A stretch of 64,000 nucleotides of DNA from positions 62,001 through 126,000 of the forward strand of contig CDRNVI010000047.1 of assembly GCA_977017575.1 (NCBI GenBank). Reading direction: 5' to 3'. Shown piece by piece: positions 1 through 64,000 of the stretch. Positions within the stretch are counted from its first letter, which is position 1, and each line of letters begins with the position of its first letter. The translations under genes were made by a program, and so were the position numbers. The DNA comes from Paramoeba atlantica (lineage: Eukaryota; Protista; Discosea). Under the pieces are notes generated by a model that saw only the letters and a program-made list of their open reading frames with translations, did not search any database and was not told where the DNA came from.

Positions 1-131
1 CGCCTTCCAATTCAGAGTTTAGTAGTGCCTACTATTTTACTTTCACACAATACTTTTCCTTTATCTTCCTGAACTCTTCCTCAGGGTATTCCGAACCTGC
101 TGGTGGAAACACATCTTCCGCCCAACTCTTA

Positions 132-1301
132 CTATGAAGGCGCCCTCTTTCCACCAGTTTTCGCAATCTTCCCGCACAGCGTGACTTTAGCCTCGGCGCC
201 ACGCTTGGGTGCTGGATTGGTTTTCGTCTTTCCCTTTTCCAAGGTTCTATGTTTTATCAGCTTTTCCAAGGATTCGTCGATTTGTGATGCGTTGGAATCA
301 TTACTTGTTTTTCTCTTTTTCTGCTCAGGCGGTCGAGGAACTTTTCGCGCTGCAATCAGTGCTAACCCATCTGCCTCGTCGTTCCATTTATTTCCTGAGT
401 GACCCTTGACTTTGCACATATATATTGAGTACAAATCATGTTTTAAGGACCGTAATTTTCCGTCTAACTGGGAGAACAAATCTCCATTTAAAACTCCCTT
501 GTAACCAACGATTCGCCGCCGATATCGAAGATTGTGAAAGAAGTCCCATAGATAGTAAGAGTCTGTATGAAACAGACAAGCGCATGGTTTTGACGGCAGT
601 TGGAGAAGGGCATGCTGAAAAGCTAAGATCTCTACTCGCTCAATAGTGTCTGATTCCAATGGTATGGATATCCGTGAGGGTTCGCATCGTGGTTTTAGAA
701 CTACGATACCTATGCCACTTCGAATCTCTTTCGTATTTTTCATCGGCAGAACAGAGCCATCGGTATAGATTTGTATGGCTTTATAGGCTGGAAAAGGCAC
801 ATTTGATTCTTCAACGAACTGTAATTCTGAAGGACTTTTTCGTTTTTTAGCTTTGGCAAGAGCAGTTTTCCACTTTGCTGACCCAATTTTTTCGTATTCT
901 ATGAGCGGTTCAAGTTCACGTCGCAATTTTTCTGTCAGACGATACCAGTGTTCACGGTCTGACGCAAATACCAATGCCTCTTCCAGTGTAATGTTAAGAT
1001 CCTTGAAGCAAGCCTCGCTTGGAGATAAATTGCGTGCATTCGGGCGTTGTTTCCACTGTACAAGCTCTTGAAAATCACTGGAGTGCCTCAGCATGTGCCC
1101 TACGAGCTTGGCCCTCTGAACCTTGTGTATAGTAGAAAAGCGCTCAGTTTCAAGATACAGAGAAGCATTCGGGTAGCTCATTCCGTATTCATCTAATCTG
1201 TTGCATTGGCAAACTATTCTTCTCATGTTGTTAACTTCAACGTCAATTCTTCGGAGCATGGATTTTGAAATAGAAAGTGCACCTGTCCCAAAGTTTAGCA
1301 C
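132..1301 (-). pseudogene. 5'-truncated LINE: C-terminal region with RNase H domain
   Basis: RNase H motifs IYTDGS, VEILA, HTDSYY and KVKGHSGNKWNDEAD. Homologous to the C-terminus of the LINE at 23605-27707 (VEVNNMRR vs CEVNRMRR). Homology continues to about 1319, where R1 begins. Confidence 0.85.
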
Positions 1302-1360
1302 CGGATATACTATTGAATCGTTGTTGTTGTTCGTGTCAATCGTTCGACGCTGTTGTTGTG

Positions 1361-1379
1361 TTTTTTTTTTTTTTTTTAG
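1361..1379 (+). promoter_or_regulatory. Polypyrimidine tract + AG, putative trans-splice acceptor
   Basis: T17 followed by AG, 8 nt upstream of ATG 1388. Confidence 0.5.
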
Positions 1380-1387
1380 TCTTACTG

Positions 1388-4300
1388 ATGGGAATGTTCA
1401 CCCGCAGCCGGGCGAAAGAAAGGGGATTAGCTCCCGTTGTCCAACCGCTACCGCCCACACGCCGAAAGAAAAAGCCGGAGGAACAACCATCGGAAACCCG
1501 TGCCCCCCCACCACCGTCGTCGCCGCCGCCGCCACAACAACAACAGCCACCCCATTCAGCACCACGAAAGACACCCTCACAACGAACTTCTCCTCCGCCG
1601 CTGCCGCGATTGCCTTCTCTGCTGCGCACGCCGTCCGACACATCGCCGCGGGCGCAGATAACAACTCCGCCACTGCCTCGCCCACTCTCCCCCAATTTAG
1701 CTCACGAGGCATACGCGGCGGTAAATTCGTCACGATCGTCCTCAGTTCCTCGGCCGCACGAGCTGATCCACACAGCGACGCGGGCTCAGCCGTCCCGTCC
1801 ACCATTGCCGCGTCCACTCTCTCCCCCTCCCGCCCACAATTCTATCGCGCCAGCGAATCCGCATCCATCGCCCGAAAGCCAAAAAAGTAGCAGTTTGAAA
1901 ATTAAAATCACATCAACTCGAGATCTAATCAAAAGGCGGAGTGGAAAGATGCCAGAGCCAACCCAAAATCAGGCTCAAGCATTAATCAATCAAATGGCGG
2001 ACACTCAATTATCTCCTAATATCAAACAAAATCAAACATACGCAGAACAAGCGCGAAAGGTAATTTCGAAAACGCCTGCGAACCAAACTGAGGAGCACGA
2101 GGAGACACTCGATGAACTTATAGCCCGACCTCTGAACCCAACTGCAAAAATTATGACTGAATGCCCAGTTGAATATCGGCGCAGACGCAGAGAAGAGAGG
2201 CGAGAATGCCACCGACGTATAGCGCTTGCGATGAGCACACGCACGCCATCCTCAGCTGAAATGACAGACGGAGAAACAATAACGATACCGTCGTCTCTTT
2301 CGCACCACACTCGCACAGCACAACATGAGCTTTCAACGGTTCAAGCAGGAAACCAACAGGTCGAAGCGCATGCCATCCAAGAAAACGTACGCCCCTCTGC
2401 TGTTACACAATCGGCCTCCGAAAACATGCATCCTCCTCCTTTTATTCCACCAACTATCGATGAACTTAACCCTACAAACGATGGAGACTGTTCAGACAAC
2501 CCGGCGTCCTTTCATGACTGTGAATCACCTCCCTCCAGCAAAAGAACACAACACCAGACAACATCAGAACAGGATAACACCAATCAAGTCGTAACAGAAA
2601 TGCTGGAAACTATCAATCCACAACTGCATTTTCCGCAAACATTTGATGCTATTCTAGGAACGATGAAATCAGCCAAGACGGGAAATATCTGCATGGTTGC
2701 CTGGAGCTTTCAGAACCAAACTTCGCTAAATGTATCCGAAGGCACAGTCATTGGAGTACGATCCCGTGGAGGATGCAAGAAAAGCACGCTGCAGTACATT
2801 GGCATTGCTGGACACAAGCAGGGACACACGTTTCAAGGTTTCTTACCGCCACAAGCAAATGTTAGAGTCTACATGATACGATGGAAGATATCGCAAGACC
2901 GCAACACTTCCGAAAGTCCAATCGGATATCCAAACGAGCCCCATCAAGAGGCAAGCCTCGCATCGAATGAAAATTCACGCAATCAATGGACAGAGCAAGA
3001 CACCGATCATCTTCCCATTCCGACCTGCCGAACCATATCGGCAGAATTTGCGCCGAGGGTGGTTGCAGTGTATCGTGAAATAATCAGAATGTATCAACAA
3101 AGCGATTATCTTGAAAGAAACAGAATCTGGCATCGTGCATTGTCGGCTATGAAATTCTCTTTGGCTGAGGCGCGAAAGAGCTACGTCAGAAAACGGCGCC
3201 GCAAACCTATAATTACCGGACATGAGGCAATAGAAGACGAACAGTTAGCTGGCGACTTACGTGCTATAAAACGAGCCACTCGATTAGCCCTTGAGGGAAG
3301 CGTGACGAAGGCCGCCAAGATAATGGGCCAAAGCTTTAAGCGGAGCAAATTAACTGACAAAGAGACACTAGAAAAACTTTTAGCTTTACATCCCCAGCAT
3401 CCTTGCGCTTTCCCACTGCCAACTGATGCCCCTGTCATTGCAGGGATAAATGCCGAAGAGCTTAGAAGCGCCGGACGACGATTGGCGAGAGGAGCTAACC
3501 CAGGCCCGACTGGTACCACAGACATAGTAGTACGATTGCTACTAGATGACGAAATCTGCTGCAACAGTCTTGTCATCATGGTGGAAGACCTTGTCAACGG
3601 TTTCTTGAATGATGGAGTTATGAATCGACTAAATCGATCACGCCTCGTCGCAATTAGCAAATCAGAAACAGAAGTCAGACCGGTAGCAATGGGTGAAGTG
3701 ATCACAAAGCTTGCAGGAATAACTCTCCTACAGCGGTACGAAAACACGCTAGCGCCATTATTTGAACCCATACAGCATGGGGTACTCTCCCGTGCTGGGT
3801 GCGAAAAGATTGTGCACACACTGCATAACAAGTACGAAAAAGGACAGTGCATTCTTTCGCTCGATCTCAAGAACGCCTTTAACACCCCATCCAGAATTGA
3901 CATCGCAAAAGCCGTGTTTGCTTTTTCAGCGATGAGACCTTTCCAACGCCTCTTTCATGCTGAGTACTCCAGGGAATCTGAACTGTTGTATTACGGAACA
4001 GATGGGCAGCTTGCGGGAGTAGTACCGAGCACAGCTGGAGTGCGACAGGGCTCACCGTTGGCTACCCTTTACTTCTGTACTCTTATGCAACCAATCTTGG
4101 AGACAATGTCAATGGAATTCCCGGAAGTCAAAATTTTCGCGTACATTGACGATGTGAATCTGTGCTCTTCCAATAAAGCCCAACTCGAATCAGCATTTTT
4201 CCGTTTCAAAGAATTGATCGAGGATAAAAAGTTGGTTCTTTCCTCATCCAAATGTGTTTGGTTCGGGGGGGCATCTGGGGCACAGATACCTATAAAACTG

Positions 4301-5614
4301 GAACAGTGCGGAGTGAAGACAGAAGAAAAAGCGATCAAGATTCTTGGAGCGTACATAGGTAACAATGCAACCATCAAAGAGAAGCTGATGCAGAAGCTTG
4401 AGAAACATAACGAAATTTTTAGACGCCTCAAGATAATGGGTCCGAACAATATTTCACTCCGACTTCTCTCCAAATCAGTGAACGTCCGACACTCTTACTT
4501 CATGCGCGTGCACGCCCCGGACAATACTCAAGATTCGGCACTTCAGTTCGATAAAGAGGTAGGAGATGTATTGAAACATTGGTTGGGACCATTGGACCAA
4601 GAGCAAATGGAGCTAGCACGACTCCCCGTTAGCGAAGGCGGGTTGGGTCTTACTGCATGTAATTCGATACGACGCGCAGCTTACGCAGCATCACGACAAA
4701 CGATTTTCGAGCGCCATAATTCTTTTTCAGCTCAGATTGTCAATCGAAATGCTGTGCGTGCGTCAGAAGAAATACGAAACAGCACAGACACCAATGAAGC
4801 GAGCGAACGATCCCAGAAGCTATCCCACATAGCAAGGTCCACAACCTTCAAAGGAAATTACGACTGGCTGCAGTCAACTGCAAAGTTGGTACCGTCACAT
4901 CTTTTTAGGCTAGCGGTATTACCGAGATTAGGAATGCCCCTCCAATCGTCAATGAAAGAAATTCGATGCCCCGGATGCCAAACTGAACTCAACCAACATT
5001 CGGTTCTGACCCATCTACCAGGATGCACTCAATGCAAGGGAATAAATGCCTCATTCAAACATAACACCCTGGTTCGCTACATACACAAGATGTGTCTAAA
5101 TGCAGGAATTCCTTGCGAGAAAGAGCCTCGAAGATTCAGCTCAGTTCACTGCACTACATGCCGGGCACCCATCACCGAAGAAACAAGCTACAACCACTCG
5201 AAAGTGTGTGCTGGTAGACAGACTCATCGCAATGGGCCTGATTTGGTTATCCATTGGCAAAGCGGAGAAATCTACTACGATCTGACCGTCATTCATGAGC
5301 TAGCGCCGTCGCGAATTCAACAAAAATGTGGACGCCTCATTAATGAAGCCATTAAACGGAAGCAAGCAACGTACGTCGCATCCGGATTGATTCCCGCATT
5401 ATCTTTTCAGTGTCTTCCAGTACTTTCAGGAGGATCCTTGCATAAGAATTTGAAGAATCTACTGGATACTCTAGCAGATGCGTCGGTAGTAAGCAGGTAT
5501 CACGTGGCGCTCGAATTTAAACTCATACTCCAAGAAATGAACGGCCTAATTGTATACGATCAGATGCGCAAATATATGCCATGGGACAGCACGGAACGAA
5601 GATTGAGCATGTAG
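1388..5614 (+). CDS. R1 polyprotein (1408 aa): Pro-rich N-terminus, RT, two Zn knuckles, restriction-like endonuclease
   Basis: RT motifs VRPVAMGE, LDLKNAFN, GVRQGSPL, AYIDD. C-terminal CPGC..H..C, KHNTLV, GPDLV, YYDLTVIH. Start placed at the ATG after the acceptor; the N-terminus matches the paralogous start at 44999. Confidence 0.9.
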   Translation: MGMFTRSRAKERGLAPVVQPLPPTRRKKKPEEQPSETRAPPPPSSPPPPQQQQPPHSAPRKTPSQRTSPPPLPRLPSLLRTPSDTSPRAQITTPPLPRPLSPNLAHEAYAAVNSSRSSSVPRPHELIHTATRAQPSRPPLPRPLSPPPAHNSIAPANPHPSPESQKSSSLKIKITSTRDLIKRRSGKMPEPTQNQAQALINQMADTQLSPNIKQNQTYAEQARKVISKTPANQTEEHEETLDELIARPLNPTAKIMTECPVEYRRRRREERRECHRRIALAMSTRTPSSAEMTDGETITIPSSLSHHTRTAQHELSTVQAGNQQVEAHAIQENVRPSAVTQSASENMHPPPFIPPTIDELNPTNDGDCSDNPASFHDCESPPSSKRTQHQTTSEQDNTNQVVTEMLETINPQLHFPQTFDAILGTMKSAKTGNICMVAWSFQNQTSLNVSEGTVIGVRSRGGCKKSTLQYIGIAGHKQGHTFQGFLPPQANVRVYMIRWKISQDRNTSESPIGYPNEPHQEASLASNENSRNQWTEQDTDHLPIPTCRTISAEFAPRVVAVYREIIRMYQQSDYLERNRIWHRALSAMKFSLAEARKSYVRKRRRKPIITGHEAIEDEQLAGDLRAIKRATRLALEGSVTKAAKIMGQSFKRSKLTDKETLEKLLALHPQHPCAFPLPTDAPVIAGINAEELRSAGRRLARGANPGPTGTTDIVVRLLLDDEICCNSLVIMVEDLVNGFLNDGVMNRLNRSRLVAISKSETEVRPVAMGEVITKLAGITLLQRYENTLAPLFEPIQHGVLSRAGCEKIVHTLHNKYEKGQCILSLDLKNAFNTPSRIDIAKAVFAFSAMRPFQRLFHAEYSRESELLYYGTDGQLAGVVPSTAGVRQGSPLATLYFCTLMQPILETMSMEFPEVKIFAYIDDVNLCSSNKAQLESAFFRFKELIEDKKLVLSSSKCVWFGGASGAQIPIKLEQCGVKTEEKAIKILGAYIGNNATIKEKLMQKLEKHNEIFRRLKIMGPNNISLRLLSKSVNVRHSYFMRVHAPDNTQDSALQFDKEVGDVLKHWLGPLDQEQMELARLPVSEGGLGLTACNSIRRAAYAASRQTIFERHNSFSAQIVNRNAVRASEEIRNSTDTNEASERSQKLSHIARSTTFKGNYDWLQSTAKLVPSHLFRLAVLPRLGMPLQSSMKEIRCPGCQTELNQHSVLTHLPGCTQCKGINASFKHNTLVRYIHKMCLNAGIPCEKEPRRFSSVHCTTCRAPITEETSYNHSKVCAGRQTHRNGPDLVIHWQSGEIYYDLTVIHELAPSRIQQKCGRLINEAIKRKQATYVASGLIPALSFQCLPVLSGGSLHKNLKNLLDTLADASVVSRYHVALEFKLILQEMNGLIVYDQMRKYMPWDSTERRLSM

Positions 5615-5679
5615 GAAATAAAGGATCACGTTACTGGCCAGGGGCGCTTCTAGTGTAAATCAGTAGTTTAGGCTGTTGG

Positions 5680-6190
5680 TTTAGAGTAGAAGCGTTGGGG
5701 CTTAGCGCACCTCGCCACCCGAGCTGCAAACTTCCATTGAAGCGATAAAATTACAAAACAAAATATATAAAGTCCATATTTCATCATCATAAAGAGAAAA
5801 AGAAAAAGAAAAAGAAAATCTTAATGGATAGTTCTTGGATAGTTGGGTTGCTGTTCGTCTGTTGTAGGTGTAGATTTCTCTTCGTAAATTGAGAGAAGGG
5901 GGGAAGGTGAACATTTCTCACATACAAGTAAAAAAAAAAATTTAGAGTAGAAGCGTTGGGGCTTAGCGCACCTCGCCACCCGAGCTGCAAACTTCCATTG
6001 AAGCGATAAAATTACAAAACAAAATATATAAAGTCCATATTTCATCATCATAAAGAGAAAAAGAAAAAGAAAAAGAAAATCTTAATGGATAGTTCTTGGA
6101 TAGTTGGGTTGCTGTTCGTCTGTTGTAGGTGTAGATTTCTCTTCGTAAATTGAGAGAAGGGGGGAAGGTGAACATTTCTCACATACAAGT
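5680..6190 (+). repeat. Direct tandem duplication (261-bp period) of the R1 3' end
   Basis: 5680-5929 is repeated at 5941-6190; each copy is followed by an A tract. Confidence 0.95.
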
Positions 6191-6209
6191 GACTCAAAAA
6201 AAAAAAAAA

Positions 6210-6948
6210 TTGTAAGACCTTTCCTTATTGTAAGACCTTTCCTTATTGTAAGACCTTTCCTTATTGTAAGACCTTTCCTTATTGTAAGACCTTTCCTTAT
6301 TGTAAGACCTTTCCTTATTGTAAGACCTTTCCTTATTGTAAGACCTTTCCTTATTGTAAGACCTTTCCTTATTGTAAGACCTTTCCTTATTGTAAGACCT
6401 TTCCTTATTGTAAGACCTTTCCTTATTGTAAGACCTTTCCTTATTGTAAGACCTTTCCTTATTGTAAGACCTTTCCTTATTGTAAGACCTTTCCTTATTG
6501 TAAGACCTTTCCTTATTGTAAGACCTTTCCTTATTGTAAGACCTTTCCTTATTGTAAGACCTTTCCTTATTGTAAGACCTTTCCTTATTGTAAGACCTTT
6601 CCTTATTGTAAGACCTTTCCTTATTGTAAGACCTTTCCTTATTGTAAGACCTTTCCTTATCGTAAGACCTTTCCTTATTGTAAGACCTTTCCTTATTGTA
6701 AGACCTTTCCTTATTGTAAGACCTTTCCTTATTGTAAGACCTTTCCTTATTGTAAGACCTTTCCTTATTGTAAGACCTTTCCTTATTGTAAGACCTTTCC
6801 TTATTGTAAGACCTTTCCTTATTGTAAGACCTTTCCTTATTGTAAGACCTTTCCTTATTGTAAGACCTTTCCTTATTGTAAGACCTTTCCTTATTGTAAG
6901 ACCTTTCCTTATTGTAAGACCTTTCCTTATTGTAAGACCTTTCCTTAT
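6210..6948. repeat. 18-bp tandem array (TTGTAAGACCTTTCCTTA)n
   Basis: About 41 near-perfect units read directly. Confidence 0.99.
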
Positions 6949-8459
6949 CCTTTTGTCTTAACAAAACTACGATTATTTTTTTTTGATATCTAGGGAGTTT
7001 ACGTGTCACTTCTCCTTTTTTTTATTCATTGGGATTGCCTGCATTGGTTAAATCAGACTTCTCTTCTTCTCTCTCATATTAAAAACCATATTCCTTTTCC
7101 TGCATATTGGAAGAAAGAAACGGACGCATGTGAGCATGCGTTGTTGTTCCGTTTAGTTCCTGGAGATGCAGAATAAAATGTTGAATCACATCTTCTCTAG
7201 GCATTTGGCAACGGTCCGCGAGCGCGTATAGTAGATTGCGTGTGTTTTTATGAAGTGCCCCTCCGGCGAGCATCGGTATGCATTCGAATTGTCCTGATTC
7301 GATCAAACCTGATGCGACATAGGTGTTTTGCTTGCGGGAGATCGCGTCACGCATGAGTTGGGGGGCCTTTTTGCCTTGATGCGATGGGGCCAATTCATGA
7401 ACCACGGTGAGGTCATAGAATTTTTCCCCAGAAGCCCAGTAGACAACAAGGTCTGGCCCTGTGCGATGCATGCGTCCCGTAGTACACCTCTTCATGTGCT
7501 CATTTTTAAGACGTTCGGCGACTGTTTCGGAGCACTTCATACACTTGTAAGATGTGAACTGTCGTGGTTCGCGTTCAGCCGGCAATCCTGCTTTGAGGCA
7601 CAGCCCATATATATAGCGTACGAGGGCATTGTGTTTAGTTGTAGCGTTGATTCCCGGACATTTCGTACATGCAGGGATGTGCCGCAGTGCTGTGGCTGAG
7701 TCATATGTGACTTGACACCCCGGACATTGTACGTTTGGTGGTAAGTTCGGATGTGGTAGATTGAATCGCGACAGTATGGCGAAAGTGAATTGCTGTGAAG
7801 GAACGAAACGTGCAGTGTACATCAGCCACTCGTGGTTCCCCTTTTCGCTTGCGGACAGGATGGCAGACGCCGTCTTTGGGTTCAACATGAGACGTGTATG
7901 AATGTTTTCGTGGTATAATGCAGTGTTGGCCTTAGAGTCCGTAATCGAATTCTCGCCGACGGGTTTAGGGGCCGCTAGTAAGCACTCCCGAGCTGAATTA
8001 AGATTAAAATGCTCAAGAGAGATGCTTTTAGAGGTCTCGTATGCCGTTTGGCGAAAGGGTTCTGTTGGACTCAGGCCTAAGCCACCTTTCTTTAGTGGCA
8101 GCCGCATCCATAAAATTTGCTCGGCAGTTAGGTTGCCAAACCATGACTGTAATACGCTGTTAACCTTTTCGTCAAAATTTCTGGTCAGGTCAAGGGAGGC
8201 TTGTGGGGGGTGCACCCTTATGTGGTAATTTTGCCTTACATTAACGCTTTTCGATAGTAACCGTAGTGAAATATTATTAGCGCCCATGGCCTCCAGCCTC
8301 CGGAAAATGGTGTCATGTTTTTCGAGTTGTTGAACTAATTTCGAACTCACGGATTGATTCTCCCCAACAAAGGCACCGAGAAATTTAGCGGCTTTAGCTT
8401 CTGTTGAAGTGCCTTGACACTCTAGAGTATCAGGCATGGCGATGTCATTCTTCCCGGTG
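6949..8459 (-). mobile_element. R2: 5'-truncated CRE-like RLE non-LTR element (post-RT region, Zn knuckles, RLE, 3' UTR)
   Basis: ORF 7079-8488 aligns with the C-termini of R1 and R3 (FLGAFVG, CPGC, KHNALV, GPDLV, FYDLTVVH). The RT catalytic core is absent. Confidence 0.88.
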
Positions 8460-8506
8460 GAATTGTTCATCATCGTATTTGTAATCAATAGAAAGATACA
8501 ACAACA
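8460..8506 (-). mobile_element. Orphan right-end (B) fragment of a V1-family YR element
   Basis: GTATCTTTCTATTGATTACAAATACGATGATGAACAATTC on the minus strand is identical to the V1 right end at 18449-18488. Confidence 0.85.
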
Positions 8507-9409
8507 TTCCTTATTGTAAGACCTTTCCTTATTGTAAGACCTTTCCTTATTGTAAGACCTTTCCTTATTGTAAGACCTTTCCTTATTGTAAGACCTTTCC
8601 TTATTGTAAGACCTTTCCTTATTGTAAGACCTTTCCTTATTGTAAGACCTTTCCTTATTGTAAGACCTTTCCTTATTGTAAGACCTTTCCTTATTGTAAG
8701 ACCTTTCCTTATTGTAAGACCTTTCCTTATTGTAAGACCTTTCCTTATTGTAAGACCTTTCCTTATTGTAAGACCTTTCCTTATTGTAAGACCTTTCCTT
8801 ATTGTAAGACCTTTCCTTATTGTAAGACCTTTCCTTATTGTAAGACCTTTCCTTATTGTAAGACCTTTCCTTATTGTAAGACCTTTCCTTATTGTAAGAC
8901 CTTTCCTTATTGTAAGACCTTTCCTTATTGTAAGACCTTTCCTTATTGTAAGACCTTTCCTTATTGTAAGACCTTTCCTTATTGTAAGACCTTTCCTTAT
9001 TGTAAGACCTTTCCTTATTGTAAGACCTTTCCTTATTGTAAGACCTTTCCTTATTGTAGGACCTTTCCTTATTGTAAGACCTTTCCTTATTGTAAGACCT
9101 TTCCTTATTGTAAGACCTTTCCTTATTGTAAGACCTTTCCTTATTGTAAGACCTTTCCTTATTGTAAGACCTTTCCTTATTGTAAGACCTTTCCTTATTG
9201 TAAGACCTTTCCTTATTGTAAGACCTTTCCTTATTGTAAGACCTTTCCTTATTGTAAGACCTTTCCTTATTGTAAGACCTTTCCTTATTGTAAGACCTTT
9301 CCTTATTGTAAGACCTTTCCTTATTGTAAGACCTTTCCTTATTGTAAGACCTTTCCTTATTGTAAGACCTTTCCTTATTGTAAGACCTTTCCTTATTGTA
9401 AGACCTTTC
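8507..9409. repeat. 18-bp tandem array
   Basis: About 50 units; ends at ...ACCTTTC, where V1 begins. Confidence 0.99.
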
Positions 9410-9604
9410 TTATAGTTTACGAAAAGAATTGTTTGAAGAGGATTTGCAGGTTTTCTATATTATAGAGGGTATGTGTGGCCCTACGGGGCACATAATAATA
9501 TTTTATTATGATCTATTAATATGTGATAAATATGTGTATAGAAAAATTACAATTGTCACCTTGTAGTTTGTTTTTCACTCCCTATTCGCGTAAGGAAAGT
9601 TGCT

Positions 9605-10744
9605 ATGACTTCATCGTCGCGTTCTTTACGGAATTTACGGAGTGTGTCACCCGGTGCAGACGAGCTCGCGCCTACCGAGCCGCTGCCTGCACAGGCTTTG
9701 AATCAACTATGTACGGTTGTGAGAGAAAAGTTACTTGTTGCTCAAGGTGAAAGACCAAGTGTAAGAGTTCGTGCGGTATTTCGCAGGAAGGATGAACCGA
9801 ACGAGCCCACACAGATGCTGGAGGGGAAGATACGAAAGGAAGGATTGGAGTTGTGGGGGGTATGGTCCGACGAGCCAAATAAGGAGTATCCCTTTCCCTA
9901 CAGCGAGTTGAACTATTATCGAGTTGACATTCAGGACGAAATACGTATTACGGAATCCGAAAACTTGCGTACTTCTAATGATCCGACTGCGGTATTACCG
10001 CGAACACAGACTATGACATCTCGAGTTCCACGTCCGGTGACTACTACTGACCATGGAGAACAGGGATTGCCAGGAGACCTTTCTGCTAGTGAAACGACGC
10101 CCCCCATTCTTGATCCCAATGCACTGGACCCGTACGAACCAATCACTTACGAACCATGGCTTCTAACATTGGATGAGGGTGGCTTTCGTACCCGAGACTT
10201 AATGCGCGAGTTGCGTGACGCTCCCGAGTTTGGATTAAGGGTCAATCAGTTCTTCCAGGATCGTTCTTTTGTGAAACAACAGGAGCGGAATTTTACGGGG
10301 ATCTTTTGCAAGTGGATCGTATTGGCCCGTCAGACGCCCGGATGGAATCAGGGGGCTTTTATAGAAATGGGAAGAGCCATTGTTCAGATGCTTCGGGATG
10401 CATACTGGCGTGCACGTCGTGTTGATGTAGAGTTGGTCCACGAAAAATTACAGAAGGAGGTTCGGCCGAACGATAAATTTTACCATCACGTAAGCGATCA
10501 GCTTGCTGAACGACAGAAGCACTATGCTCGCGCGTACACGACCTACACGGCGCAATCTACGGCAGCTCGTTCATATCCTCAAGATTCGGGGTTTACCCGA
10601 CCACCTACAACATTTCGCAGAGGAGGGCTTTGCTTCGGATGTCGCTCGCCTGACCACATGTGGCGGAACTGCCCAAAACGCTTCCAACAGCCGGATTTTC
10701 GTTCAAGGGTGGCTGGCCCTGCGCACAGCGGCAAGAACTTCTGA
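9605..10744 (+). CDS. V1 Gag-like protein with C-terminal CCHC zinc knuckle
   Basis: CFGCRSPDHMWRNC; homologous to the V2 and V5 ORF1s. Confidence 0.88.
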   Translation: MTSSSRSLRNLRSVSPGADELAPTEPLPAQALNQLCTVVREKLLVAQGERPSVRVRAVFRRKDEPNEPTQMLEGKIRKEGLELWGVWSDEPNKEYPFPYSELNYYRVDIQDEIRITESENLRTSNDPTAVLPRTQTMTSRVPRPVTTTDHGEQGLPGDLSASETTPPILDPNALDPYEPITYEPWLLTLDEGGFRTRDLMRELRDAPEFGLRVNQFFQDRSFVKQQERNFTGIFCKWIVLARQTPGWNQGAFIEMGRAIVQMLRDAYWRARRVDVELVHEKLQKEVRPNDKFYHHVSDQLAERQKHYARAYTTYTAQSTAARSYPQDSGFTRPPTTFRRGGLCFGCRSPDHMWRNCPKRFQQPDFRSRVAGPAHSGKNF

Positions 10745-10767
10745 CAAAGTCCCACCCAAACGGCCAG
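10693..10767 (+). promoter_or_regulatory. Putative -1 ribosomal frameshift signal plus gag stop (recoding cassette)
   Basis: G GAT TTT, 7-nt spacer, GGGTGG/CCACCC and CTGGCC/GGCCAG helices; TGA at 10742. Conserved with covariation in V2, V4, V5 and V6. Confidence 0.75.
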
Positions 10768-13443
10768 TACAATCAGTTTCAAAAGAGGCAGTATAACAAT
10801 AATGCCAGTATCAAAGAGGAGGAAACTACAAACCGAAGATTCAAACAGCCAAGCTGGGAAGGTCCACAGTGTTGTAAACTTGAAAGGGAGAATATTACGC
10901 TCCGGGCACGTTTACGGGGGAACGCTAAGCGTTCAAACAACACCGGAAAGAATGGAATTATTGCGACTATTGATGGGGGTCACACATATGACCGACGAAA
11001 TACGGACTGCTATGGATGCCATGTCCGAAATGTGGAGCAATGCGACATGGCAGAGCCGCGCGAGGCTATGGGAGCGACTGAACGCATTTTGCAAGGGGAA
11101 GGGAATAACGCTCAACGCGATACACGCAGTAACGTTTCTGGCGAGTATGAACATCAGAGCGCAGGGAAAGATTACATACGCGCGAAGTCTCGCTACGTTG
11201 TTAAACCTCGCGGGCACGGAAACGAATCCGCTGAAATTCTATATAAAGTCGCTCCTAGCGGAGGGGGCGACCGAGCCAGTGCGGCAAATGAAACCGTTGA
11301 CCCCCGAGTTACTCCATCGACTTTGGCGACATCTCCCAAGGAGCGAAAAACATACCTTACTGCTCTCCTGGAAAGCAGCAAGTCGGTGGACCGAAACAGC
11401 AAGTTTGACAAAAGCGCAATTTCACGAGGTAACACCCCACCGAATAGTTATCTCGTGGGGCAGGAACACGAAAACGTCTCGATTAAATCCTTTCCGCCCT
11501 TCCATGTACACGGTGATAGAGGGACAGGGAACCAGGCAACTATACGAGTATATCAACCGATTGGGGCAGTGGGAACCCATGTCTCGGACCCCAGTATCCC
11601 AGGTCGACAGCAGAATTCGAGATATTCTAGGAAAGGGGTACGGAACGCACTCGGCGAAAAGGGGGGCAATAACACAACTGTTCGCCGAAGTGGTAAAAGG
11701 GACTCTCCGTCTAGACGAGGTACAACACCTAGCCAAACACCAGGCCCTGGAATCCCTGCTACGCTACAACGCAGATCCCGTGACGACGGCATTAGCATTG
11801 GGGACACAAAATGCGACAAAGAAATTAAGAATTATTTAGATCCCGAAGTGCTATTTTGCAAGTTTTTGGAAGATGTGCCACATGAAAAGGTAAGACACAC
11901 GATTACGAGATCGAGAAGAACTTCGAGAGTCGCACAAGGGGAGGAGCTAAAGCTTCCGTTACACGTGAAGAAAGGTATTCCTAACATAGAGTTAGGAGAT
12001 GTTAAGGAGATGATGAATAATCAGACTCGTCAGCGCTTCGAGGACACGTGGTCAAAATTGACAGCATTGCCGGAAAGTCCGAGTCCGGCACCAAAAAGCA
12101 AATCGTTTTTGAATACAAGAGATATTACAGAGCTGGTGGACGCAAGTTTTATTTCGAAGGTATCACGCGAACAAGAAGCGAAAAGTCCCACGATGGAATA
12201 TGTAGTACCGTTTACTGTAGTAGAACCGGCCGAAAATGGCGCCGAACGTCGTCGATTTATCGCCTGGACCCAATCTGATAATGTGCGTGTGAAAGAGACG
12301 TACAAACCCCATGTTCCGGTTAAGCATGCAGCCTTTTACCTCCATCGAGCTCGCCAGCAGTCGGCGGTGAAGAGGGATTTGGCATGCGGCTTCTTTCAAG
12401 TAAACATTCCTGCAGCGAGCCGAGCAAAGTTTCGCTTTACAAATCAGGACGGGGTCCTATATCAAATGAATGTAATGCCTATGGGGCATCGCTGTGCACC
12501 AGAACTGATGCACACGATCACATCGACCATTGCTGGGGACCCAAATTACTGCACTAGGAAATCCGCTTTTGTACATCCTGGTCTTGATGTCTATATAGAC
12601 GGAATTCGTTATGCCGCAGACGATCAAGTAACAAAGAAATATGCCGAGTTTATTGATGCGCGTGCGTTGAAGGTGAATGCCCTTTTTAAGGACGTTGGTA
12701 CCCCTCCGTTACAAAATTATACGTTTAATGGGGTGAATTATCATCATCGATTGGGGAAGGTCGCTCTTGGACCAAAAATTACGAAAAGGTTGCAATTGGA
12801 TGACTATATGAATGGAACTTATTCCGGATTGGAGGCAGGGGTTGGGAGGCTTATTTTTGGTTCGGCCGTGATGGGAATCGGGATCCCGCAGTACCACATG
12901 CAATTGAAAATAGTACGCCGACGGATAAATAATTTAAATCGAGACCCGACGTTAGGGGACAAACTCGTTCCACTTCCTTTTGGGGTCCGAAGAACCCTTT
13001 GTGAGTGGCGGGATGCTTTGGTCCACCGTTCCCCCGTTGAACCCGTGCGGCATCCAGATACCGTCCCTCATTGCCATATCCTGTGCACCGATGCGTCTTC
13101 TACAGGCTGGGGGGCAGTTCTATATTTGGACTACGGGCAAGTGTGTTGCACGGGAGCTTCATGGCCTGTTGGATTTGATTACGAGGTAAATCGAGCGGAA
13201 ACACGAGCGGTGAGATTAGCATTTCAAAAGTATGGACACTTTTTTAATAGGGACACATGTGTGGATTTGTTTGTGGACAATACTTCCTGCCTGGCTGCCA
13301 TAAATAGGAGAATGTCCCGTTCAGATGGGATCACAGCGGAATTGTGCGGGTTATTAAAATTCCTCCAACGTAACGGCATAGCAGTGCAGGCGCGTTATAT
13401 AACTTCAAAGGACAATCCAGCGGATCCGTATAGCAGATTATGA
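10693..13443 (+). CDS. V1 Pol: N-terminal extension overprinting YR, then RT and RNase H (DIRS/VIPER type)
   Basis: KRDLACGFFQ, MPMGHRCAP, VYIDGI; RNase H CTDASSTGWG, VDNTS, DNPADPYSR. The ORF track shows the frame open from 10660. Confidence 0.9.
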   Translation, partial: GFSFKGGWPCAQRQELLTKSHPNGQYNQFQKRQYNNNASIKEEETTNRRFKQPSWEGPQCCKLERENITLRARLRGNAKRSNNTGKNGIIATIDGGHTYDRRNTDCYGCHVRNVEQCDMAEPREAMGATERILQGEGNNAQRDTRSNVSGEYEHQSAGKDYIRAKSRYVVKPRGHGNESAEILYKVAPSGGGDRASAANETVDPRVTPSTLATSPKERKTYLTALLESSKSVDRNSKFDKSAISRGNTPPNSYLVGQEHENVSIKSFPPFHVHGDRGTGNQATIRVYQPIGAVGTHVSDPSIPGRQQNSRYSRKGVRNALGEKGGNNTTVRRSGKRDSPSRRGTTPSQTPGPGIPATLQRRSRDDGISIGDTKCDKEIKNYLDPEVLFCKFLEDVPHEKVRHTITRSRRTSRVAQGEELKLPLHVKKGIPNIELGDVKEMMNNQTRQRFEDTWSKLTALPESPSPAPKSKSFLNTRDITELVDASFISKVSREQEAKSPTMEYVVPFTVVEPAENGAERRRFIAWTQSDNVRVKETYKPHVPVKHAAFYLHRARQQSAVKRDLACGFFQVNIPAASRAKFRFTNQDGVLYQMNVMPMGHRCAPELMHTITSTIAGDPNYCTRKSAFVHPGLDVYIDGIRYAADDQVTKKYAEFIDARALKVNALFKDVGTPPLQNYTFNGVNYHHRLGKVALGPKITKRLQLDDYMNGTYSGLEAGVGRLIFGSAVMGIGIPQYHMQLKIVRRRINNLNRDPTLGDKLVPLPFGVRRTLCEWRDALVHRSPVEPVRHPDTVPHCHILCTDASSTGWGAVLYLDYGQVCCTGASWPVGFDYEVNRAETRAVRLAFQKYGHFFNRDTCVDLFVDNTSCLAAINRRMSRSDGITAELCGLLKFLQRNGIAVQARYITSKDNPADPYSRL
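10802..11839 (+). CDS. V1 tyrosine recombinase
   Basis: Catalytic R (WKAASRWTE), H-x-x-R (HSAKRGA), H (HLAKH) and Y (LLRY). Same frame as gag. Confidence 0.9.
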   Translation: MPVSKRRKLQTEDSNSQAGKVHSVVNLKGRILRSGHVYGGTLSVQTTPERMELLRLLMGVTHMTDEIRTAMDAMSEMWSNATWQSRARLWERLNAFCKGKGITLNAIHAVTFLASMNIRAQGKITYARSLATLLNLAGTETNPLKFYIKSLLAEGATEPVRQMKPLTPELLHRLWRHLPRSEKHTLLLSWKAASRWTETASLTKAQFHEVTPHRIVISWGRNTKTSRLNPFRPSMYTVIEGQGTRQLYEYINRLGQWEPMSRTPVSQVDSRIRDILGKGYGTHSAKRGAITQLFAEVVKGTLRLDEVQHLAKHQALESLLRYNADPVTTALALGTQNATKKLRII

Positions 13444-13564
13444 TTTTATATAGTCGGATATACAGTACTGTAAACACAGGGAATTAGATATCACACCAAA
13501 AAAAAAAAAAAAAAAAAACTTATTTATATAGATAGAATCATCAAAAAAAAAAAAAAAAAAAAAA

Positions 13565-13599
13565 TTTAACGATAAAGATACAGTTTCTGTACCTTGTTG
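13565..13599 (+). other. Spliced-leader-like 35-mer TTTAACGATAAAGATACAGTTTCTGTACCTTGTTG
   Basis: Shares the ACAGTTTCTGTAC core and terminal TTG with kinetoplastid/diplonemid SL exons. Identical copy at 44941; partial copy at 46479-46490 (-). Confidence 0.75.
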
Positions 13600-13645
13600 A
13601 ATTATTTTCTTTATTTCATCTTTTCCAGGTACGCGGTTCTTTCTC

Positions 13646-16600
13646 ATGTCTGAAGACGATCTTCTCAAAGCCTCACCTCCGCCGATGGACGACGATTCAT
13701 TTTTACAAGAGGAAGCAGTACACAATAGAGGATCCTGGGACCAGTTTGCTGGAAACGCACATCTCATTAAGCAACGGAGTACGTACAACGAATTGCTCTA
13801 CACGACCCCTATTCCTGCGAACATTCCGGAAGAATGGAACATGAACGCCGCCTTGATCTCAACTGAGAACCAGACACGTGATACGGGACAGGTAGATAGT
13901 AGCGATGAGGAAACAAACCACTCACGAGTCATCAGATTACATCATGGACACCAAAAAACGCAATCTGATAGCAACACTATCACTAAAAAGTTTACTCGAT
14001 GCCAACCATCTTCCACACCCCCAAGCGTCAAAGGGAATCGGGGAATCGTAAAGTCTCATCGAAAAGCGCGCGAACCAGCTACACCTCGAAAAGGGGAAGC
14101 GACGGAACATAACCCCGAAAACAACTCTCCACGCCAAATAGTACAAGGAACTTCCCTTGAAATCCCACCTTCGACGAGCGAAGCAGTTCTCACGTTTCCA
14201 TCTTCCCAAAACCGTCCGACACAAAGGGAGTGCCCCGCAGAAAACTGTATTTGGAAAACTCGTGCCCATGGAGGTCAATGGCAGTCGTACTACAACCACG
14301 TTGCTTACCGACACGGAAATAACATACCCAATGACTGGTGGACAAAGGAAGGACGATTTCTCTGCGACGCATGCGGTCGTCATTACGATATTAGCAAGAA
14401 AACTTCTCATTTGAATCATTGTAAAATGCAATTTACACCACCCTCCTCGCAGCCGCCCTCACAACCGCAGCAGCCTTCACAGCTGTCAGAGTCCGGGGAA
14501 GCCATGTACGATATACAAGGTACGCATAGTCTACCGTCCCTAGAGGAAGTTTGCACGACTCAAATAAGCACGTGCAAGGATGTCCCACACCGATGTCGAT
14601 ATCTGTGGACCAGAATTTTTACCGCAGCCCTCTCCACCGCGGTAAACGAAAACTCACTGAGAGCCTGGACCCTTCTTGCCTTGCTTCCGAAATGCGTCCT
14701 ACCAGCTCCGTACCGAGGAGGCCGCAAAGCTCACAAGTCCTATACCTCCTACATATCAAAGCGAATGGAACTTTGGATACAAGGCCAATATACCACCCTA
14801 TGGGCCCAAGCAAATTCGGAGCATGACAGGAAGCGCTCAAAAGTGCCGAATAATGAGATTGAGGGTGAAGAAGACAAGGCTGCAATACGGGCTGAAATTC
14901 TGGTTCGCCAAGGAGAATTTTCCCGAGGCATGGCTGCCCTTACTGCAGCTCCACTTGCACCATACAGCGAGGAAACCCTGCTAAAGCTGCAGGAAAAACA
15001 CCCTAGCCCCCATGGTAATCCCATCTCGTGCCCCCTACCTCCCCTGGAAGAAGAAGCTTTAAAACTGGACGAATCCGAGGTAAGAAAAGCAGTAGATACC
15101 TTCCGTCGCGGATCCTCTGCTGGGACTATGGGGCTCCGGCCTGAACACCTCCAAACAGCGCTTCAAGAGCACGTCGACCAGAATATGAATCCTCTTACGA
15201 CGCTCACTTCCTTCGTAAACCATCTCCTAGCTGGCAAAGCCCCAGACGAAGTGCAACCTTTTTTTGCAGGGGCACGGCTATGCGCACTCGAAAAAGGGGA
15301 AGATGACGTGCGGCCTATCGCTGCGGGGGAAACCCTTAGACGTCTGGTGAGCAAGGCAGTGTGCCTTTCGATAAAAGAAAAAGCAGGATCCTTCTTTGGA
15401 CGTCGTCAATACGGGGTCGCAGCGTCTGCTGGGGCGGAAAGAGTGATACACCTTTGTCGCCGTCTAATGAGAAATAATGAAGAAAATGAGAACATAACGT
15501 TCTGTAAGGTGGATCTTCGGAACGCCTTTAATAACGTGAGCCGACCCGTCTTCATCTTTCTCACGCGAAAGCATTTCCCTGAACTATCCCCATGGGTAGA
15601 ATGGTGTTATGCCAATCACAGCTGTCTCACATTCGGCAATGATTTTATCCCCTCGGCAGAAGGAGTGCAACAAGGAGAACCTCTGGGCCCACTCCTCTTC
15701 TCCTTGGTGTTAGCAGAGGTAACAGAAGAAATTGCATCAAATTCTAACCTACGAACACAATTATGGTATTTAGATGACGGTGTGCTTGTAGGTGAGCCCA
15801 AAGAAGTCCGTAAAGCCCTAGACGTCCTCGACGAGATAGGACCGAAGTGGGGACTCTTCCTGAATCTCTCCAAGTGCGAGATCATTACCCCCCCCAGCAT
15901 CAGCTCATACCTCCGTTTTCTTTCCTGACATCCCCAGTGATAAAATACGGTACGACGGGAACTTCGACATTCTTGGAAGCCCAATAGGCTCTGCGGAACA
16001 CTGTGCGGAGTTTCTCATGACACATGCGATTGAACCAGCCCGCGAAACATTAGAAGCTACTGCTGTGTTAGAAGATCCCCAAATAGCTCTCGCACTAATA
16101 CGGCAATGTTCGGGGTTTTGTCAGATGGTGTACGCACTGCGTACCACTCCTCCCCAAGCCCTTGGAGAATTATGCCAAAAACTTGACTCTCATCTAGTCC
16201 AGGCCGTGGAGCACGCATTTTCTCCCTTAGGCGTCGCCGCTCGCGACCAAATACAACGACCAAAACGCCACGGCGGGTTCGGACTTCGCTCATCAATTCT
16301 CCACCAGTCAGCAGCCTACGTTTCTTCCGTCGCGCACGCCGCTAGCTTGGACAACTGGGACCCCACAGTCTACGCCCAGTTACGCCAGTTTCTGGGAAGT
16401 TCGCAAGGCAAGACTGGGATGTACGCAAGTGCATATTAAGTTGATTTCTTTATAAGTATACTTATAAAGAAATATACGAGAGGAAATCTAGGAGACTATA
16501 TCACGCAATTACGCGACAGCCTACCAAAGGCCGCATGGCTAGGTTCTATCAATTCGTAGACCTACACAGCAAAAAAAAAAAAAAAAAAAACGGTATAACA

Positions 16601-17700
16601 TATCACCATCGTGAGGGGAAGGTAACCCCACAGAAGCTGAGGGATTTTCCAGCTCAGCACATGACATAAATGACAAAGTTGGGACTGATCTGGTTGATCC
16701 ATACACTGGACGCATTACCAAACCTAGTGTGCCTGGTGAATATCATGCAAATCGGAGCATCCTTTCCCGCCCAGCGAAAAGAAAACTCGCACAATCCCTC
16801 AATCACGTCTCGACGGATCAGGAAAAGATCATCCCGAGGCAAAAACATCTCAGCCAAGCTATCTCGGATAGGGAATTTCAAACGGCATATTCAAAGGCAG
16901 ACGCAAGAACGCGGGCGCGATGGATCTCGCAGTCCGGAAAAGGGGCCGGAAACTGGGCTTTCGCAACTCCCTCCAAGACCAGAGGCTACGCTTTCACCCA
17001 CACGGAGTTTCGTACCCTAACACGCTGGTGGCTAGGCATGGACGTCTTCCCCGAAGATCGGCCTTGCCCAGCTGACGGGTGCACCCTTCCCTTGCTCAAG
17101 AATGGAGAGCACGCTTTGCTCTGCAAGAACGGCCATGGTATCATCTCAAGGCACAACGCTCTGGCCCAACAATTTACATCGTTCTGCAGCAGAGCCTTCC
17201 TGGCGCCACAGAGAGAGAAGAGTTTGGGAAATCGGGGTCCTGGGGGGGCTCTCACGAGACCAGCAGACGTATTTCTGCCAACTGCCTCCATCGCCAAAGG
17301 ATCTTTAGCGCAAGGCATGGTCCTAGATTTTGCGGTCACTCACGCACAGCAAACAAAGTATTTGGACTCAGTCCACAATGCTAGCTGGGTGACCCCGGGG
17401 TCTTTTGCCGAGCACTTCGCGGAGACCAAGGCGCGACAGCGACAAGAAGCAGAAAAAGCAGGACACCTCTTCACAGCGATGGTGGTGGAATCCTTTGGTT
17501 CCTGGAGCGAGAGTGCGCTAGCGTTACTCCGGGACATCGGAACCCAACGGGCGAATGCATCCAAAGGGCTCCTTTCACGAGACCAAGCGCGAAACGATCT
17601 CCTAACAGATCTGAACGTGACGCTAATGCGTTCTCAAGCCAGGATGATGGTTTCGCGCATCCGCGTAGAGGACCCAGCGGATCCTTTGGTAGAGGCTTAA
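13646..17700 (+). pseudogene. C1 polyprotein (Zn fingers, RT, CCHC, RLE), broken by a +1 frameshift near 15890 and a 256-bp insertion
   Basis: GVQQGEPLGP, WYLDDG, LGSPIG (after removing one C from the C8 run), RHNAL, RPADV, LDFAVTH, VVESFGSW. Removing 16369-16624 plus one TSD restores WDPTEAEGF. Confidence 0.88.
16369..16624. mobile_element. Small unclassified insertion with 9-bp TSD ACCCCACAG
   Basis: TSD at 16360-16368 and 16625-16633; internal 30-bp perfect palindrome and an A tract. Confidence 0.8.
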
Positions 17701-18488
17701 GCCTCTACTGACAGTCCTATTTCAGCACGAAGACGCCATGGTATCCAGGACGGGTGCTGGTCGGGTCGACAGAGTCTATGCTCACGCCTAGCCCGCGAGG
17801 GCTAGGTACCCCAAGTGAGGTAGTACACGGGCAGTGAATCTCCTCCCCGTCGGCCAGCATCCTGTTTCGCGACCGTGTCGCTGTCGACACAGGCCCGCGC
17901 CTGCGCCCACCCGTATAGCAAGGGACGGGTTCACAAGTCAGGCCGTGGAGTGGTCGAAAGACCCGGTCCGGAACGCGCGAATGGATTGGGCCTGGATTGC
18001 TTGTTTTTATTTTTACTGTGTCTTGTTTGTCGTATATACCTAGGGGAGATTGAATTGCTAGTTTTGGGCTGAGAAAAAAGAAAAAGAAAATATACTTCTG
18101 TGGAAATAAAAAGATTTGCTAATTTGATTGCTTGTTAAAAAAAAAAAAAATAATGTTTTAGTTTACTGGCAGGTGAAATCGAATAATCCATGAGGGTAGT
18201 AGGCGACTCTTATGGTGTTTTCGACTCGCGTTTGGGTATATAGGAACTGGCGAGTGGGTGGTCCCCGCGTGGTACTACCCGATCGCAAGGTATAGGACAG
18301 TGATTGGTTGGAAGTTATGATTTATATGAAGGGACGTCCCAGTGAAAAAACTATTTTATCTTTGGATTGGATTACACGAGTTCAAAGTGTTATTAGTAAT
18401 ATGTGCAGAAGGAAATATGCGCTGGTGAAACGAATATGTTATTGTGCAGTATCTTTCTATTGATTACAAATACGATGATGAACAATTC

Positions 18489-18986
18489 CTTATTGTAAGA
18501 CCTTTCCTTATTGTAAGACCTTTCCTTATTGTAAGACCTTTCCTTATTGTAAGACCTTTCCTTATTGTAAGACCTTTCCTTATTGTAAGACCTTTCCTTA
18601 TTGTAAGACCTTTCCTTATTGTAAGACCTTTCCTTATTGTAAGACCTTTCCTTATTGTAAGACCTTTCCTTATTGTAAGACCTTTCCTTATTGTAAGACC
18701 TTTCCTTATTGTAAGACCTTTCCTTATTGTAAGACCTTTCCTTATTGTAAGACCTTTCCTTATTGTAAGACCTTTCCTTATTGTAAGACCTTTCCTTATT
18801 GTAAGACCTTTCCTTATTGTAAGACCTTTCCTTATTGTAAGACCTTTCCTTATTGTAAGACCTTTCCTTATTGTAAGACCTTTCCTTATTGTAAGACCTT
18901 TCCTTATTGTAAGACCTTTCCTTATTGTAAGACCTTTCCTTATTGTAAGACCTTTCCTTATTGTAAGACCTTTCCTTATTGTAAGA
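18489..18986. repeat. 18-bp tandem array (continuation of the array split by V1)
   Basis: In phase with 8507-9409. Confidence 0.99.
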
Positions 18987-21900
18987 GAGCGATTTTTATC
19001 ATCTCCTTTTTATCATCTCCTATGTCTCGAGGTGACGGTGGCCCGTCTTAACAAAAACAAAGGTCTTAACAAAAGCCCGTGGAGCGCATATATTATATAC
19101 GCGCCGATTACTATCAAATGTTCACATTCTAATAAACTAATATCCCTTTCTTTTCTTAAGAAGTATTTGAGATGACAAGCTTAAAAACTTGTCTCAGTGT
19201 ATTGGTCGTGAGCTAGAAACTGGCGGAGTTGAGCGTGGAAGATACTTCCTGCCTGTTCCTGGTGGAGTAGCGTAAATGTTTCCATTACGCTGTGTCTCTC
19301 TAGCCCGCAACGGTCCGCAATAGCCCACAGGAGATTTCGAGTGGCGTTGTGCATGGAACCGCAGGACAGAACAGGGATACATTCAAAGCATTCCTTGTTT
19401 ATCATGCCACTGTCAACATAGCGTACACGCTTGCGCTTTATCGCTTCGTTCATGAGGAATGTCGTATTGTGTTTGATATTCGAGGGAGCCAGTTCGTGAA
19501 CTACTGTGAGGTCGTAGTATTTCTCTCCTGAAGCCCATTGAATTGCGAGGTCGGGGCCCGTGCGACGCAGAGTACTTCCAACACATGTCCTGGCATGTTC
19601 CGTTTTGTTTTCAGGGTGGATCGTGGCTGCGCACGCAGAGCACTCATAATAACTGAACTGACGAGGTTCACGTTCACACGGCAAGCCAGCTCGGAGGCAT
19701 AGCTCGTAAAGGTAGCGAACAAGGGCATGATGCTTCGTAGTTACATTGTGTCCTGCACATTTGACGCATCCAGGTATGTGGGTTAGCGCTTCCGAGGAGC
19801 TTAGCAGCTTTTTGCATCCCGGGCATAGCAACGAGTTTGGCAGTTGTGGGTGGCTTATTTTTAGTCGTGACATGATGTTTAGCGTGTAGATGTGCGAAGG
19901 AATGATTTTGCGATTCCCGATAAGCCATTCATAGCTCCCTTTCTTGCTGCAAGCTTTAATCGTCGGAGCCCACTCCTTGTTTTTGAGAAGATTTGTCTGG
20001 ATTTCTGTGGCTCTTTTGGTCTCCGTCACCACCTCGTCCTCAGGTGTCTTATGTGATTCCTCCAACGTCCCTGCAGGTGCTGGCGGTTCCATGCGCTGTG
20101 CCATCCGAGCTGAAAAGGATTTTTGATGCTCAAAAACGGCATGTCGCGATGAAGTGTACGCAGCGTTCCGCAAGGGTTCTGTTGCTGGAATACCCAATCC
20201 ACCTTTCTTTAAAGGTAGTCTTGCTATCATTTCTTGCTCTGGACTCAGAGGTCCCAACCACGATGTGACGACATTCTTGATCTCGTGGTCAAATTTTTGC
20301 GCTAGCTCAAGTGAGGCCTCTGGTTTATGTACCCGTACGTGATAACGGTGCCGAACGTTTACGCTGCGCGATAGCAAAAGCAGGGACGCGTTGTTGGCAC
20401 CCATCTTTTTAAGACGTCTGAATATCGTATGGTGTTTTTCCAGCGTTCGGATTAATTCGGATCCTATGCGCTGTTCCTCCCCAACGAATGCACCCAGTAC
20501 TTTAATGACTTCGCTCTCTGTACGCACACCTTCTTCTTTGAGTGTTGATGGAATGGGGACGTCGCTTTTCCCTTCAAACCAGATGCATTTTTCGTTATTG
20601 AGTTGAATTCCTTTAGTGAGAAGCAGGGTTTGTAACCGGTGGTATGCCGCCTCGACCTCTTTTCCACTAGGAGAAGTGAGGCTGACGTCGTCGACGTAAG
20701 CTAGAACTTTGACGTTTGGAAATTCCTGCGCTATGGTCTCCAACATGGGTTGCAGAAAGGAGCAAAAGAAAACCGTCGACAGTGGGGAGCCTTGACGAAC
20801 ACCTGCATTGCTCTCAAGTACGCTGTACAATGTACCGGTATGTCCGTAAAAAAGAAGTTCTGAGGCTTCTTTGTATTGCGCCGCAAACACTCTTTGAAAG
20901 GGCTTCATTGTGGCGAAACCAAAGACTGCTTTTGCTATTTCGTCACGGGATGGAACGTTGAATGCGTTGCGAAAGTCGAGCGATAAAATGACGTGGCCTT
21001 GCTCATATAGATCACTGAGATTATGTATTACGCTTTCACAACCGGATTTGGATAACACTCCTTGTTGAAGGGGCTGGAATAAGGTAGCGAGCGATGATTC
21101 GTGTCGAAGTAATAGGACGAGTTCAGCGAGTTTTAGTAGTGTTTCTCCCATGGCGATTGGACGAACTCCTCCATTTGGCTTTGGAATAGCCACCAATCGA
21201 GCTCTTTTCAATCGTCGCATAATGTCGGTAGGCAGCACCCCGTTGACCAGATCCACTAGCATGTGGCACAAGCTTCTGCAGCATATTTCGTCGTCGATTA
21301 GCAGGCGGAGAATGACGTCATTCATCCCGGTCGGACCTGGAGATGAACCTTTGGCCAACCGGCGACCAGCAAGTCGAAGTTCCTCGGGCGATATGCAAGC
21401 CATTGCCGGCGCATCGGGTGGCAACGTGAAGGTGCAAGGATGCTTTGGATGTAGTTTCTCCAATTTTTCCAGAATTTCCTGATCTGACGCACTTGTTGTG
21501 ATCATTTCCCGGTCTAAAATTTTAGTAGCCCTGGATGTCGCACCCTCCTTTACTAGCCGCATTGCTTTCTTAATGGCTCGATTGTCACCGTTTTCTTCGT
21601 GGGTCTTGTTGGTATCGTTGCGTGATCGAAAAGGGCGATTCCTGCGTCTTCTTTCTGATTCGGCCCGTACGGTCGCCAATGAGAACTTGACTGCCGATAG
21701 CAACTTATGCCATATCTGGTTTTTGAGCTTTTGCGGACTATCCGCGTATTCACGTATGAGGTCTCTGAAAATTGAAATGACACATGGAATGAATTCGGTT
21801 TCAATGGTTTTTGTCGTGGGAAGTGGTTCAAAGTCAAGGTCTTCTTGCGTGTGGCTGGCATTGCTTGCATGAAATACTGGTTCATCCGATGTTTCATTTT

Positions 21901-22327
21901 CACCTTCCCACACTAAACGGAAAATTCGTACATTAGGTGGCGGTGGTAAGGTTCCATTGTACTTTTTCCCTCGACAGTGTCCATGTATCCCTTCGTATTC
22001 CAGATTAACTTGTCCTGATCCCTTTCTTACTTTAGTCTTGGTGACGATTCCTTGTGATATGTTAATAGCCGTTTGTCGATCGAAAGTCCAAGCAACGACG
22101 CAGCGCTGACCTACCTTGCTTTTGCATGCCATTTTCCAGATGATGTCAGGGGGAATAGGGAATTGGGTAGTCGGGTTGATCTCGGCGAGCATTTCTTCCG
22201 CAAAGTTGGCCTGGGTCGTCGAGTTATCGTCTACGTTTCCTTGTTCACTCACGCAATCGGGTAGCGCATCGATCGGATCGGGCGATTCGTATCGAGGTGT
22301 TGAACGCGGTGTTGATATACAATCGTG
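18987..22327 (-). mobile_element. R3: 5'-truncated CRE-like RLE non-LTR element inserted in the 18-bp array
   Basis: GTAAGA is duplicated at 18981-18986 and 22328-22333. The frame is open up to the 5' junction. Confidence 0.88.
19181..22252 (-). CDS. R3 RT + Zn knuckles + RLE endonuclease
   Basis: VRPIAMGE, LDFRNAFN, GVRQGSPL, AYVDD, CPGC, GPDLA, YYDLTVVH; paralogue of R1. Confidence 0.88.
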   Translation of the reverse strand: MSEQGNVDDNSTTQANFAEEMLAEINPTTQFPIPPDIIWKMACKSKVGQRCVVAWTFDRQTAINISQGIVTKTKVRKGSGQVNLEYEGIHGHCRGKKYNGTLPPPPNVRIFRLVWEGENETSDEPVFHASNASHTQEDLDFEPLPTTKTIETEFIPCVISIFRDLIREYADSPQKLKNQIWHKLLSAVKFSLATVRAESERRRRNRPFRSRNDTNKTHEENGDNRAIKKAMRLVKEGATSRATKILDREMITTSASDQEILEKLEKLHPKHPCTFTLPPDAPAMACISPEELRLAGRRLAKGSSPGPTGMNDVILRLLIDDEICCRSLCHMLVDLVNGVLPTDIMRRLKRARLVAIPKPNGGVRPIAMGETLLKLAELVLLLRHESSLATLFQPLQQGVLSKSGCESVIHNLSDLYEQGHVILSLDFRNAFNVPSRDEIAKAVFGFATMKPFQRVFAAQYKEASELLFYGHTGTLYSVLESNAGVRQGSPLSTVFFCSFLQPMLETIAQEFPNVKVLAYVDDVSLTSPSGKEVEAAYHRLQTLLLTKGIQLNNEKCIWFEGKSDVPIPSTLKEEGVRTESEVIKVLGAFVGEEQRIGSELIRTLEKHHTIFRRLKKMGANNASLLLLSRSVNVRHRYHVRVHKPEASLELAQKFDHEIKNVVTSWLGPLSPEQEMIARLPLKKGGLGIPATEPLRNAAYTSSRHAVFEHQKSFSARMAQRMEPPAPAGTLEESHKTPEDEVVTETKRATEIQTNLLKNKEWAPTIKACSKKGSYEWLIGNRKIIPSHIYTLNIMSRLKISHPQLPNSLLCPGCKKLLSSSEALTHIPGCVKCAGHNVTTKHHALVRYLYELCLRAGLPCEREPRQFSYYECSACAATIHPENKTEHARTCVGSTLRRTGPDLAIQWASGEKYYDLTVVHELAPSNIKHNTTFLMNEAIKRKRVRYVDSGMINKECFECIPVLSCGSMHNATRNLLWAIADRCGLERHSVMETFTLLHQEQAGSIFHAQLRQFLAHDQYTETSF

Positions 22328-23588
22328 GTAAGACCTTTCCTTGTAAGACCTTTCCTTATTGTAAGACCTTTCCTTATTGTAAGACCTTTCCTTATTGTAA
22401 GACCTTTCCTTATTGTAAGACCTTTCCTTATTGTAAGACCTTTCCTTATTGTAAGACCTTTCCTTATTGTAAGACCTTTCCTTATTGTAAGACCTTTCCT
22501 TATTGTAAGACCTTTCCTTATTGTAAGACCTTTCCTTATTGTAAGACCTTTCCTTATTGTAAGACCTTTCCTTATTGTAAGACCTTTCCTTATTGTAAGA
22601 CCTTTCCTTATTGTAAGACCTTTCCTTATTGCAAGACCTTTCCTTATTGTAAGACCTTTCCTTATTGTAAGACCTTTCCTTATTGTAAGACCTGTCCTTA
22701 TTGTAAGACCTGTCCTTATTGTAAGACCTTTCCTTATTGTAAGACCTTTCCTTATTGTAAGACCTTTCCTTATTGTAAGACCTTTCCTTATTGTAAGACC
22801 TTTCCTTATTGTAAGACCTTTCCTTATTGTAAGACCTTTCCTTATTGTAAGACCTTTCCTTATTGTAAGACCTTTCCTTATTGTAAGACCTTTCCTTATT
22901 GTAAGACCTTTCCTTATTGTAAGACCTTTCCTTATTGTAAGACCTTTCCTTATTGTAAGACCTTTCCTTATTGTAAGACCTTTCCTTATTGTAAGACCTT
23001 TCCTTATTGTAAGACCTTTCCTTATTGTAAGACCTTTCCTTATTGTAAGACCTTTCCTTATTGTAAGACCTTTCCTTATTGTAAGACCTTTCCTTATTGT
23101 AAGACCTTTCCTTATTGTAAGACCTTTCCTTATTGTAAGACCTTTCCTTATTGTAAGACCTTTCCTTATTGTAAGACCTTTCCTTATTGTAAGACCTTTC
23201 CTTATTGTAAGACCTTTCCTTATTGTAAGACCTTTCCTTATTGTAAGACCTTTCCTTATTGTAAGACCTTTCCTTATTGTAAGACCTTTCCTTATTGTAA
23301 GACCTTTCCTTATTGTAAGACCTTTCCTTATTGTAAGACCTTTCCTTATTGTAAGACCTTTCCTTATTGTAAGACCTTTCCTTATTGTAAGACCTTTCCT
23401 TATTGTAAGACCTTTCCTTATTGTAAGACCTTTCCTTATTGTAAGACCTTTCCTTATTGTAAGACCTTTCCTTATTGTAAGACCTTTCCTTATTGTAAGA
23501 CCTTTCCTTATTGTAAGACCTTTCCTTATTGTAAGACCTTTCCTTATTGTAAGACCTTTCCTTATTGTAAGACCTTTCCTTATTGTAA
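22328..23588. repeat. 18-bp tandem array
   Basis: About 70 units with rare variants; one 15-bp unit next to R3. Confidence 0.99.
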
Positions 23589-23604
23589 TCGTTATAATAA
23601 GGCC

Positions 23605-26600
23605 ATGGATACCTCCGGCACGGTCAATGAGAGAAAGCGGTGTTCTGACCCGGTTGCTCTTATTGGTCGGTCCAGGTTAGGTCGGGGCGTCAACTTTTGG
23701 CCATCAAAGTCAAAGGTTGGCGTAGCAAAACTCCGTGATCGTGCGGTAACCAGTATGTCCAACACGATTCGTGCGGGGTCTCGTGTCGCTGTGGTGTGGA
23801 GCTGGTCGTTTGCTCAAAGGCTAAAGATGTGGCAAGGGACTGCGAAATTTCGGGCCAAAAATGGTCTATGGCGTATTCGCTATGACTGTTGTCCTGGAGT
23901 ATCGTTTCCTTTTCCCCCTATAGACCCACGAGTAGCGATCTGTGCGGGCCGGGTGGCACCCCCCCGTAAGAAGAAATGTAGGAAGCACCGTTCTGCGCGA
24001 CTTCTCCGTCGGAATGGCTCCCCGGCGGTCGAGGAATCTAACCCCATTGCCACGAACAAGACGCTACATCTTGCAACTCTAAACGTCACTGCCCTGAAAC
24101 TAAAGGGAACTGATTATTTCTCCCTTCGCAAATCGACACGACTACGGGAAATTATGTCGTACATGGTCGAGCGAGGCCTTGCCCTCTGTTGCCTTCAGGA
24201 AACTCGTGTACAAACCGATATCATTCAAAACATTGCACATCAGACAATTCGTCATGGAAAGTTCGTATTTCATGTTTATATTCAAGGCGCTATCAAAGGT
24301 TACGGTGGACTCATGATTCTAAGCCTATTTGAGCCTGCTCTTGTGTCGCGAATCAGTGATCGGATCCAACAGGTTACTCTAGACTTACCAAAATTCCACG
24401 GTGTGCTATTCAATGTTTATGCCCCCACGGCGGTGGCAAAAGATGACGTAAAGGAGAAATTTTGCAATGATCTACGTGATGCATGGAATCTTAGTAATGC
24501 GAAAATAAAACTTGTTCTGGGGGATCTTAATGCGCCACTGACAGATAAGTGTCAACGAATAATGCGTAAAAATAAGTCACAACATCGGCTTACCAATTTA
24601 CTGTCTGAGCTTGGGGCTCGCGCGGCACATACATCCTGCCCAAGCAGAAAGAAGTAGACTTATACTTTTCAAAATGGAACTGTAAAACAACTAGACCATA
24701 TTCTTGTCAACAAACGTTTCGTCACTAGCTTACATGGCCACAGAGTTCTCCAACCCCCGGTGCCGACTCGACATCAAATAGTAACAGTAAAAACTAAGTT
24801 TCGTTGGAAAGCTTCAGTAAATGACGGTAGCTTGCGATTACCGTGGTATCAGTTAAAGGATCCACAAATATGTATGGACTTCATACGCCGTGTGAAAGAG
24901 AAGTACACCGAACATGCGGAGATAGTTGGGATGAAAAGAAGACGAAATGAGCCAAACCAGAAAATGTCAACCGAAATGCCTGTGATATTTCCAAGTGATA
25001 TTTTGTGGGATAAATTGGAAAAAGCAATTATCATGGCTGCTGAATCTATACCAACGAAGGAGGAAAACATAAACATGTTTGCTTCAAACGATGAAACTAC
25101 TACACAGTTGCGAATCCATGACATTTTCCGTACGTCTCAAAGTCCGCAGAGGTTCGATTCTCTAGTAAAAGAACATAGCATCACCGTGAATGAAAATATC
25201 ACTCAAGAATGCCTGTCTCTACAACAAAACTTTCAAAGATACAAACGTTCTTCTTGGAGACATGTTAAAATGATGACTGGGCACACTTCATCACGCCTCA
25301 GACCGCCAGGAAAAACAAAAAGCGAACAATTATGTAATGTGCGATTACACTTTCAGAATACTGTGCAACTAAAGGAGGTAGACAACAAGATCAAATTTGC
25401 GGAAGCGCCAAAGTCGTTTATCCCTATATCTGATGGACCGTTTGATCTCAATGAATTGACCACTGCTCTTAAAGATATGGCAACTGGTAAAGCACCAGGC
25501 ATTGACTCGATTCCAATTGAAGCCTTACGAGTACTGAACAGCGATCCGTTCATACAATCTATTCTTCTACATTTAATTAATATGGTTCGTGAGAGCGGAA
25601 GAGCGCCACAGACATGGAAACGAGTTATCCAAGTCCCAGTTCCGAAAAAAGGCGACTTAGGCAACATGAACAATTGGAGACCAATATGTCTAATAGTGCA
25701 CGCTGCAAAACTCATGAACCGTATGATACTAAATCGAATTCTTCCTACAGTGGATGCTCAATTAAGTGATTGTCAATACGGATTCCGACCCAATAGAGCA
25801 ACAACGGGAGCACAAGCAACCCTCATTGAGTTGTGCCAGAAAGCGTCTCGTGAGAATCCTGGTGTTGCGCTAGGCTTCGTGGATTTCCGTCAGGCATTTC
25901 CTTCAGTCAGCTTTTTCTCCATTCGTGCTGCACTGGAAGCCTTTCACATCCCGCAGCATCTCAGCAGCATGATAATGTCTATGTATGAAAAAACAGAAGC
26001 AGTTGTACGTTGCAAAAGCGGAGTTACTGATACGTTTCCGATCCAGTGTGGCACACTTCAAGGTGATGTGTTGGCCCCTGTCCTATTCCTCATGGTTCTG
26101 GATCGAGTCATGGTTGAAGTGTATAAGGAAAATGAGTTCGGACTTATCTTGCGAAGGGCGGGCACAAAAAGGCAAGGAAAACCTGCGCAATGTCTAAATT
26201 ATTTAGCATACGCGGATGATTTAGTGCTCATATGTCCCTCTCTTACTAATTTGAATCGCGTTATGGAAAGACTGGAACAAACAGCTGCGAAAGTCAACTT
26301 ACGTCTCAACATTGGTGTAAATAAAACTGCGTGGATGACAGTAGGTCAAGTGAATGACGCACAAGGAGACTTGATTCTAACGAATGGGGGGTTGGTGCCT
26401 CGAATCACCGAATATCGATACTTGGGGTTGAAAATTACTAATAAGGGTGTCATTGTAAACTTTGAAGACCGAATTAACTTAGCGTGGGCTGCAACACATC
26501 GCCTACAGTCATTATGGAAATCAGGCCTCACGCTTGTCACAAAATTTCACTTATTCGAATCTCTGGTTTCACCTTTATTGCTGTATGGCTGTGGAAACTT

Positions 26601-27707
26601 TTCCCTAATAAAAAAAGACGCTGATTTCATTGACTGTGAAGTGAACCGAATGAGAAGACTAGCGCTCGGGGTTCGTACTTGGGATGGTACAAGAGGTACA
26701 CCATGTGATGCACTATATGGGAACAGAATGCGACTTTCTAACGCATGTCGAGTCCTCCGAGTTCAAATGCTAGGACACCTGATCCGCGGCAATAATCCCT
26801 TCAAATCGGTAATGCTATGGCGCAAAGCAACAGGAAAGAAATATCGTCCCACTCTATCGGAGGCATGTGCTGAAGACATGGAACTAGATGTCGAAGATCT
26901 AAATGTCCTAGCGGGAGATCGGGATTGGTGGGCGTCGAGAGTTAAATTTTTGCGTGAATTTCTTGAATCTCACAAATCCTACATGGTTTTCGGCTCTAGA
27001 TCCTGGAAGAAGGTATGCCAGGACTTAGATACTACCACCTACAAAGTACTCGAAGGAATTGAAGAAGGCACGGACCATTCTCCTCTCTCAGCTGATTCCG
27101 AACACATATACGTAGATGGGGCTGTCAGTTCAGAAGCAGGAAAACCAGCCGCGGGTTCGGGGATAGTTATTGTTAATTCAAATGGTGTAAGAACCAGACA
27201 ACACGTTTTACCACCGGAATGCACTTCACCGGATCGGGCTGAACTTCACTCCTTTCTTTTGGGCATTCAGGCAGCTTCGTCTTCTACGAGGAACACAGTT
27301 ATACATACTGATTCTCATTATGTATGGGACTGGTATCATAATGTTAGGGTTCGTTTTTCAATCATTGGATACGGTGGCATGCCAAATGCTGACCTACTCA
27401 CGCAGATACAAGGAGCAATTAAAGAGCGTTGTACAGATAGTAGTCTCTACGTTATTAAAGTGCGGGCACACTGCGGGAATTCCTTCAATGAAAAAGCTGA
27501 TGAAATAGCACGCAAAGCACAGAGAACAGCTGCACGTCGTTTTTCATGCGTCATTCACACGCAAAGGGAGGGAAACAAATCTAATCACGGTCAAAAAAGG
27601 GAGCATGATCTCCAAGAAAAATCTCCACACAAAGTGAATATGAAAAAAGGGAAACTGAAAAATACAGAAGAAGGCAGCACAGTCAGGATTGCTCGTTCAC
27701 TCAACCC
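23605..27707 (+). pseudogene. LINE polyprotein: N-terminal domain, apurinic endonuclease, RT, RNase H; one in-frame TAG at 24655; probable C-terminus at 30241-30343
   Basis: APE motifs ATLNV, CLQETR, NVYAPT, LGDLNA, LDHILV; RT motifs PKKGD..NWRPI, QGDVLAP, YADDL; RNase H motifs YVDGA, TDSHY, VRAHCGN..NEKAD. The two ORF-track pieces are in the same frame. Confidence 0.88.
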
Positions 27708-27833
27708 TGAGAACTTGTGAAAGTAATCTGCGTATTCAATTTAGTTCAATACACATGAATATTTCAGCACGTAAACCATAATATTTTATTATATACCAAG
27801 GAAAGTGTTTATATCCACGTTTAAAAAGTTTTT

Positions 27834-28496
27834 ATGGTTGTGACCCGTTCGCAAGCGCGAGAAGCCGCGGATCGGGGGGAAGCCCTAACTCCCCCTAGCA
27901 CCCCGCGCACCTCATCGCCGAAATCCCAGGCCTCACGACCTACGAGACAGGTGGAGACGCCTCCAGTTAGTGCCCGCCGGAATTCTAATCTAGAAGAAAT
28001 CCGGGGCCCGCATCCACGTACGCCTCTTGGTGTTTTGGGAAGCGTTGCAGGGGCAGTAGGCAGTACAGTATGGAACGGATTTTTCAATAACCAAGAAACG
28101 CAGCCTCAAGCGTCTGACTTTCCTAACACTCAGGCTGCGGCAGCGGCGCAGAATTCCCTTGAGCGAATAGTACAGCAGCTCGCGACGCAGGTTTCCAGTT
28201 TATCGGCTCAAGTGGCCCGGATGCAGTTCTCCGGTTCCAGTTGCCAGCCTCCAAGCGTCCTACAGCCACAGCTTCCATCTCCGCACGCTACGCTTCCACA
28301 CGAACGTATTCTGGAGCAAAGCCACGTACCGCAGCAACAACGACAATTTCGGGAACATCGTCAGCCTGGGCCTTCAGATACTGCTTCGACTCGACCTACT
28401 CTTCCCAATAGCGAAATTGGAGACTCTAACTGCAAGATTAATATACGCAAGTTCAATATTAAACATTCACTTATCCCGCTTTTATTGGGCAATTAA
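27834..28496 (+). pseudogene. V3 gag N-terminal fragment
   Basis: ATG directly follows A1 (MVVTRSQ...), the same position as gag ATGs in other YR elements; runs into an RT/RH fragment. Confidence 0.55.
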
Positions 28497-29028
28497 GTTT
28501 GCAAGGCGCCAAATCGCCCGTGCGAATAAACAATTCATCTGCGATTCTTCTACTATTTTCTTACCGTCTTGCGTAATCGAACAATTCAGGACCTGGTTGC
28601 AACTTGTTGTCAGCAATCCGTGGACACTCTTCACCGCGCCTCGTCAAGGAAAACGTGCAACATTATACACGGACGCCTCGCTATCAGGATGGGGGGCAGT
28701 CCTGATGCTTCCCTCAGGAGCAGTATACGCTACAGGTGCCGCATGGCCTCGGAAAATGGAAATAAATGAAGGTGAAACCCAGGCTGTGGAACATGCATTG
28801 CGACAATTCCAGCAACATTGGAGCAACATTGCCGCCATTGATCTCCGCGTTGACAATACAAGCGCCGCAGCAGCACTGCGGAAAAAATGGAGCGACTCAG
28901 AATCAATTTCACGCGTTCTCGCTCGGATAATGAAATATGCGGAATATTACAAGTTAAAAATCACTCCATCTTACGTACGTTCAGCCGAAAACCTTGCCGA
29001 TAAATGGAGTCGGATATACGCAGCATAG
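28417..29028 (+). pseudogene. V3 RT C-terminus/RNase H fragment
   Basis: LYTDASLSGWG, VDNTSA, YVRSAENLADKWSR. Confidence 0.85.
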
Positions 29029-31508
29029 ACCAGCACAAGAAAGTATCAAAAGATGCAATAAACTAAATAACTCAAAAAATACATGAATCATACATACATG
29101 AATATACAAAAAAAAAAAAAAAAAAAAAAAAATACATCTCCCCCAACCCCCCACAGAACGGACGAGTTCTGTAACCATACGCGATCACAGACACTGAAAT
29201 GAGTTAGACTGTGGGTATTAGGGTGCCTTCGGTCCAGCCCAACAGCTGCATACACTATGATTACGATACTAGACTCAGCGATTGGACGAACTAGCGAATA
29301 GGGAGGCTATTGAAGTAGTTTTCCATTCGTTAGTACTGTGAGAAAATGAATTATAGTAGCGCTACTAAGTGACATATGTTGTTTTACTTTATACTTTATA
29401 TATTGATGTACAAACATATTCGATGGATTTGACGAAGGGTAGGATTACATTAATGTATTTTACACTTGATTTGAGTTTTTCAATCTTCACGAATACAATT
29501 TTATACGAATGCGCTGATTATGAGAACTTGTGAAAGTAATCTGCGTATTCAATTTAGTTCAATACACATGAATATTTCAGCACGTAAACCATAATATTTT
29601 ATTATATACCAAGGAAAGTGTTTATATCCACGTTTAAAAAGTTTTTCCCACCCACCCGCCCGGAGGCTATTGAAGTAGTTTTCCATTCGTTAGTACTGTG
29701 AGAAAATGAATTATAGTAGCGCTACTAAGTGACATATGTTGTTTTACTTTATACTTTATATATTGATGTACAAACATATTCGATGGATTTGACGAAGGGT
29801 AGGATTACATTAATGTATTTTACACTTGATTTGAGTTTTTCAATCTTCACGAATACAATTTTATACGAATGCGCTGATTATGAGAACTTGTGAAAGTAAT
29901 CTGCGTATTCAATTTAGTTCAATACACATGAATATTTCAGCACGTAAACCATAATATTTTATTATATACCAAGGAAAGTGTTTATATCCACGTTTAAAAA
30001 GTTTTTCCCACCCACCCGCCCGGAGGCTATTGAAGTAGTTTTCCATTCGTTAGTACTGTGAGAAAATGAATTATAGTAGCGCTACTAAGTGACATATGTT
30101 GTTTTACTTTATACTTTATATATTGATGTACAAACATATTCGATGGATTTGACGAAGGGTAGGATTACATTAATGTATTTTACACTTGATTTGAGTTTTT
30201 CAATCTTCACGAATACAATTTTATACGAATGCGCTGATTAAGAAGCTAATACCGGGGATCCAGTAACGTTTTCTCAGTACAAGACATCACGGGGTAGACT
30301 GACGAATGCCCCCATTTTTGTGAAGAAAAGCCGCTATATGTAATCGAAATTTGCTGTGTATAACTTTGCGCATTAATCTGGAACGCTTATTTTCAGGAGT
30401 GTTATGTCCTCTTGGTACATTTATTTATCAACGCGTTAATAATATTCTGGAGCATTTATGTATATTTCATTGCTAAATATCCGTACCCACCGAAAACACT
30501 GAGTGGGGTACGTAATATTGATAGTATAAGGTGGTTTATTTGGCAAGCAGAGAACAAGTTGGCGCTGAGTTGCTCTTCGGGCATATGACGCGGCAATGAA
30601 GGCAAGAACTTGCGTACTGCTTAACCCTTGGTACCGCGTTGAATATCGATGGTGAAATATTGAGCTGAAAATGGCTAATTGTAAGATTGTTCTGGTTTGC
30701 TTGTGCTCGTTTGTACACGTTTTCTCCTAATTGCAAAAGAGGATAGGTCTCCTACCTCCATTCGCATAATCCGCGGTTTTGGCCTATTCGTGATGTGGAT
30801 AGATGTTTCAGTGCGCTAAGGAGAGTGTACGTTGAAAGTTGCATGTGTATAGTCTTTTGTTATATTATTATTATTATTACGCGAAGTTCTCCTCCCAGCG
30901 ATCCCCCACACAAACTACTTGCCCGTAGTCGAGGTACAATATTGCTCCCCATCCCGTCGACGAAGCATCCGTGTATAAGGTGTGGCGGTGTGGAACTGTA
31001 TCCGGATGAGGAGGGGGTGTTACTGGATTATTTAAGCATATCTTATTCTTCCATTCCGTCAATGCCAAAGTTACACACGGAGGGAGCGGTACCCGTACGT
31101 TGTGTAGTTCAGGTTTGTTGTTGAGCGCATTGATACGTCTGCGAACCAATTTTAGGGGAAAATGGTAGTTTGTTATCGGTTCACCCAGAACTGAGGATGC
31201 GTGCACGAGTCGTCCCACTGCTGATTCAAGTTGCTCAAAAGTAGCATAACGAAATCTATCCTCTTTCATTCGCTGAATTATCTTTGGTCCCATTTTTACC
31301 TTACCCTCTTCTTAGAGTTTACGGAAAGAATTGCTTGAAGAAAATATTTATTCTTTGACCGTGGCCCTACGGGGCACATATACATATATGTACCTGATTT
31401 TGCCCCCTCCGGGGGGAACCATGTAATTATACTTTTAGCATACTATACTATACATTATTTTACTCTAGTGACTTATAACCTTTTTCCACTCGCAAAAGGA
31501 AAGTTGCG

Positions 31509-32738
31509 ATGACACAACTCGAACTTCACTCTACCCGAAATTTACGGTCATCGCGCAGTTCGTCTCCTGCAGTGCAACGGCCCGAGCCTACCGAGCCGTT
31601 GTCGCAGCAGGAGCTGAGTTTGGTGTGCACTGTTGCCCGAGAAAAACTGTTGAGTAGGGTGGCGGTCAATGTTAGGGCCAAATTTCGACGCAAGGACTCT
31701 TCTTCTGAGGCAATGCAAGTTGTGCAAGGTAAGATTCGAAAAGAAGGGATTGAATTATGGGGTGTCTGGGATAATGAACCCTCAAAAGAGTATCCATTTC
31801 CGCACGCCGACTTGTACTATTACGGCATTTCGATCATAGATGATCCTCCGGCGACTACGGGGCTAGAACAAGGGTCGACCGCCAATGGATTACGTACTAG
31901 TCAGAATTTCCCGGATGGTGGGGGGACAAACGAGGCTATTGTTAATGCTGATACTGTGGAAACTGGAATTCCTTTCGGACCGAGTGCCAATTTGGACCCT
32001 AACGGCCTGGATCCTTACGAGCCGATTACGTTCACCCCATGGATTAACGCCTTTGATGACGGGGGATTTCGCGTACGGGATTTGATGCGAGAACTGCGAG
32101 AAGCACCAGAATTTGGACTTCGCGTGAACAATAGTTGCGCAACTGCGCGATTATCTACCCCGAGCATCGTGGCTGGGTTCACTGCAATCGTAAAGAATCC
32201 GTAAAGATTACGAATTGGTTACGAATTTTCATTAACCGTGAACCAGTTTTTCACCGACCGGACTTTTCTGAAGCAACAAGAACGATTTTTTGAAAATGTT
32301 TTTTGCAAGTGGATTCTTTTTGCGCGGATGACTCAAGGTTGGGATCAGGGAGTTTACTTGGAAATGGGAAAAGCAATCATTCAGACGATGCGCGATGCAT
32401 ATTGGCGAGCCCGGCGCATTGACGTGGATCTCGTGCATCAAAAATTGCAAAAAGACGTCCGTCCGAATGATAAGTTCTACCATCTTGTCAGTGAGCAATT
32501 AGTTGATCGCCAGAAGCAGTATGCCCGCCAAGTGGGATTTTCCGGATCAGGGGTCTTCCACTCAAAGGCAAGTTTTCAAGGAAATGCGCGCCAGAATTTT
32601 GTGCCTCAACAGCGAGCTCCTTTATTGTGTTATGGTTGTCGTTCCCCTGACCACATGTGGAGAAATTGTCCTAAACGGTTTCAGCAGGGTTTTCGTTCGA
32701 GGGTGGCTGGCCCTGCACAAGGCAGCAAGAACTTCTGA
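31509..32738 (+). pseudogene. V2 gag interrupted by a 107-bp insertion (32130-32236)
   Basis: CYGCRSPDHMWRNC. TSD CGTGAAC; removal restores PEFGLRVNQFF. Confidence 0.88.
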
Positions 32739-32804
32739 AACGTTCCCACCCGAACGGCCAGTACTACAATAAATACCAACCGAAACCACAAACCTTTTAC
32801 GCAA

Positions 32805-33559
32805 GTGAACAGTACAGTAACAGTTTTCAAAAGAAAAACGATACAATTTATGCAAGTGACGAAGAAACGAAGGATGGAGAAGAATCACGTGGGTGTAGTG
32901 AGTGCAAAGAACTCAAGAGGAAGATATCTCAGATCTGGGACTTTATACGGCGGGACGCTAAGTTTGGAGCAGAAGGTGCCGGAAAGGCAGAAATTGATGA
33001 AGTTATTGCTGGGTGTGACAATAATGAGTCCCGAAATAAGGATGGCTCTCGCGGGATGGCATCCCGCGAAAAACATACGCTGCTGCTGTGCTGGAAGGGG
33101 GCAAGCCGTTGGTCCGAAACGGCAGCGTTGACCAGAGAACGGTTTTACGAAGTCGCGTCCAACAGAATTGTAATTTGGTGGGGAAGGCATACGAAGACGT
33201 CCCGCCTAAACCCATATCGCCCATCCATGTATACCGTCATCGAGGGACCGGGCACGGAGGAGCTCGCAAGGTATGTAGCGCAACTAAAGCCTCTCCAACC
33301 GATGTCATGGGCTACAACTTCACAAGTGGATGTCGAGATAAGGAAAATTCTCGGATTGGGTTTCGGGTCACATTCGTCAAAGCGCGGGGCGATCACTCTT
33401 CTTCTCGCGGAGGTGGCAAACGGCAATCTAAATTTAGAGGAGGTCCAGCATCTTGCAAAACATCAGAGCCTGGAATCTCTTCTGCGGTACAATGCCGATC
33501 CAGTGACGACTGCACTGGCACTGGGAACGCACAAAGCAACGCGCAAGTTGACCATCTGA
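32805..33559 (+). pseudogene. V2 tyrosine recombinase with a frameshifting internal deletion near 33060
   Basis: The N-part (MALAG) is joined to REKHTLLLCWKGASRW...HSSKRGA...LLRY; roughly 100 aa missing relative to V1. Confidence 0.85.
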
Positions 33560-35169
33560 TTACGGAAGACAATCTTTTTATCAAGTTTTTAGACGATATT
33601 CCTCAGGAGAAAGTTAAACACACGATTACTCGTACTCGACGAACATCGAAAGTGGCTCTTCCATCCGATTATAATCTTCCGTTGCACGTGAAATCCGGAA
33701 TACCGGACATGCAGGTTAATACTCTCAGACGAATGATGAACAGCGAAGCAGAACGCCGATTCGCAGAAACATGGGATACACTTGTTCGGCTACCGTCTAC
33801 ACCGGCGATAGAGCAGCGATTCAAATCCTTTTTACCCCCAGCTGATATATCCGCTTTGTTAGAGACAGGAGTTATTTCACGGGTTGGATCCGAGGTAGTA
33901 AAGGCCAGACCTTCGATGGAGTGGGTGATTCCATTCACGGTGGTGGAGCCAGCTGACGACGATTCGGAGCGACGTCGCTTTATAGCCTGGACCCGAGGCG
34001 ATAACAATAGAATTCGCGAAGAGTACAAGCCTGAGGTTCCCGTTTGCCATGCTGCATATTACCTTCATCGGGTTCGAGACCAATGTGCTATTAAGCGGGA
34101 TTTAGCGTGCGGGTTTTGGCAGGTGAAGATACCGGTGGAATCACGACAAAAATTTCGCTTCCGTGACGAGGAGGGCACATTATACGAAATGAATGTTATG
34201 CCCATGGGGCATCGTTGTGCCCCCGAGATAATGCACACCCTTACGGCCACCATTGGGGGTGACCCCCGATATTGTAATCGAGATGCGTCTTTTCCTGGAG
34301 GGGGACTGGATGTTTACATTGACGGTATTCGTTTTGCGGGCGAGGTGTCTAAGGTGAATGAGTACGCGCGCTTCATTGATCGTCGTGCTATCAATGTCAA
34401 TGCTAAGTTTAAGGATCATGGCGACCCGCCAATGGATGTTTATACCTTTAATGGGGTTACCTTTTTTCACCGAGATGGAAAGGTTAGTCTAGGGCCTAAG
34501 TTGACGCGACGATTGCAAAGTGATGATTTCTTAGCGGGAACCTATGGGTCTTTGGAGGCAGGCGTTGGGAGGTTAATTTTTGCATCGGCCATCATGGGAA
34601 TATGTATGCCAGAGTACCATTTGGAGTTGAAAATTGTTAGGCGCCGAATTTGTCGATTGAATCGCGAACCGAATTTACTTGATGATAAGGTCCCATTACC
34701 GACATCTGTCAGGATACGTTTGATGGCGTGGAGGGATAAATTGCTTTATCGTTCACCTGTTACACCGCCTCGCCACCCAGATACTGTTCCCCATCAACAT
34801 ACTTTGTTTACGGATGCGTCATCTGTAGGATGGGGGGCGGTCCTATATCTTGATTACGGACCCATGTTTTGCACTGGGGCGCAGTGGCCGGCGGATTTTA
34901 ATTACGAGGTTAATAGAGCTGAAGCGCGGGCAGTTCGACTCGCCTTTGAGAAATTTCAAATTCACTTTAAGAAAGATACGTGTGTGGACTTGTTCATTGA
35001 TAATACTTCGTGTGTGGCCGCTGTTAATAGAAAGGTTTCAAAATCAAATGGAATTACCGAGGAGCTTCGTCGTTTACTGCATTTTCTGAACAAGAACGGC
35101 TTAGCGGTTAAAGCAGAGTACGTACGATCATCCGAGAACGCAGCAGATCATTACAGTCGATATTTTTGA
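33088..35169 (+). CDS. V2 RT/RNase H
   Basis: KRDLACGFWQ, MPMGHRCAP, VYIDGI, FTDASSVGWG, IDNTS, ENAADHYSR. Confidence 0.88.
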   Translation: MLEGGKPLVRNGSVDQRTVLRSRVQQNCNLVGKAYEDVPPKPISPIHVYRHRGTGHGGARKVCSATKASPTDVMGYNFTSGCRDKENSRIGFRVTFVKARGDHSSSRGGGKRQSKFRGGPASCKTSEPGISSAVQCRSSDDCTGTGNAQSNAQVDHLITEDNLFIKFLDDIPQEKVKHTITRTRRTSKVALPSDYNLPLHVKSGIPDMQVNTLRRMMNSEAERRFAETWDTLVRLPSTPAIEQRFKSFLPPADISALLETGVISRVGSEVVKARPSMEWVIPFTVVEPADDDSERRRFIAWTRGDNNRIREEYKPEVPVCHAAYYLHRVRDQCAIKRDLACGFWQVKIPVESRQKFRFRDEEGTLYEMNVMPMGHRCAPEIMHTLTATIGGDPRYCNRDASFPGGGLDVYIDGIRFAGEVSKVNEYARFIDRRAINVNAKFKDHGDPPMDVYTFNGVTFFHRDGKVSLGPKLTRRLQSDDFLAGTYGSLEAGVGRLIFASAIMGICMPEYHLELKIVRRRICRLNREPNLLDDKVPLPTSVRIRLMAWRDKLLYRSPVTPPRHPDTVPHQHTLFTDASSVGWGAVLYLDYGPMFCTGAQWPADFNYEVNRAEARAVRLAFEKFQIHFKKDTCVDLFIDNTSCVAAVNRKVSKSNGITEELRRLLHFLNKNGLAVKAEYVRSSENAADHYSRYF

Positions 35170-36545
35170 AAGATGTTGTTTTCGAAGGATTAAATTACGC
35201 CATTTGTGAAAGCGCATATGATACGTATAGTAGATAAAAATAAGATATTGAGCGTTGAAAATTAAAAAAAAAAAAACGAAGACGAGGGAGACGTAAACTT
35301 CATGCAATCAATAACCAAGCAGAACGGACATGTGAGCGATTTTGATGTATATGAGGAATGAGTGAGTGAGGAGACGAGATGACGAGGGGGGGGCTCTCAG
35401 ATAGTAGGCAATCTGGGGTTTCTTCTTCTTGCCGTCACTAGCGTTTGGGTGATTTGAAGACTGGCGAGTGGGTGGTCCCCGCCGGGGAACTACCCATTCG
35501 CAAGAGAGAGAAAGTTTGAATATTGTTTTGTGGACGTCCATTTATTTTTGTTATCATTATAGTCAGGATAGAAAAGTTGAAAGACATGTAGTTATTTAGT
35601 TTTATTTACTTGATGAATATTATTTACTTAGGACAATTCTTTATATATTTTGTACAAAGATTTTATGATGAGCAATTCTTAGAGTTTACGGAAAGAATTG
35701 CTTGAAGAAAATATTTATTCTTTGACCGTGGCCCTACGGGGCACATATACATATATGTACCTGATTTTGCCCCCTCCGGGGGGAACCATGTAATTATACT
35801 TTTAGCATACTATACTATACATTATTTTACTCTAGTGACTTATAACCTTTTTCCACTCGCAAAAGGAAAGTTGCCCCACCCGCCATCCCCCAAACCACTC
35901 CCCGCCGGGGAACTACCCATTCGCAAGAGAGAGAAAGTTTGAATATTGTTTTGTGGACGTCCATTTATTTTTGTTATCATTATAGTCAGGATAGAAAAGT
36001 TGAAAGACATGTAGTTATTTAGTTTTATTTACTTGATGAATATTATTTACTTAGGACAATTCTTTATATATTTTGTACAAAGATTTTATGATGAGCAATT
36101 CGTAACAAAACTCCACTCCATTGAAAACATAGTTCGTCATAGGATCCGTGCCCTCGTCCTTGAAAGTTGCATTAACGCTGCCAGCTCGAGAGTCAATGAA
36201 TTGTTTATACGCGCTCGCCTCTTCTTCCCCTCCCGCGTACCTTACTCCATCAACATAGACGTCAGCTTTAAAGGCTCCATCATACGCGGAACTCTCGCTG
36301 CAATAATGCGGATCCCCGGCCAATGTTGATGTAATTGTGTGCATGATTTCCGGGGCACACCTATGCCCCATCTAATAGTTTACGGTAAGAAATTCAGGCG
36401 AGAGCTTATTACGTATAGTTTTACTTATCATTGAAAATGTGACTGTTGATTGATTGATTTCGTAAATTCATTAGAAAAGTTATTAACGGATGTGTATGTG
36501 CTTAGGGACTATTCAAATACAAAATCTACGCGTTTTCGAATTTTT

Positions 36546-37574
36546 ATGTCTGGAATCGTCCAAGCGGTTACTAGGGCAATTTCACGATCTAGAGCAAACA
36601 GCCCTGAGCCTCAAGCTCCGGAGCCCCAGGTTTCCCGACATAGCCGACGAGGCGGTACCCTCAACCCTGACCAGGTTGAAGCCCTCCTTGGAAACGATGT
36701 ACGTTTGCCGATGACGGATGATGCGAAATATGAATTTGCTCATAAGATGCGATTGCTTCTCTCTCGAGGTCATAAGGTTTGGATTCAGGCAGTATGGGGC
36801 CACCAGGAAGAGACCGAGCAATATAGAGTAATCGGCCAAGTGTACTTGAAAAATCGCAATGACCCTGACCACTCAGAATTAAAGGCGCGTTGGGATGATG
36901 AACAAGATATGGAGTACAGCTTCCCGTTCCCAGATATTGACTATTACTCATTGGCGATTGCTAAAGTACAAGCTCGAATGCCAGGCGGTGAGCGAGTTGA
37001 GCATCTTCCTTCTGTAGACCGTTTGACCATCTCTGATCCCAAGAACTTCTCTCCCATTGAACCAAAAACATGGGGTCCATGGATAGAATCCCCAGATGAG
37101 TTTAAGCCACGGGAACTGGTACGAGAGCTCCGCGATACGAAAGAATTCGGCGTACGGTTCAATCCTCCGCTTGTTCGGGAACGCTTATTCGAAATGCTCG
37201 TTCAGTGGATTTATGCGGCGCGCAAGTTGGCAGAATGGACAGACGAAAACTTCTACAACATAGCTAAGATCATTATAGAGGAGCTAAGAAACCATTATTG
37301 GGCCGCGGCCGGCGCTCCAGTTGAGAAAGTACAGCAGCGACTTCACCAGGTAAGGAACCCTGACGACACCTATGGACGTATTATGCTAGAGGAAACTTCA
37401 AAGCAGTCTCGTCGGGTACGTGCGACCCAGCCTCCGCTGTGCTTCAACTGTCGCATGCCTGGGCACTTGCGGGCCAATTGTCCACGTTTAAAGGATTTTC
37501 ACCGGGGGGTGGCGAGTGGCGGTACGAAGACACCTGTGAGCTACACTCGTGCCGAAAGACGAACGATCCACTAG
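36546..37574 (+). CDS. V4 Gag-like protein
   Basis: CFNCRMPGHLRANC; paralogue of V6 gag. Start placed at the first ATG. Confidence 0.85.
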   Translation: MSGIVQAVTRAISRSRANSPEPQAPEPQVSRHSRRGGTLNPDQVEALLGNDVRLPMTDDAKYEFAHKMRLLLSRGHKVWIQAVWGHQEETEQYRVIGQVYLKNRNDPDHSELKARWDDEQDMEYSFPFPDIDYYSLAIAKVQARMPGGERVEHLPSVDRLTISDPKNFSPIEPKTWGPWIESPDEFKPRELVRELRDTKEFGVRFNPPLVRERLFEMLVQWIYAARKLAEWTDENFYNIAKIIIEELRNHYWAAAGAPVEKVQQRLHQVRNPDDTYGRIMLEETSKQSRRVRATQPPLCFNCRMPGHLRANCPRLKDFHRGVASGGTKTPVSYTRAERRTIH

Positions 37575-37685
37575 GAAACGTTCCCCACCCCGAAAACAAC
37601 TACTCGTGCTCCTGCCTTATACAAAAGGCGGGAGAACTTACCAGGCTATTTTACACGTTCATCTCCAAGTTATGTATGGAACGGT

Positions 37686-38411
37686 GTGCGATATGTCAGC
37701 GCACTGCGGAATGCGCAGCAAATACTCGTGACTCAAACAATGAGTCAAACAAACACTACAGGTACGGGTCGAACTCAAAAGAGGATAAATCGCCCCGCAG
37801 GACACCAAACGGACCTATCAGGCCCCTTAGCGAAAACAAGAAGGTTGAACTTGACGTGCCAACTCCTCCGTATGGATCCAAACGACGCGCTGGCGCCGGC
37901 TCTTCAGAGGGCAGTATATCCGATGTGGACGGAAAAGACGTGGACCACAAGGGAACGTATTTGGATGCGACTAAACGAGTTCTGCGAGAAAAGAAGCATA
38001 CGTCCAACTGCGCTGCACGCAATATTGTTTCTGGATTCCCTAAGCGTTGCGGTAACGACGCGGCTAGCCTACACAAGAAGTCTACACACCATTTACACAT
38101 GCATAAACGAGGACAACACCCCTCTCAAGCTATACTCGAAGGCACTACAAGCGCAGGGGGGGCTGGAGCCACAACGTCAGATGGAGCCACTGACCCCGTA
38201 TCTGCTACGGAAATTGTGCAGCAGGATAACAGTCTCACAGACCATGGCCGTGCTGCTGTGCTGGAAAGCGGCGGCGCGGTGGACAGAGGTCGCCGAACTC
38301 TGCAGGGAGAAGTTTCTCAAGGTATCCTCAACCGAGATAGTGATTTATTGGGGTCGGGCGACGAAGTCAACACGCCTAAGGGTTGGAGGCTGCGAGTGTT
38401 GGGGGGCTTAG
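37686..38411 (+). pseudogene. V4 tyrosine recombinase, C-terminally truncated
   Basis: WKAAARWTE is present; the HxxR and Y motifs are missing. Confidence 0.82.
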
Positions 38412-39275
38412 CCCCTTCACATAGTATTTACTTGTTTTATTATTGATTTTAGATTCGGTACCAAGTTATTATCTTATTAGCGTGCGCATTATAGATCGTA
38501 ATATACATGTATTCCTGCTCTATAAAAATATTGTATGTTCAGTGAAAAGAGACAGAAGTGTGTATTTCTGGAATTAGATACTTTATATTGTTTCTGCTTT
38601 ATTGAATGTTCGGACGCCTCGCTGCGGATTTCGGCATAACTTTTAGTTCATATAGGTCTCCATTGCTTCCTCGAAATCTAAACTTTGCCCGTGCCTGCTC
38701 CGGCACACTCACCTGATAAAAACCACATGATAAGTCGCGCTTCAGCCCGTACGGCTCTTTCGCTCGATGCAAATAGAAAGCAGCGTGCTTTAAGGGAACG
38801 TAAGGTATGTAATCTTCTTTGAGTCTCTTGTTGTCCTCTCGAGTCCACGCTATAAATCTGCGGCGCTTTTCAACTCCAGTTTCATCCGCGGGTTCAATAA
38901 CCGTAAAGGGTATCACCCACTGATTGGTGGGGCGTTTGTTTTCTTCGTCCGGTGATACTTTACTAATAATATTTGCATCTTCCAACTCTTTGATATCTTT
39001 TTCCGGTAAAGTAGGTGCAAATTTTGGCGATTCATCTTCATTTTTTTCCAACTTAAAGAGGGTGTTTAGCGTCTCACAAAATCGGGCAGATGCTGCCCCG
39101 TTCATCATATTCCGAAATTCGTTCATATTCAACACTTTCACTTTCTTCACATGTAATGGTAGTTTGAGATCATCATGCATAGCGAGCTTTGTGGTTCGTC
39201 GGGTACGCACAATGGTGTAGCGGCTCTTCTCTTGCGGCATATCGCGCAAGTACTGGCGAAATAAATTTTCGGAGC

Positions 39276-40346
39276 TCACAACGTTTTCAGATGCATTGTC
39301 GCTTTCCCAGTTCCAAGAGCGAGCGCGGTAGTGACGGGATCTGAATTGTACCGGAGGAGGGATTCTATCTGTTGGTGTTTTGCCAGATTCTTCAGTTCGT
39401 CGATTGTGACCTTCCCATTTGCGACCTGTTTGAACAGCTCCGTGACCGCCCCTCTCTTGGCTGAATGTGTCCCAAAAGCTTGACCGAGCGTTTGCTTGAT
39501 ATTTCGATCCATCTGTCGTACGTTCGTTCGGCACATTGTGTTCCACGACTTGAGCGTATGAACGTATTGGGCAAGCTCCGGAGTGCCTTCCCCAAGAATT
39601 ACTGTGTACATTGATGGTCGCCACTGGTTGCAACGCGACGCCTTTGTTCCTCTGCCCCAGGCGATTACTATTCTTTGCGAGGTCACCTGTACGAATCTTT
39701 CTGTCGTTAAATTTGCTGTCTCGGTCCAGCGGGAGGCAGCTTTCCAGCACAGTAGCATTGTCATGCTTTCCGATTGAGTCAGATTCTTTCGTAACTTGTT
39801 CAAGAGGTATGGTGTTAGTGGTTCCATTTGGTGTTTCGGCTCCTCCGCACCCTCGGCTTGTAGCGCTTTGCAGAAAAACTTTATTGGTACAGTGCTCTCT
39901 CCGATTAGGTTGAACAGTGCCATTATTGCTCGAGCGTACGTTATTTTCGTTTGCGGAGATATCGGGAGAAGCTGAATGAAAGCGACTGCATGTATTGGAC
40001 TTAGATGTATCTTTTTCCACGTGCAAAAGGTCCTGAACCTTTCCCAAAGCCTTGCCCTTGAATCCCACGTTGATGTGCTCCACATTGAGGCCATCCCATC
40101 CAAGGCCACTCTGACTTCGTGAGTGATCGTACTCACCCCCATCAACAGGCTTAGCAGGTTTCTCCTGCCTGATTGCGCCGACTCCAAACTTAACGTTCCC
40201 TGATATAATTTTCCAGATGAAATTAATCTCCCGTCGTAGCTCCGCGCATTGACTACATTCTGTGCTGTCGTCTTTCTTCGTTTGCTGTGCGGAGCCTCGA
40301 TCTGCGATGAAATTCTTTTGTATACTATGGACTTCTGTGGTACCAT
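39276..40346 (-). CDS. V5 tyrosine recombinase
   Basis: WKAASRWTE, HSAKRGA, LAKH, LLRY. Confidence 0.9.
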   Translation of the reverse strand: MVPQKSIVYKRISSQIEAPHSKRRKTTAQNVVNARSYDGRLISSGKLYQGTLSLESAQSGRRNLLSLLMGVSTITHEVRVALDGMASMWSTSTWDSRARLWERFRTFCTWKKIHLSPIHAVAFIQLLPISPQTKITYARAIMALFNLIGESTVPIKFFCKALQAEGAEEPKHQMEPLTPYLLNKLRKNLTQSESMTMLLCWKAASRWTETANLTTERFVQVTSQRIVIAWGRGTKASRCNQWRPSMYTVILGEGTPELAQYVHTLKSWNTMCRTNVRQMDRNIKQTLGQAFGTHSAKRGAVTELFKQVANGKVTIDELKNLAKHQQIESLLRYNSDPVTTALALGTGKATMHLKTL

Positions 40347-40424
40347 TTGATGCGAAATTTTCGTTCCTACGTCGATTCTCCGGTATTCTATATTTGGAAC
40401 ACTGGCGATTAAAGGACGGGCGTT

Positions 40425-41513
40425 TCATAACGTCTTGGCGCTGTGCGCGCTGCCAGCCGCCCTCTGGCGAAAATCCGGTGGTGATGATCTTTTGTACGGA
40501 CAATCCTTCAAGAAATGAACAGGAGATCGGCAATTGTAACACACTGGGCGCCCCACATTGGAAGAAGCATAACTCGGATACATTTGTCTCGGCTGACCAA
40601 AAGAACGATAACTTCGATTCACATAATTTGATCCGGAGTAGCGCGCACGAAATTTCTCTCGATCGGATAACTGATCCGACACGTGTTGATAAAATTTGTC
40701 GTGTGATCTGTCCTCTTTATCCAACTTCTGGTGGACTGCCTCTACATCTACCTTGCACGCTCGCCAATATGAGTCTCGAAGACTCTGAACGATTGCTTTA
40801 CCCAACTCCAAGAAAGGACCTTCAGACCATCCTGGGGTATCCCGCGCCAACATAATCCATTTCCCTAGCAAATTGTCGAAGTTTCGCTCTTGCTGTTTCT
40901 GAAATGAACGATCCTGAAAGAATTGATTGAGTCGCAAACCATATTCCGGTGCCTCCTTCAGTTCCCGAATCAAATCACGAATGCGAAATCCCTCATCATT
41001 ACGGGCATCGATCCACGCTGGCCAAGTAATAGGTTCATAAGGGTCTAACTTTAACGAATTCATTGATGCGAATGATTGCAGATTTGGAGGCAGGGGCCGT
41101 CCGCCGTCCAATGGCTGCGTCTCCGGAAGATTATTCGAGGACTGTGGTTCGGCTTCTTCCAGGTCAATACGAAAGTAATTCAGATCATTGTGAGGAAAGG
41201 GGTACTCACGCGTGGGATCGTCCTCCCAGACCGCCCACATTTCCATGCCTTCACGTCGAATCTTGCCATGCGAAGTACGTTTTGCCGAAGTCGACGCGTC
41301 TTTTCGTTGCCATACCGCTTTAATGTGCAGAACCGGTGCCACATCCTTCGCCAGCAAAAGCTTTTCACACACTCTTGATTTCATTATGCTCATTTCCGAG
41401 CTTCCCATCGGATTCTCTGGCACGATCGATGGACTACGCGTTTCGCGTGGTGATAGAGTCTCTCGCGGCGACAACGCACACGCGAATCGCCGCGATTGAA
41501 GTCGTGAAGTCAC
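40425..41513 (-). CDS. V5 Gag-like protein, N-terminus continuous with the 177-bp satellite
   Basis: CYNCRSPVHFLKDC; homologous to V1/V2 gag. The start codon is uncertain. Confidence 0.85.
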   Translation of the reverse strand: MTSRLQSRRFACALSPRETLSPRETRSPSIVPENPMGSSEMSIMKSRVCEKLLLAKDVAPVLHIKAVWQRKDASTSAKRTSHGKIRREGMEMWAVWEDDPTREYPFPHNDLNYFRIDLEEAEPQSSNNLPETQPLDGGRPLPPNLQSFASMNSLKLDPYEPITWPAWIDARNDEGFRIRDLIRELKEAPEYGLRLNQFFQDRSFQKQQERNFDNLLGKWIMLARDTPGWSEGPFLELGKAIVQSLRDSYWRACKVDVEAVHQKLDKEDRSHDKFYQHVSDQLSDREKFRARYSGSNYVNRSYRSFGQPRQMYPSYASSNVGRPVCYNCRSPVHFLKDCPYKRSSPPDFRQRAAGSAHSAKTL

Positions 41514-41718
41514 AAAACTTTGATATGCCTTTTTCTGAGAACCGAAAGCTGAGACTACGCGCAGCAGCAGCGGTGCGCCAAAGTGGATTTATGCACTCGT
41601 GATTGCGCGCTCCGAATGTTTATGGATTTGCGTTGCGCGATCCGAGGCACCGCACACGCAAATCGCCGCGATTGAAGTCGTGAAGTCACAAAACTTTGAT
41701 ATGCCTTTTTCTGAAAAC
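41470..41718. repeat. About 1.4 units of the 177-bp satellite, cut off from the main array by V6
   Basis: CTGAAAAC (41711-41718) + CAAAGACTGAGACC (49426) restores the monomer phase. Confidence 0.92.
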
Positions 41719-42055
41719 GAAATCCAGGTCGGGCTGCTCATAAAACATCTAGTAGAACTAGTATATAAAAATATATGGAAGCAATAATAAGAAATTTGAA
41801 GACTGCTGATTTCTCAATGATCTTACGAAGATATATCTTTCCTGTAGTGTATTTATGGAAATAAACCCAAGAGACTAAGTGAGATCGTCATAACCTATCA
41901 TAATCAATGCTAAAAGAGTACCAAATAAACTAATAACGTTGTGAACGGGAATGCCCGTCCGCGCAACCCGCAGCCAACCAACCCGATCACTAGTCACATT
42001 TAACACTACCCGAGCACTCGTGATATTCCTTGGGGAACTTCTCCTAAGTCCCAGG

Positions 42056-43819
42056 CTAAAATTTCCTGCTAATCGGGTCTGCTGGATTCTCTGACGAGGC
42101 AATGTAACGTGCCTGAATGCATATCCCTTTCCTTTTTGCTTCCTCTAAAACCATGCGCAATTGACGTGCAATATTGTCCGACTTAGAAGTTTTCCTATTC
42201 AGTGCCTCTTTACATGAAGTGTTGTCCACAAAAAGATCCAGGCACGTTCCGCTTTCAAAATGCTCACCGAATTCTTCAAGAGCCAACCTTACAGCCGTAG
42301 CTTCAGCATTGTTTACTTCATACGTTGTTCCGGCTTCCCATGGCTTGCCTGTTATCAAAACCTCTCCTGTATCCAGATACAGAATCCCTCCCCACCCTTT
42401 GCGAGAAGCATCTGTGTAAAGACGATGTTTGTGAGGAACGAAATCTGGATGAAGTGGAGCTTTAATCGGAGTATTTAATACTACCTCATCCCTCCATTGT
42501 GCTAAAATAATACGTGTTTTTCGTGGAAGGTCAACAGACTTATTACCTATCCACGGACATCGATTCAACAAATTAATTCGTCGCTGAACAATCTTGACAG
42601 CGAAATGAAATCGCGGAATGACTATACCAAGCACAGCAGATGAGTACAGAAGGCGCCCCACCGCCGCCTCCAGATCTTTGAAGCTTAACGAGTAAAATCT
42701 GTCATTCTGCAACTTACGCACCACACGTGGTCCCAGGCTGACCTTGTGATTGACGTGATCGTAATGAACTCCATTAAATACATAGTGCTGTGTCGGCTCA
42801 TGGCCTTTCTCCTTGAATTTTCCTCCCATCTCATCGCACCGTTTATCCACAAAGCGTGCGTACTCCTGCGCTTGTTCCACAGTTCCCGAAAACCGAACTC
42901 CATCAACGTACACATCCATAGCTCCTCGTGTAAAGGCAGATTTAGCGCTACACACTGTGATAAGTCCCCCAAGGGCGGAAGTTATCGTATGCATGATTTC
43001 TGGGGCACACCTACATGTATGTCCCATCGGAAGAACGTTCATTTCATAAGTACGGCCTTTTGATGAAAAGCGAAATTTACAACGCGCAGCTAGAGGAAGT
43101 GGTACTTGATAGAATCCACAGCTTAAATCTTTTTTCACTCCTATAGCGTCGTCAACTCGATGCAAATATTTACTAGGATGAAGCAGGGGAACATCAGGGA
43201 CATAATCTTTCAACCGGTCATTATCCCAGCGCGACCAAGATATAAATCTCCTCCGATCGTGACCAAATTCGTCTTGTTCCACTACAGTAAACGGGATGAT
43301 AAATTGAGCTGCAGGACGACGCTCTAATTCATCAGAAGAAACTTGAGAAATGATACCGGCCTTCAAAAGAAGCGCAATATCGGACACAGGTAGAGAATTG
43401 AGTCCTTTCGGCTCTTTTTCAGCTACTTCAGGAACGTGTAGAAGTTCGTCCATAACATTTTGAAAGCGCATCTTGGTTGGCAAGTCCATGCATCCTTTCA
43501 CTACCTTTAGATCCATTAGAGGTGTATTCATTTTCACGTGTAATGGTATCTCAAAATCTTTTGCCGTGGCCAACTTAGACGAGCGCCGCGCGCAAGTAAT
43601 CGAGTGCCGTTTCAAGTACGGTACCTCAGAGTAAACTTGCTCCAACAGTTCAGCTGTCATGCCGGGAGTCTCGCCGATACACGTTGCGTTCCGAGCGCTC
43701 TGGCCGTCGTTACTTGGTTTGCATTGTATCTTAACAGACTTTCGACATTTAAATGCTTGGTCATGTTCTGAACTTCTGATATCGTTAGATTCCCTTGAGC
43801 CACTTCCTGGAACAGCCAC
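42056..43819 (-). CDS. V6 RT/RNase H
   Basis: KKDLSCGFYQ, LPMGH, VYVDGV, YTDASRKGWG, VDNTS, ENPADPISR. Confidence 0.88.
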   Translation of the reverse strand: MAVPGSGSRESNDIRSSEHDQAFKCRKSVKIQCKPSNDGQSARNATCIGETPGMTAELLEQVYSEVPYLKRHSITCARRSSKLATAKDFEIPLHVKMNTPLMDLKVVKGCMDLPTKMRFQNVMDELLHVPEVAEKEPKGLNSLPVSDIALLLKAGIISQVSSDELERRPAAQFIIPFTVVEQDEFGHDRRRFISWSRWDNDRLKDYVPDVPLLHPSKYLHRVDDAIGVKKDLSCGFYQVPLPLAARCKFRFSSKGRTYEMNVLPMGHTCRCAPEIMHTITSALGGLITVCSAKSAFTRGAMDVYVDGVRFSGTVEQAQEYARFVDKRCDEMGGKFKEKGHEPTQHYVFNGVHYDHVNHKVSLGPRVVRKLQNDRFYSLSFKDLEAAVGRLLYSSAVLGIVIPRFHFAVKIVQRRINLLNRCPWIGNKSVDLPRKTRIILAQWRDEVVLNTPIKAPLHPDFVPHKHRLYTDASRKGWGGILYLDTGEVLITGKPWEAGTTYEVNNAEATAVRLALEEFGEHFESGTCLDLFVDNTSCKEALNRKTSKSDNIARQLRMVLEEAKRKGICIQARYIASSENPADPISRKF

Positions 43820-44151
43820 GTGATTGCACCCCTTTTTATTGAATGTGAGAACTTGTGAAAGTAATCTGCGTATTCAATTTAGTTCAATACACATGAATAT
43901 TTCAGCACGTAAAGCATAATATTTTATTATATACCAAGGAAAGTGTTTATATCCACGTTTAAAAAGTTTTTGGCTATTGAATATTGAAAAATAGTTTCCC
44001 ATTCGTTAGTACTGTGAGAAAATGAATTATAGTAGCGCTACTAAGTGACATATGTTGTTTTACTTTATACTTTATATATTGATATACAAACATATTCGAT
44101 GGATTTGACGAAGGGTAGGATTACATTAATGTATTTTACACTTGATTTGAG

Positions 44152-45540
44152 GGGGAGGGGGGGCACTCGATGAATATTCATCGAACGGACAGTGCGTTCG
44201 ATGAATGGATTGCAGTACGACCCGTTCGATGAATCATTCATCGAACAGGATGTCCTGTTCGATGAATGAAAATGCAATTTTTTTTTGTAAAAAAAAAGCT
44301 CGTTTCGGTCTGCATCATGCTCCTGGCTGCTACCTTGATCCGTAAGACAAAAACAAATCCGAAACGTTATCAAAAAGCGGAAGGATTCTTAAAACTATTG
44401 CCACTTAAGTTTACAAAGATAAAATCATAACTTACAAATACACAAACCTGCGGAAGTGGCAGACACAGGTCCTCAGTGCGCGACCCAAAAAATATTGGGT
44501 TGGGGGTACGTTCGTTGTACTCAACGAACTGCCGGATTTTCGTTGAGTACTCAACGAACGGAAATTTACGGTGCAAGTCAAGGACTTTTGCATATGTCAA
44601 GGACTTTTGTGGAACACCCAAGAATTTTTTTTGAATTTCATTTTCCGTGCGTTCAGTATCCTACACTTCACTATATACGTTGACAACGCCTGCGTAGCGA
44701 AAACTACGAAATTCAGTGAGCTTCGCAAATTGCTTCCCACTAACGACGCACAGGGGAATCCTACGCGGGGTACGGCTCAGGCCCGCTCACGCGGGCCCTC
44801 GCCGTTTCGCGGCCGCGCGCACCCCCGCTCACGCGGGGGCCCCCGCGCGGCCAAAATGGGTACTAAAATTTGTTATCAAGGTAGTTGGGCTTCGCAAATT
44901 GCTTCCCACGAATCTAGAGAGAAGCACACGTACAATAATCTTTAACGATAAAGATACAGTTTCTGTACCTTGTTGATTATTTACTTTTTTTACCTTTCAT
45001 GGGAGTGTTCACACGCTCCAAAGCAAAAGAATCAGGAGTAGCTCCTGAGATTTTGCCGCTCCCTCCTGCCCGATGGAAAAAGAAGGCCGTGACGCCAACT
45101 CATCCGCCCGCCGTGCTAATATCCACCACCTCCGCATGGAGCGCGCGGGTCGCCAAAAAATATAATTATGTCCCAGGGCTACGCTCACAGTTGGGCCTTG
45201 CTCGCAAAGGGGGGCTTTTGCCTCCAGAAGCCGGCTACGCTCACAGTTGGGCCTTGCTCGCAGACGGGGGCCTTGCTTGCACACTTGGGCTTCGCTGACA
45301 GTTGGGCCTTGCCTCCAGACATGTAATCGAGATGGTAATGTTCAAATTCCCCCCAAAAAAAATCGAGACGAAAAATTCGTGCAGCAGTGCCCGTTGGATG
45401 AATGATTCATCGAACGCACTGCCCGTTCGATGAATATTCATCGAACGGGACGCCTGGTCATCGAACGGGACGCCGTTCAATGAATATTCATCGAACGCAC
45501 GGTGCGTTCGATGAATTTTCATCGAATGCCCCCCCTGGCC
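44152..45540. mobile_element. MITE1: non-autonomous DNA transposon, imperfect TIRs of about 55 bp starting GG, 8-bp TSD GATTTGAG
   Basis: TSD at 44144-44151 and 45541-45548; subterminal TTCGATGAATATTCATCGAA palindromes. Confidence 0.85.
44941..45150 (+). pseudogene. SL-capped 5' fragment of an R1-like retrotransposon inside MITE1
   Basis: SL-like 35-mer, then ATG 44999 MGVFTRSKAKESGVAPEILPLPP vs R1 MGMFTRSRAKERGLAPVVQPLPP. The 3' limit is approximate. Confidence 0.75.
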
Positions 45541-45690
45541 GATTTGAGTTTTTCAATCTTCACGAATACAATTTTATACGAATGCGCTGATTACGTCCCA
45601 TAGCCATTTCCCAAGATTTCGCGTATTTTGCTGTCCATTCGAGATACCTCCGTGTAGCACATTCTGCACCCTTGGGGTATTCGTCTCATG

Positions 45691-46489
45691 TTGTTGTTGT
45701 TGTTGAACTGGGCCGTTTGACTCCGAAGAGTTATGACCCCTCGACTCTCCAAGTGGGAAGGTCCGATAAATCGGTCGAAGTCAGCCACAGCAAGATGTGA
45801 CTGGCGCTCCACTTGGAGAGGAGATTCTTCCACTGAAGGAATCCAATAAATAAAAAAGCTCCAGGGTAGGAGGGGTTCGCTACTCCCCAGCGTGGTTTAA
45901 CAAGTTGTTGTTGTTGTTGAACAACAACAAGTTTAACAAGTTAATCCACGACCCTGCCTTAAAGTTTTTATGCGGATGCTACCCTAGTTTCTTGACGTCT
46001 TGTTTTGTTGACGCCGGGTAGATCCACACCATGGGCGGTGGAGAGCGCGGCGGGAGAGCGGCGGGTGGACAGCGGGGGAGAGCGCGGGCAGGTGGCGCTG
46101 CGGGTGGCGCGGCGGGTGGCGCGGCGGGTGGCGCGGCGGGTGGGGAGAGCGGAGGGTGGCGCGGCCGGGAGCGCGGAGGGTGGGGAGAGCGGCGGGTGGC
46201 GCGGAGGATGTGGAGAGCGGCGGGTGACACGGCCGGGGGCGCGGCTGGTGGCGCGGAGGGTGGGGAGAACGGCGGGAGCGCGGCGGGGAGCGCAGTGGCA
46301 AGCGTAGCGGGTGGCGCGCCCGGGAGAGCGGGGGGTGTGGAGAGCGGCGGGTGGCGCGGAGGGTGTGGAGAGCGGCGGGTGACACGGCCGGCGGCCCGGC
46401 GGGAGCGCGGCGGGAAGCACGGTGGGTGGTCAGAGGGAGGAGTGAAGGGGGTCATGGGGGAAAAGACAAAATAGAAAACAACAAGGTAC
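45691..46489 (-). mobile_element. Retro-inserted transcript (partial SL, GC-rich repeats, (CAA)n tail) with 12-bp TSD
   Basis: TSD ATTCGTCTCATG at 45679-45690 and 46490-46501; the 5' end reads GTACCTTGTTG. Confidence 0.8.
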
Positions 46490-47304
46490 ATTCGTCTCAT
46501 GTAGTCCGCTAACTCGGCAGTTCCGGGGCCCGTCACAATCGCGTACATATACGGTCGAAAGGGGTTCATTCTCGTTGACTTCGTTGCTCTTCCCCAGTAA
46601 ATCACCACCTCTTCGGGAGTAACCTTTAATATCTGTTCTGTCGAGAGTTCCGCCGTTTCCGTCCAACGAGCTGCCGTTTTCCAGCACGAAAGAGCCGTCA
46701 TGCTCTCGGATGTTGTTAGACTTCTTCTCAACCGTCTTAGAAGGACGGGAGTAATTGCAAGCATTTGTCTCTGTGGTTCTAGTCCGCCTTGCGCTTGCAA
46801 CGCCTTTCCGTAGATCTTCAATGGGGTTGCTTCGGCTCCCATGAGCGTAATAAGAGTCTGCAGATTCCTTGCGTAGGCCAGTCGTGTCGACGTCGCCAGT
46901 TTCAATGAGTCTACGAACCTGACCGCACTGAGCGCGTTTTGAGATAGGTGACGTTGTGCACAAAAGTCTTGCATCCGGAGCCACAGCCTCTCCCTCGTTC
47001 CCCACGTACTTGTTGCCCACATGGGCTCGATTGCTTTCCGAACGATCTGACCGTGCGGATCCTTTGGGTTGAGTCCGAGTATATCGCATAAAAGGTTTGA
47101 TCTCGTTTGTTCCCTTGCCAAAGGCGCTGCCGTTCCGAACACGTGTTTTCCCCTCCGAATTTGAAGTCTCGGTAAATCCGTTCTTTCCACTGCACTTGCA
47201 CTTTCCATTCGCAAGAATAAAGATGAATTCGGAGAAGAGCCTGGTAAGTTCACCCGCCGTATCCTCAACGGTCGGGCACGAGCATTTGTCGGGGTGGGGC
47301 ACAA
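46490..47304 (-). pseudogene. V6 tyrosine recombinase, N-terminal part
   Basis: WKTAARWTE; continues after the insertions to HSIKRGA and LLRY. Confidence 0.85.
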
Positions 47305-47307
47305 ATC

Positions 47308-48130
47308 CTATTGTGTGCGTCTTACGCCCGTCTGGGCGCCGCTCGCCACCCCCCCACGAAAAACCGGTTGTGGTGCCCCGCTTTGCAAACGAGGACATTG
47401 AGCGCGAACGTGACCAGTTTGGCGACAATTGTAGCATACACGCGCTCCTTTCACAACCCGTGGTAGGCGATTCACACGCAGCTGTTCCTCTGTCATGATT
47501 TGTCCGTAACGATCCTGAGGATCATCATCCTTGTGAAGGCGCTGCTGAACACGTTCTACAGGAGCTCCCGCTGCTGCCCAATAATGATTTCGAAGCTCTT
47601 CGATGAGCATTTCCGCGATACAAATGAATTGCTCATCTTTCCATCCTTCCATCACTCTAGCTGCATAAATCCACTTTACCAATATGGCAAACAAGCGCTC
47701 ACGATGTGCCGGAGGATTGAAGCGAACTCCCAGCTCCGGAGTTTCACGCAGCTCACGAACAAGCTCTCGCGGCTTAAATTCATCCAGAGAGTCGATCCAA
47801 GCCGCCCACGTCAAAGGAACAAATGAAGAAAACTTAGATGGGTCACGAACTTGCATTCCTTCCAGCGCAGCTAGCTGCTCATCACGCGGCTGTCCACCTG
47901 GCATCGCCTTGTAAACTTTAACGATAGAAAGTGCGAAATAGTCAATCAGCGGATGGGGGAACTCATACTCATTGTCGGGATCATCCTCCCACAGGGCCCA
48001 AATATCAAACTCATCACTGTTTTTCGCCTTCTTACGGTATACTTTACCCACAACAGTTTGATTCACATCTTCACCGCGCTCGGCCCATGTTGCCTGTATT
48101 TGCACCTTAAATCCCTTCTCCAGCAAAGTC
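47308..48130 (-). pseudogene. V6 gag, main part
   Basis: CYNCRQTGHVRAQC; paralogue of V4 gag. Confidence 0.85.
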
Positions 48131-48571
48131 GTTTACGGATTGAAATTCAGGAGGGATTATATTTGAATAGGGTTTGTTAATAATTATGTACGTGTATGAA
48201 CTGTATGCATTTTCGCGTGAAATTGATTTTATTCTTATGTGACTGTATTAGTGACTATTCTATTTGGGTAAAGCTTCACTCGTTTTCGCACCCGCCCACC
48301 AGCCCCCAGCCATTTGGCTGCGAGCTGAGGGGATGGTTGGCTGCGAGCTGAGGGGATGGGTCTTCCCGTTCACAAGTTACTTTGATTATGGAATTCCGGA
48401 ATATTGTTTCAAACTGTGCTGATGTGATGAGACTTGTACTCTTTGAGAAACTGATCTACATGTATGACGATTTCAATGAATTTTCGTTATGTTCTATTTC
48501 CAGTTATATTTCTTCTTAATATATCTTTTCATATTCTTTGTTAATGTACGTGAAAGCACGAACTGGATTTC
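48131..48571 (+). mobile_element. V7: solo A-linker-B unit of the V4/V6 family, inserted in V6 gag
   Basis: Starts GTTTACGGATTGAAATTCAGG and ends CTGGATTTC; the host rejoins as KKVRTLLEKG. Confidence 0.8.
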
Positions 48572-48624
48572 CTAACTTTCTTGGAGAACTGTTGTTTTTC
48601 ATTCTCAGTCATGGGATCAACTCC

Positions 48625-49120
48625 GGCTATGTCTCTACTTCGTTGAATATTCAACGAAGCGCCGTCCGTTCGTTGAATATTCAACGAAGCGCCGTCGGTT
48701 CGTTGAACGATTCAACGAACCGATTTTTTACTATTTTTTAATATTGATGTGTAGAAAACAGGACCTTTTTCTTTTGCGGATCCTATTTTGAATGAACAAC
48801 AGTGATACTGGCAATACTTCGAAAGCATTTTTGCGTCGCTTCATGGCCTTCTTGCACCTATATTTTCTAATAATACACGACGTATCTAACACCATGTTTC
48901 ATCCGTGCGTTTCACATTCATTCACAGGAATCTCCAAACGGGTTAAACTACAACAACAGAAATCTACATGAGATCGACTTGCCGAAAAAGAGTTTCTAGT
49001 ACCATGCGCTACCTTTGTTGCTCCGTTGAGACAATTTAAAATGTTAAAAAAATCGAATACTCGCTCGAAAAAAAATTAAAATCCTGTTCGTTGAATATTC
49101 AACGAAGTAGAGACGTACCC
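48625..49120. mobile_element. MITE2: 496-bp non-autonomous DNA transposon, TIRs of about 34 bp starting GG, 8-bp TSD TCAACTCC
   Basis: TSD at 48617-48624 and 49121-49128; TIR GG(C/G)TA(T/C)GTCTCTACTTCGTTGAATATTCAACGAA. Confidence 0.9.
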
Positions 49121-49425
49121 TCAACTCCATTTCCGTCTCGCAACAAATTCGCAACTTGGTCCGCACTTAGAACTTGTTCGATACGTGACTCAATCCCTTC
49201 AGGGGCACCAGGAGTGCCAAACAACTGGTGCGACATGAAAAACAAAAACTAGTGGTAACGTTCGGATGAAAATAGTCTCTAAAATAGTCAAATAATTGTG
49301 TATATGTCAAATTGTTCATGATTAGAAAAAACGGTGATATAATTCGAATAATATTCCTAAGCCCAAAACTACAACAGTATGGAGCATAATGTTTGCCCTC
49401 CTGAATTTCAAATCGTAAACTTATA

Positions 49426-52400
49426 CAAAGACTGAGACCACGCGCAGCAGCAGCGGTGCGCCAAAGTCGATTTATGCTCTCGTGAGTGCGCGCTCCGAAT
49501 GTTGATGGATTTGCGTTGCGCGATCCGAGGCACCGCACACGCAAATCGCCTCGATTGAAGTCGTGAAGTCGCAAAACTTTGATATGCCTTTTTCTGAGAA
49601 CCGAAAGCTGAGACCACGCGCAGCACGCAGCGGTGCGCCAAATAAGATTTATGCACTCGTGAGTGCGCGCTCCGAATGTTGATGGATTTGCGTTGCGCGA
49701 TCCGAGGCACCGCACACGCAAATCGCCTCGATTGAAGTCGTGAAGTCACAAAACTTTGATATGCCTTTTTCTGAAAACCGAAAGCTGAGACCACGCGAAG
49801 CACGTAGCGGTGCGCCAAATAAGATTTATGCACTCGTGATTGCGCGCTCCGAATGTTGATGGATTTGCGTTGCGCGATCCGAGACAACGCACACGCGAAT
49901 CGCCGCGATTGAAGTCGTGAAGTCACAAAACTTTGATATGCCTTTTTCTGAAAACCAAAAACTGAGACCACGCGCAGCAGCAGCGGTGCGCCAAAGTGGA
50001 TTTATGCACTCGTGAGTGCGCGCTCCGAATGTTGATGGATTTGCGTTGCGCGATCCGAGGCACCGCACACGCAAATCGCCTCGATTGAAGTCGTGAAGTC
50101 ACAAAACTTTGATATGCCTTTTTCTGAAAACCGAAAGCTGAGACCACGCGAAGCACGTAGCGGTGCGCCAAATAAGATTTATGCACTCGTGATTGCGCGC
50201 TCCGAATGTTGATGGATTTGCGTTGCGCGATCCGAGACAACGCACACGCGAATCGCCGCGATTGAAGTCGTGAAGTCACAAAACTTTGATATGCCTTTTT
50301 CTGAAAACCAAAAACTGAGACCACGCGCAGCAGCAGCGGTGCGCCAAAGTGGATTTATGCACTCGTGATTGCGCGCTCCGAATGTTGATGGATTTGCGTT
50401 GCGCGATCCGAGACAACGCACACGCGAATCGCCGCGATTGAAGTCGTGAAGTCACAAAACTTTGATATGCCTTTTTCTGAAAACCAAAAACTGAGACCAC
50501 GCGCAGCAGCAGCGGTGCGCCAAAGTGGATTTATGCACTCGTGAGTGCGCGCTCCGAATGTTGATGGATTTGCGTTGCGCGATCCGAGGCACCGCACACG
50601 CAAATCGCCTCGATTGAAGTCGTGAAGTCACAAAACTTTGATATGCCTTTTTCTGAAAACCGAAAGCTGAGACCACGCGAAGCACGTAGCGGTGCGCCAA
50701 ATAAGATTTATGCACTCGTGATTGCGCGCTCCGAATGTTGATGGATTTGCGTTGCGCGATCCGAGACAACGCACACGCGAATCGCCGCGATTGAAGTCGT
50801 GAAGTCACAAAACTTTGATATGCCTTTTTCTGAAAACCAAAAACTGAGACCACGCGCAGCAGCAGCGGTGCGCCAAAGTGGATTTATGCACTCGTGATTG
50901 CGCGCTCCGAATGTTGATGGATTTGCGTTGCGCGATCCGAGACAACGCACACGCGAATCGCCGCGATTGAAGTCGTGAAGTCACAAAACTTTGATATGCC
51001 TTTTTCTGAAAACCGAAAGCTGAGACCACGCGCAGCACGCAGCGGTGCGCCAAATAAGATTTATGCACTCGTGAGTGCGCGCTCCGAATGTTGATGGATT
51101 TGCGTTGCGCGATCCGAGGCACCGCACACGCAAATCGCCTCGATTGAAGTCGTGAAGTCGCAAAACTTTGATATGCCTTTTTCTGAAAACCGAAAGCTGA
51201 GACCACGCGCAGCACGCAGCGGTGCGCCAAATAAGATTTATGCACTCGTGAGTGCGCGCTCCGAATGTTGATGGATTTGCGTTGCGCGATCCGAGGCACC
51301 GCACACGCAAATCGCCTCGATTGAAGTCGTGAAGTCGCAAAACTTTGATATGCCTTTTTCTGAGAACCGAAAGCTGAGACCACGCGCAGCACGCAGCGGT
51401 GCGCCAAATAAGATTTATGCACTCGTGAGTGCGCGCTCCGAATGTTGATGGATTTGCGTTGCGCGATCCGAGGCACCGCACACGCAAATCGCCTCGATTG
51501 AAGTCGTGAAGTCACAAAACTTTGATATGCCTTTTTCTGAAAACCGAAAGCTGAGACCACGCGAAGCACGTAGCGGTGCGCCAAATAAGATTTATGCACT
51601 CGTGATTGCGCGCTCCGAATGTTGATGGATTTGCGTTGCGCGATCCGAGGCACCGCACACGCAAATCGCCGCGATCGAAGTCGTGAAGTCGCAAAACTTT
51701 GATATGCCTTTTTCTGAAAACCGAAAGCTGGGACCACGCGCAGCACGCAGCGGTGCGCCAAAGTGGATTTATACACTCGTGAGTGTGCGCTCCGAGTGTT
51801 GATGGATTTGCGTTGCGCGATCCGAGACAACGCACACGCGAATCGCCTCGATTGAAGTCGTGAAGTCGCAAAACTTTGATATGCCTTTTTCTGAAAACCG
51901 AAAGCTGAGACCACGCGCAGCACGCAGCGGTGCGCCAAATAAGATTTATGCACTCGTGAGTGCGCGCTCCGAATGTTGATGGATTTGCGTTGCGCGATCC
52001 GAGGCACCGCACACGCAAATCGCCTCGATTGAAGTCGTGAAGTCGCAAAACTTTGATATGCCTTTTTCTGAGAACCGAAAGCTGAGACCACGCGCAGCAC
52101 GCAGCGGTGCGCCAAATAAGATTTATGCACTCGTGAGTGCGCGCTCCGAATGTTGATGGATTTGCGTTGCGCGATCCGAGGCACCGCACACGCAAATCGC
52201 CGCGATCGAAGTCGTGAAGTCGCAAAACTTTGATATGCCTTTTTCTGAAAACCGAAAGCTGGGACCACGCGCAGCACGCAGCGGTGCGCCAAAGTGGATT
52301 TATGCACTCGTGAGTGTGCGCTCCGAGTGTTGATGGATTTGCGTTGCGCGATCCGAGACAACGCACACGCGAATCGCCTCGATTGAAGTCGTGAAGTCGC

Positions 52401-55400
52401 AAAACTTTGATATGCCTTTTTCTGAGAACCGAAAGCTGAGACCACGCGCAGCACGCAGCGGTGCGCCAAATAAGATTTATGCACTCGTGAGTGCGCGCTC
52501 CGAATGTTGATGGATTTGCGTTGCGCGATCCGAGGCACCGCACACGCAAATCGCCGCGATCGAAGTCGTGAAGTCGCAAAACTTTGATATGCCTTTTTCT
52601 GAAAACCGAAAGCTGGGACCACGCGCAGCACGCAGCGGTGCGCCAAAGTGGATTTATGCACTCTTGAGTGTGCGCTCCGAGTGTTGATGGATTAGCGTTG
52701 CGCGATCCGAGACAACGCACACGCGAATCGCCGCGATTGAAGTCGTGAAGTCACAAAACTTTGATATGCCTTTTTCTGAGAACCGAAAGCTGAGACCACG
52801 CGCAGCACGCAGCGGTGCGCCAAAGTGGATTTATGCACTCGTGATTGCGCGCTCCGAATGTTGATGGATTTGCGTTGCGCGATCCGAGGCACCGCACACG
52901 CGAATCGCCGCGATCGAAGTCGTGAAGTCGCAAAACTTTGATATGCCTTTTTCTGAAAACCGAAAGCTGAGACCACGCGCAGCACGCAGCGGTGCGCCAA
53001 AGTGGATTTATGCACTCTTGAGTGTGCGCTGCGAATGTTGATGGATTTGCGTTGCGCGATCCGAGACAACGCACTCGCAAATCGCCGCGATTGAAGTCGT
53101 GAAGTCACAAAATTTTGATATGCCTTTTTCTGAGAACCGAAAGCTGAGACCACGCGCAGCACGCAGCGGTGCGCCAAAGTGGATTTATGCACTCGTGAGT
53201 GCGCGCTCCGAATGTTGATGGATTTGCGTTGCGCGATCCGAGACAACGCACACGCGAATCGCCGCGATTGAAGTCGTGAAGTCACAAAACTTTGATATGC
53301 CTTTTTCTGAAAACCAAAAACTGAGACCACGCGCAGCAGCAGCGGTGCGCCAAAGTGGACTTATGCACTATTGAGTGCGCGCTCCGAATGTTGATGGATT
53401 TGCGTTGCGCGATCCGAGACAGCGCACACGCGAATCGCCGCGATTGAAGTCGTGAAGTCACAAAACTTTGATATGCCTTTTTCTGAAAACCGAAAGCTGA
53501 GACCACGCGCAGCACGCAGCGGTGCGCCAAAGTGGATTTATGCACTCTTGAGTGTGCGCTGCGAATGTTGATGGATTTGCGTTGCGCGATCCGAGACAAC
53601 GCACTCGCAAATCGCCGCGATTGAAGTCGTGAAGTCACAAAATTTTGATATGCCTTTTTCTGAGAACCGAAAGCTGAGACCACGCGCAGCACGCAGCGGT
53701 GCGCCAAATAAGATTTATGAACTCGTGATTGAGCGCTCCGAATGTTTATGGATTTGCGTTGCGCGATCCGAGGCACCGCACACGCAAATCGCCTCGATTG
53801 AAGTCATGAAGTCGCAAAACTTTGATATGCCTTTTTCTGAGAACCGAAAGCTGAGACCACGCGCAGCACGCAGCGGTGCGCCAAATAAGATTTATGCACT
53901 CGTGAGTGCGCGCTCCGAATGTTGATGGATTTGCGTTGCGCGATCCGAGGCACCGCACACGCAAATCGCCTCGATTAAAGTCGTGAAGTCGCAAAACTTT
54001 GATATGCCTTTTTCTGAAAACCGAAAGCTGAGACCACGCGCAGCACGCAGCGGTGCGCCAAATAAGATTTATGCACTCGTGAGTGCGCGCTCCGAATGTT
54101 GATGGATTTGCGTTGCGCGATCCGAGGCACCGCACACGCAAATCGCCGCGATCGAAGTCGTGAAGTCGCAAAACTTTGATATGCCTTTTTCTGAGAACCG
54201 AAAGCTGAGACCACGCGCAGCACGCAGCGGTGCGCCAAATAAGATTTATGCACTCGTGAGTGCGCGCTCCGAATGTTGATGGATTTGCGTTGCGCGATCC
54301 GAGGCACCGCACACGCAAATCGCCTCGATTGAAGTCGTGAAGTCACAAAACTTTGATATGCCTTTTTCTGAGAACCGAAAGCTGAGACCACGCGCAGCAC
54401 GCAGCGGTGCGCCAAATAAGATTTATGCACTCGTGAGTGCGCGCTCCGAATGTTGATGGATTTGCGTTGCGCGATCCGAGGCACCGCACACGCAAATCGC
54501 CTCGATTGAAGTCGTGAAGTCGCAAAACTTTGATATGCCTTTTTCTGAAAACCGAAAGCTGAGACCACGCGCAGCACGCAGCGGTGCGCCAAATAAGATT
54601 TATGCACTCGTGAGTGCGCGCTCCGAATGTTGATGGATTTGCGTTGCGCGATCCGAGGCACCGCACACGCAAATCGCCTCGATTGAAGTCGTGAAGTCGC
54701 AAAACTTTGATATGCCTTTTTCTGAGAACCGAAAGCTGAGACCACGCGCAGCACGCAGCGGTGCGCCAAATAAGATTTATGCACTCGTGAGTGCGCGCTC
54801 CGAATGTTGATGGATTTGCGTTGCGCGATCCGAGGCACCGCACACGCAAATCGCCGCGATCGAAGTCGTGAAGTCGCAAAACTTTGATATGCCTTTTTCT
54901 GAAAACCGAAAGCTGGGACCACGCGCAGCACGCAGCGGTGCGCCAAAGTGGATTTATGCACTCGTGAGTGCGCGCTCCGAATGTTGATGGATTTGCGTTG
55001 CGCGATCCGAGACAACGCACTCGCAAATCGCCGCGATTGAAGTCGTGAAGTCACAAAATTTTGATATGCCTTTTTCTGAGAACCGAAAGCTGAGACCACG
55101 CGCAGCACGCAGCGGTGCGCCAAATAAGATTTATGAACTCGTGATTGAGCGCTCCGAATGTTTATGGATTTGCGTTGCGCGATCCGAGGCACCGCACACG
55201 CAAATCGCCTCGATTGAAGTCATGAAGTCGCAAAACTTTGATATGCCTTTTTCTGAGAACCGAAAGCTGAGACCACGCGCAGCACGCAGCGGTGCGCCAA
55301 ATAAGATTTATGCACTCGTGAGTGCGCGCTCCGAATGTTGATGGATTTGCGTTGCGCGATCCGAGGCACCGCACACGCAAATCGCCTCGATTAAAGTCGT

Positions 55401-58400
55401 GAAGTCGCAAAACTTTGATATGCCTTTTTCTGAAAACCGAAAGCTGAGACCACGCGCAGCACGCAGCGGTGCGCCAAATAAGATTTATGCACTCGTGAGT
55501 GCGCGCTCCGAATGTTGATGGATTTGCGTTGCGCGATCCGAGGCACCGCACACGCAAATCGCCGCGATCGAAGTCGTGAAGTCGCAAAACTTTGATATGC
55601 CTTTTTCTGAGAACCGAAAGCTGAGACCACGCGCAGCACGCAGCGGTGCGCCAAATAAGATTTATGCACTCGTGAGTGCGCGCTCCGAATGTTGATGGAT
55701 TTGCGTTGCGCGATCCGAGGCACCGCACACGCAAATCGCCTCGATTGAAGTCGTGAAGTCACAAAACTTTGATATGCCTTTTTCTGAGAACCGAAAGCTG
55801 AGACCACGCGCAGCACGCAGCGGTGCGCCAAATAAGATTTATGCACTCGTGAGTGCGCGCTCCGAATGTTGATGGATTTGCGTTGCGCGATCCGAGGCAC
55901 CGCACACGCAAATCGCCTCGATTGAAGTCGTGAAGTCGCAAAACTTTGATATGCCTTTTTCTGAAAACCGAAAGCTGAGACCACGCGCAGCACGCAGCGG
56001 TGCGCCAAATAAGATTTATGCACTCGTGAGTGCGCGCTCCGAATGTTGATGGATTTGCGTTGCGCGATCCGAGGCACCGCACACGCAAATCGCCTCGATT
56101 GAAGTCGTGAAGTCGCAAAACTTTGATATGCCTTTTTCTGAGAACCGAAAGCTGAGACCACGCGCAGCACGCAGCGGTGCGCCAAATAAGATTTATGCAC
56201 TCGTGAGTGCGCGCTCCGAATGTTGATGGATTTGCGTTGCGCGATCCGAGGCACCGCACACGCAAATCGCCGCGATCGAAGTCGTGAAGTCGCAAAACTT
56301 TGATATGCCTTTTTCTGAAAACCGAAAGCTGGGACCACGCGCAGCACGCAGCGGTGCGCCAAAGTGGATTTATGCACTCTTGAGTGTGCGCTCCGAGTGT
56401 TGATGGATTAGCGTTGCGCGATCCGAGACAACGCACACGCGAATCGCCGCGATTGAAGTCGTGAAGTCACAAAACTTTGATATGCCTTTTTCTGAGAACC
56501 GAAAGCTGAGACCACGCGCAGCACGCAGCGGTGCGCCAAAGTGGATTTATGCACTCGTGATTGCGCGCTCCGAATGTTGATGGATTTGCGTTGCGCGATC
56601 CGAGGCACCGCACACGCGAATCGCCGCGATCGAAGTCGTGAAGTCGCAAAACTTTGATATGCCTTTTTCTGAAAACCGAAAGCTGAGACCACGCGCAGCA
56701 CGCAGCGGTGCGCCAAAGTGGATTTATGCACTCTTGAGTGTGCGCTGCGAATGTTGATGGATTTGCGTTGCGCGATCCGAGACAACGCACTCGCAAATCG
56801 CCGCGATTGAAGTCGTGAAGTCACAAAATTTTGATATGCCTTTTTCTGAGAACCGAAAGCTGAGACCACGCGCAGCACGCAGCGGTGCGCCAAAGTGGAT
56901 TTATGCACTCGTGAGTGCGCGCTCCGAATGTTGATGGATTTGCGTTGCGCGATCCGAGGCACCGCACACGCAAATCGCCTCGATTGAAGTCGTGAAGTCG
57001 CAAAACTTTGATATGCCTTTTTCTGAGAACCGAAAGCTGAGACCACGCGCAGCACGCAGCGGTGCGCCAAATAAGATTTATGCACTCGTGATTGCGCGCT
57101 CCGAATGTTGATGGATTTGCGTTGCGCGATCCGAGGCACCGCACACGCAAATCGCCGCGATCGAAGTCGTGAAGTCGCAAAACTTTGATATGCCTTTTTC
57201 TGAAAACCGAAAGCTGGGACCACGCGCAGCACGCAGCGGTGCGCCAAAGTGGATTTATGCACTCGTGAGTGTGCGCTCCGAGTGTTGATGGATTTGCGTT
57301 GCGCGATCCGAGACAACGCACACGCGAATCGCCTCGATTGAAGTCGTGAAGTCGCAAAACTTTGATATGCCTTTTTCTGAGAACCGAAAGCTGAGACCAC
57401 GCGCAGCACGCAGCGGTGCGCCAAATAAGATTTATGCACTCGTGAGTGCGCGCTCCGAATGTTGATGGATTTGCGTTGCGCGATCCGAGGCACCGCACAC
57501 GCAAATCGCCGCGATCGAAGTCGTGAAGTCGCAAAACTTTGATATGCCTTTTTCTGAAAACCGAAAGCTGGGACCACGCGCAGCACGCAGCGGTGCGCCA
57601 AAGTGGATTTATGCACTCTTGAGTGTGCGCTCCGAGTGTTGATGGATTAGCGTTGCGCGATCCGAGACAACGCACACGCGAATCGCCGCGATTGAAGTCG
57701 TGAAGTCACAAAACTTTGATATGCCTTTTTCTGAGAACCGAAAGCTGAGACCACGCGCAGCACGCAGCGGTGCGCCAAAGTGGATTTATGCACTCGTGAT
57801 TGCGCGCTCCGAATGTTGATGGATTTGCGTTGCGCGATCCGAGGCACCGCACACGCGAATCGCCGCGATCGAAGTCGTGAAGTCGCAAAACTTTGATATG
57901 CCTTTTTCTGAAAACCGAAAGCTGAGACCACGCGCAGCACGCAGCGGTGCGCCAAAGTGGATTTATGCACTCTTGAGTGTGCGCTGCGAATGTTGATGGA
58001 TTTGCGTTGCGCGATCCGAGACAACGCACTCGCAAATCGCCGCGATTGAAGTCGTGAAGTCACAAAATTTTGATATGCCTTTTTCTGAGAACCGAAAGCT
58101 GAGACCACGCGCAGCACGCAGCGGTGCGCCAAAGTGGATTTATGCACTCGTGAGTGCGCGCTCCGAATGTTGATGGATTTGCGTTGCGCGATCCGAGACA
58201 ACGCACACGCGAATCGCCGCGATTGAAGTCGTGAAGTCACAAAACTTTGATATGCCTTTTTCTGAAAACCAAAAACTGAGACCACGCGCAGCAGCAGCGG
58301 TGCGCCAAAGTGGACTTATGCACTATTGAGTGCGCGCTCCGAATGTTGATGGATTTGCGTTGCGCGATCCGAGACAACGCACACGCGAATCGCCGCGATT

Positions 58401-61400
58401 GAAGTCGTGAAGTCACAAAACTTTGATATGCCTTTTTCTGAAAACCGAAAGCTGAGACCACGCGCAGCACGCAGCGGTGCGCCAAAGTGGATTTATGCAC
58501 TCTTGAGTGTGCGCTGAGAATGTTGATGGATTTGCGTTGCGCGATCCGAGACAACGCACTCGCAAATCGCCGCGATTGAAGTCGTGAAGTCACAAAATTT
58601 TGATATGCCTTTTTCTGAGAACCGAAAGCTGAGACCACGCGCAGCACGCAGCGGTGCGCCAAAGTGGATTTATGCACTCGTGAGTGCGCGCTCCGAATGT
58701 TGATGGATTTGCGTTGCGCGATCCGAGACAACGCACACGCGAATCGCCGCGATTGAAGTCGTGAAGTCACAAAACTTTGATATGCCTTTTTCTGAAAACC
58801 GAAAGCTGAGACCACGCGCAGCACGCAGCGGTGCGCCAAAGTGGATTTATGCACTCTTGAGTGTGCGCTGCGAATGTTGATGGATTTGCGTTGCGCGATC
58901 CGAGACAACGCACTCGCAAATCGCCGCGATTGAAGTCGTGAAGTCACAAAATTTTGATATGCCTTTTTCTGAGAACCGAAAGCTGAGACCACGCGCAGCA
59001 CGCAGCGGTGCGCCAAATAAGATTTATGAACTCGTGATTGAGCGCTCCGAATGTTTATGGATTTGCGTTGCGCGATCCGAGGCACCGCACACGCAAATCG
59101 CCTCGATTAAAGTCGTGAAGTCGCAAAACTTTGATATGCCTTTTTCTGAAAACCGAAAGCTGAGACCACGCGCAGCACGCAGCGGTGCGCCAAATAAGAT
59201 TTATGCACTCGTGAGTGCGCGCTCCGAATGTTGATGGATTTGCGTTGCGCGATCCGAGGCACCGCACACGCAAATCGCCGCGATCGAAGTCGTGAAGTCG
59301 CAAAACTTTGATATGCCTTTTTCTGAGAACCGAAAGCTGAGACCACGCGCAGCACGCAGCGGTGCGCCAAATAAGATTTATGCACTTGTGAGTGCGCGCT
59401 CCGAATGTTGATGGATTTGCGTTGCGCGATCCGAGGCACCGCACACGCAAATCGCCTCGATTGAAGTCGTGAAGTCGCAAAACTTTGATATGCCTTTTTC
59501 TGAAAACCGAAAGCTGAGACCACGCGCAGCACGCAGCGGTGCGCCAAATAAGATTTATGCACTCGTGAGTGCGCGCTCCGAATGTTGATGGATTTGCGTT
59601 GCGCGATCCGAGGCACCGCACACGCAAATCGCCTCGATTGAAGTCGTGAAGTCGCAAAACTTTGATATGCCTTTTTCTGAGAACCGAAAGCTGAGACCAC
59701 GCGCAGCACGCAGCGGTGCGCCAAATAAGATTTATGCACTCGTGAGTGCGCGCTCCGAATGTTGATGGATTTGCGTTGCGCGATCCGAGGCACCGCACAC
59801 GCAAATCGCCTCGATTGAAGTCGTGAAGTCGCAAAACTTTGATATGCCTTTTTCTGAAAACCGAAAGCTGAGACCACGCGCAGCACGCAGCGGTGCGCCA
59901 AATAAGATTTATGCACTCGTGAGTGCGCGCTCCGAATGTTGATGGATTTGCGTTGCGCGATCCGAGGCACCGCACACGCAAATCGCCTCGATTGAAGTCG
60001 TGAAGTCGCAAAACTTTGATATGCCTTTTTCTGAGAACCGAAAGCTGAGACCACGCGCAGCACGCAGCGGTGCGCCAAATAAGATTTATGCACTCGTGAG
60101 TGCGCGCTCCGAATGTTGATGGATTTGCGTTGCGCGATCCGAGGCACCGCACACGCAAATCGCCGCGATCGAAGTCGTGAAGTCGCAAAACTTTGATATG
60201 CCTTTTTCTGAGAACCGAAAGCTGAGACCACGCGCAGCACGCAGCGGTGCGCCAAATAAGATTTATGCACTCGTGAGTGCGCGCTCCGAATGTTGATGGA
60301 TTTGCGTTGCGCGATCCGAGGCACCGCACACGCAAATCGCCTCGATTGAAGTCGTGAAGTCACAAAACTTTGATATGCCTTTTTCTGAGAACCGAAAGCT
60401 GAGACCACGCGCAGCACGCAGCGGTGCGCCAAAGTGGATTTATGCACTCTTGAGTGTGCGCTGTGAATGTTGATGGATTTGCGTTGCGCGATCCGAGACA
60501 ACGCACTCGCAAATCGCCGCGATTGAAGTCGTGAAGTCACAAAATTTTGATATGCCTTTTTCTGAGAACCGAAAGCTGAGACCACGCGCAGCACGCAGCG
60601 GTGCGCCAAATAAGATTTATGAACTCGTGATTGAGCGCTCCGAATGTTTATGGATTTGCGTTGCGCGATCCGAGGCACCGCACACGCAAATCGCCTCGAT
60701 TGAAGTCATGAAGTCGCAAAACTTTGATATGCCTTTTTCTGAGAACCGAAAGCTGAGACCACGCGCAGCACGCAGCGGTGCGCCAAATAAGATTTATGCA
60801 CTCGTGAGTGCGCGCTCCGAATGTTGATGGATTTGCGTTGCGCGATCCGAGGCACCGCACACGCAAATCGCCTCGATTGAAGTCGTGAAGTCGCAAAACT
60901 TTGATATGCCTTTTTCTGAAAACCGAAAGCTGAGACCACGCGCAGCACGCAGCGGTGCGCCAAATAAGATTTATGCACTCGTGAGTGCGCGCTCCGAATG
61001 TTGATGGATTTGCGTTGCGCGATCCGAGGCACCGCACACGCAAATCGCCGCGATCGAAGTCGTGAAGTCGCAAAACTTTGATATGCCTTTTTCTGAGAAC
61101 CGAAAGCTGAGACCACGCGCAGCACGCAGCGGTGCGCCAAATAAGATTTATGCACTCGTGAGTGCGCGCTCCGAATGTTGATGGATTTGCGTTGCGCGAT
61201 CCGAGGCACCGCACACGCAAATCGCCTCGATTGAAGTCGTGAAGTCACAAAACTTTGATATGCCTTTTTCTGAGAACCGAAAGCTGAGACCACGCGCAGC
61301 ACGCAGCGGTGCGCCAAATAAGATTTATGCACTCGTGAGTGCGCGCTCCGAATGTTGATGGATTTGCGTTGCGCGATCCGAGGCACCGCACACGCAAATC

Positions 61401-64000
61401 GCCTCGATTGAAGTCGTGAAGTCGCAAAACTTTGATATGCCTTTTTCTGAAAACCGAAAGCTGAGACCACGCGCAGCACGCAGCGGTGCGCCAAATAAGA
61501 TTTATGCACTCGTGAGTGCGCGCTCCGAATGTTGATGGATTTGCGTTGCGCGATCCGAGGCACCGCACACGCAAATCGCCTCGATCGAAGTCGTGAAGTC
61601 GCAAAACTTTGATATGCCTTTTTCTGAGAACCGAAAGCTGAGACCACGCGCAGCACGCAGCGGTGCGCCAAATAAGATTTATGCACTCGTGAGTGCGCGC
61701 TCCGAATGTTGATGGATTTGCGTTGCGCGATCCGAGGCACCGCACACGCAAATCGCCTCGATTGAAGTCGTGAAGTCGCAAAACTTTGATATGCCTTTTT
61801 CTGAAAACCGAAAGCTGAGACCACGCGCAGCACGCAGCGGTGCGCCAAATAAGATTTATGCACTCGTGAGTGCGCGCTCCGAATGTTGATGGATTTGCGT
61901 TGCGCGATCCGAGGCACCGCACACGCAAATCGCCGCGATCGAAGTCGTGAAGTCGCAAAACTTTGATATGCCTTTTTCTGAGAACCGAAAGCTAAGACCA
62001 CGCGCAGCACGCAGCGGTGCGCCAAATAAGATTTATGCACTCGTGAGTGCGCGCTCCGAATGTTGATGGATTTGCGTTGCGCGATCCGAGGCACCGCACA
62101 CGCGAATCGCCGCGATCGAAGTCGTGAAGTCGCAAAACTTTGATATGCCTTTTTCTGAAAACCGAAAGCTGAGACCACGCGCAGCACGCAGCGGTGCGCC
62201 AAAGTGGATTTATGCACTCTTGAGTGTGCGCTGCGAATGTTGATGGATTTGCGTTGCGCGATCCGAGACAACGCACTCGCAAATCGCCGCGATTGAAGTC
62301 GTGAAGTCACAAAATTTTGATATGCCTTTTTCTGAGAACCGAAAGCTGAGACCACGCGCAGCACGCAGCGGTGCGCCAAAGTGGATTTATGCACTCGTGA
62401 GTGCGCGCTCCGAATGTTGATGGATTTGCGTTGCGCGATCCGAGACAACGCACACGCGAATCGCCGCGATTGAAGTCGTGAAGTCACAAAACTTTGATAT
62501 GCCTTTTTCTGAAAACCAAAAACTGAGACCACGCGCAGCAGCAGCGGTGCGCCAAAGTGGACTTATGCACTATTGAGTGCGCGCTCCGAATGTTGATGGA
62601 TTTGCGTTGCGCGATCCGAGACAACGCACACGCGAATCGCCGCGATTGAAGTCGTGAAGTCACAAAACTTTGATATGCCTTTTTCTGAAAACCGAAAGCT
62701 GAGACCACGCGCAGCACGCAGCGGTGCGCCAAAGTGGATTTATGCACTCTTGAGTGTGCGCTGAGAATGTTGATGGATTTGCGTTGCGCGATCCGAGACA
62801 ACGCACTCGCAAATCGCCGCGATTGAAGTCGTGAAGTCACAAAATTTTGATATGCCTTTTTCTGAGAACCGAAAGCTGAGACCACGCGCAGCACGCAGCG
62901 GTGCGCCAAAGTGGATTTATGCACTCGTGAGTGCGCGCTCCGAATGTTGATGGATTTGCGTTGCGCGATCCGAGACAACGCACACGCGAATCGCCGCGAT
63001 TGAAGTCGTGAAGTCACAAAACTTTGATATGCCTTTTTCTGAAAACCGAAAGCTGAGACCACGCGCAGCACGCAGCGGTGCGCCAAAGTGGATTTATGCA
63101 CTCTTGAGTGTGCGCTGCGAATGTTGATGGATTTGCGTTGCGCGATCCGAGACAACGCACTCGCAAATCGCCGCGATTGAAGTCGTGAAGTCACAAAATT
63201 TTGATATGCCTTTTTCTGAGAACCGAAAGCTGAGACCACGCGCAGCACGCAGCGGTGCGCCAAATAAGATTTATGAACTCGTGATTGAGCGCTCCGAATG
63301 TTTATGGATTTGCGTTGCGCGATCCGAGGCACCGCACACGCAAATCGCCTCGATTAAAGTCGTGAAGTCGCAAAACTTTGATATGCCTTTTTCTGAAAAC
63401 CGAAAGCTGAGACCACGCGCAGCACGCAGCGGTGCGCCAAATAAGATTTATGCACTCGTGAGTGCGCGCTCCGAATGTTGATGGATTTGCGTTGCGCGAT
63501 CCGAGGCACCGCACACGCAAATCGCCGCGATCGAAGTCGTGAAGTCGCAAAACTTTGATATGCCTTTTTCTGAGAACCGAAAGCTGAGACCACGCGCAGC
63601 ACGCAGCGGTGCGCCAAATAAGATTTATGCACTTGTGAGTGCGCGCTCCGAATGTTGATGGATTTGCGTTGCGCGATCCGAGGCACCGCACACGCAAATC
63701 GCCTCGATTGAAGTCGTGAAGTCGCAAAACTTTGATATGCCTTTTTCTGAAAACCGAAAGCTGAGACCACGCGCAGCACGCAGCGGTGCGCCAAATAAGA
63801 TTTATGCACTCGTGAGTGCGCGCTCCGAATGTTGATGGATTTGCGTTGCGCGATCCGAGGCACCGCACACGCAAATCGCCTCGATTGAAGTCGTGAAGTC
63901 GCAAAACTTTGATATGCCTTTTTCTGAGAACCGAAAGCTGAGACCACGCGCAGCACGCAGCGGTGCGCCAAATAAGATTTATGCACTCGTGAGTGCGCGC
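49426..64000. repeat. 177-bp satellite (176-bp variants) with higher-order repeats, running off the window
   Basis: Monomer period read directly; identical ORF-track blocks recur at 529, 1416, 4247 and 4955 bp. Confidence 0.99.

What the first reader, a model, noticed from the sequence alone, without database searches (positions are those of the whole stretch)
10693..10767. Conserved -1 frameshift signal with covarying pseudoknot-topology helices at the gag end of all five coding YR retrotransposons
Seen: V1 (10693), V2 (32687), V4 (37493), V5 (40476, -) and V6 (47365, -) each have a heptamer in gag phase, respectively G_GAU_UUU, G_GGU_UUU, G_GAU_UUU, G_GAU_UUU and G_GUU_UUU. A 6-7 nt spacer follows, then S1a-S2a...S1b...S2b. 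The helices are GGGUGG/CCACCC + CUGGCC/GGCCAG (V1, V2), GGGGUGG/CCACCCC + CGAGU/ACUCG (V4), GGGGUGG/CCACCCC + CGAGC/GCUCG (V6, compensatory change) and AGGGCGG/CCGUCCU + CUGGC/GCCAG (V5). The -1 frame reads GFS in all five and leads to RT. Established: slippery site + 5-9 nt spacer + pseudoknot is the canonical -1 PRF layout. Inference: Pol is made as a Gag-Pol fusion. I know of no such description for VIPER-type elements but could not search. With loop 1 = 0 nt and loop 3 about 4 nt, the two helices may be alternatives (a switch) rather than coexisting.
Basis: partly seen in the sequence, partly recalled or inferred. Interest (0 to 1): 0.93.

Follow-up and report, generated by a model that had tools for sequence, protein, structure and literature searches.

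The report
Gag-pol frameshift signal in VIPER-like retrotransposons
Jumping genes of the VIPER type in this kinetoplastid-like protist carry a ribosome-slipping site followed by a conserved folded RNA at the end of their coat gene. This most likely explains how their reverse transcriptase is made, although a second gene lies on top of its reading frame.

Summary
All five sites have a heptamer in gag phase, a 6-7 nt spacer and the helices S1 and S2 in crossing order, with gag stopping 49-79 nt further on.

About 30 lineages were checked, some 250 copies genome-wide plus relatives in seven other public samples. Both helices keep pairing through compensatory changes. One S2 partner (CAAGC/GCUUG) was predicted before it was seen. 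Two further covarying hairpins lie inside S1; in many lineages the second holds the gag stop codon in or at its loop.

Distant relatives replace the U-rich heptamer by other classic slippery sites (A_AAA_AAU, G_GGA_AAC), and one decayed T. cruzi VIPER copy has A_AAA_AAC. Slipperiness is conserved, not sequence.

The -1 frame runs without any stop across the whole tyrosine-recombinase gene in 14 intact lineages. Synonymous shuffles predict 6-16 stops. Its peptide there is barely conserved.

I read this as -1 programmed frameshifting that makes Gag-linker-RT/RNase H (confidence 0.8). Whether S1 and S2 coexist as a pseudoknot or alternate is open. No RNA or protein data exist.

The recombinase is in frame behind a single gag stop, so readthrough may also occur.

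I found no published description. The scan had noted the same signal elsewhere in this genome (s1-369782, s1-389391).

The parts
9605..10744 (+). V1 gag ORF (379 aa), with a CCHC zinc knuckle close to its C-terminus; stop UGA at 10742-10744
   Evidence: ORF list; translation. Pfam zf-CCHC hits were on the homologous gags of V4 and V5.
10693..10699 (+). V1 slippery heptamer G_GAU_UUU in gag phase
   Evidence: GGAUUUU is an established -1 PRF site.
10700..10706 (+). V1 spacer, 7 nt
   Evidence: Spacers are 5-7 nt in all lineages.
10707..10712 (+). V1 S1 5' arm GGGUGG, pairs with 10752-10757
   Evidence: S1 is in the MFE fold. Covariation U-A/C-G, G-C/A-U/G-U and the outer pair.
10713..10718 (+). 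V1 S2 5' arm CUGGCC, pairs with 10762-10767 (crosses S1)
   Evidence: Compensatory changes across lineages.
10719..10731 (+). V1 hairpin H1 (CUGC / GCGG, 5-nt loop), directly 3' of S2a
   Evidence: Read off. H1 shows changes on both sides in 5 of 6 pairs in alignment A6 and 2 in clade B.
10737..10750 (+). V1 hairpin H2 (ACUU / AAGU) with the gag stop UGA 10742-10744 in its loop
   Evidence: Read off; in the MFE fold. Stems differ completely between lineages. In clade C, 4 of 9 pairs change on both sides.
10752..10757 (+). V1 S1 3' arm CCACCC
10762..10767 (+). V1 S2 3' arm GGCCAG
10693..13443 (+). V1 -1 frame ORF from the heptamer to the pol stop (916 codons). The first roughly 380 codons overprint the recombinase gene and are poorly conserved. 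The conserved RT/RNase H follows.
   Evidence: RVT_1 weak hit. Homologues.
10745..11839 (+). V1 ORF in gag frame directly behind the gag stop (364 codons): tyrosine recombinase by motifs (HSAKRGAIT ... LLRY)
   Evidence: Pfam finds nothing.
32687..32761 (+). V2 signal: G_GGU_UUU 32687-93, S1a 32701-06, S2a 32707-12, stop UGA 32736-38, S1b 32746-51, S2b 32756-61
   Evidence: L030 is the same lineage
37493..37606 (+). V4 signal: G_GAU_UUU 37493-99, S1a 37506-12, S2a 37513-17, stop UAG 37572-74 in H2, S1b 37585-91, S2b 37602-06
40402..40476 (-). V5 signal: G_GAU_UUU 40476-70, S1a 40463-57, S2a 40456-52, stop UGA 40427-25 in the H2 loop, S1b 40419-13, S2b 40406-02
47279..47365 (-). V6 signal: G_GUU_UUU 47365-59, S1a 47352-46, S2a CGAGC 47345-41, stop UAG 47310-08 in the H2 loop, S1b 47297-91, S2b GCUCG 47283-79

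Best explanation
**What it is.** This is a programmed -1 ribosomal frameshift signal at the gag/pol junction of VIPER-type tyrosine-recombinase retrotransposons.

**How it most likely works.**
1. Ribosomes translating gag reach G_NNU_UUY, or another slippery heptamer in relatives. The leading edge of the ribosome then meets helix S1, 5-7 nt downstream.
2. S1 closes a compact fold. Its 5' arm is followed at once by S2a and then by hairpins H1 and H2. H2 usually carries the gag stop. S1b comes next, and a few nucleotides later S2b, which pairs back to S2a in pseudoknot order.
3. A minority of ribosomes slip one base back on the Phe codon and the preceding codon, and continue in the -1 frame.
4. 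That frame is kept free of stops across the whole overlapping recombinase gene as a poorly conserved linker of about 380 residues. It then encodes RT/RNase H, giving a Gag-linker-Pol fusion.
5. The remaining ribosomes stop 22-85 nt later and make Gag.

**Shown:** the sequence layout, the phase, the covariation of four helices, the replacement of the heptamer by other slippery heptamers, and the stop-free -1 frame.

**Inferred:** that slipping occurs, its efficiency, and that S1 and S2 form at the same time.
For: 1. **Phase and overlap.** The heptamer is in gag phase in all lineages. The -1 frame opens only 9-51 nt upstream of it in most.
2. **Known slippery sites.** GGAUUUU (PEMV2, L-BC and totiviruses) and related heptamers are documented -1 sites.
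3. **Slipperiness is what is conserved.** Relatives from other samples have G_GAU_UUC, A_AAA_AAU and G_GGA_AAC at the same place. A T. cruzi VIPER copy has A_AAA_AAC in gag phase 30 nt before the gag stop.
4. **Spacing.** The spacer is 5-7 nt.
5. **Covariation.**
   - Clade B: 93.8% of cells paired, against about 39% when slid.
   - Clade C: 97.9% paired, with 5 pairs changed on both sides.
   - Cross-clade alignment A6: 94.1% paired against 31-46% slid. 11 of 18 pairs change on both sides, and 0 of 500 shuffles reach this. S2 was not part of the model that made this alignment, yet is 98.5% paired.
6. **S2 across lineages.** Six distinct arm pairs are 30/30 paired, matched by 6 of 720 permutations. 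The partner GCUUG for CAAGC was predicted and then found.
7. **Strand specificity.** G-U pairs occur in S1, S2 and H1. They would be C-A mismatches on the other strand, so the constraint is on the sense RNA.
8. **Stop-free -1 frame.** Zero stops lie in the -1 frame over 355-444 recombinase codons in 14 intact lineages. Synonymous shuffles predict 6-16, and at most 1 of 500-1000 shuffles reaches zero. The +1 frame has 10-37 stops.
9. **No alternative start.** The -1 peptide over that stretch is barely conserved, and there is no conserved AUG in the -1 frame.
10. **Recent activity.** Many copies are identical or nearly so, so RT must be made.
Against: - There is no RNA-seq, ribosome-profiling or protein evidence. 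No RNA run holds the element.
- Nested folding energies of clades A and B are no better than shuffles (z near 0). Only clade C stands out (z about -2.8).
- P-site re-pairing is imperfect for G_GAU_UUU, G_GUU_UUU, G_AUU_UUU and G_AAU_UUU.
- Loop 1 is 0-1 nt and loop 3 only 4 nt in clade A. This is at the steric limit for a coexisting pseudoknot.
- Three relatives (L093, L094, L097) show S1 but no clean S2.
- The one T. cruzi copy examined shows no comparable structure (48 of 300 shuffles as good).
- Clade B and some clade A lineages have AUGA at the gag stop, which would also allow termination-reinitiation.
Confidence: 0.8

Rival explanations
1. Frameshifting occurs, but S1 and S2 are alternative conformers rather than a pseudoknot. 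On this reading either S1 or S2 closes the H1/H2 multiloop, and the balance between them sets or regulates the frameshift rate.
For: - Nested MFE folds pick S1 in some lineages and S2, sometimes extended, in others. Their energies are therefore close.
- L1 is 0 nt in most lineages, and L3 is 4 nt in clade A.
Against: - Both helices are kept by compensatory changes in the same lineages. Either model explains that.
- L3 is 5-10 nt, and L1 is 1 nt in several lineages (L095, L101, one clade B lineage). That geometry is ordinary for an H-type pseudoknot with an insertion at the helix junction.
- S2a alone starts 12-14 nt after the heptamer, too far to stimulate slipping by itself.
Confidence: 0.3
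2. Pol is not made by frameshifting. It would come instead from termination-reinitiation at the gag stop (NUGA overlap), from internal initiation, or from a separate spliced-leader mRNA. The conserved RNA fold would then serve another purpose, such as packaging, dimerisation or reverse-transcription priming.
For: - Clade B and several clade A lineages read AUGA at the gag stop, and others read CUGA, GUGA or UUGA.
- Kinetoplastids can trans-splice internal sites.
Against: - Clade C stops with UAG preceded by CU or AU, which gives no start codon.
- The -1 frame is open from the heptamer to the stop in every lineage, and has no conserved AUG.
- Internal initiation near RT would not require 355-444 stop-free codons over the recombinase gene.
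- Conservation of slipperiness with unrelated heptamers is unexplained by this rival.
Confidence: 0.1
3. The main job of the fold is to promote readthrough of the single gag stop codon. This would give a Gag-recombinase fusion, as in the MuLV-type stop-plus-pseudoknot signal.
For: - The recombinase ORF is in frame with gag behind one stop in every lineage, and in the T. cruzi VIPER consensus: ORF1 169-1509, YR from 1510.
- The recombinase has no conserved AUG.
- The stop sits in or at the H2 loop.
Against: - The stop lies inside the structure. With a ribosome on it, S1a, S2a and H1 are already unwound and S1b is in the mRNA channel, so the fold cannot act as a downstream stimulator.
- The MuLV layout (stop, 8 nt, pseudoknot) is not met.
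- This rival does not explain the heptamer or the open -1 frame.
- Readthrough may still occur in addition to frameshifting.
Confidence: 0.1
4. The helices are a by-product of double coding and common descent, with no RNA structure.
For: - The region is read in two frames, so strong nucleotide conservation is expected.
- S1 and S2 are invariant within clades A and C.
Against: - Changes on both sides that keep pairing occur in S1, S2, H1 and H2.
- Unrelated helix sequences occupy the same layout in other samples: GGGGGA/UCCCCC with ACCGG/UCGGU, CGGGGG/CCCCCG with CUGGCG/CGCCAG, and GUUGG/CCAAC with CAUUGAC/GUCAGUG.
- S1b is shifted by 2 nt relative to the codon alignment between clades A and B.
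Confidence: 0.03

Closest known systems
Retroviral and viral -1 PRF signals (slippery heptamer, spacer, H-type pseudoknot), e.g. MMTV or SRV-1 gag-pro, BWYV, PEMV2 (G_GAU_UUU), yeast L-A and L-BC gag-pol
   Same: - The heptamer is in 0-frame phase and the spacer is 5-7 nt.
- A G-rich first helix is followed by a second helix in crossing order.
- gag stops shortly after, and pol is in the -1 frame without its own start.
- The heptamers GGAUUUU, GGGUUUU, AAAAAAC and GGGAAAC are all documented sites.
   Different: - S2a follows S1a with 0-1 nt.
- The position where classical pseudoknots have 0-1 nt (between S2a and S1b) carries 9-70 nt, usually two covarying hairpins.
- The gag stop lies inside the fold.
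- The frameshift product first reads about 380 codons of an overprinted, poorly conserved frame before reaching RT.
- The host is a euglenozoan and the element is a YR retrotransposon.
VIPER of Trypanosoma cruzi (YR retrotransposon; Lorenzi et al. 2006 as cited in PMC5146736 and PMC6681497)
   Same: - The ORF plan is identical: gag with a CCHC box, the recombinase starting at the codon after the gag stop in the same frame, and RT/RNase H in the -1 frame overlapping the gag end and the whole recombinase. The consensus coordinates are 169-1509, 1510-2517 and 1386-4214.
- The pol profile hits T. cruzi, T. theileri and Angomonas deanei proteins at E values of 1e-112 to 1e-131.
   Different: - Published accounts describe overlapping ORFs and alternative starts, not a recoding signal.
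- The one T. cruzi copy I could read has A_AAA_AAC but no S1/S2 layout above chance.
- Pol identity to the window's elements is only about 30%.
DIRS1-like elements with long YR/pol ORF overlaps (PMC3266345)
   Same: Both have a long overlap between the recombinase and pol reading frames, and a gag-YR-RT/RH gene set.
   Different: - DIRS1 elements carry a methyltransferase domain and ITR/ICR repeats.
- No frameshift signal is described for them.
[quoted passage not shown]
SARS-CoV-type three-stem frameshift pseudoknot
   Same: Both are multi-helix pseudoknots placed 5-7 nt after the slip site, with an extra hairpin besides S1 and S2.
   Different: - There the third stem lies between S1b and S2b. 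Here both extra hairpins lie between S2a and S1b.
- There is no sequence or Rfam similarity.

Membership tests
Canonical eukaryotic -1 PRF signal | Slippery heptamer in 0-frame phase that lets the A-site (and P-site) tRNA re-pair in -1 | tested here: met
   - A-site UUU or UUC shifts to UUU in all U-type sites.
- Full X_XXY_YYZ in G_GGU_UUU, G_GGU_UUC, A_AAA_AAU, G_GGA_AAC and A_AAA_AAC.
- Partial P-site pairing in G_GAU_UUU, which is nevertheless a proven site.
-.
Canonical eukaryotic -1 PRF signal | Spacer of about 5-9 nt to a stable downstream structure | tested here: met
   Spacer 5-7 nt in 20 of 24 lineages found by blind search.
Canonical eukaryotic -1 PRF signal | Downstream structure under selection | tested here: met
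   Covariation counts with slid and shuffled controls; permutation test for S2.
Canonical eukaryotic -1 PRF signal | Downstream ORF in the -1 frame, overlapping the upstream ORF and lacking its own conserved start | tested here: met
Canonical eukaryotic -1 PRF signal | A transframe protein is actually produced | not testable with these tools
   No RNA or protein data.
H-type RNA pseudoknot | Two helices in the order S1a-S2a-S1b-S2b | tested here: met
H-type RNA pseudoknot | Both helices form in the same molecule, with loops long enough to span the grooves | tested here: inconclusive
   L1 is 0-1 nt, L3 is 4-10 nt, and the middle segment is 9-70 nt. This is feasible on paper for most lineages and tight in clade A. 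No pseudoknot-aware folding or probing was available.
VIPER-type YR retrotransposon | Gag-like ORF with CX2CX4HX4C, then YR, then RT/RNase H, with the ORF phases of the T. cruzi consensus | tested here: met
   Weak Pfam zf-CCHC hits plus the motif. Frames, compared with the coordinates in PMC5146736.
VIPER-type YR retrotransposon | Recognisable tyrosine recombinase domain | tested here: inconclusive
   Pfam finds nothing. The HS-x-K-R/H-G box and LLRY are conserved in alignments. No structure comparison was done.
VIPER-type YR retrotransposon | RT/RNase H homologous to trypanosomatid VIPER | tested here: met
   The profile search hits T. theileri, A. deanei TcC31.12 and T. cruzi TcBrA4_0050800 at E values of 1e-112 to 1e-131.
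VIPER-type YR retrotransposon | Split direct terminal repeats (A1 ... B1 A2 B2) | not tested
Rfam frameshift elements and ribozymes | Match to a curated covariance model | tested here: not met
   No hit at gathering score in the window. Nothing relevant at E up to 5 on the V1 and V4 junctions.
MuLV-type stop-codon readthrough signal | Stop codon followed after about 8 nt by the whole pseudoknot | tested here: not met
   The stop lies between S2a and S1b, so half of each helix is upstream of it.

The most novel reading that the evidence does not exclude
One junction may drive two recoding events. The first is -1 frameshifting at the heptamer, giving Gag-linker-RT/RNase H. The second is readthrough of the single in-frame gag stop, which many lineages display in or at the H2 loop, giving Gag-recombinase. 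All three proteins of VIPER-type elements would then come from one spliced-leader-capped genomic RNA without internal initiation. On this reading the plan is ancestral to the family across Euglenozoa, T. cruzi VIPER included.
Probability: 0.3. Interest if true: 0.8.

Novelty: new variant of a known kind. Interest (0 to 1): 0.62.

Why it matters
- **It answers an open point about VIPER-type elements.** It gives a concrete, testable account of how the RT/RNase H is translated although its frame overlaps the gag end and the entire recombinase gene. Published work lists overlapping ORFs and 'alternative start sites' only.
- **It may be a first.** As far as my searches reach, this would be the first programmed frameshift signal described for tyrosine-recombinase retrotransposons, and for a cellular element of kinetoplastid-like protists. 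These organisms control expression mostly after transcription.
- **The structural data are unusually rich.** About 30 natural lineages with compensatory changes in four helices form a ready-made mutational series. The pseudoknot is unusual in carrying its extra hairpins at the helix junction.
- **It bears on annotation.** The Gag-Pol fusion is currently split into separate ORFs with arbitrary starts.
- **The T. cruzi lead is easy to test.** The canonical A_AAA_AAC in a T. cruzi VIPER copy suggests the mechanism reaches a well-studied human parasite's genome, where it could be tested with existing tools.

Tried and rejected
- **RNA evidence.** The look-up of sequencing runs found four runs of unrecorded kind holding the stretch, none on record as RNA, and one doubtful 'RNA?' run with none of the words. 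Read laying put nothing from that run on V1. Expression is therefore untested.
- **Pfam on the post-stop ORFs and on the overprinted -1 peptide.** No family was found. Recombinase identity rests on motifs.
- **Rfam.** No family matched. I considered an HDV-like ribozyme topology and rejected it. There the second hairpin follows P1b; here both hairpins precede S1b.
- **Thermodynamic z-scores.** They are not significant for clades A and B, so I do not use stability as evidence there.
- **MAFFT alignment of clades A and B (A1).** It puts S1b out of register by 2 nt and was not used for pair counts. A covariance-model alignment (A6) was used instead. The wider model alignment (A5) misplaces S2b in several clade C rows and contains one spurious hit, so it was not counted either.
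- **Uninformative loci.** The Diplonema papillatum homologue (L100) sits behind a (CTA)n repeat without gag. L096 has no gag upstream.
- **T. cruzi copy L102.** A heptamer was found, but the S1/S2 layout is not above chance. The copy is decayed.
Later lineages were read only from pattern-match lines cut at 80 letters.
  - The first protein search drew its words from the unconserved linker and found only 3 proteins.
- **Not attempted.** No protein structure or complex prediction was run, because none bears on the RNA claim.
Full report
**1. Observation**

At 10693-10767 the + strand reads, in order:
- the heptamer GGAUUUU
- a 7-nt spacer
- GGGUGG (S1a)
- CUGGCC (S2a)
- 33 nt that contain the gag stop UGA (10742-44)
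- CCACCC (S1b)
- 4 nt
- GGCCAG (S2b)

A script confirmed three things for all five. The heptamer is in gag phase. Gag stops 49-79 nt later. The -1 frame opens 12-240 nt upstream and reads GFS.

Only V1 (2748 nt) and V5 (1875 nt) keep a long -1 ORF in this window. V2, V4 and V6 break after about 900 nt, so 'all five coding' is overstated.

Gag ends with a CCHC knuckle.

**2. What the elements are**

*The host.* The genome is 45.7 Mb in 248 contigs. A kinetoplastid/diplonemid-type spliced-leader sequence lies at 13565-13599.

*The recombinase.* The ORF in gag frame directly behind the gag stop carries the recombinase boxes HS-x-K-R-G-A-x-T and LLRY in seven divergent lineages. Pfam does not recognise it.

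*The polymerase.*
- The -1 ORF carries RT (weak RVT_1 hit). It has 1290 homologues in a 1.84-billion-protein library.
- One homologue is a Papus ankaliazontas transcript and another a Diplonema papillatum protein.
- A profile of the conserved half hits Trypanosoma theileri, Angomonas deanei 'TcC31.12' and T. cruzi proteins at E values of 1e-112 to 1e-131.

*The ORF plan.* The published T. cruzi VIPER consensus has ORF1 at 169-1509, YR at 1510-2517 and RT/RH at 1386-4214 (PMC5146736). So YR is in frame right after the gag stop, and RT/RH is in the -1 frame over the gag end and all of YR. The window's elements have exactly this plan, so they are VIPER-type by architecture and by pol homology.

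**3. More lineages**

DNA searches of the window's own genome brought in 89 loci. Pattern searches then printed further junctions.

| Clade | Members | S1 | S2 |
|---|---|---|---|
| A | V1, V2 and at least 7 more | GGGUGG / CCACCC | CUGGCC / GGCCAG |
| B | V5 and at least 6 more | (C/A)GG(G/A)CGG / CCG(U/C)CC(G/U) | CUGGC / GCCAG |
| C | V4, V6 and at least 8 more | GGGGUGG / CCACCCC | varies (section 4) |

The clade C pattern alone matches 113 places. The clade A/B pattern matches 194 places, of which roughly a third are an unrelated satellite.

Relatives were fetched from other public samples through their pol proteins:
- L090, L091 and L095, from a metagenome assembly (ERZ24900291) that may be of the same organism or a close relative
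- L092, L093, L094, L097, L098 and L101, from six other samples

**4. RNA structure**

*Counts within clades.*
- Clade B (alignment A3): 93.8% of cells pair, against 36-43% with slid partners. Two S1 pairs change on both sides: G-C/A-U with a G-U intermediate, and the outer pair C-G/A-U.
- Clade C (alignment A2): 97.9% pair, against 40-54% slid. Five pairs change on both sides.

*Counts across clades.* A covariance model was built from clade B with S1, H1 and H2 but without S2. It aligned 13 sequences of all three clades (alignment A6). On A6:
- 94.1% of cells pair, against 31-46% slid.
- 11 of 18 pairs change on both sides, and 0 of 500 shuffles reach this.
- S2, which the model did not know, is 98.5% paired, with 3 of 5 pairs changed on both sides.

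*S2 arm pairs within clade C.*
- CGAGU / ACUCG
- CGAGC / GCUCG
- UGGGC / GCUCG (two G-U pairs)
- CGGGC / GUUCG (two G-U pairs; a single, probably decayed copy)
- CAAGC / GCUUG

For the last pair I wrote down the expected partner before fetching it. Six distinct S2 types are 30/30 paired, and 6 of 720 permutations do as well.

- H1 lies just after S2a. Its stems include CUGC/GCAG, GCGCC/GGCGC, CGCCC/GGGCG and GCACC/GGUGC.
- H2 lies one nucleotide before S1b. Its stems are unrelated between lineages: ACUU/AAGU, GUUU/AAAC, GCUU/AAGC, CGUU/AACG, GGUAUU/AAUACC, AAUCC/GGAUU, GCGCUUC/GAAGUGC, CACAA/UUGUG, GGCC/GGCC and GACCA/UGGUC.
- The gag stop lies in or at the H2 loop in many lineages, but in its stem or outside a clear H2 in some.

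*Independent helix sequences in other samples, in the same order.*
- L092: GGGGGA/UCCCCC with ACCGG/UCGGU
- L095: CGGGGG/CCCCCG with CUGGCG/CGCCAG
- L098: GGGGGG(A)/(U)CCCCCC with CGGGC/GCUCG
- L101: GUUGG/CCAAC with CAUUGAC/GUCAGUG

*Blind search.* A blind constrained search finds the layout in 20 of 24 lineages, each with at most 2 of 300 shuffles as good. L093 has S1 and a bulged S2. L094 and L097 have S1 only.

*Other points.*
- G-U pairs on the sense strand show that the constraint is on RNA, not on duplex DNA.
- S1b is displaced by 2 nt relative to the codon alignment between clades A and B. Coding constraint would not produce that.
- Nested folding energy is not exceptional in clades A and B (z near 0). 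It is in clade C (z -2.7 to -2.9).
- Rfam has nothing like it.

**5. Evidence that ribosomes change frame here**

(a) *Known sites.* GGAUUUU is a proven -1 site in PEMV2, and is the accepted site in L-BC and many totiviruses.

(b) *The heptamer varies but stays slippery.* The forms seen are:
- G_GAU_UUU, G_GGU_UUU, G_GUU_UUU
- G_GUU_UUC, G_GGU_UUC
- G_AUU_UUU, G_AAU_UUU
- G_GAU_UUC
- A_AAA_AAU (L094) and G_GGA_AAC (L101)

A decayed T. cruzi VIPER copy has A_AAA_AAC in gag phase, 30 nt before the gag stop. The encoded peptide changes (DF, GF, VF, IF, NF, KN, GN), while slipperiness does not.

(c) *The overlap is narrow.* The overlap of the two frames narrows to -9..+49 nt around the heptamer.

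(d) *The -1 frame is kept open.*
- In seven intact lineages of this genome the -1 frame has no stop over the 362-392 recombinase codons. Synonymous-codon shuffles give 10-13 stops, and 0 of 1000 reach zero. The +1 frame has 23-31 stops, as expected.
- The same holds in seven relatives from other samples: 0 stops against 6-16 expected, with -1 ORFs of 949-1034 codons starting at the heptamer.

(e) *The -1 peptide behaves like a linker.* It is almost unconserved over that stretch and has no conserved AUG. Conservation resumes just after the recombinase stop. A frame kept open but not conserved is what a translated linker looks like.

**6. Mechanism**

The best reading is classical -1 PRF. The A-site tRNA-Phe slips from UUU or UUC to UUU. 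The conserved G at heptamer position 1 can pair with anticodon position 36 of the P-site tRNA, because all observed P-site codons of the U-type heptamers start with G or A. The 5-7 nt spacer puts S1 at the mRNA entrance (inference).

The product is Gag-linker-RT/RNase H. For V1 the junction peptide should read ...QQPDF|SFKGGW....

S1 and S2 can be drawn as an H-type pseudoknot. Its helix junction, normally 0-1 nt, carries the 9-70 nt insertion with H1 and H2. L1 (0-1 nt) would cross the deep groove of the 5-7 bp S2. L3 (4-10 nt) would cross the shallow groove of S1. This is tight in clade A and ordinary elsewhere.

Nested MFE folds flip between S1 and S2 as the closing helix. A switch therefore cannot be excluded.

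**7. Rivals**

- **Termination-reinitiation.** It is conceivable where the stop reads AUGA (clade B and some of clade A). It fails for the UAG stops of clade C. It also does not explain the heptamers or the open frame upstream of the stop.
- **A separate trans-spliced RT mRNA or internal initiation.** Neither would need the 1.1-kb stop-free frame.
- **Readthrough as the fold's main role.** The geometry does not fit, because half of each helix lies upstream of the stop. Even so, the recombinase is in frame behind one stop in every lineage and lacks a conserved start. Readthrough in addition to frameshifting is therefore a live possibility.

**8. Literature**

- Searches for VIPER or DIRS together with frameshifting terms found only mutational frameshifts, 'overlapping ORFs' and 'alternative start sites'.
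- The large recoding review does not mention these elements.
- Subscription-only papers, notably Lorenzi et al. 2006, could not be read.
- Earlier notes of this scan (s1-369782 with a follow-up, and s1-389391) report the same kind of signal on other pieces of this genome. My analysis agrees with them. It adds the cross-sample relatives, the heptamer replacement, the stop-free-frame test and the T. cruzi link.

**9. Verdict**

This is a real, strongly conserved recoding signal. It is a new variant of a known kind. Direct evidence of expression is missing.

Noticed in passing
window 10742-10805; 32736-; 37572-; 40427-; 47310- (and all related loci): The recombinase ORF is in the same frame as gag, separated by one stop codon only (UGA or UAG), and has no conserved AUG. 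The T. cruzi VIPER consensus has the same arrangement (ORF1 ends at 1509, YR starts at 1510). This suggests stop-codon readthrough or another coupling.
   Followed up: partly
window 10693-11839 and L001, L009, L014, L061, L069, L041, L046: The pol frame overprints the whole recombinase gene. It is stop-free (0 stops against 10-13 expected) but almost unconserved as protein, like a disordered linker.
   Followed up: yes
G000:C7:239207-239602, C26:507264-520748, C32:43550-45234, C21:730166-730812 and others: A 27-nt tandem satellite, TTTTTCA-NN-GGGTGGCCAGCTGGCCAC, resembles the tail of the heptamer plus S1a and S2 of clade A (GGGTGGCTGGCC ... GGCCAG). It contains the perfect palindrome GTGGCCAGCTGGCCAC. 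Its relation to the elements, for example as a recombinase target, is unknown.
   Followed up: no
window 13498-13599: Two A-runs are followed by a spliced-leader-like sequence (...AACGATAAAGATACAGTTTCTGTACCTTGTTG), just after the V1 pol stop and before the next ORF with a strong RVT_1 hit (13646-15928).
   Followed up: no
G000:C18:36282-44781 (L009-L013): Five copies of one clade A lineage follow each other at a spacing of 2084-2087 bp. This is a tandem array much shorter than a full element.
   Followed up: no
about 65 places, e.g. G000:C1:137061-137152, C29:73987-74117: The most abundant clade C lineage has heptamer GGATTTT and S2 UGGGC/GCUCG with two G-U pairs. It has no CCHC knuckle within 48 nt upstream. 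It may be a non-autonomous or gag-variant family.
   Followed up: partly
L088:1684-1746 (-): A clade A junction fragment is cut off right after CTGG of S2a, next to a clade B element. This is a truncated or nested insertion.
   Followed up: no
window 40427-40430 and the clade B loci; L009, L091: The gag stop reads AUGA, so an AUG in the pol frame overlaps the stop. This is the layout of termination-reinitiation sites, but it is not conserved in clades A and C.
   Followed up: partly
L102:3073-3200 (T. cruzi GCA_015033625.1, WNWZ01000155.1): A decayed VIPER copy has a CCHC knuckle and A_AAA_AAC in gag phase at 3159-3165. The gag stop is at 3193-3195, and the recombinase frame opens at 3196.
   Followed up: partly
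L100:1541-2500 (Diplonema papillatum JAPJBO010000103.1): The annotated pol homologue (KAJ9466091.1) is preceded by a long (CTA)n repeat that is open in the pol frame. No gag lies upstream.
   Followed up: no

Follow-up and report, generated by a model that had tools for sequence, protein, structure and literature searches.

A covarying palindrome at the end junction of VIPER-like tyrosine recombinase retrotransposons, a candidate folded att site

The VIPER and SIRE elements of kinetoplastids are assigned to the DIRS order (VIPER-like superfamily). They carry their genes in the order gag, tyrosine recombinase (YR) and RT/RH with overlapping YR and RT frames, have repeats arranged as A1..B1 A2 B2, and cause no target duplication (PMC6681497; PMC12278014). 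Ngaro elements share this repeat layout and occur together with solo AB repeats, while the YR comes last in their ORF order; the accessible text of PMC8547959 describes no junction structure for them. DIRS1-like elements are bordered by inverted terminal repeats with left and right extensions and form a 3-bp circular junction (PMC3266345). The integration of DIRS-order elements has seen little testing; according to the accessible part of PMC7192593, the YR specificity had not been investigated experimentally and no primer is known. Outside the retroelements, classical YR sites have spacers of 6-8 bp and undergo two exchanges; the integron attC site and CTXphi use a folded single strand, one exchange and replicative resolution (PMC4792948).

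The window analyzed here, a stretch of 64,000 nucleotides, consists of a nest of retroelements in its first 49 kb, after which a 177-bp satellite follows. Translation and Pfam analysis revealed six elements with gag-like, recombinase and RT/RH frames. They lie among non-LTR elements which, from their domain content, we take to be CRE-like and INGI-like. The genome that hosts them probably belongs to a kinetoplastid. The recombinase elements, the solo units and one isolated end are located as follows.

9410..18488, plus strand: V1 element; left end 9410-9433 (spacer and right arm), right-end arm 18481-18488.
10745..11839, plus strand: V1 tyrosine recombinase ORF, with R, K, HxxR, H and Y motifs by alignment; the V1 gag (9605-10744) and the V1 RT/RH ORF (10654-13443, overlapping the YR) are both open.
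27708..30240, plus strand: V3 element, A1..B1 A2 B2 A3 B3; internally deleted, RH part retained.
30878..41513, minus strand: V5 element, into which V2 and V4 were inserted; neither of its own ends is present in the window.
31312..36101, plus strand: V2 element; A1 31312-31507, B1 35476-35678, A2 35679-35874, a 24-nt linker, B2 35899-36101.
36373..38632, plus strand: V4 element, with gag, a truncated YR and the B end; its insertion site is the RT gene of V5.
41719..49425, minus strand: V6 element; left end 49425 (right arm 49409-49400), right-end arm 41728-41719.
43846..45593, plus strand: solo A-linker-B unit of the V3 family (SIRE-like), with a MITE-like insert at 44156-45536.
48131..48571, plus strand: solo A-linker-B unit of a V6-like family, within the gag of V6; at its left end the first 5 bases of the spacer are missing.
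8460..8499, minus strand: isolated right end of a V1 copy, 40 nt; it abuts a CRE-like element and ends at the arm.

The order gag-like, YR, RT/RH, with the YR overlapping RT/RH, was found in V1, V2, V5 and V6 and in two elements from outside the window (L001 and L004, see below), i.e., the order of VIPER and SIRE and not that of Ngaro. Split direct repeats of the type A1..B1 A2 B2 are present in V2, in V3 with one extra period, and in L004, as in VIPER/SIRE and Ngaro, and the solo A-B units of the window resemble SIRE. V1, V4 and V6 contain no internal copy of the junction in the window. V1 is located in an 18-bp array and carries a CRE-like insertion in its 3' part. V2, which holds gag, a YR with an internal deletion and RT/RH between A1 and B1, was inserted into the RT gene of V5, and V3 into the ORF of an INGI-like LINE. 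V6 lies within the 177-bp satellite and is broken up by two solo units and MITE-like inserts.

Alignment revealed a complete catalytic set (R, K, HxxR, H, Y) in the recombinase. The structure model of the V1 YR (pLDDT 85) matches Cre and phage integrases at E-values of 1e-6 to 1e-4; its best matches are Cre-type duplex recombinases, and the integron integrase structure ranks 36th. Pfam YR models gave no match to the window proteins at E 0.01, and PF00589 was precomputed for 2 of 22 homologues. The Pfam matches for RT/RH and zinc knuckle remain under the curated cut-offs, save V3 RVT_3 and the V6 zinc knuckle. Among V1, V2, V5 and V6 the RT/RH identity amounts to 48-62%, and to V3 it is 33-37%. 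No named VIPER protein was among the matches of the searches; the resemblance to the motifs and termini of T. cruzi VIPER was recognized by eye. Judged by their sequence, the elements of the window are VIPER-like YR retrotransposons whose direct repeats are split; what is studied here is the B|A junction of their ends. The first-pass annotation had already taken the signal for the end (circle) junction of YR retrotransposons, a reading that is supported.

Three copies of the junction occur in situ in the window.

29512..29545, plus strand: V3 B1|A2 junction; mini-palindrome AC-TT-GT at 29526-29531.
29872..29905, plus strand: V3 B2|A3 junction, one 360-bp period past the first.
35671..35702, plus strand: V2 B1|A2 junction; crossover 35678|35679, mini-palindrome GT-TT-AC at 35684-35689.

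In V2, the arms AGCAATTC (35671-35678) and GAATTGCT (35695-35702) enclose a spacer of 16 nt (35679-35694), exactly where the first-pass annotation had placed them. Its V3 junction at 29512-29545 was likewise recovered, with 8 of 9 pairs and one T.T apposition, and the second V3 copy shows the same 8 of 9 pairs and one T.T. The arms given for V1, V4 and V6 also stand, each pair being assembled from the two ends of the element; a V4-type junction is present in situ in one sequencing run (loose end 36371, run X3, among the matches listed). For a test of the spacing, the left arm was anchored on the element end, spacers of 0-45 nt were tried and 9 pairs were scored. A spacing of 16 was the unique best in all five window families (8, 8, 8, 6 and 8 of 9 pairs; runner-up 5). 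The background was estimated by 148,020 position-spacer tests on the plus strand of positions 1-49400, in which arms with at least 7 of 8 pairs occurred 53 times and the central mini-palindrome (tip) alone 433 times. Both together were found solely at the three in-situ junctions on the plus strand and nowhere on the minus strand; when the arms were relaxed to 6 of 8 pairs plus tip, four unrelated places, counted over both strands, also passed. The five families had been described as divergent, but they represent only about three lineages (V1/V2, V4/V6 and V3): V1 and V2 have 33 nt over the junction in common at 91% identity, and V4 and V6 share the right arm. The description that they have little terminal sequence in common holds for the alignment scores outside the signal, which are at background, but not for V1 and V2 nor, weakly, for V1 and V3, which are alike in A. 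The observation is real and extends beyond what had been described before.

A metagenome scan yielded four loci (L001 to L004) from 297 candidates, whose proteins are 26-35% identical to those of the window (RT/RH of L001 and L004, 26-30%). L004 is a complete element with three open frames and repeats of 99-100% identity; its arms measure 8 bp and its spacer 17 nt. In L001 the arms are 9 bp long and the spacer 15 nt. Of L002 only the left end was recognized, which is L004-like, and L003 was excluded since it has no recognizable end. Among candidate stretches from viral contigs (8, 50 and 88), none was confirmed as a relative, and the same was true for all 14 candidates from prokaryote genomes. 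The published T. cruzi VIPER copies (PMC6681497), for which the junction layout was fixed in advance of inspection, show by eye 8-bp arms with one T.G apposition and a 16-nt spacer, i.e., the geometry of the window, and the junction is found in situ at seven places, some of which possibly belong to the same copy. For TATE, the supplement sequences searched contained two left ends only. The match in L001, L004 and T. cruzi indicates that, within the range of elements tested, VIPER-like elements generally carry the signal, with a spacer of 15-17 nt. The spacer of exactly 16 nt proposed earlier thus applies to all five window families and to T. cruzi, but it is no rule, given the 17 nt of L004 and the 15 nt of L001. 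The inverted arms and the nested palindrome of the junction are not mentioned in the accessible main text of PMC6681497, and the accessible part of PMC12278014 has no passage on the junction. The junction palindrome is apparently undescribed in the literature searched; the original VIPER, SIRE and Ngaro papers could mention it.

The lineages that carry the pattern are few. The window holds about three, and three more come from elsewhere, where L001, L004 and T. cruzi contribute one family each. This would fit a functionless pattern that arose by chance or was merely inherited. Such a reading is effectively refuted by the anchored spacing test and the background counts, by the out-of-sample fit in T. 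cruzi, and by a geometry that was kept while the sequence changed between elements with RT/RH only 26-37% identical (V3, L001 and L004 versus the others). The junction is a real, conserved cis-signal of an already known element family.

That the spacer is conserved had escaped the first-pass annotation. Far from being neutral, the spacer contains a covarying core, which is centred on TT or TTT and flanked by two or three co-changing pairs. These tip pairs are GT/AC in V1, V2, V4, V6 and L004, AC/GT in V3 and GGC/GCC in L001; in T. cruzi they read GC/GT by eye. The mini-palindrome shares the symmetry axis set by the outer arms, so the whole junction forms one imperfect palindrome of 32-36 nt. 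Beside the tip, an A.G apposition is found in 6 of 7 families and also in T. cruzi. Variation in spacing is confined to the centre (TT versus TTT) or to the mismatched flank, which is loop-like. Between position -10 and the tip, the sense strand shows 11 G.T versus 2 A.C appositions, counted over seven families of which related ones enter twice and are not independent. The sense RNA is predicted to fold at -8.9 to -11.9 kcal/mol with z-scores of -2.4 to -4.6 in all seven families. The predicted sense fold is stabler than the antisense fold in 6 of 7 families as RNA and, with smaller margins, in 6 of 7 as DNA, L001 being the exception; the V4 junction as DNA is predicted to be as weakly folded as its shuffled versions (z-scores of -0.3 for the sense and +0.1 for the antisense strand). 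Within a context of 220-480 nt, pairing of the sense-strand arms is predicted with a mean probability of 0.78-1.0 for all four in-situ junctions, both as RNA and as DNA, and on the antisense strand the predicted arm pairing of V3 is lost in the larger context. Rfam gave no match at the gathering score in the window between 27500 and 49500. The earlier suggestion was an unusual recombination site or a hairpin in single-stranded DNA or RNA; a fixed 16-nt spacer is not supported. The spacer of 15-17 nt, the covarying tip on the axis of the arms and the non-Watson-Crick pairs, mostly G.T on the sense strand, make the evidence lean to the hairpin.

The positions at which insertions begin and end were mapped with the help of contigs from four sequencing runs of one study, which provided empty sites and loose ends (24 of 177 loose ends listed). 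Among the matches listed, an empty site was found for V2 in three of the four runs (3 shared bases), for V4 in three of the four runs (2 shared bases) and for V3 in runs X1 and X2 (no shared base); both V3 sites in the window have 0 bases in common with the target. When the flanks of the two solo units are joined, the reading frames of their hosts are recovered, and with the flanks of V1 and V6 it is the satellite register that is regained, as seen by eye; for the solo unit at 43846, the flanks rejoin to the HxxKRG motif in the YR frame of V6 with no base gained or lost. At none of the insertions mapped by empty sites, restored frames or register was a target base duplicated or deleted; VIPER and SIRE likewise cause no target duplication.

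According to the first-pass annotation, the element boundary always falls at the border of arm and spacer. In the window this is true for all 8 right ends and for 6 of 7 left ends, and the exception is the 48131 solo unit, which starts 5 nt later. Among at least four distinct V3 right ends in reads, one is exact and one has a 1-base match explained by a repeat target; two others match the first 3 and 4 spacer bases, and no empty site was seen for either. All of the V3 left flanks in reads, at least three, fit the border. Taken together, the first base of the spacer is also the first base of the element in 12 of 13 left ends (6 of 7 in the window, 3 of 3 for L001, L002 and L004, 3 of 3 in reads; among the matches listed), and in T. 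cruzi 7 of 7 right flanks start with T, the first base of the spacer (PMC6681497). The border floats over 2-3 shared bases (TTC/TC) in V1, V2, V4 and the 48131 solo unit, with 3 bases in V2 and 2 in V4. Both ends of an element map to one point, 7.5-8.5 nt from the axis, and among the mapped insertions there was none in which the two ends lay at the opposite edge of the spacer. The crossover at the inner edge of the left arm is thus borne out in most cases. From the ends in the window, in reads and in T. cruzi, we conclude that the crossover lies mostly at the border, that likeness to the target on either side is weak and variable, and that no homology is required. A requirement for 2-3 bases of target homology was ruled out, since V3 shares 0 bases with its target and V6 and L004 have mismatches directly at the border. 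A constant G or C in the target before the cut was ruled out as well: in three additional V3 flanks the last base is T, T and A, respectively.

In DIRS1-like elements, the joined ends form a stem and the junction lies beside an unpaired extension, so that the arms of 8-10 bp with a left extension of 15-17 nt found here look like a miniature of this arrangement (PMC3266345). The DIRS1-like ITRs, however, measure 66-316 bp and are accompanied by an internal complementary region, whereas the repeats of the window elements are direct and only 8-10 bp are inverted; neither long ITRs nor the internal complementary region were found. Integration of DIRS1-like elements is modelled via a 3-bp target identity (PMC3266345), compared with an identity of 0-3 bases in the window. 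With loxP and dif, the junction has in common the inverted arms, the crossover at the inner edge of the arm and a Cre-like fold of the recombinase. Their spacers are 6-8 bp long, in contrast to 15-17 here, where one crossover position was found and the target showed neither a partner site nor homology to the spacer. The spacing and the two crossover positions of a duplex core site are thus absent, and likeness to the target is limited to 0-3 shared bases.

A duplex att site on a double-stranded circle has to be weighed nevertheless. Two YR monomers would sit on arms 15-17 bp apart, one of them would cleave, and replication or repair would resolve the product, the inner palindrome being a secondary contact or an easily melted zone. 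Measured against the length of loxP, the total of 32-36 bp corresponds to about two Cre-like footprints, in agreement with the Cre-like YR model, and the 48131 solo unit begins at a loxP-like cut position. A circular double-stranded intermediate is also the standard model (PMC3266345; PMC7192593). But loxP-like crossovers are expected in the central 8 bp, not at the first spacer base where 12 of the 13 left ends lie (among the matches listed), and a duplex site gives no reason for the strand bias of G.T over A.C, for the covarying tip or for the one-base change in the length of the centre. We consider it unlikely. A loxP-like 13+8+13 arrangement as the main route was ruled out, as the ends are not in the central 8 bp.

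The single point at the base of the outer stem, a spacer twice too long for a second homology-free exchange and the fold-like constraints favour a folded att site with one exchange. The junction is a candidate for such a site, a predicted hairpin or cruciform that would be cut by the element's own recombinase on one strand only; we regard this as quite possible, if short of probable. A YR monomer would bind the outer stem and cut the sense strand at the border of stem and loop, and the cut strand would be swapped with a loosely chosen duplex target. As in integron attC and CTXphi, the second strand would then be completed by replication or repair. During reverse transcription, the junction may be templated by the internal copy, B1|A2, as in the published model for the DIRS order, and the solo A-B units and the A..B elements without internal junction may result from recombination between repeats. 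Two symmetric exchanges would sometimes give ends at the far edge, and only one crossover point was found; the spacing of 15-17 nt is roughly double that of duplex YR sites, 6-8 bp (PMC4792948), and insertion can do without target homology. In DIRS-1, single-stranded cDNA is produced and can complete retrotransposition (PMC7192593), which may, by analogy, be taken as a precedent for single-stranded intermediates.

The YR acting on a folded strand at attC and at the CTXphi attP is the analogue of the proposed pathway, with the difference that here the fold is predicted and the host is a eukaryotic retroelement. A foldable imperfect palindrome with the crossover at the edge of the box is found here in predicted folds and covariation. 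Where attC has two integrase boxes in the stem, the window junction offers one stem of 8-10 bp and a short tip, and a second recombinase box was not found in the folded stem. Past the crossover, the stem is too short for a second YR box, with about five imperfect appositions plus 2-3 pairs. Also at odds with a folded site are the Cre-type matches of the YR model, the V4 DNA fold at shuffle level, the left end that is 5 nt short and the two right ends with 3-4 spacer bases, and covariation of the arms is equally expected of a symmetric duplex binding site. As the sense strand folds better but first-strand cDNA is antisense, the reading has to postulate either a cruciform or DNA of the sense strand. 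The small share of probability that we assigned to none of the main readings includes an intermediate like that of hairpin telomeres, in which both strands would be cut 16 apart and refolded; the product ends would be the same.

Another reading, which we find somewhat unlikely, places the function in the RNA. A predicted RNA hairpin at the internal B1|A2 may act as a start, stop or switch signal for reverse transcription, or in packaging; RT would set the end at the base of the stem and the YR would transfer ready-made ends. The hepadnavirus epsilon signal would be a functional parallel. Of the predicted folds, that of the sense RNA varies least among the families and extends to V4, which fails as DNA; an RNA signal best accounts for the G.T bias of the sense strand, and the tips resemble ordinary RNA loops. 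Furthermore, the VIPER RNase H was grouped with those of hepadnaviruses (PMC6681497), and the primer of DIRS-1 is unknown (PMC7192593). A second pairing is predicted between the C-rich A2-B2 linker and a G-rich stretch before B1 (35436-35475 with 35875-35898 in V2; 4216-4255 with 4461-4480 in L004). It ranks top in these two elements, exceeding all 389 (V2) and 408 (L004) background windows, but it fails in V3, where 38 of 139 background windows are as good or better. With this predicted pairing, B1-A2 would form a loop, and template switching may be guided in this way. An RNA signal alone, however, does not explain why the crossover coincides with the position at which a YR classically cleaves, namely the inner edge of an inverted arm, and the ends of V1, V4 and V6 are precise despite the lack of an internal junction, which may have been lost later.

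Extended beyond the window, the folded-site reading would mean that VIPER-like and perhaps all split-repeat YR retrotransposons integrate without target homology via a folded single-stranded att site that their own recombinase cuts once, as a eukaryotic retroelement counterpart of integrons and CTXphi; this generalization is possible, but we hold it loosely. A signal of 32-36 nt whose geometry is kept from the genome of the window to T. cruzi represents a defined substrate with natural compensatory variants, so a few assays could decide between duplex DNA, folded DNA and an RNA signal. The elements themselves belong to a known family, and it is the junction that offers a testable handle on the insertion of recombinase-using retrotransposons. 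For annotation, it fixes the ends of VIPER and SIRE. If a folded site is true, a eukaryotic integrase that acts on a single strand, leaves no scar and is independent of homology would be an interesting tool. The arms of 8-10 bp would then be miniature DIRS1 inverted repeats, and both kinds of termini known in the DIRS order would come under one scheme.

Several further features were observed in the window. All seven complete YR insertions (27708-49425) are located within mobile elements or satellites, four of them within VIPER-like elements, which recalls the self-insertion of DIRS-1 (PMC7192593). Reads of runs X1 and X2 join the A end of V4 to the start of B with a 25-nt linker (36540-38388, among the matches listed), so the V4 family also occurs as an A-linker-B unit elsewhere. 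The MITE-like inserts (44156-45536, 44510-44562 and 48625-49120) have termini formed by repeated palindromes around GAATATTC; no transposase was found in them. Near-perfect arrays of the 18-bp unit (6209-6948, 8507-9413, 18486-18986 and 22328-23588) are interleaved with CRE-like elements, with V1 inside, and a related 18-bp repeat is the target of V3 in reads; it could be a targeted or a telomere-like repeat. The 177-bp satellite (49427-64000 and 41472-41722) comprises 82 copies with about 95% identity and 52% GC and is possibly centromeric. V6 lies in its edge, and the satellite replaces the 5' end of V5. V1 and V2 have a short GC-rich palindrome within repeat A in common (about 9485-9500, 31361-31376 and 35728-35743), and in both a AAGGAAAG motif is located directly before the gag start.
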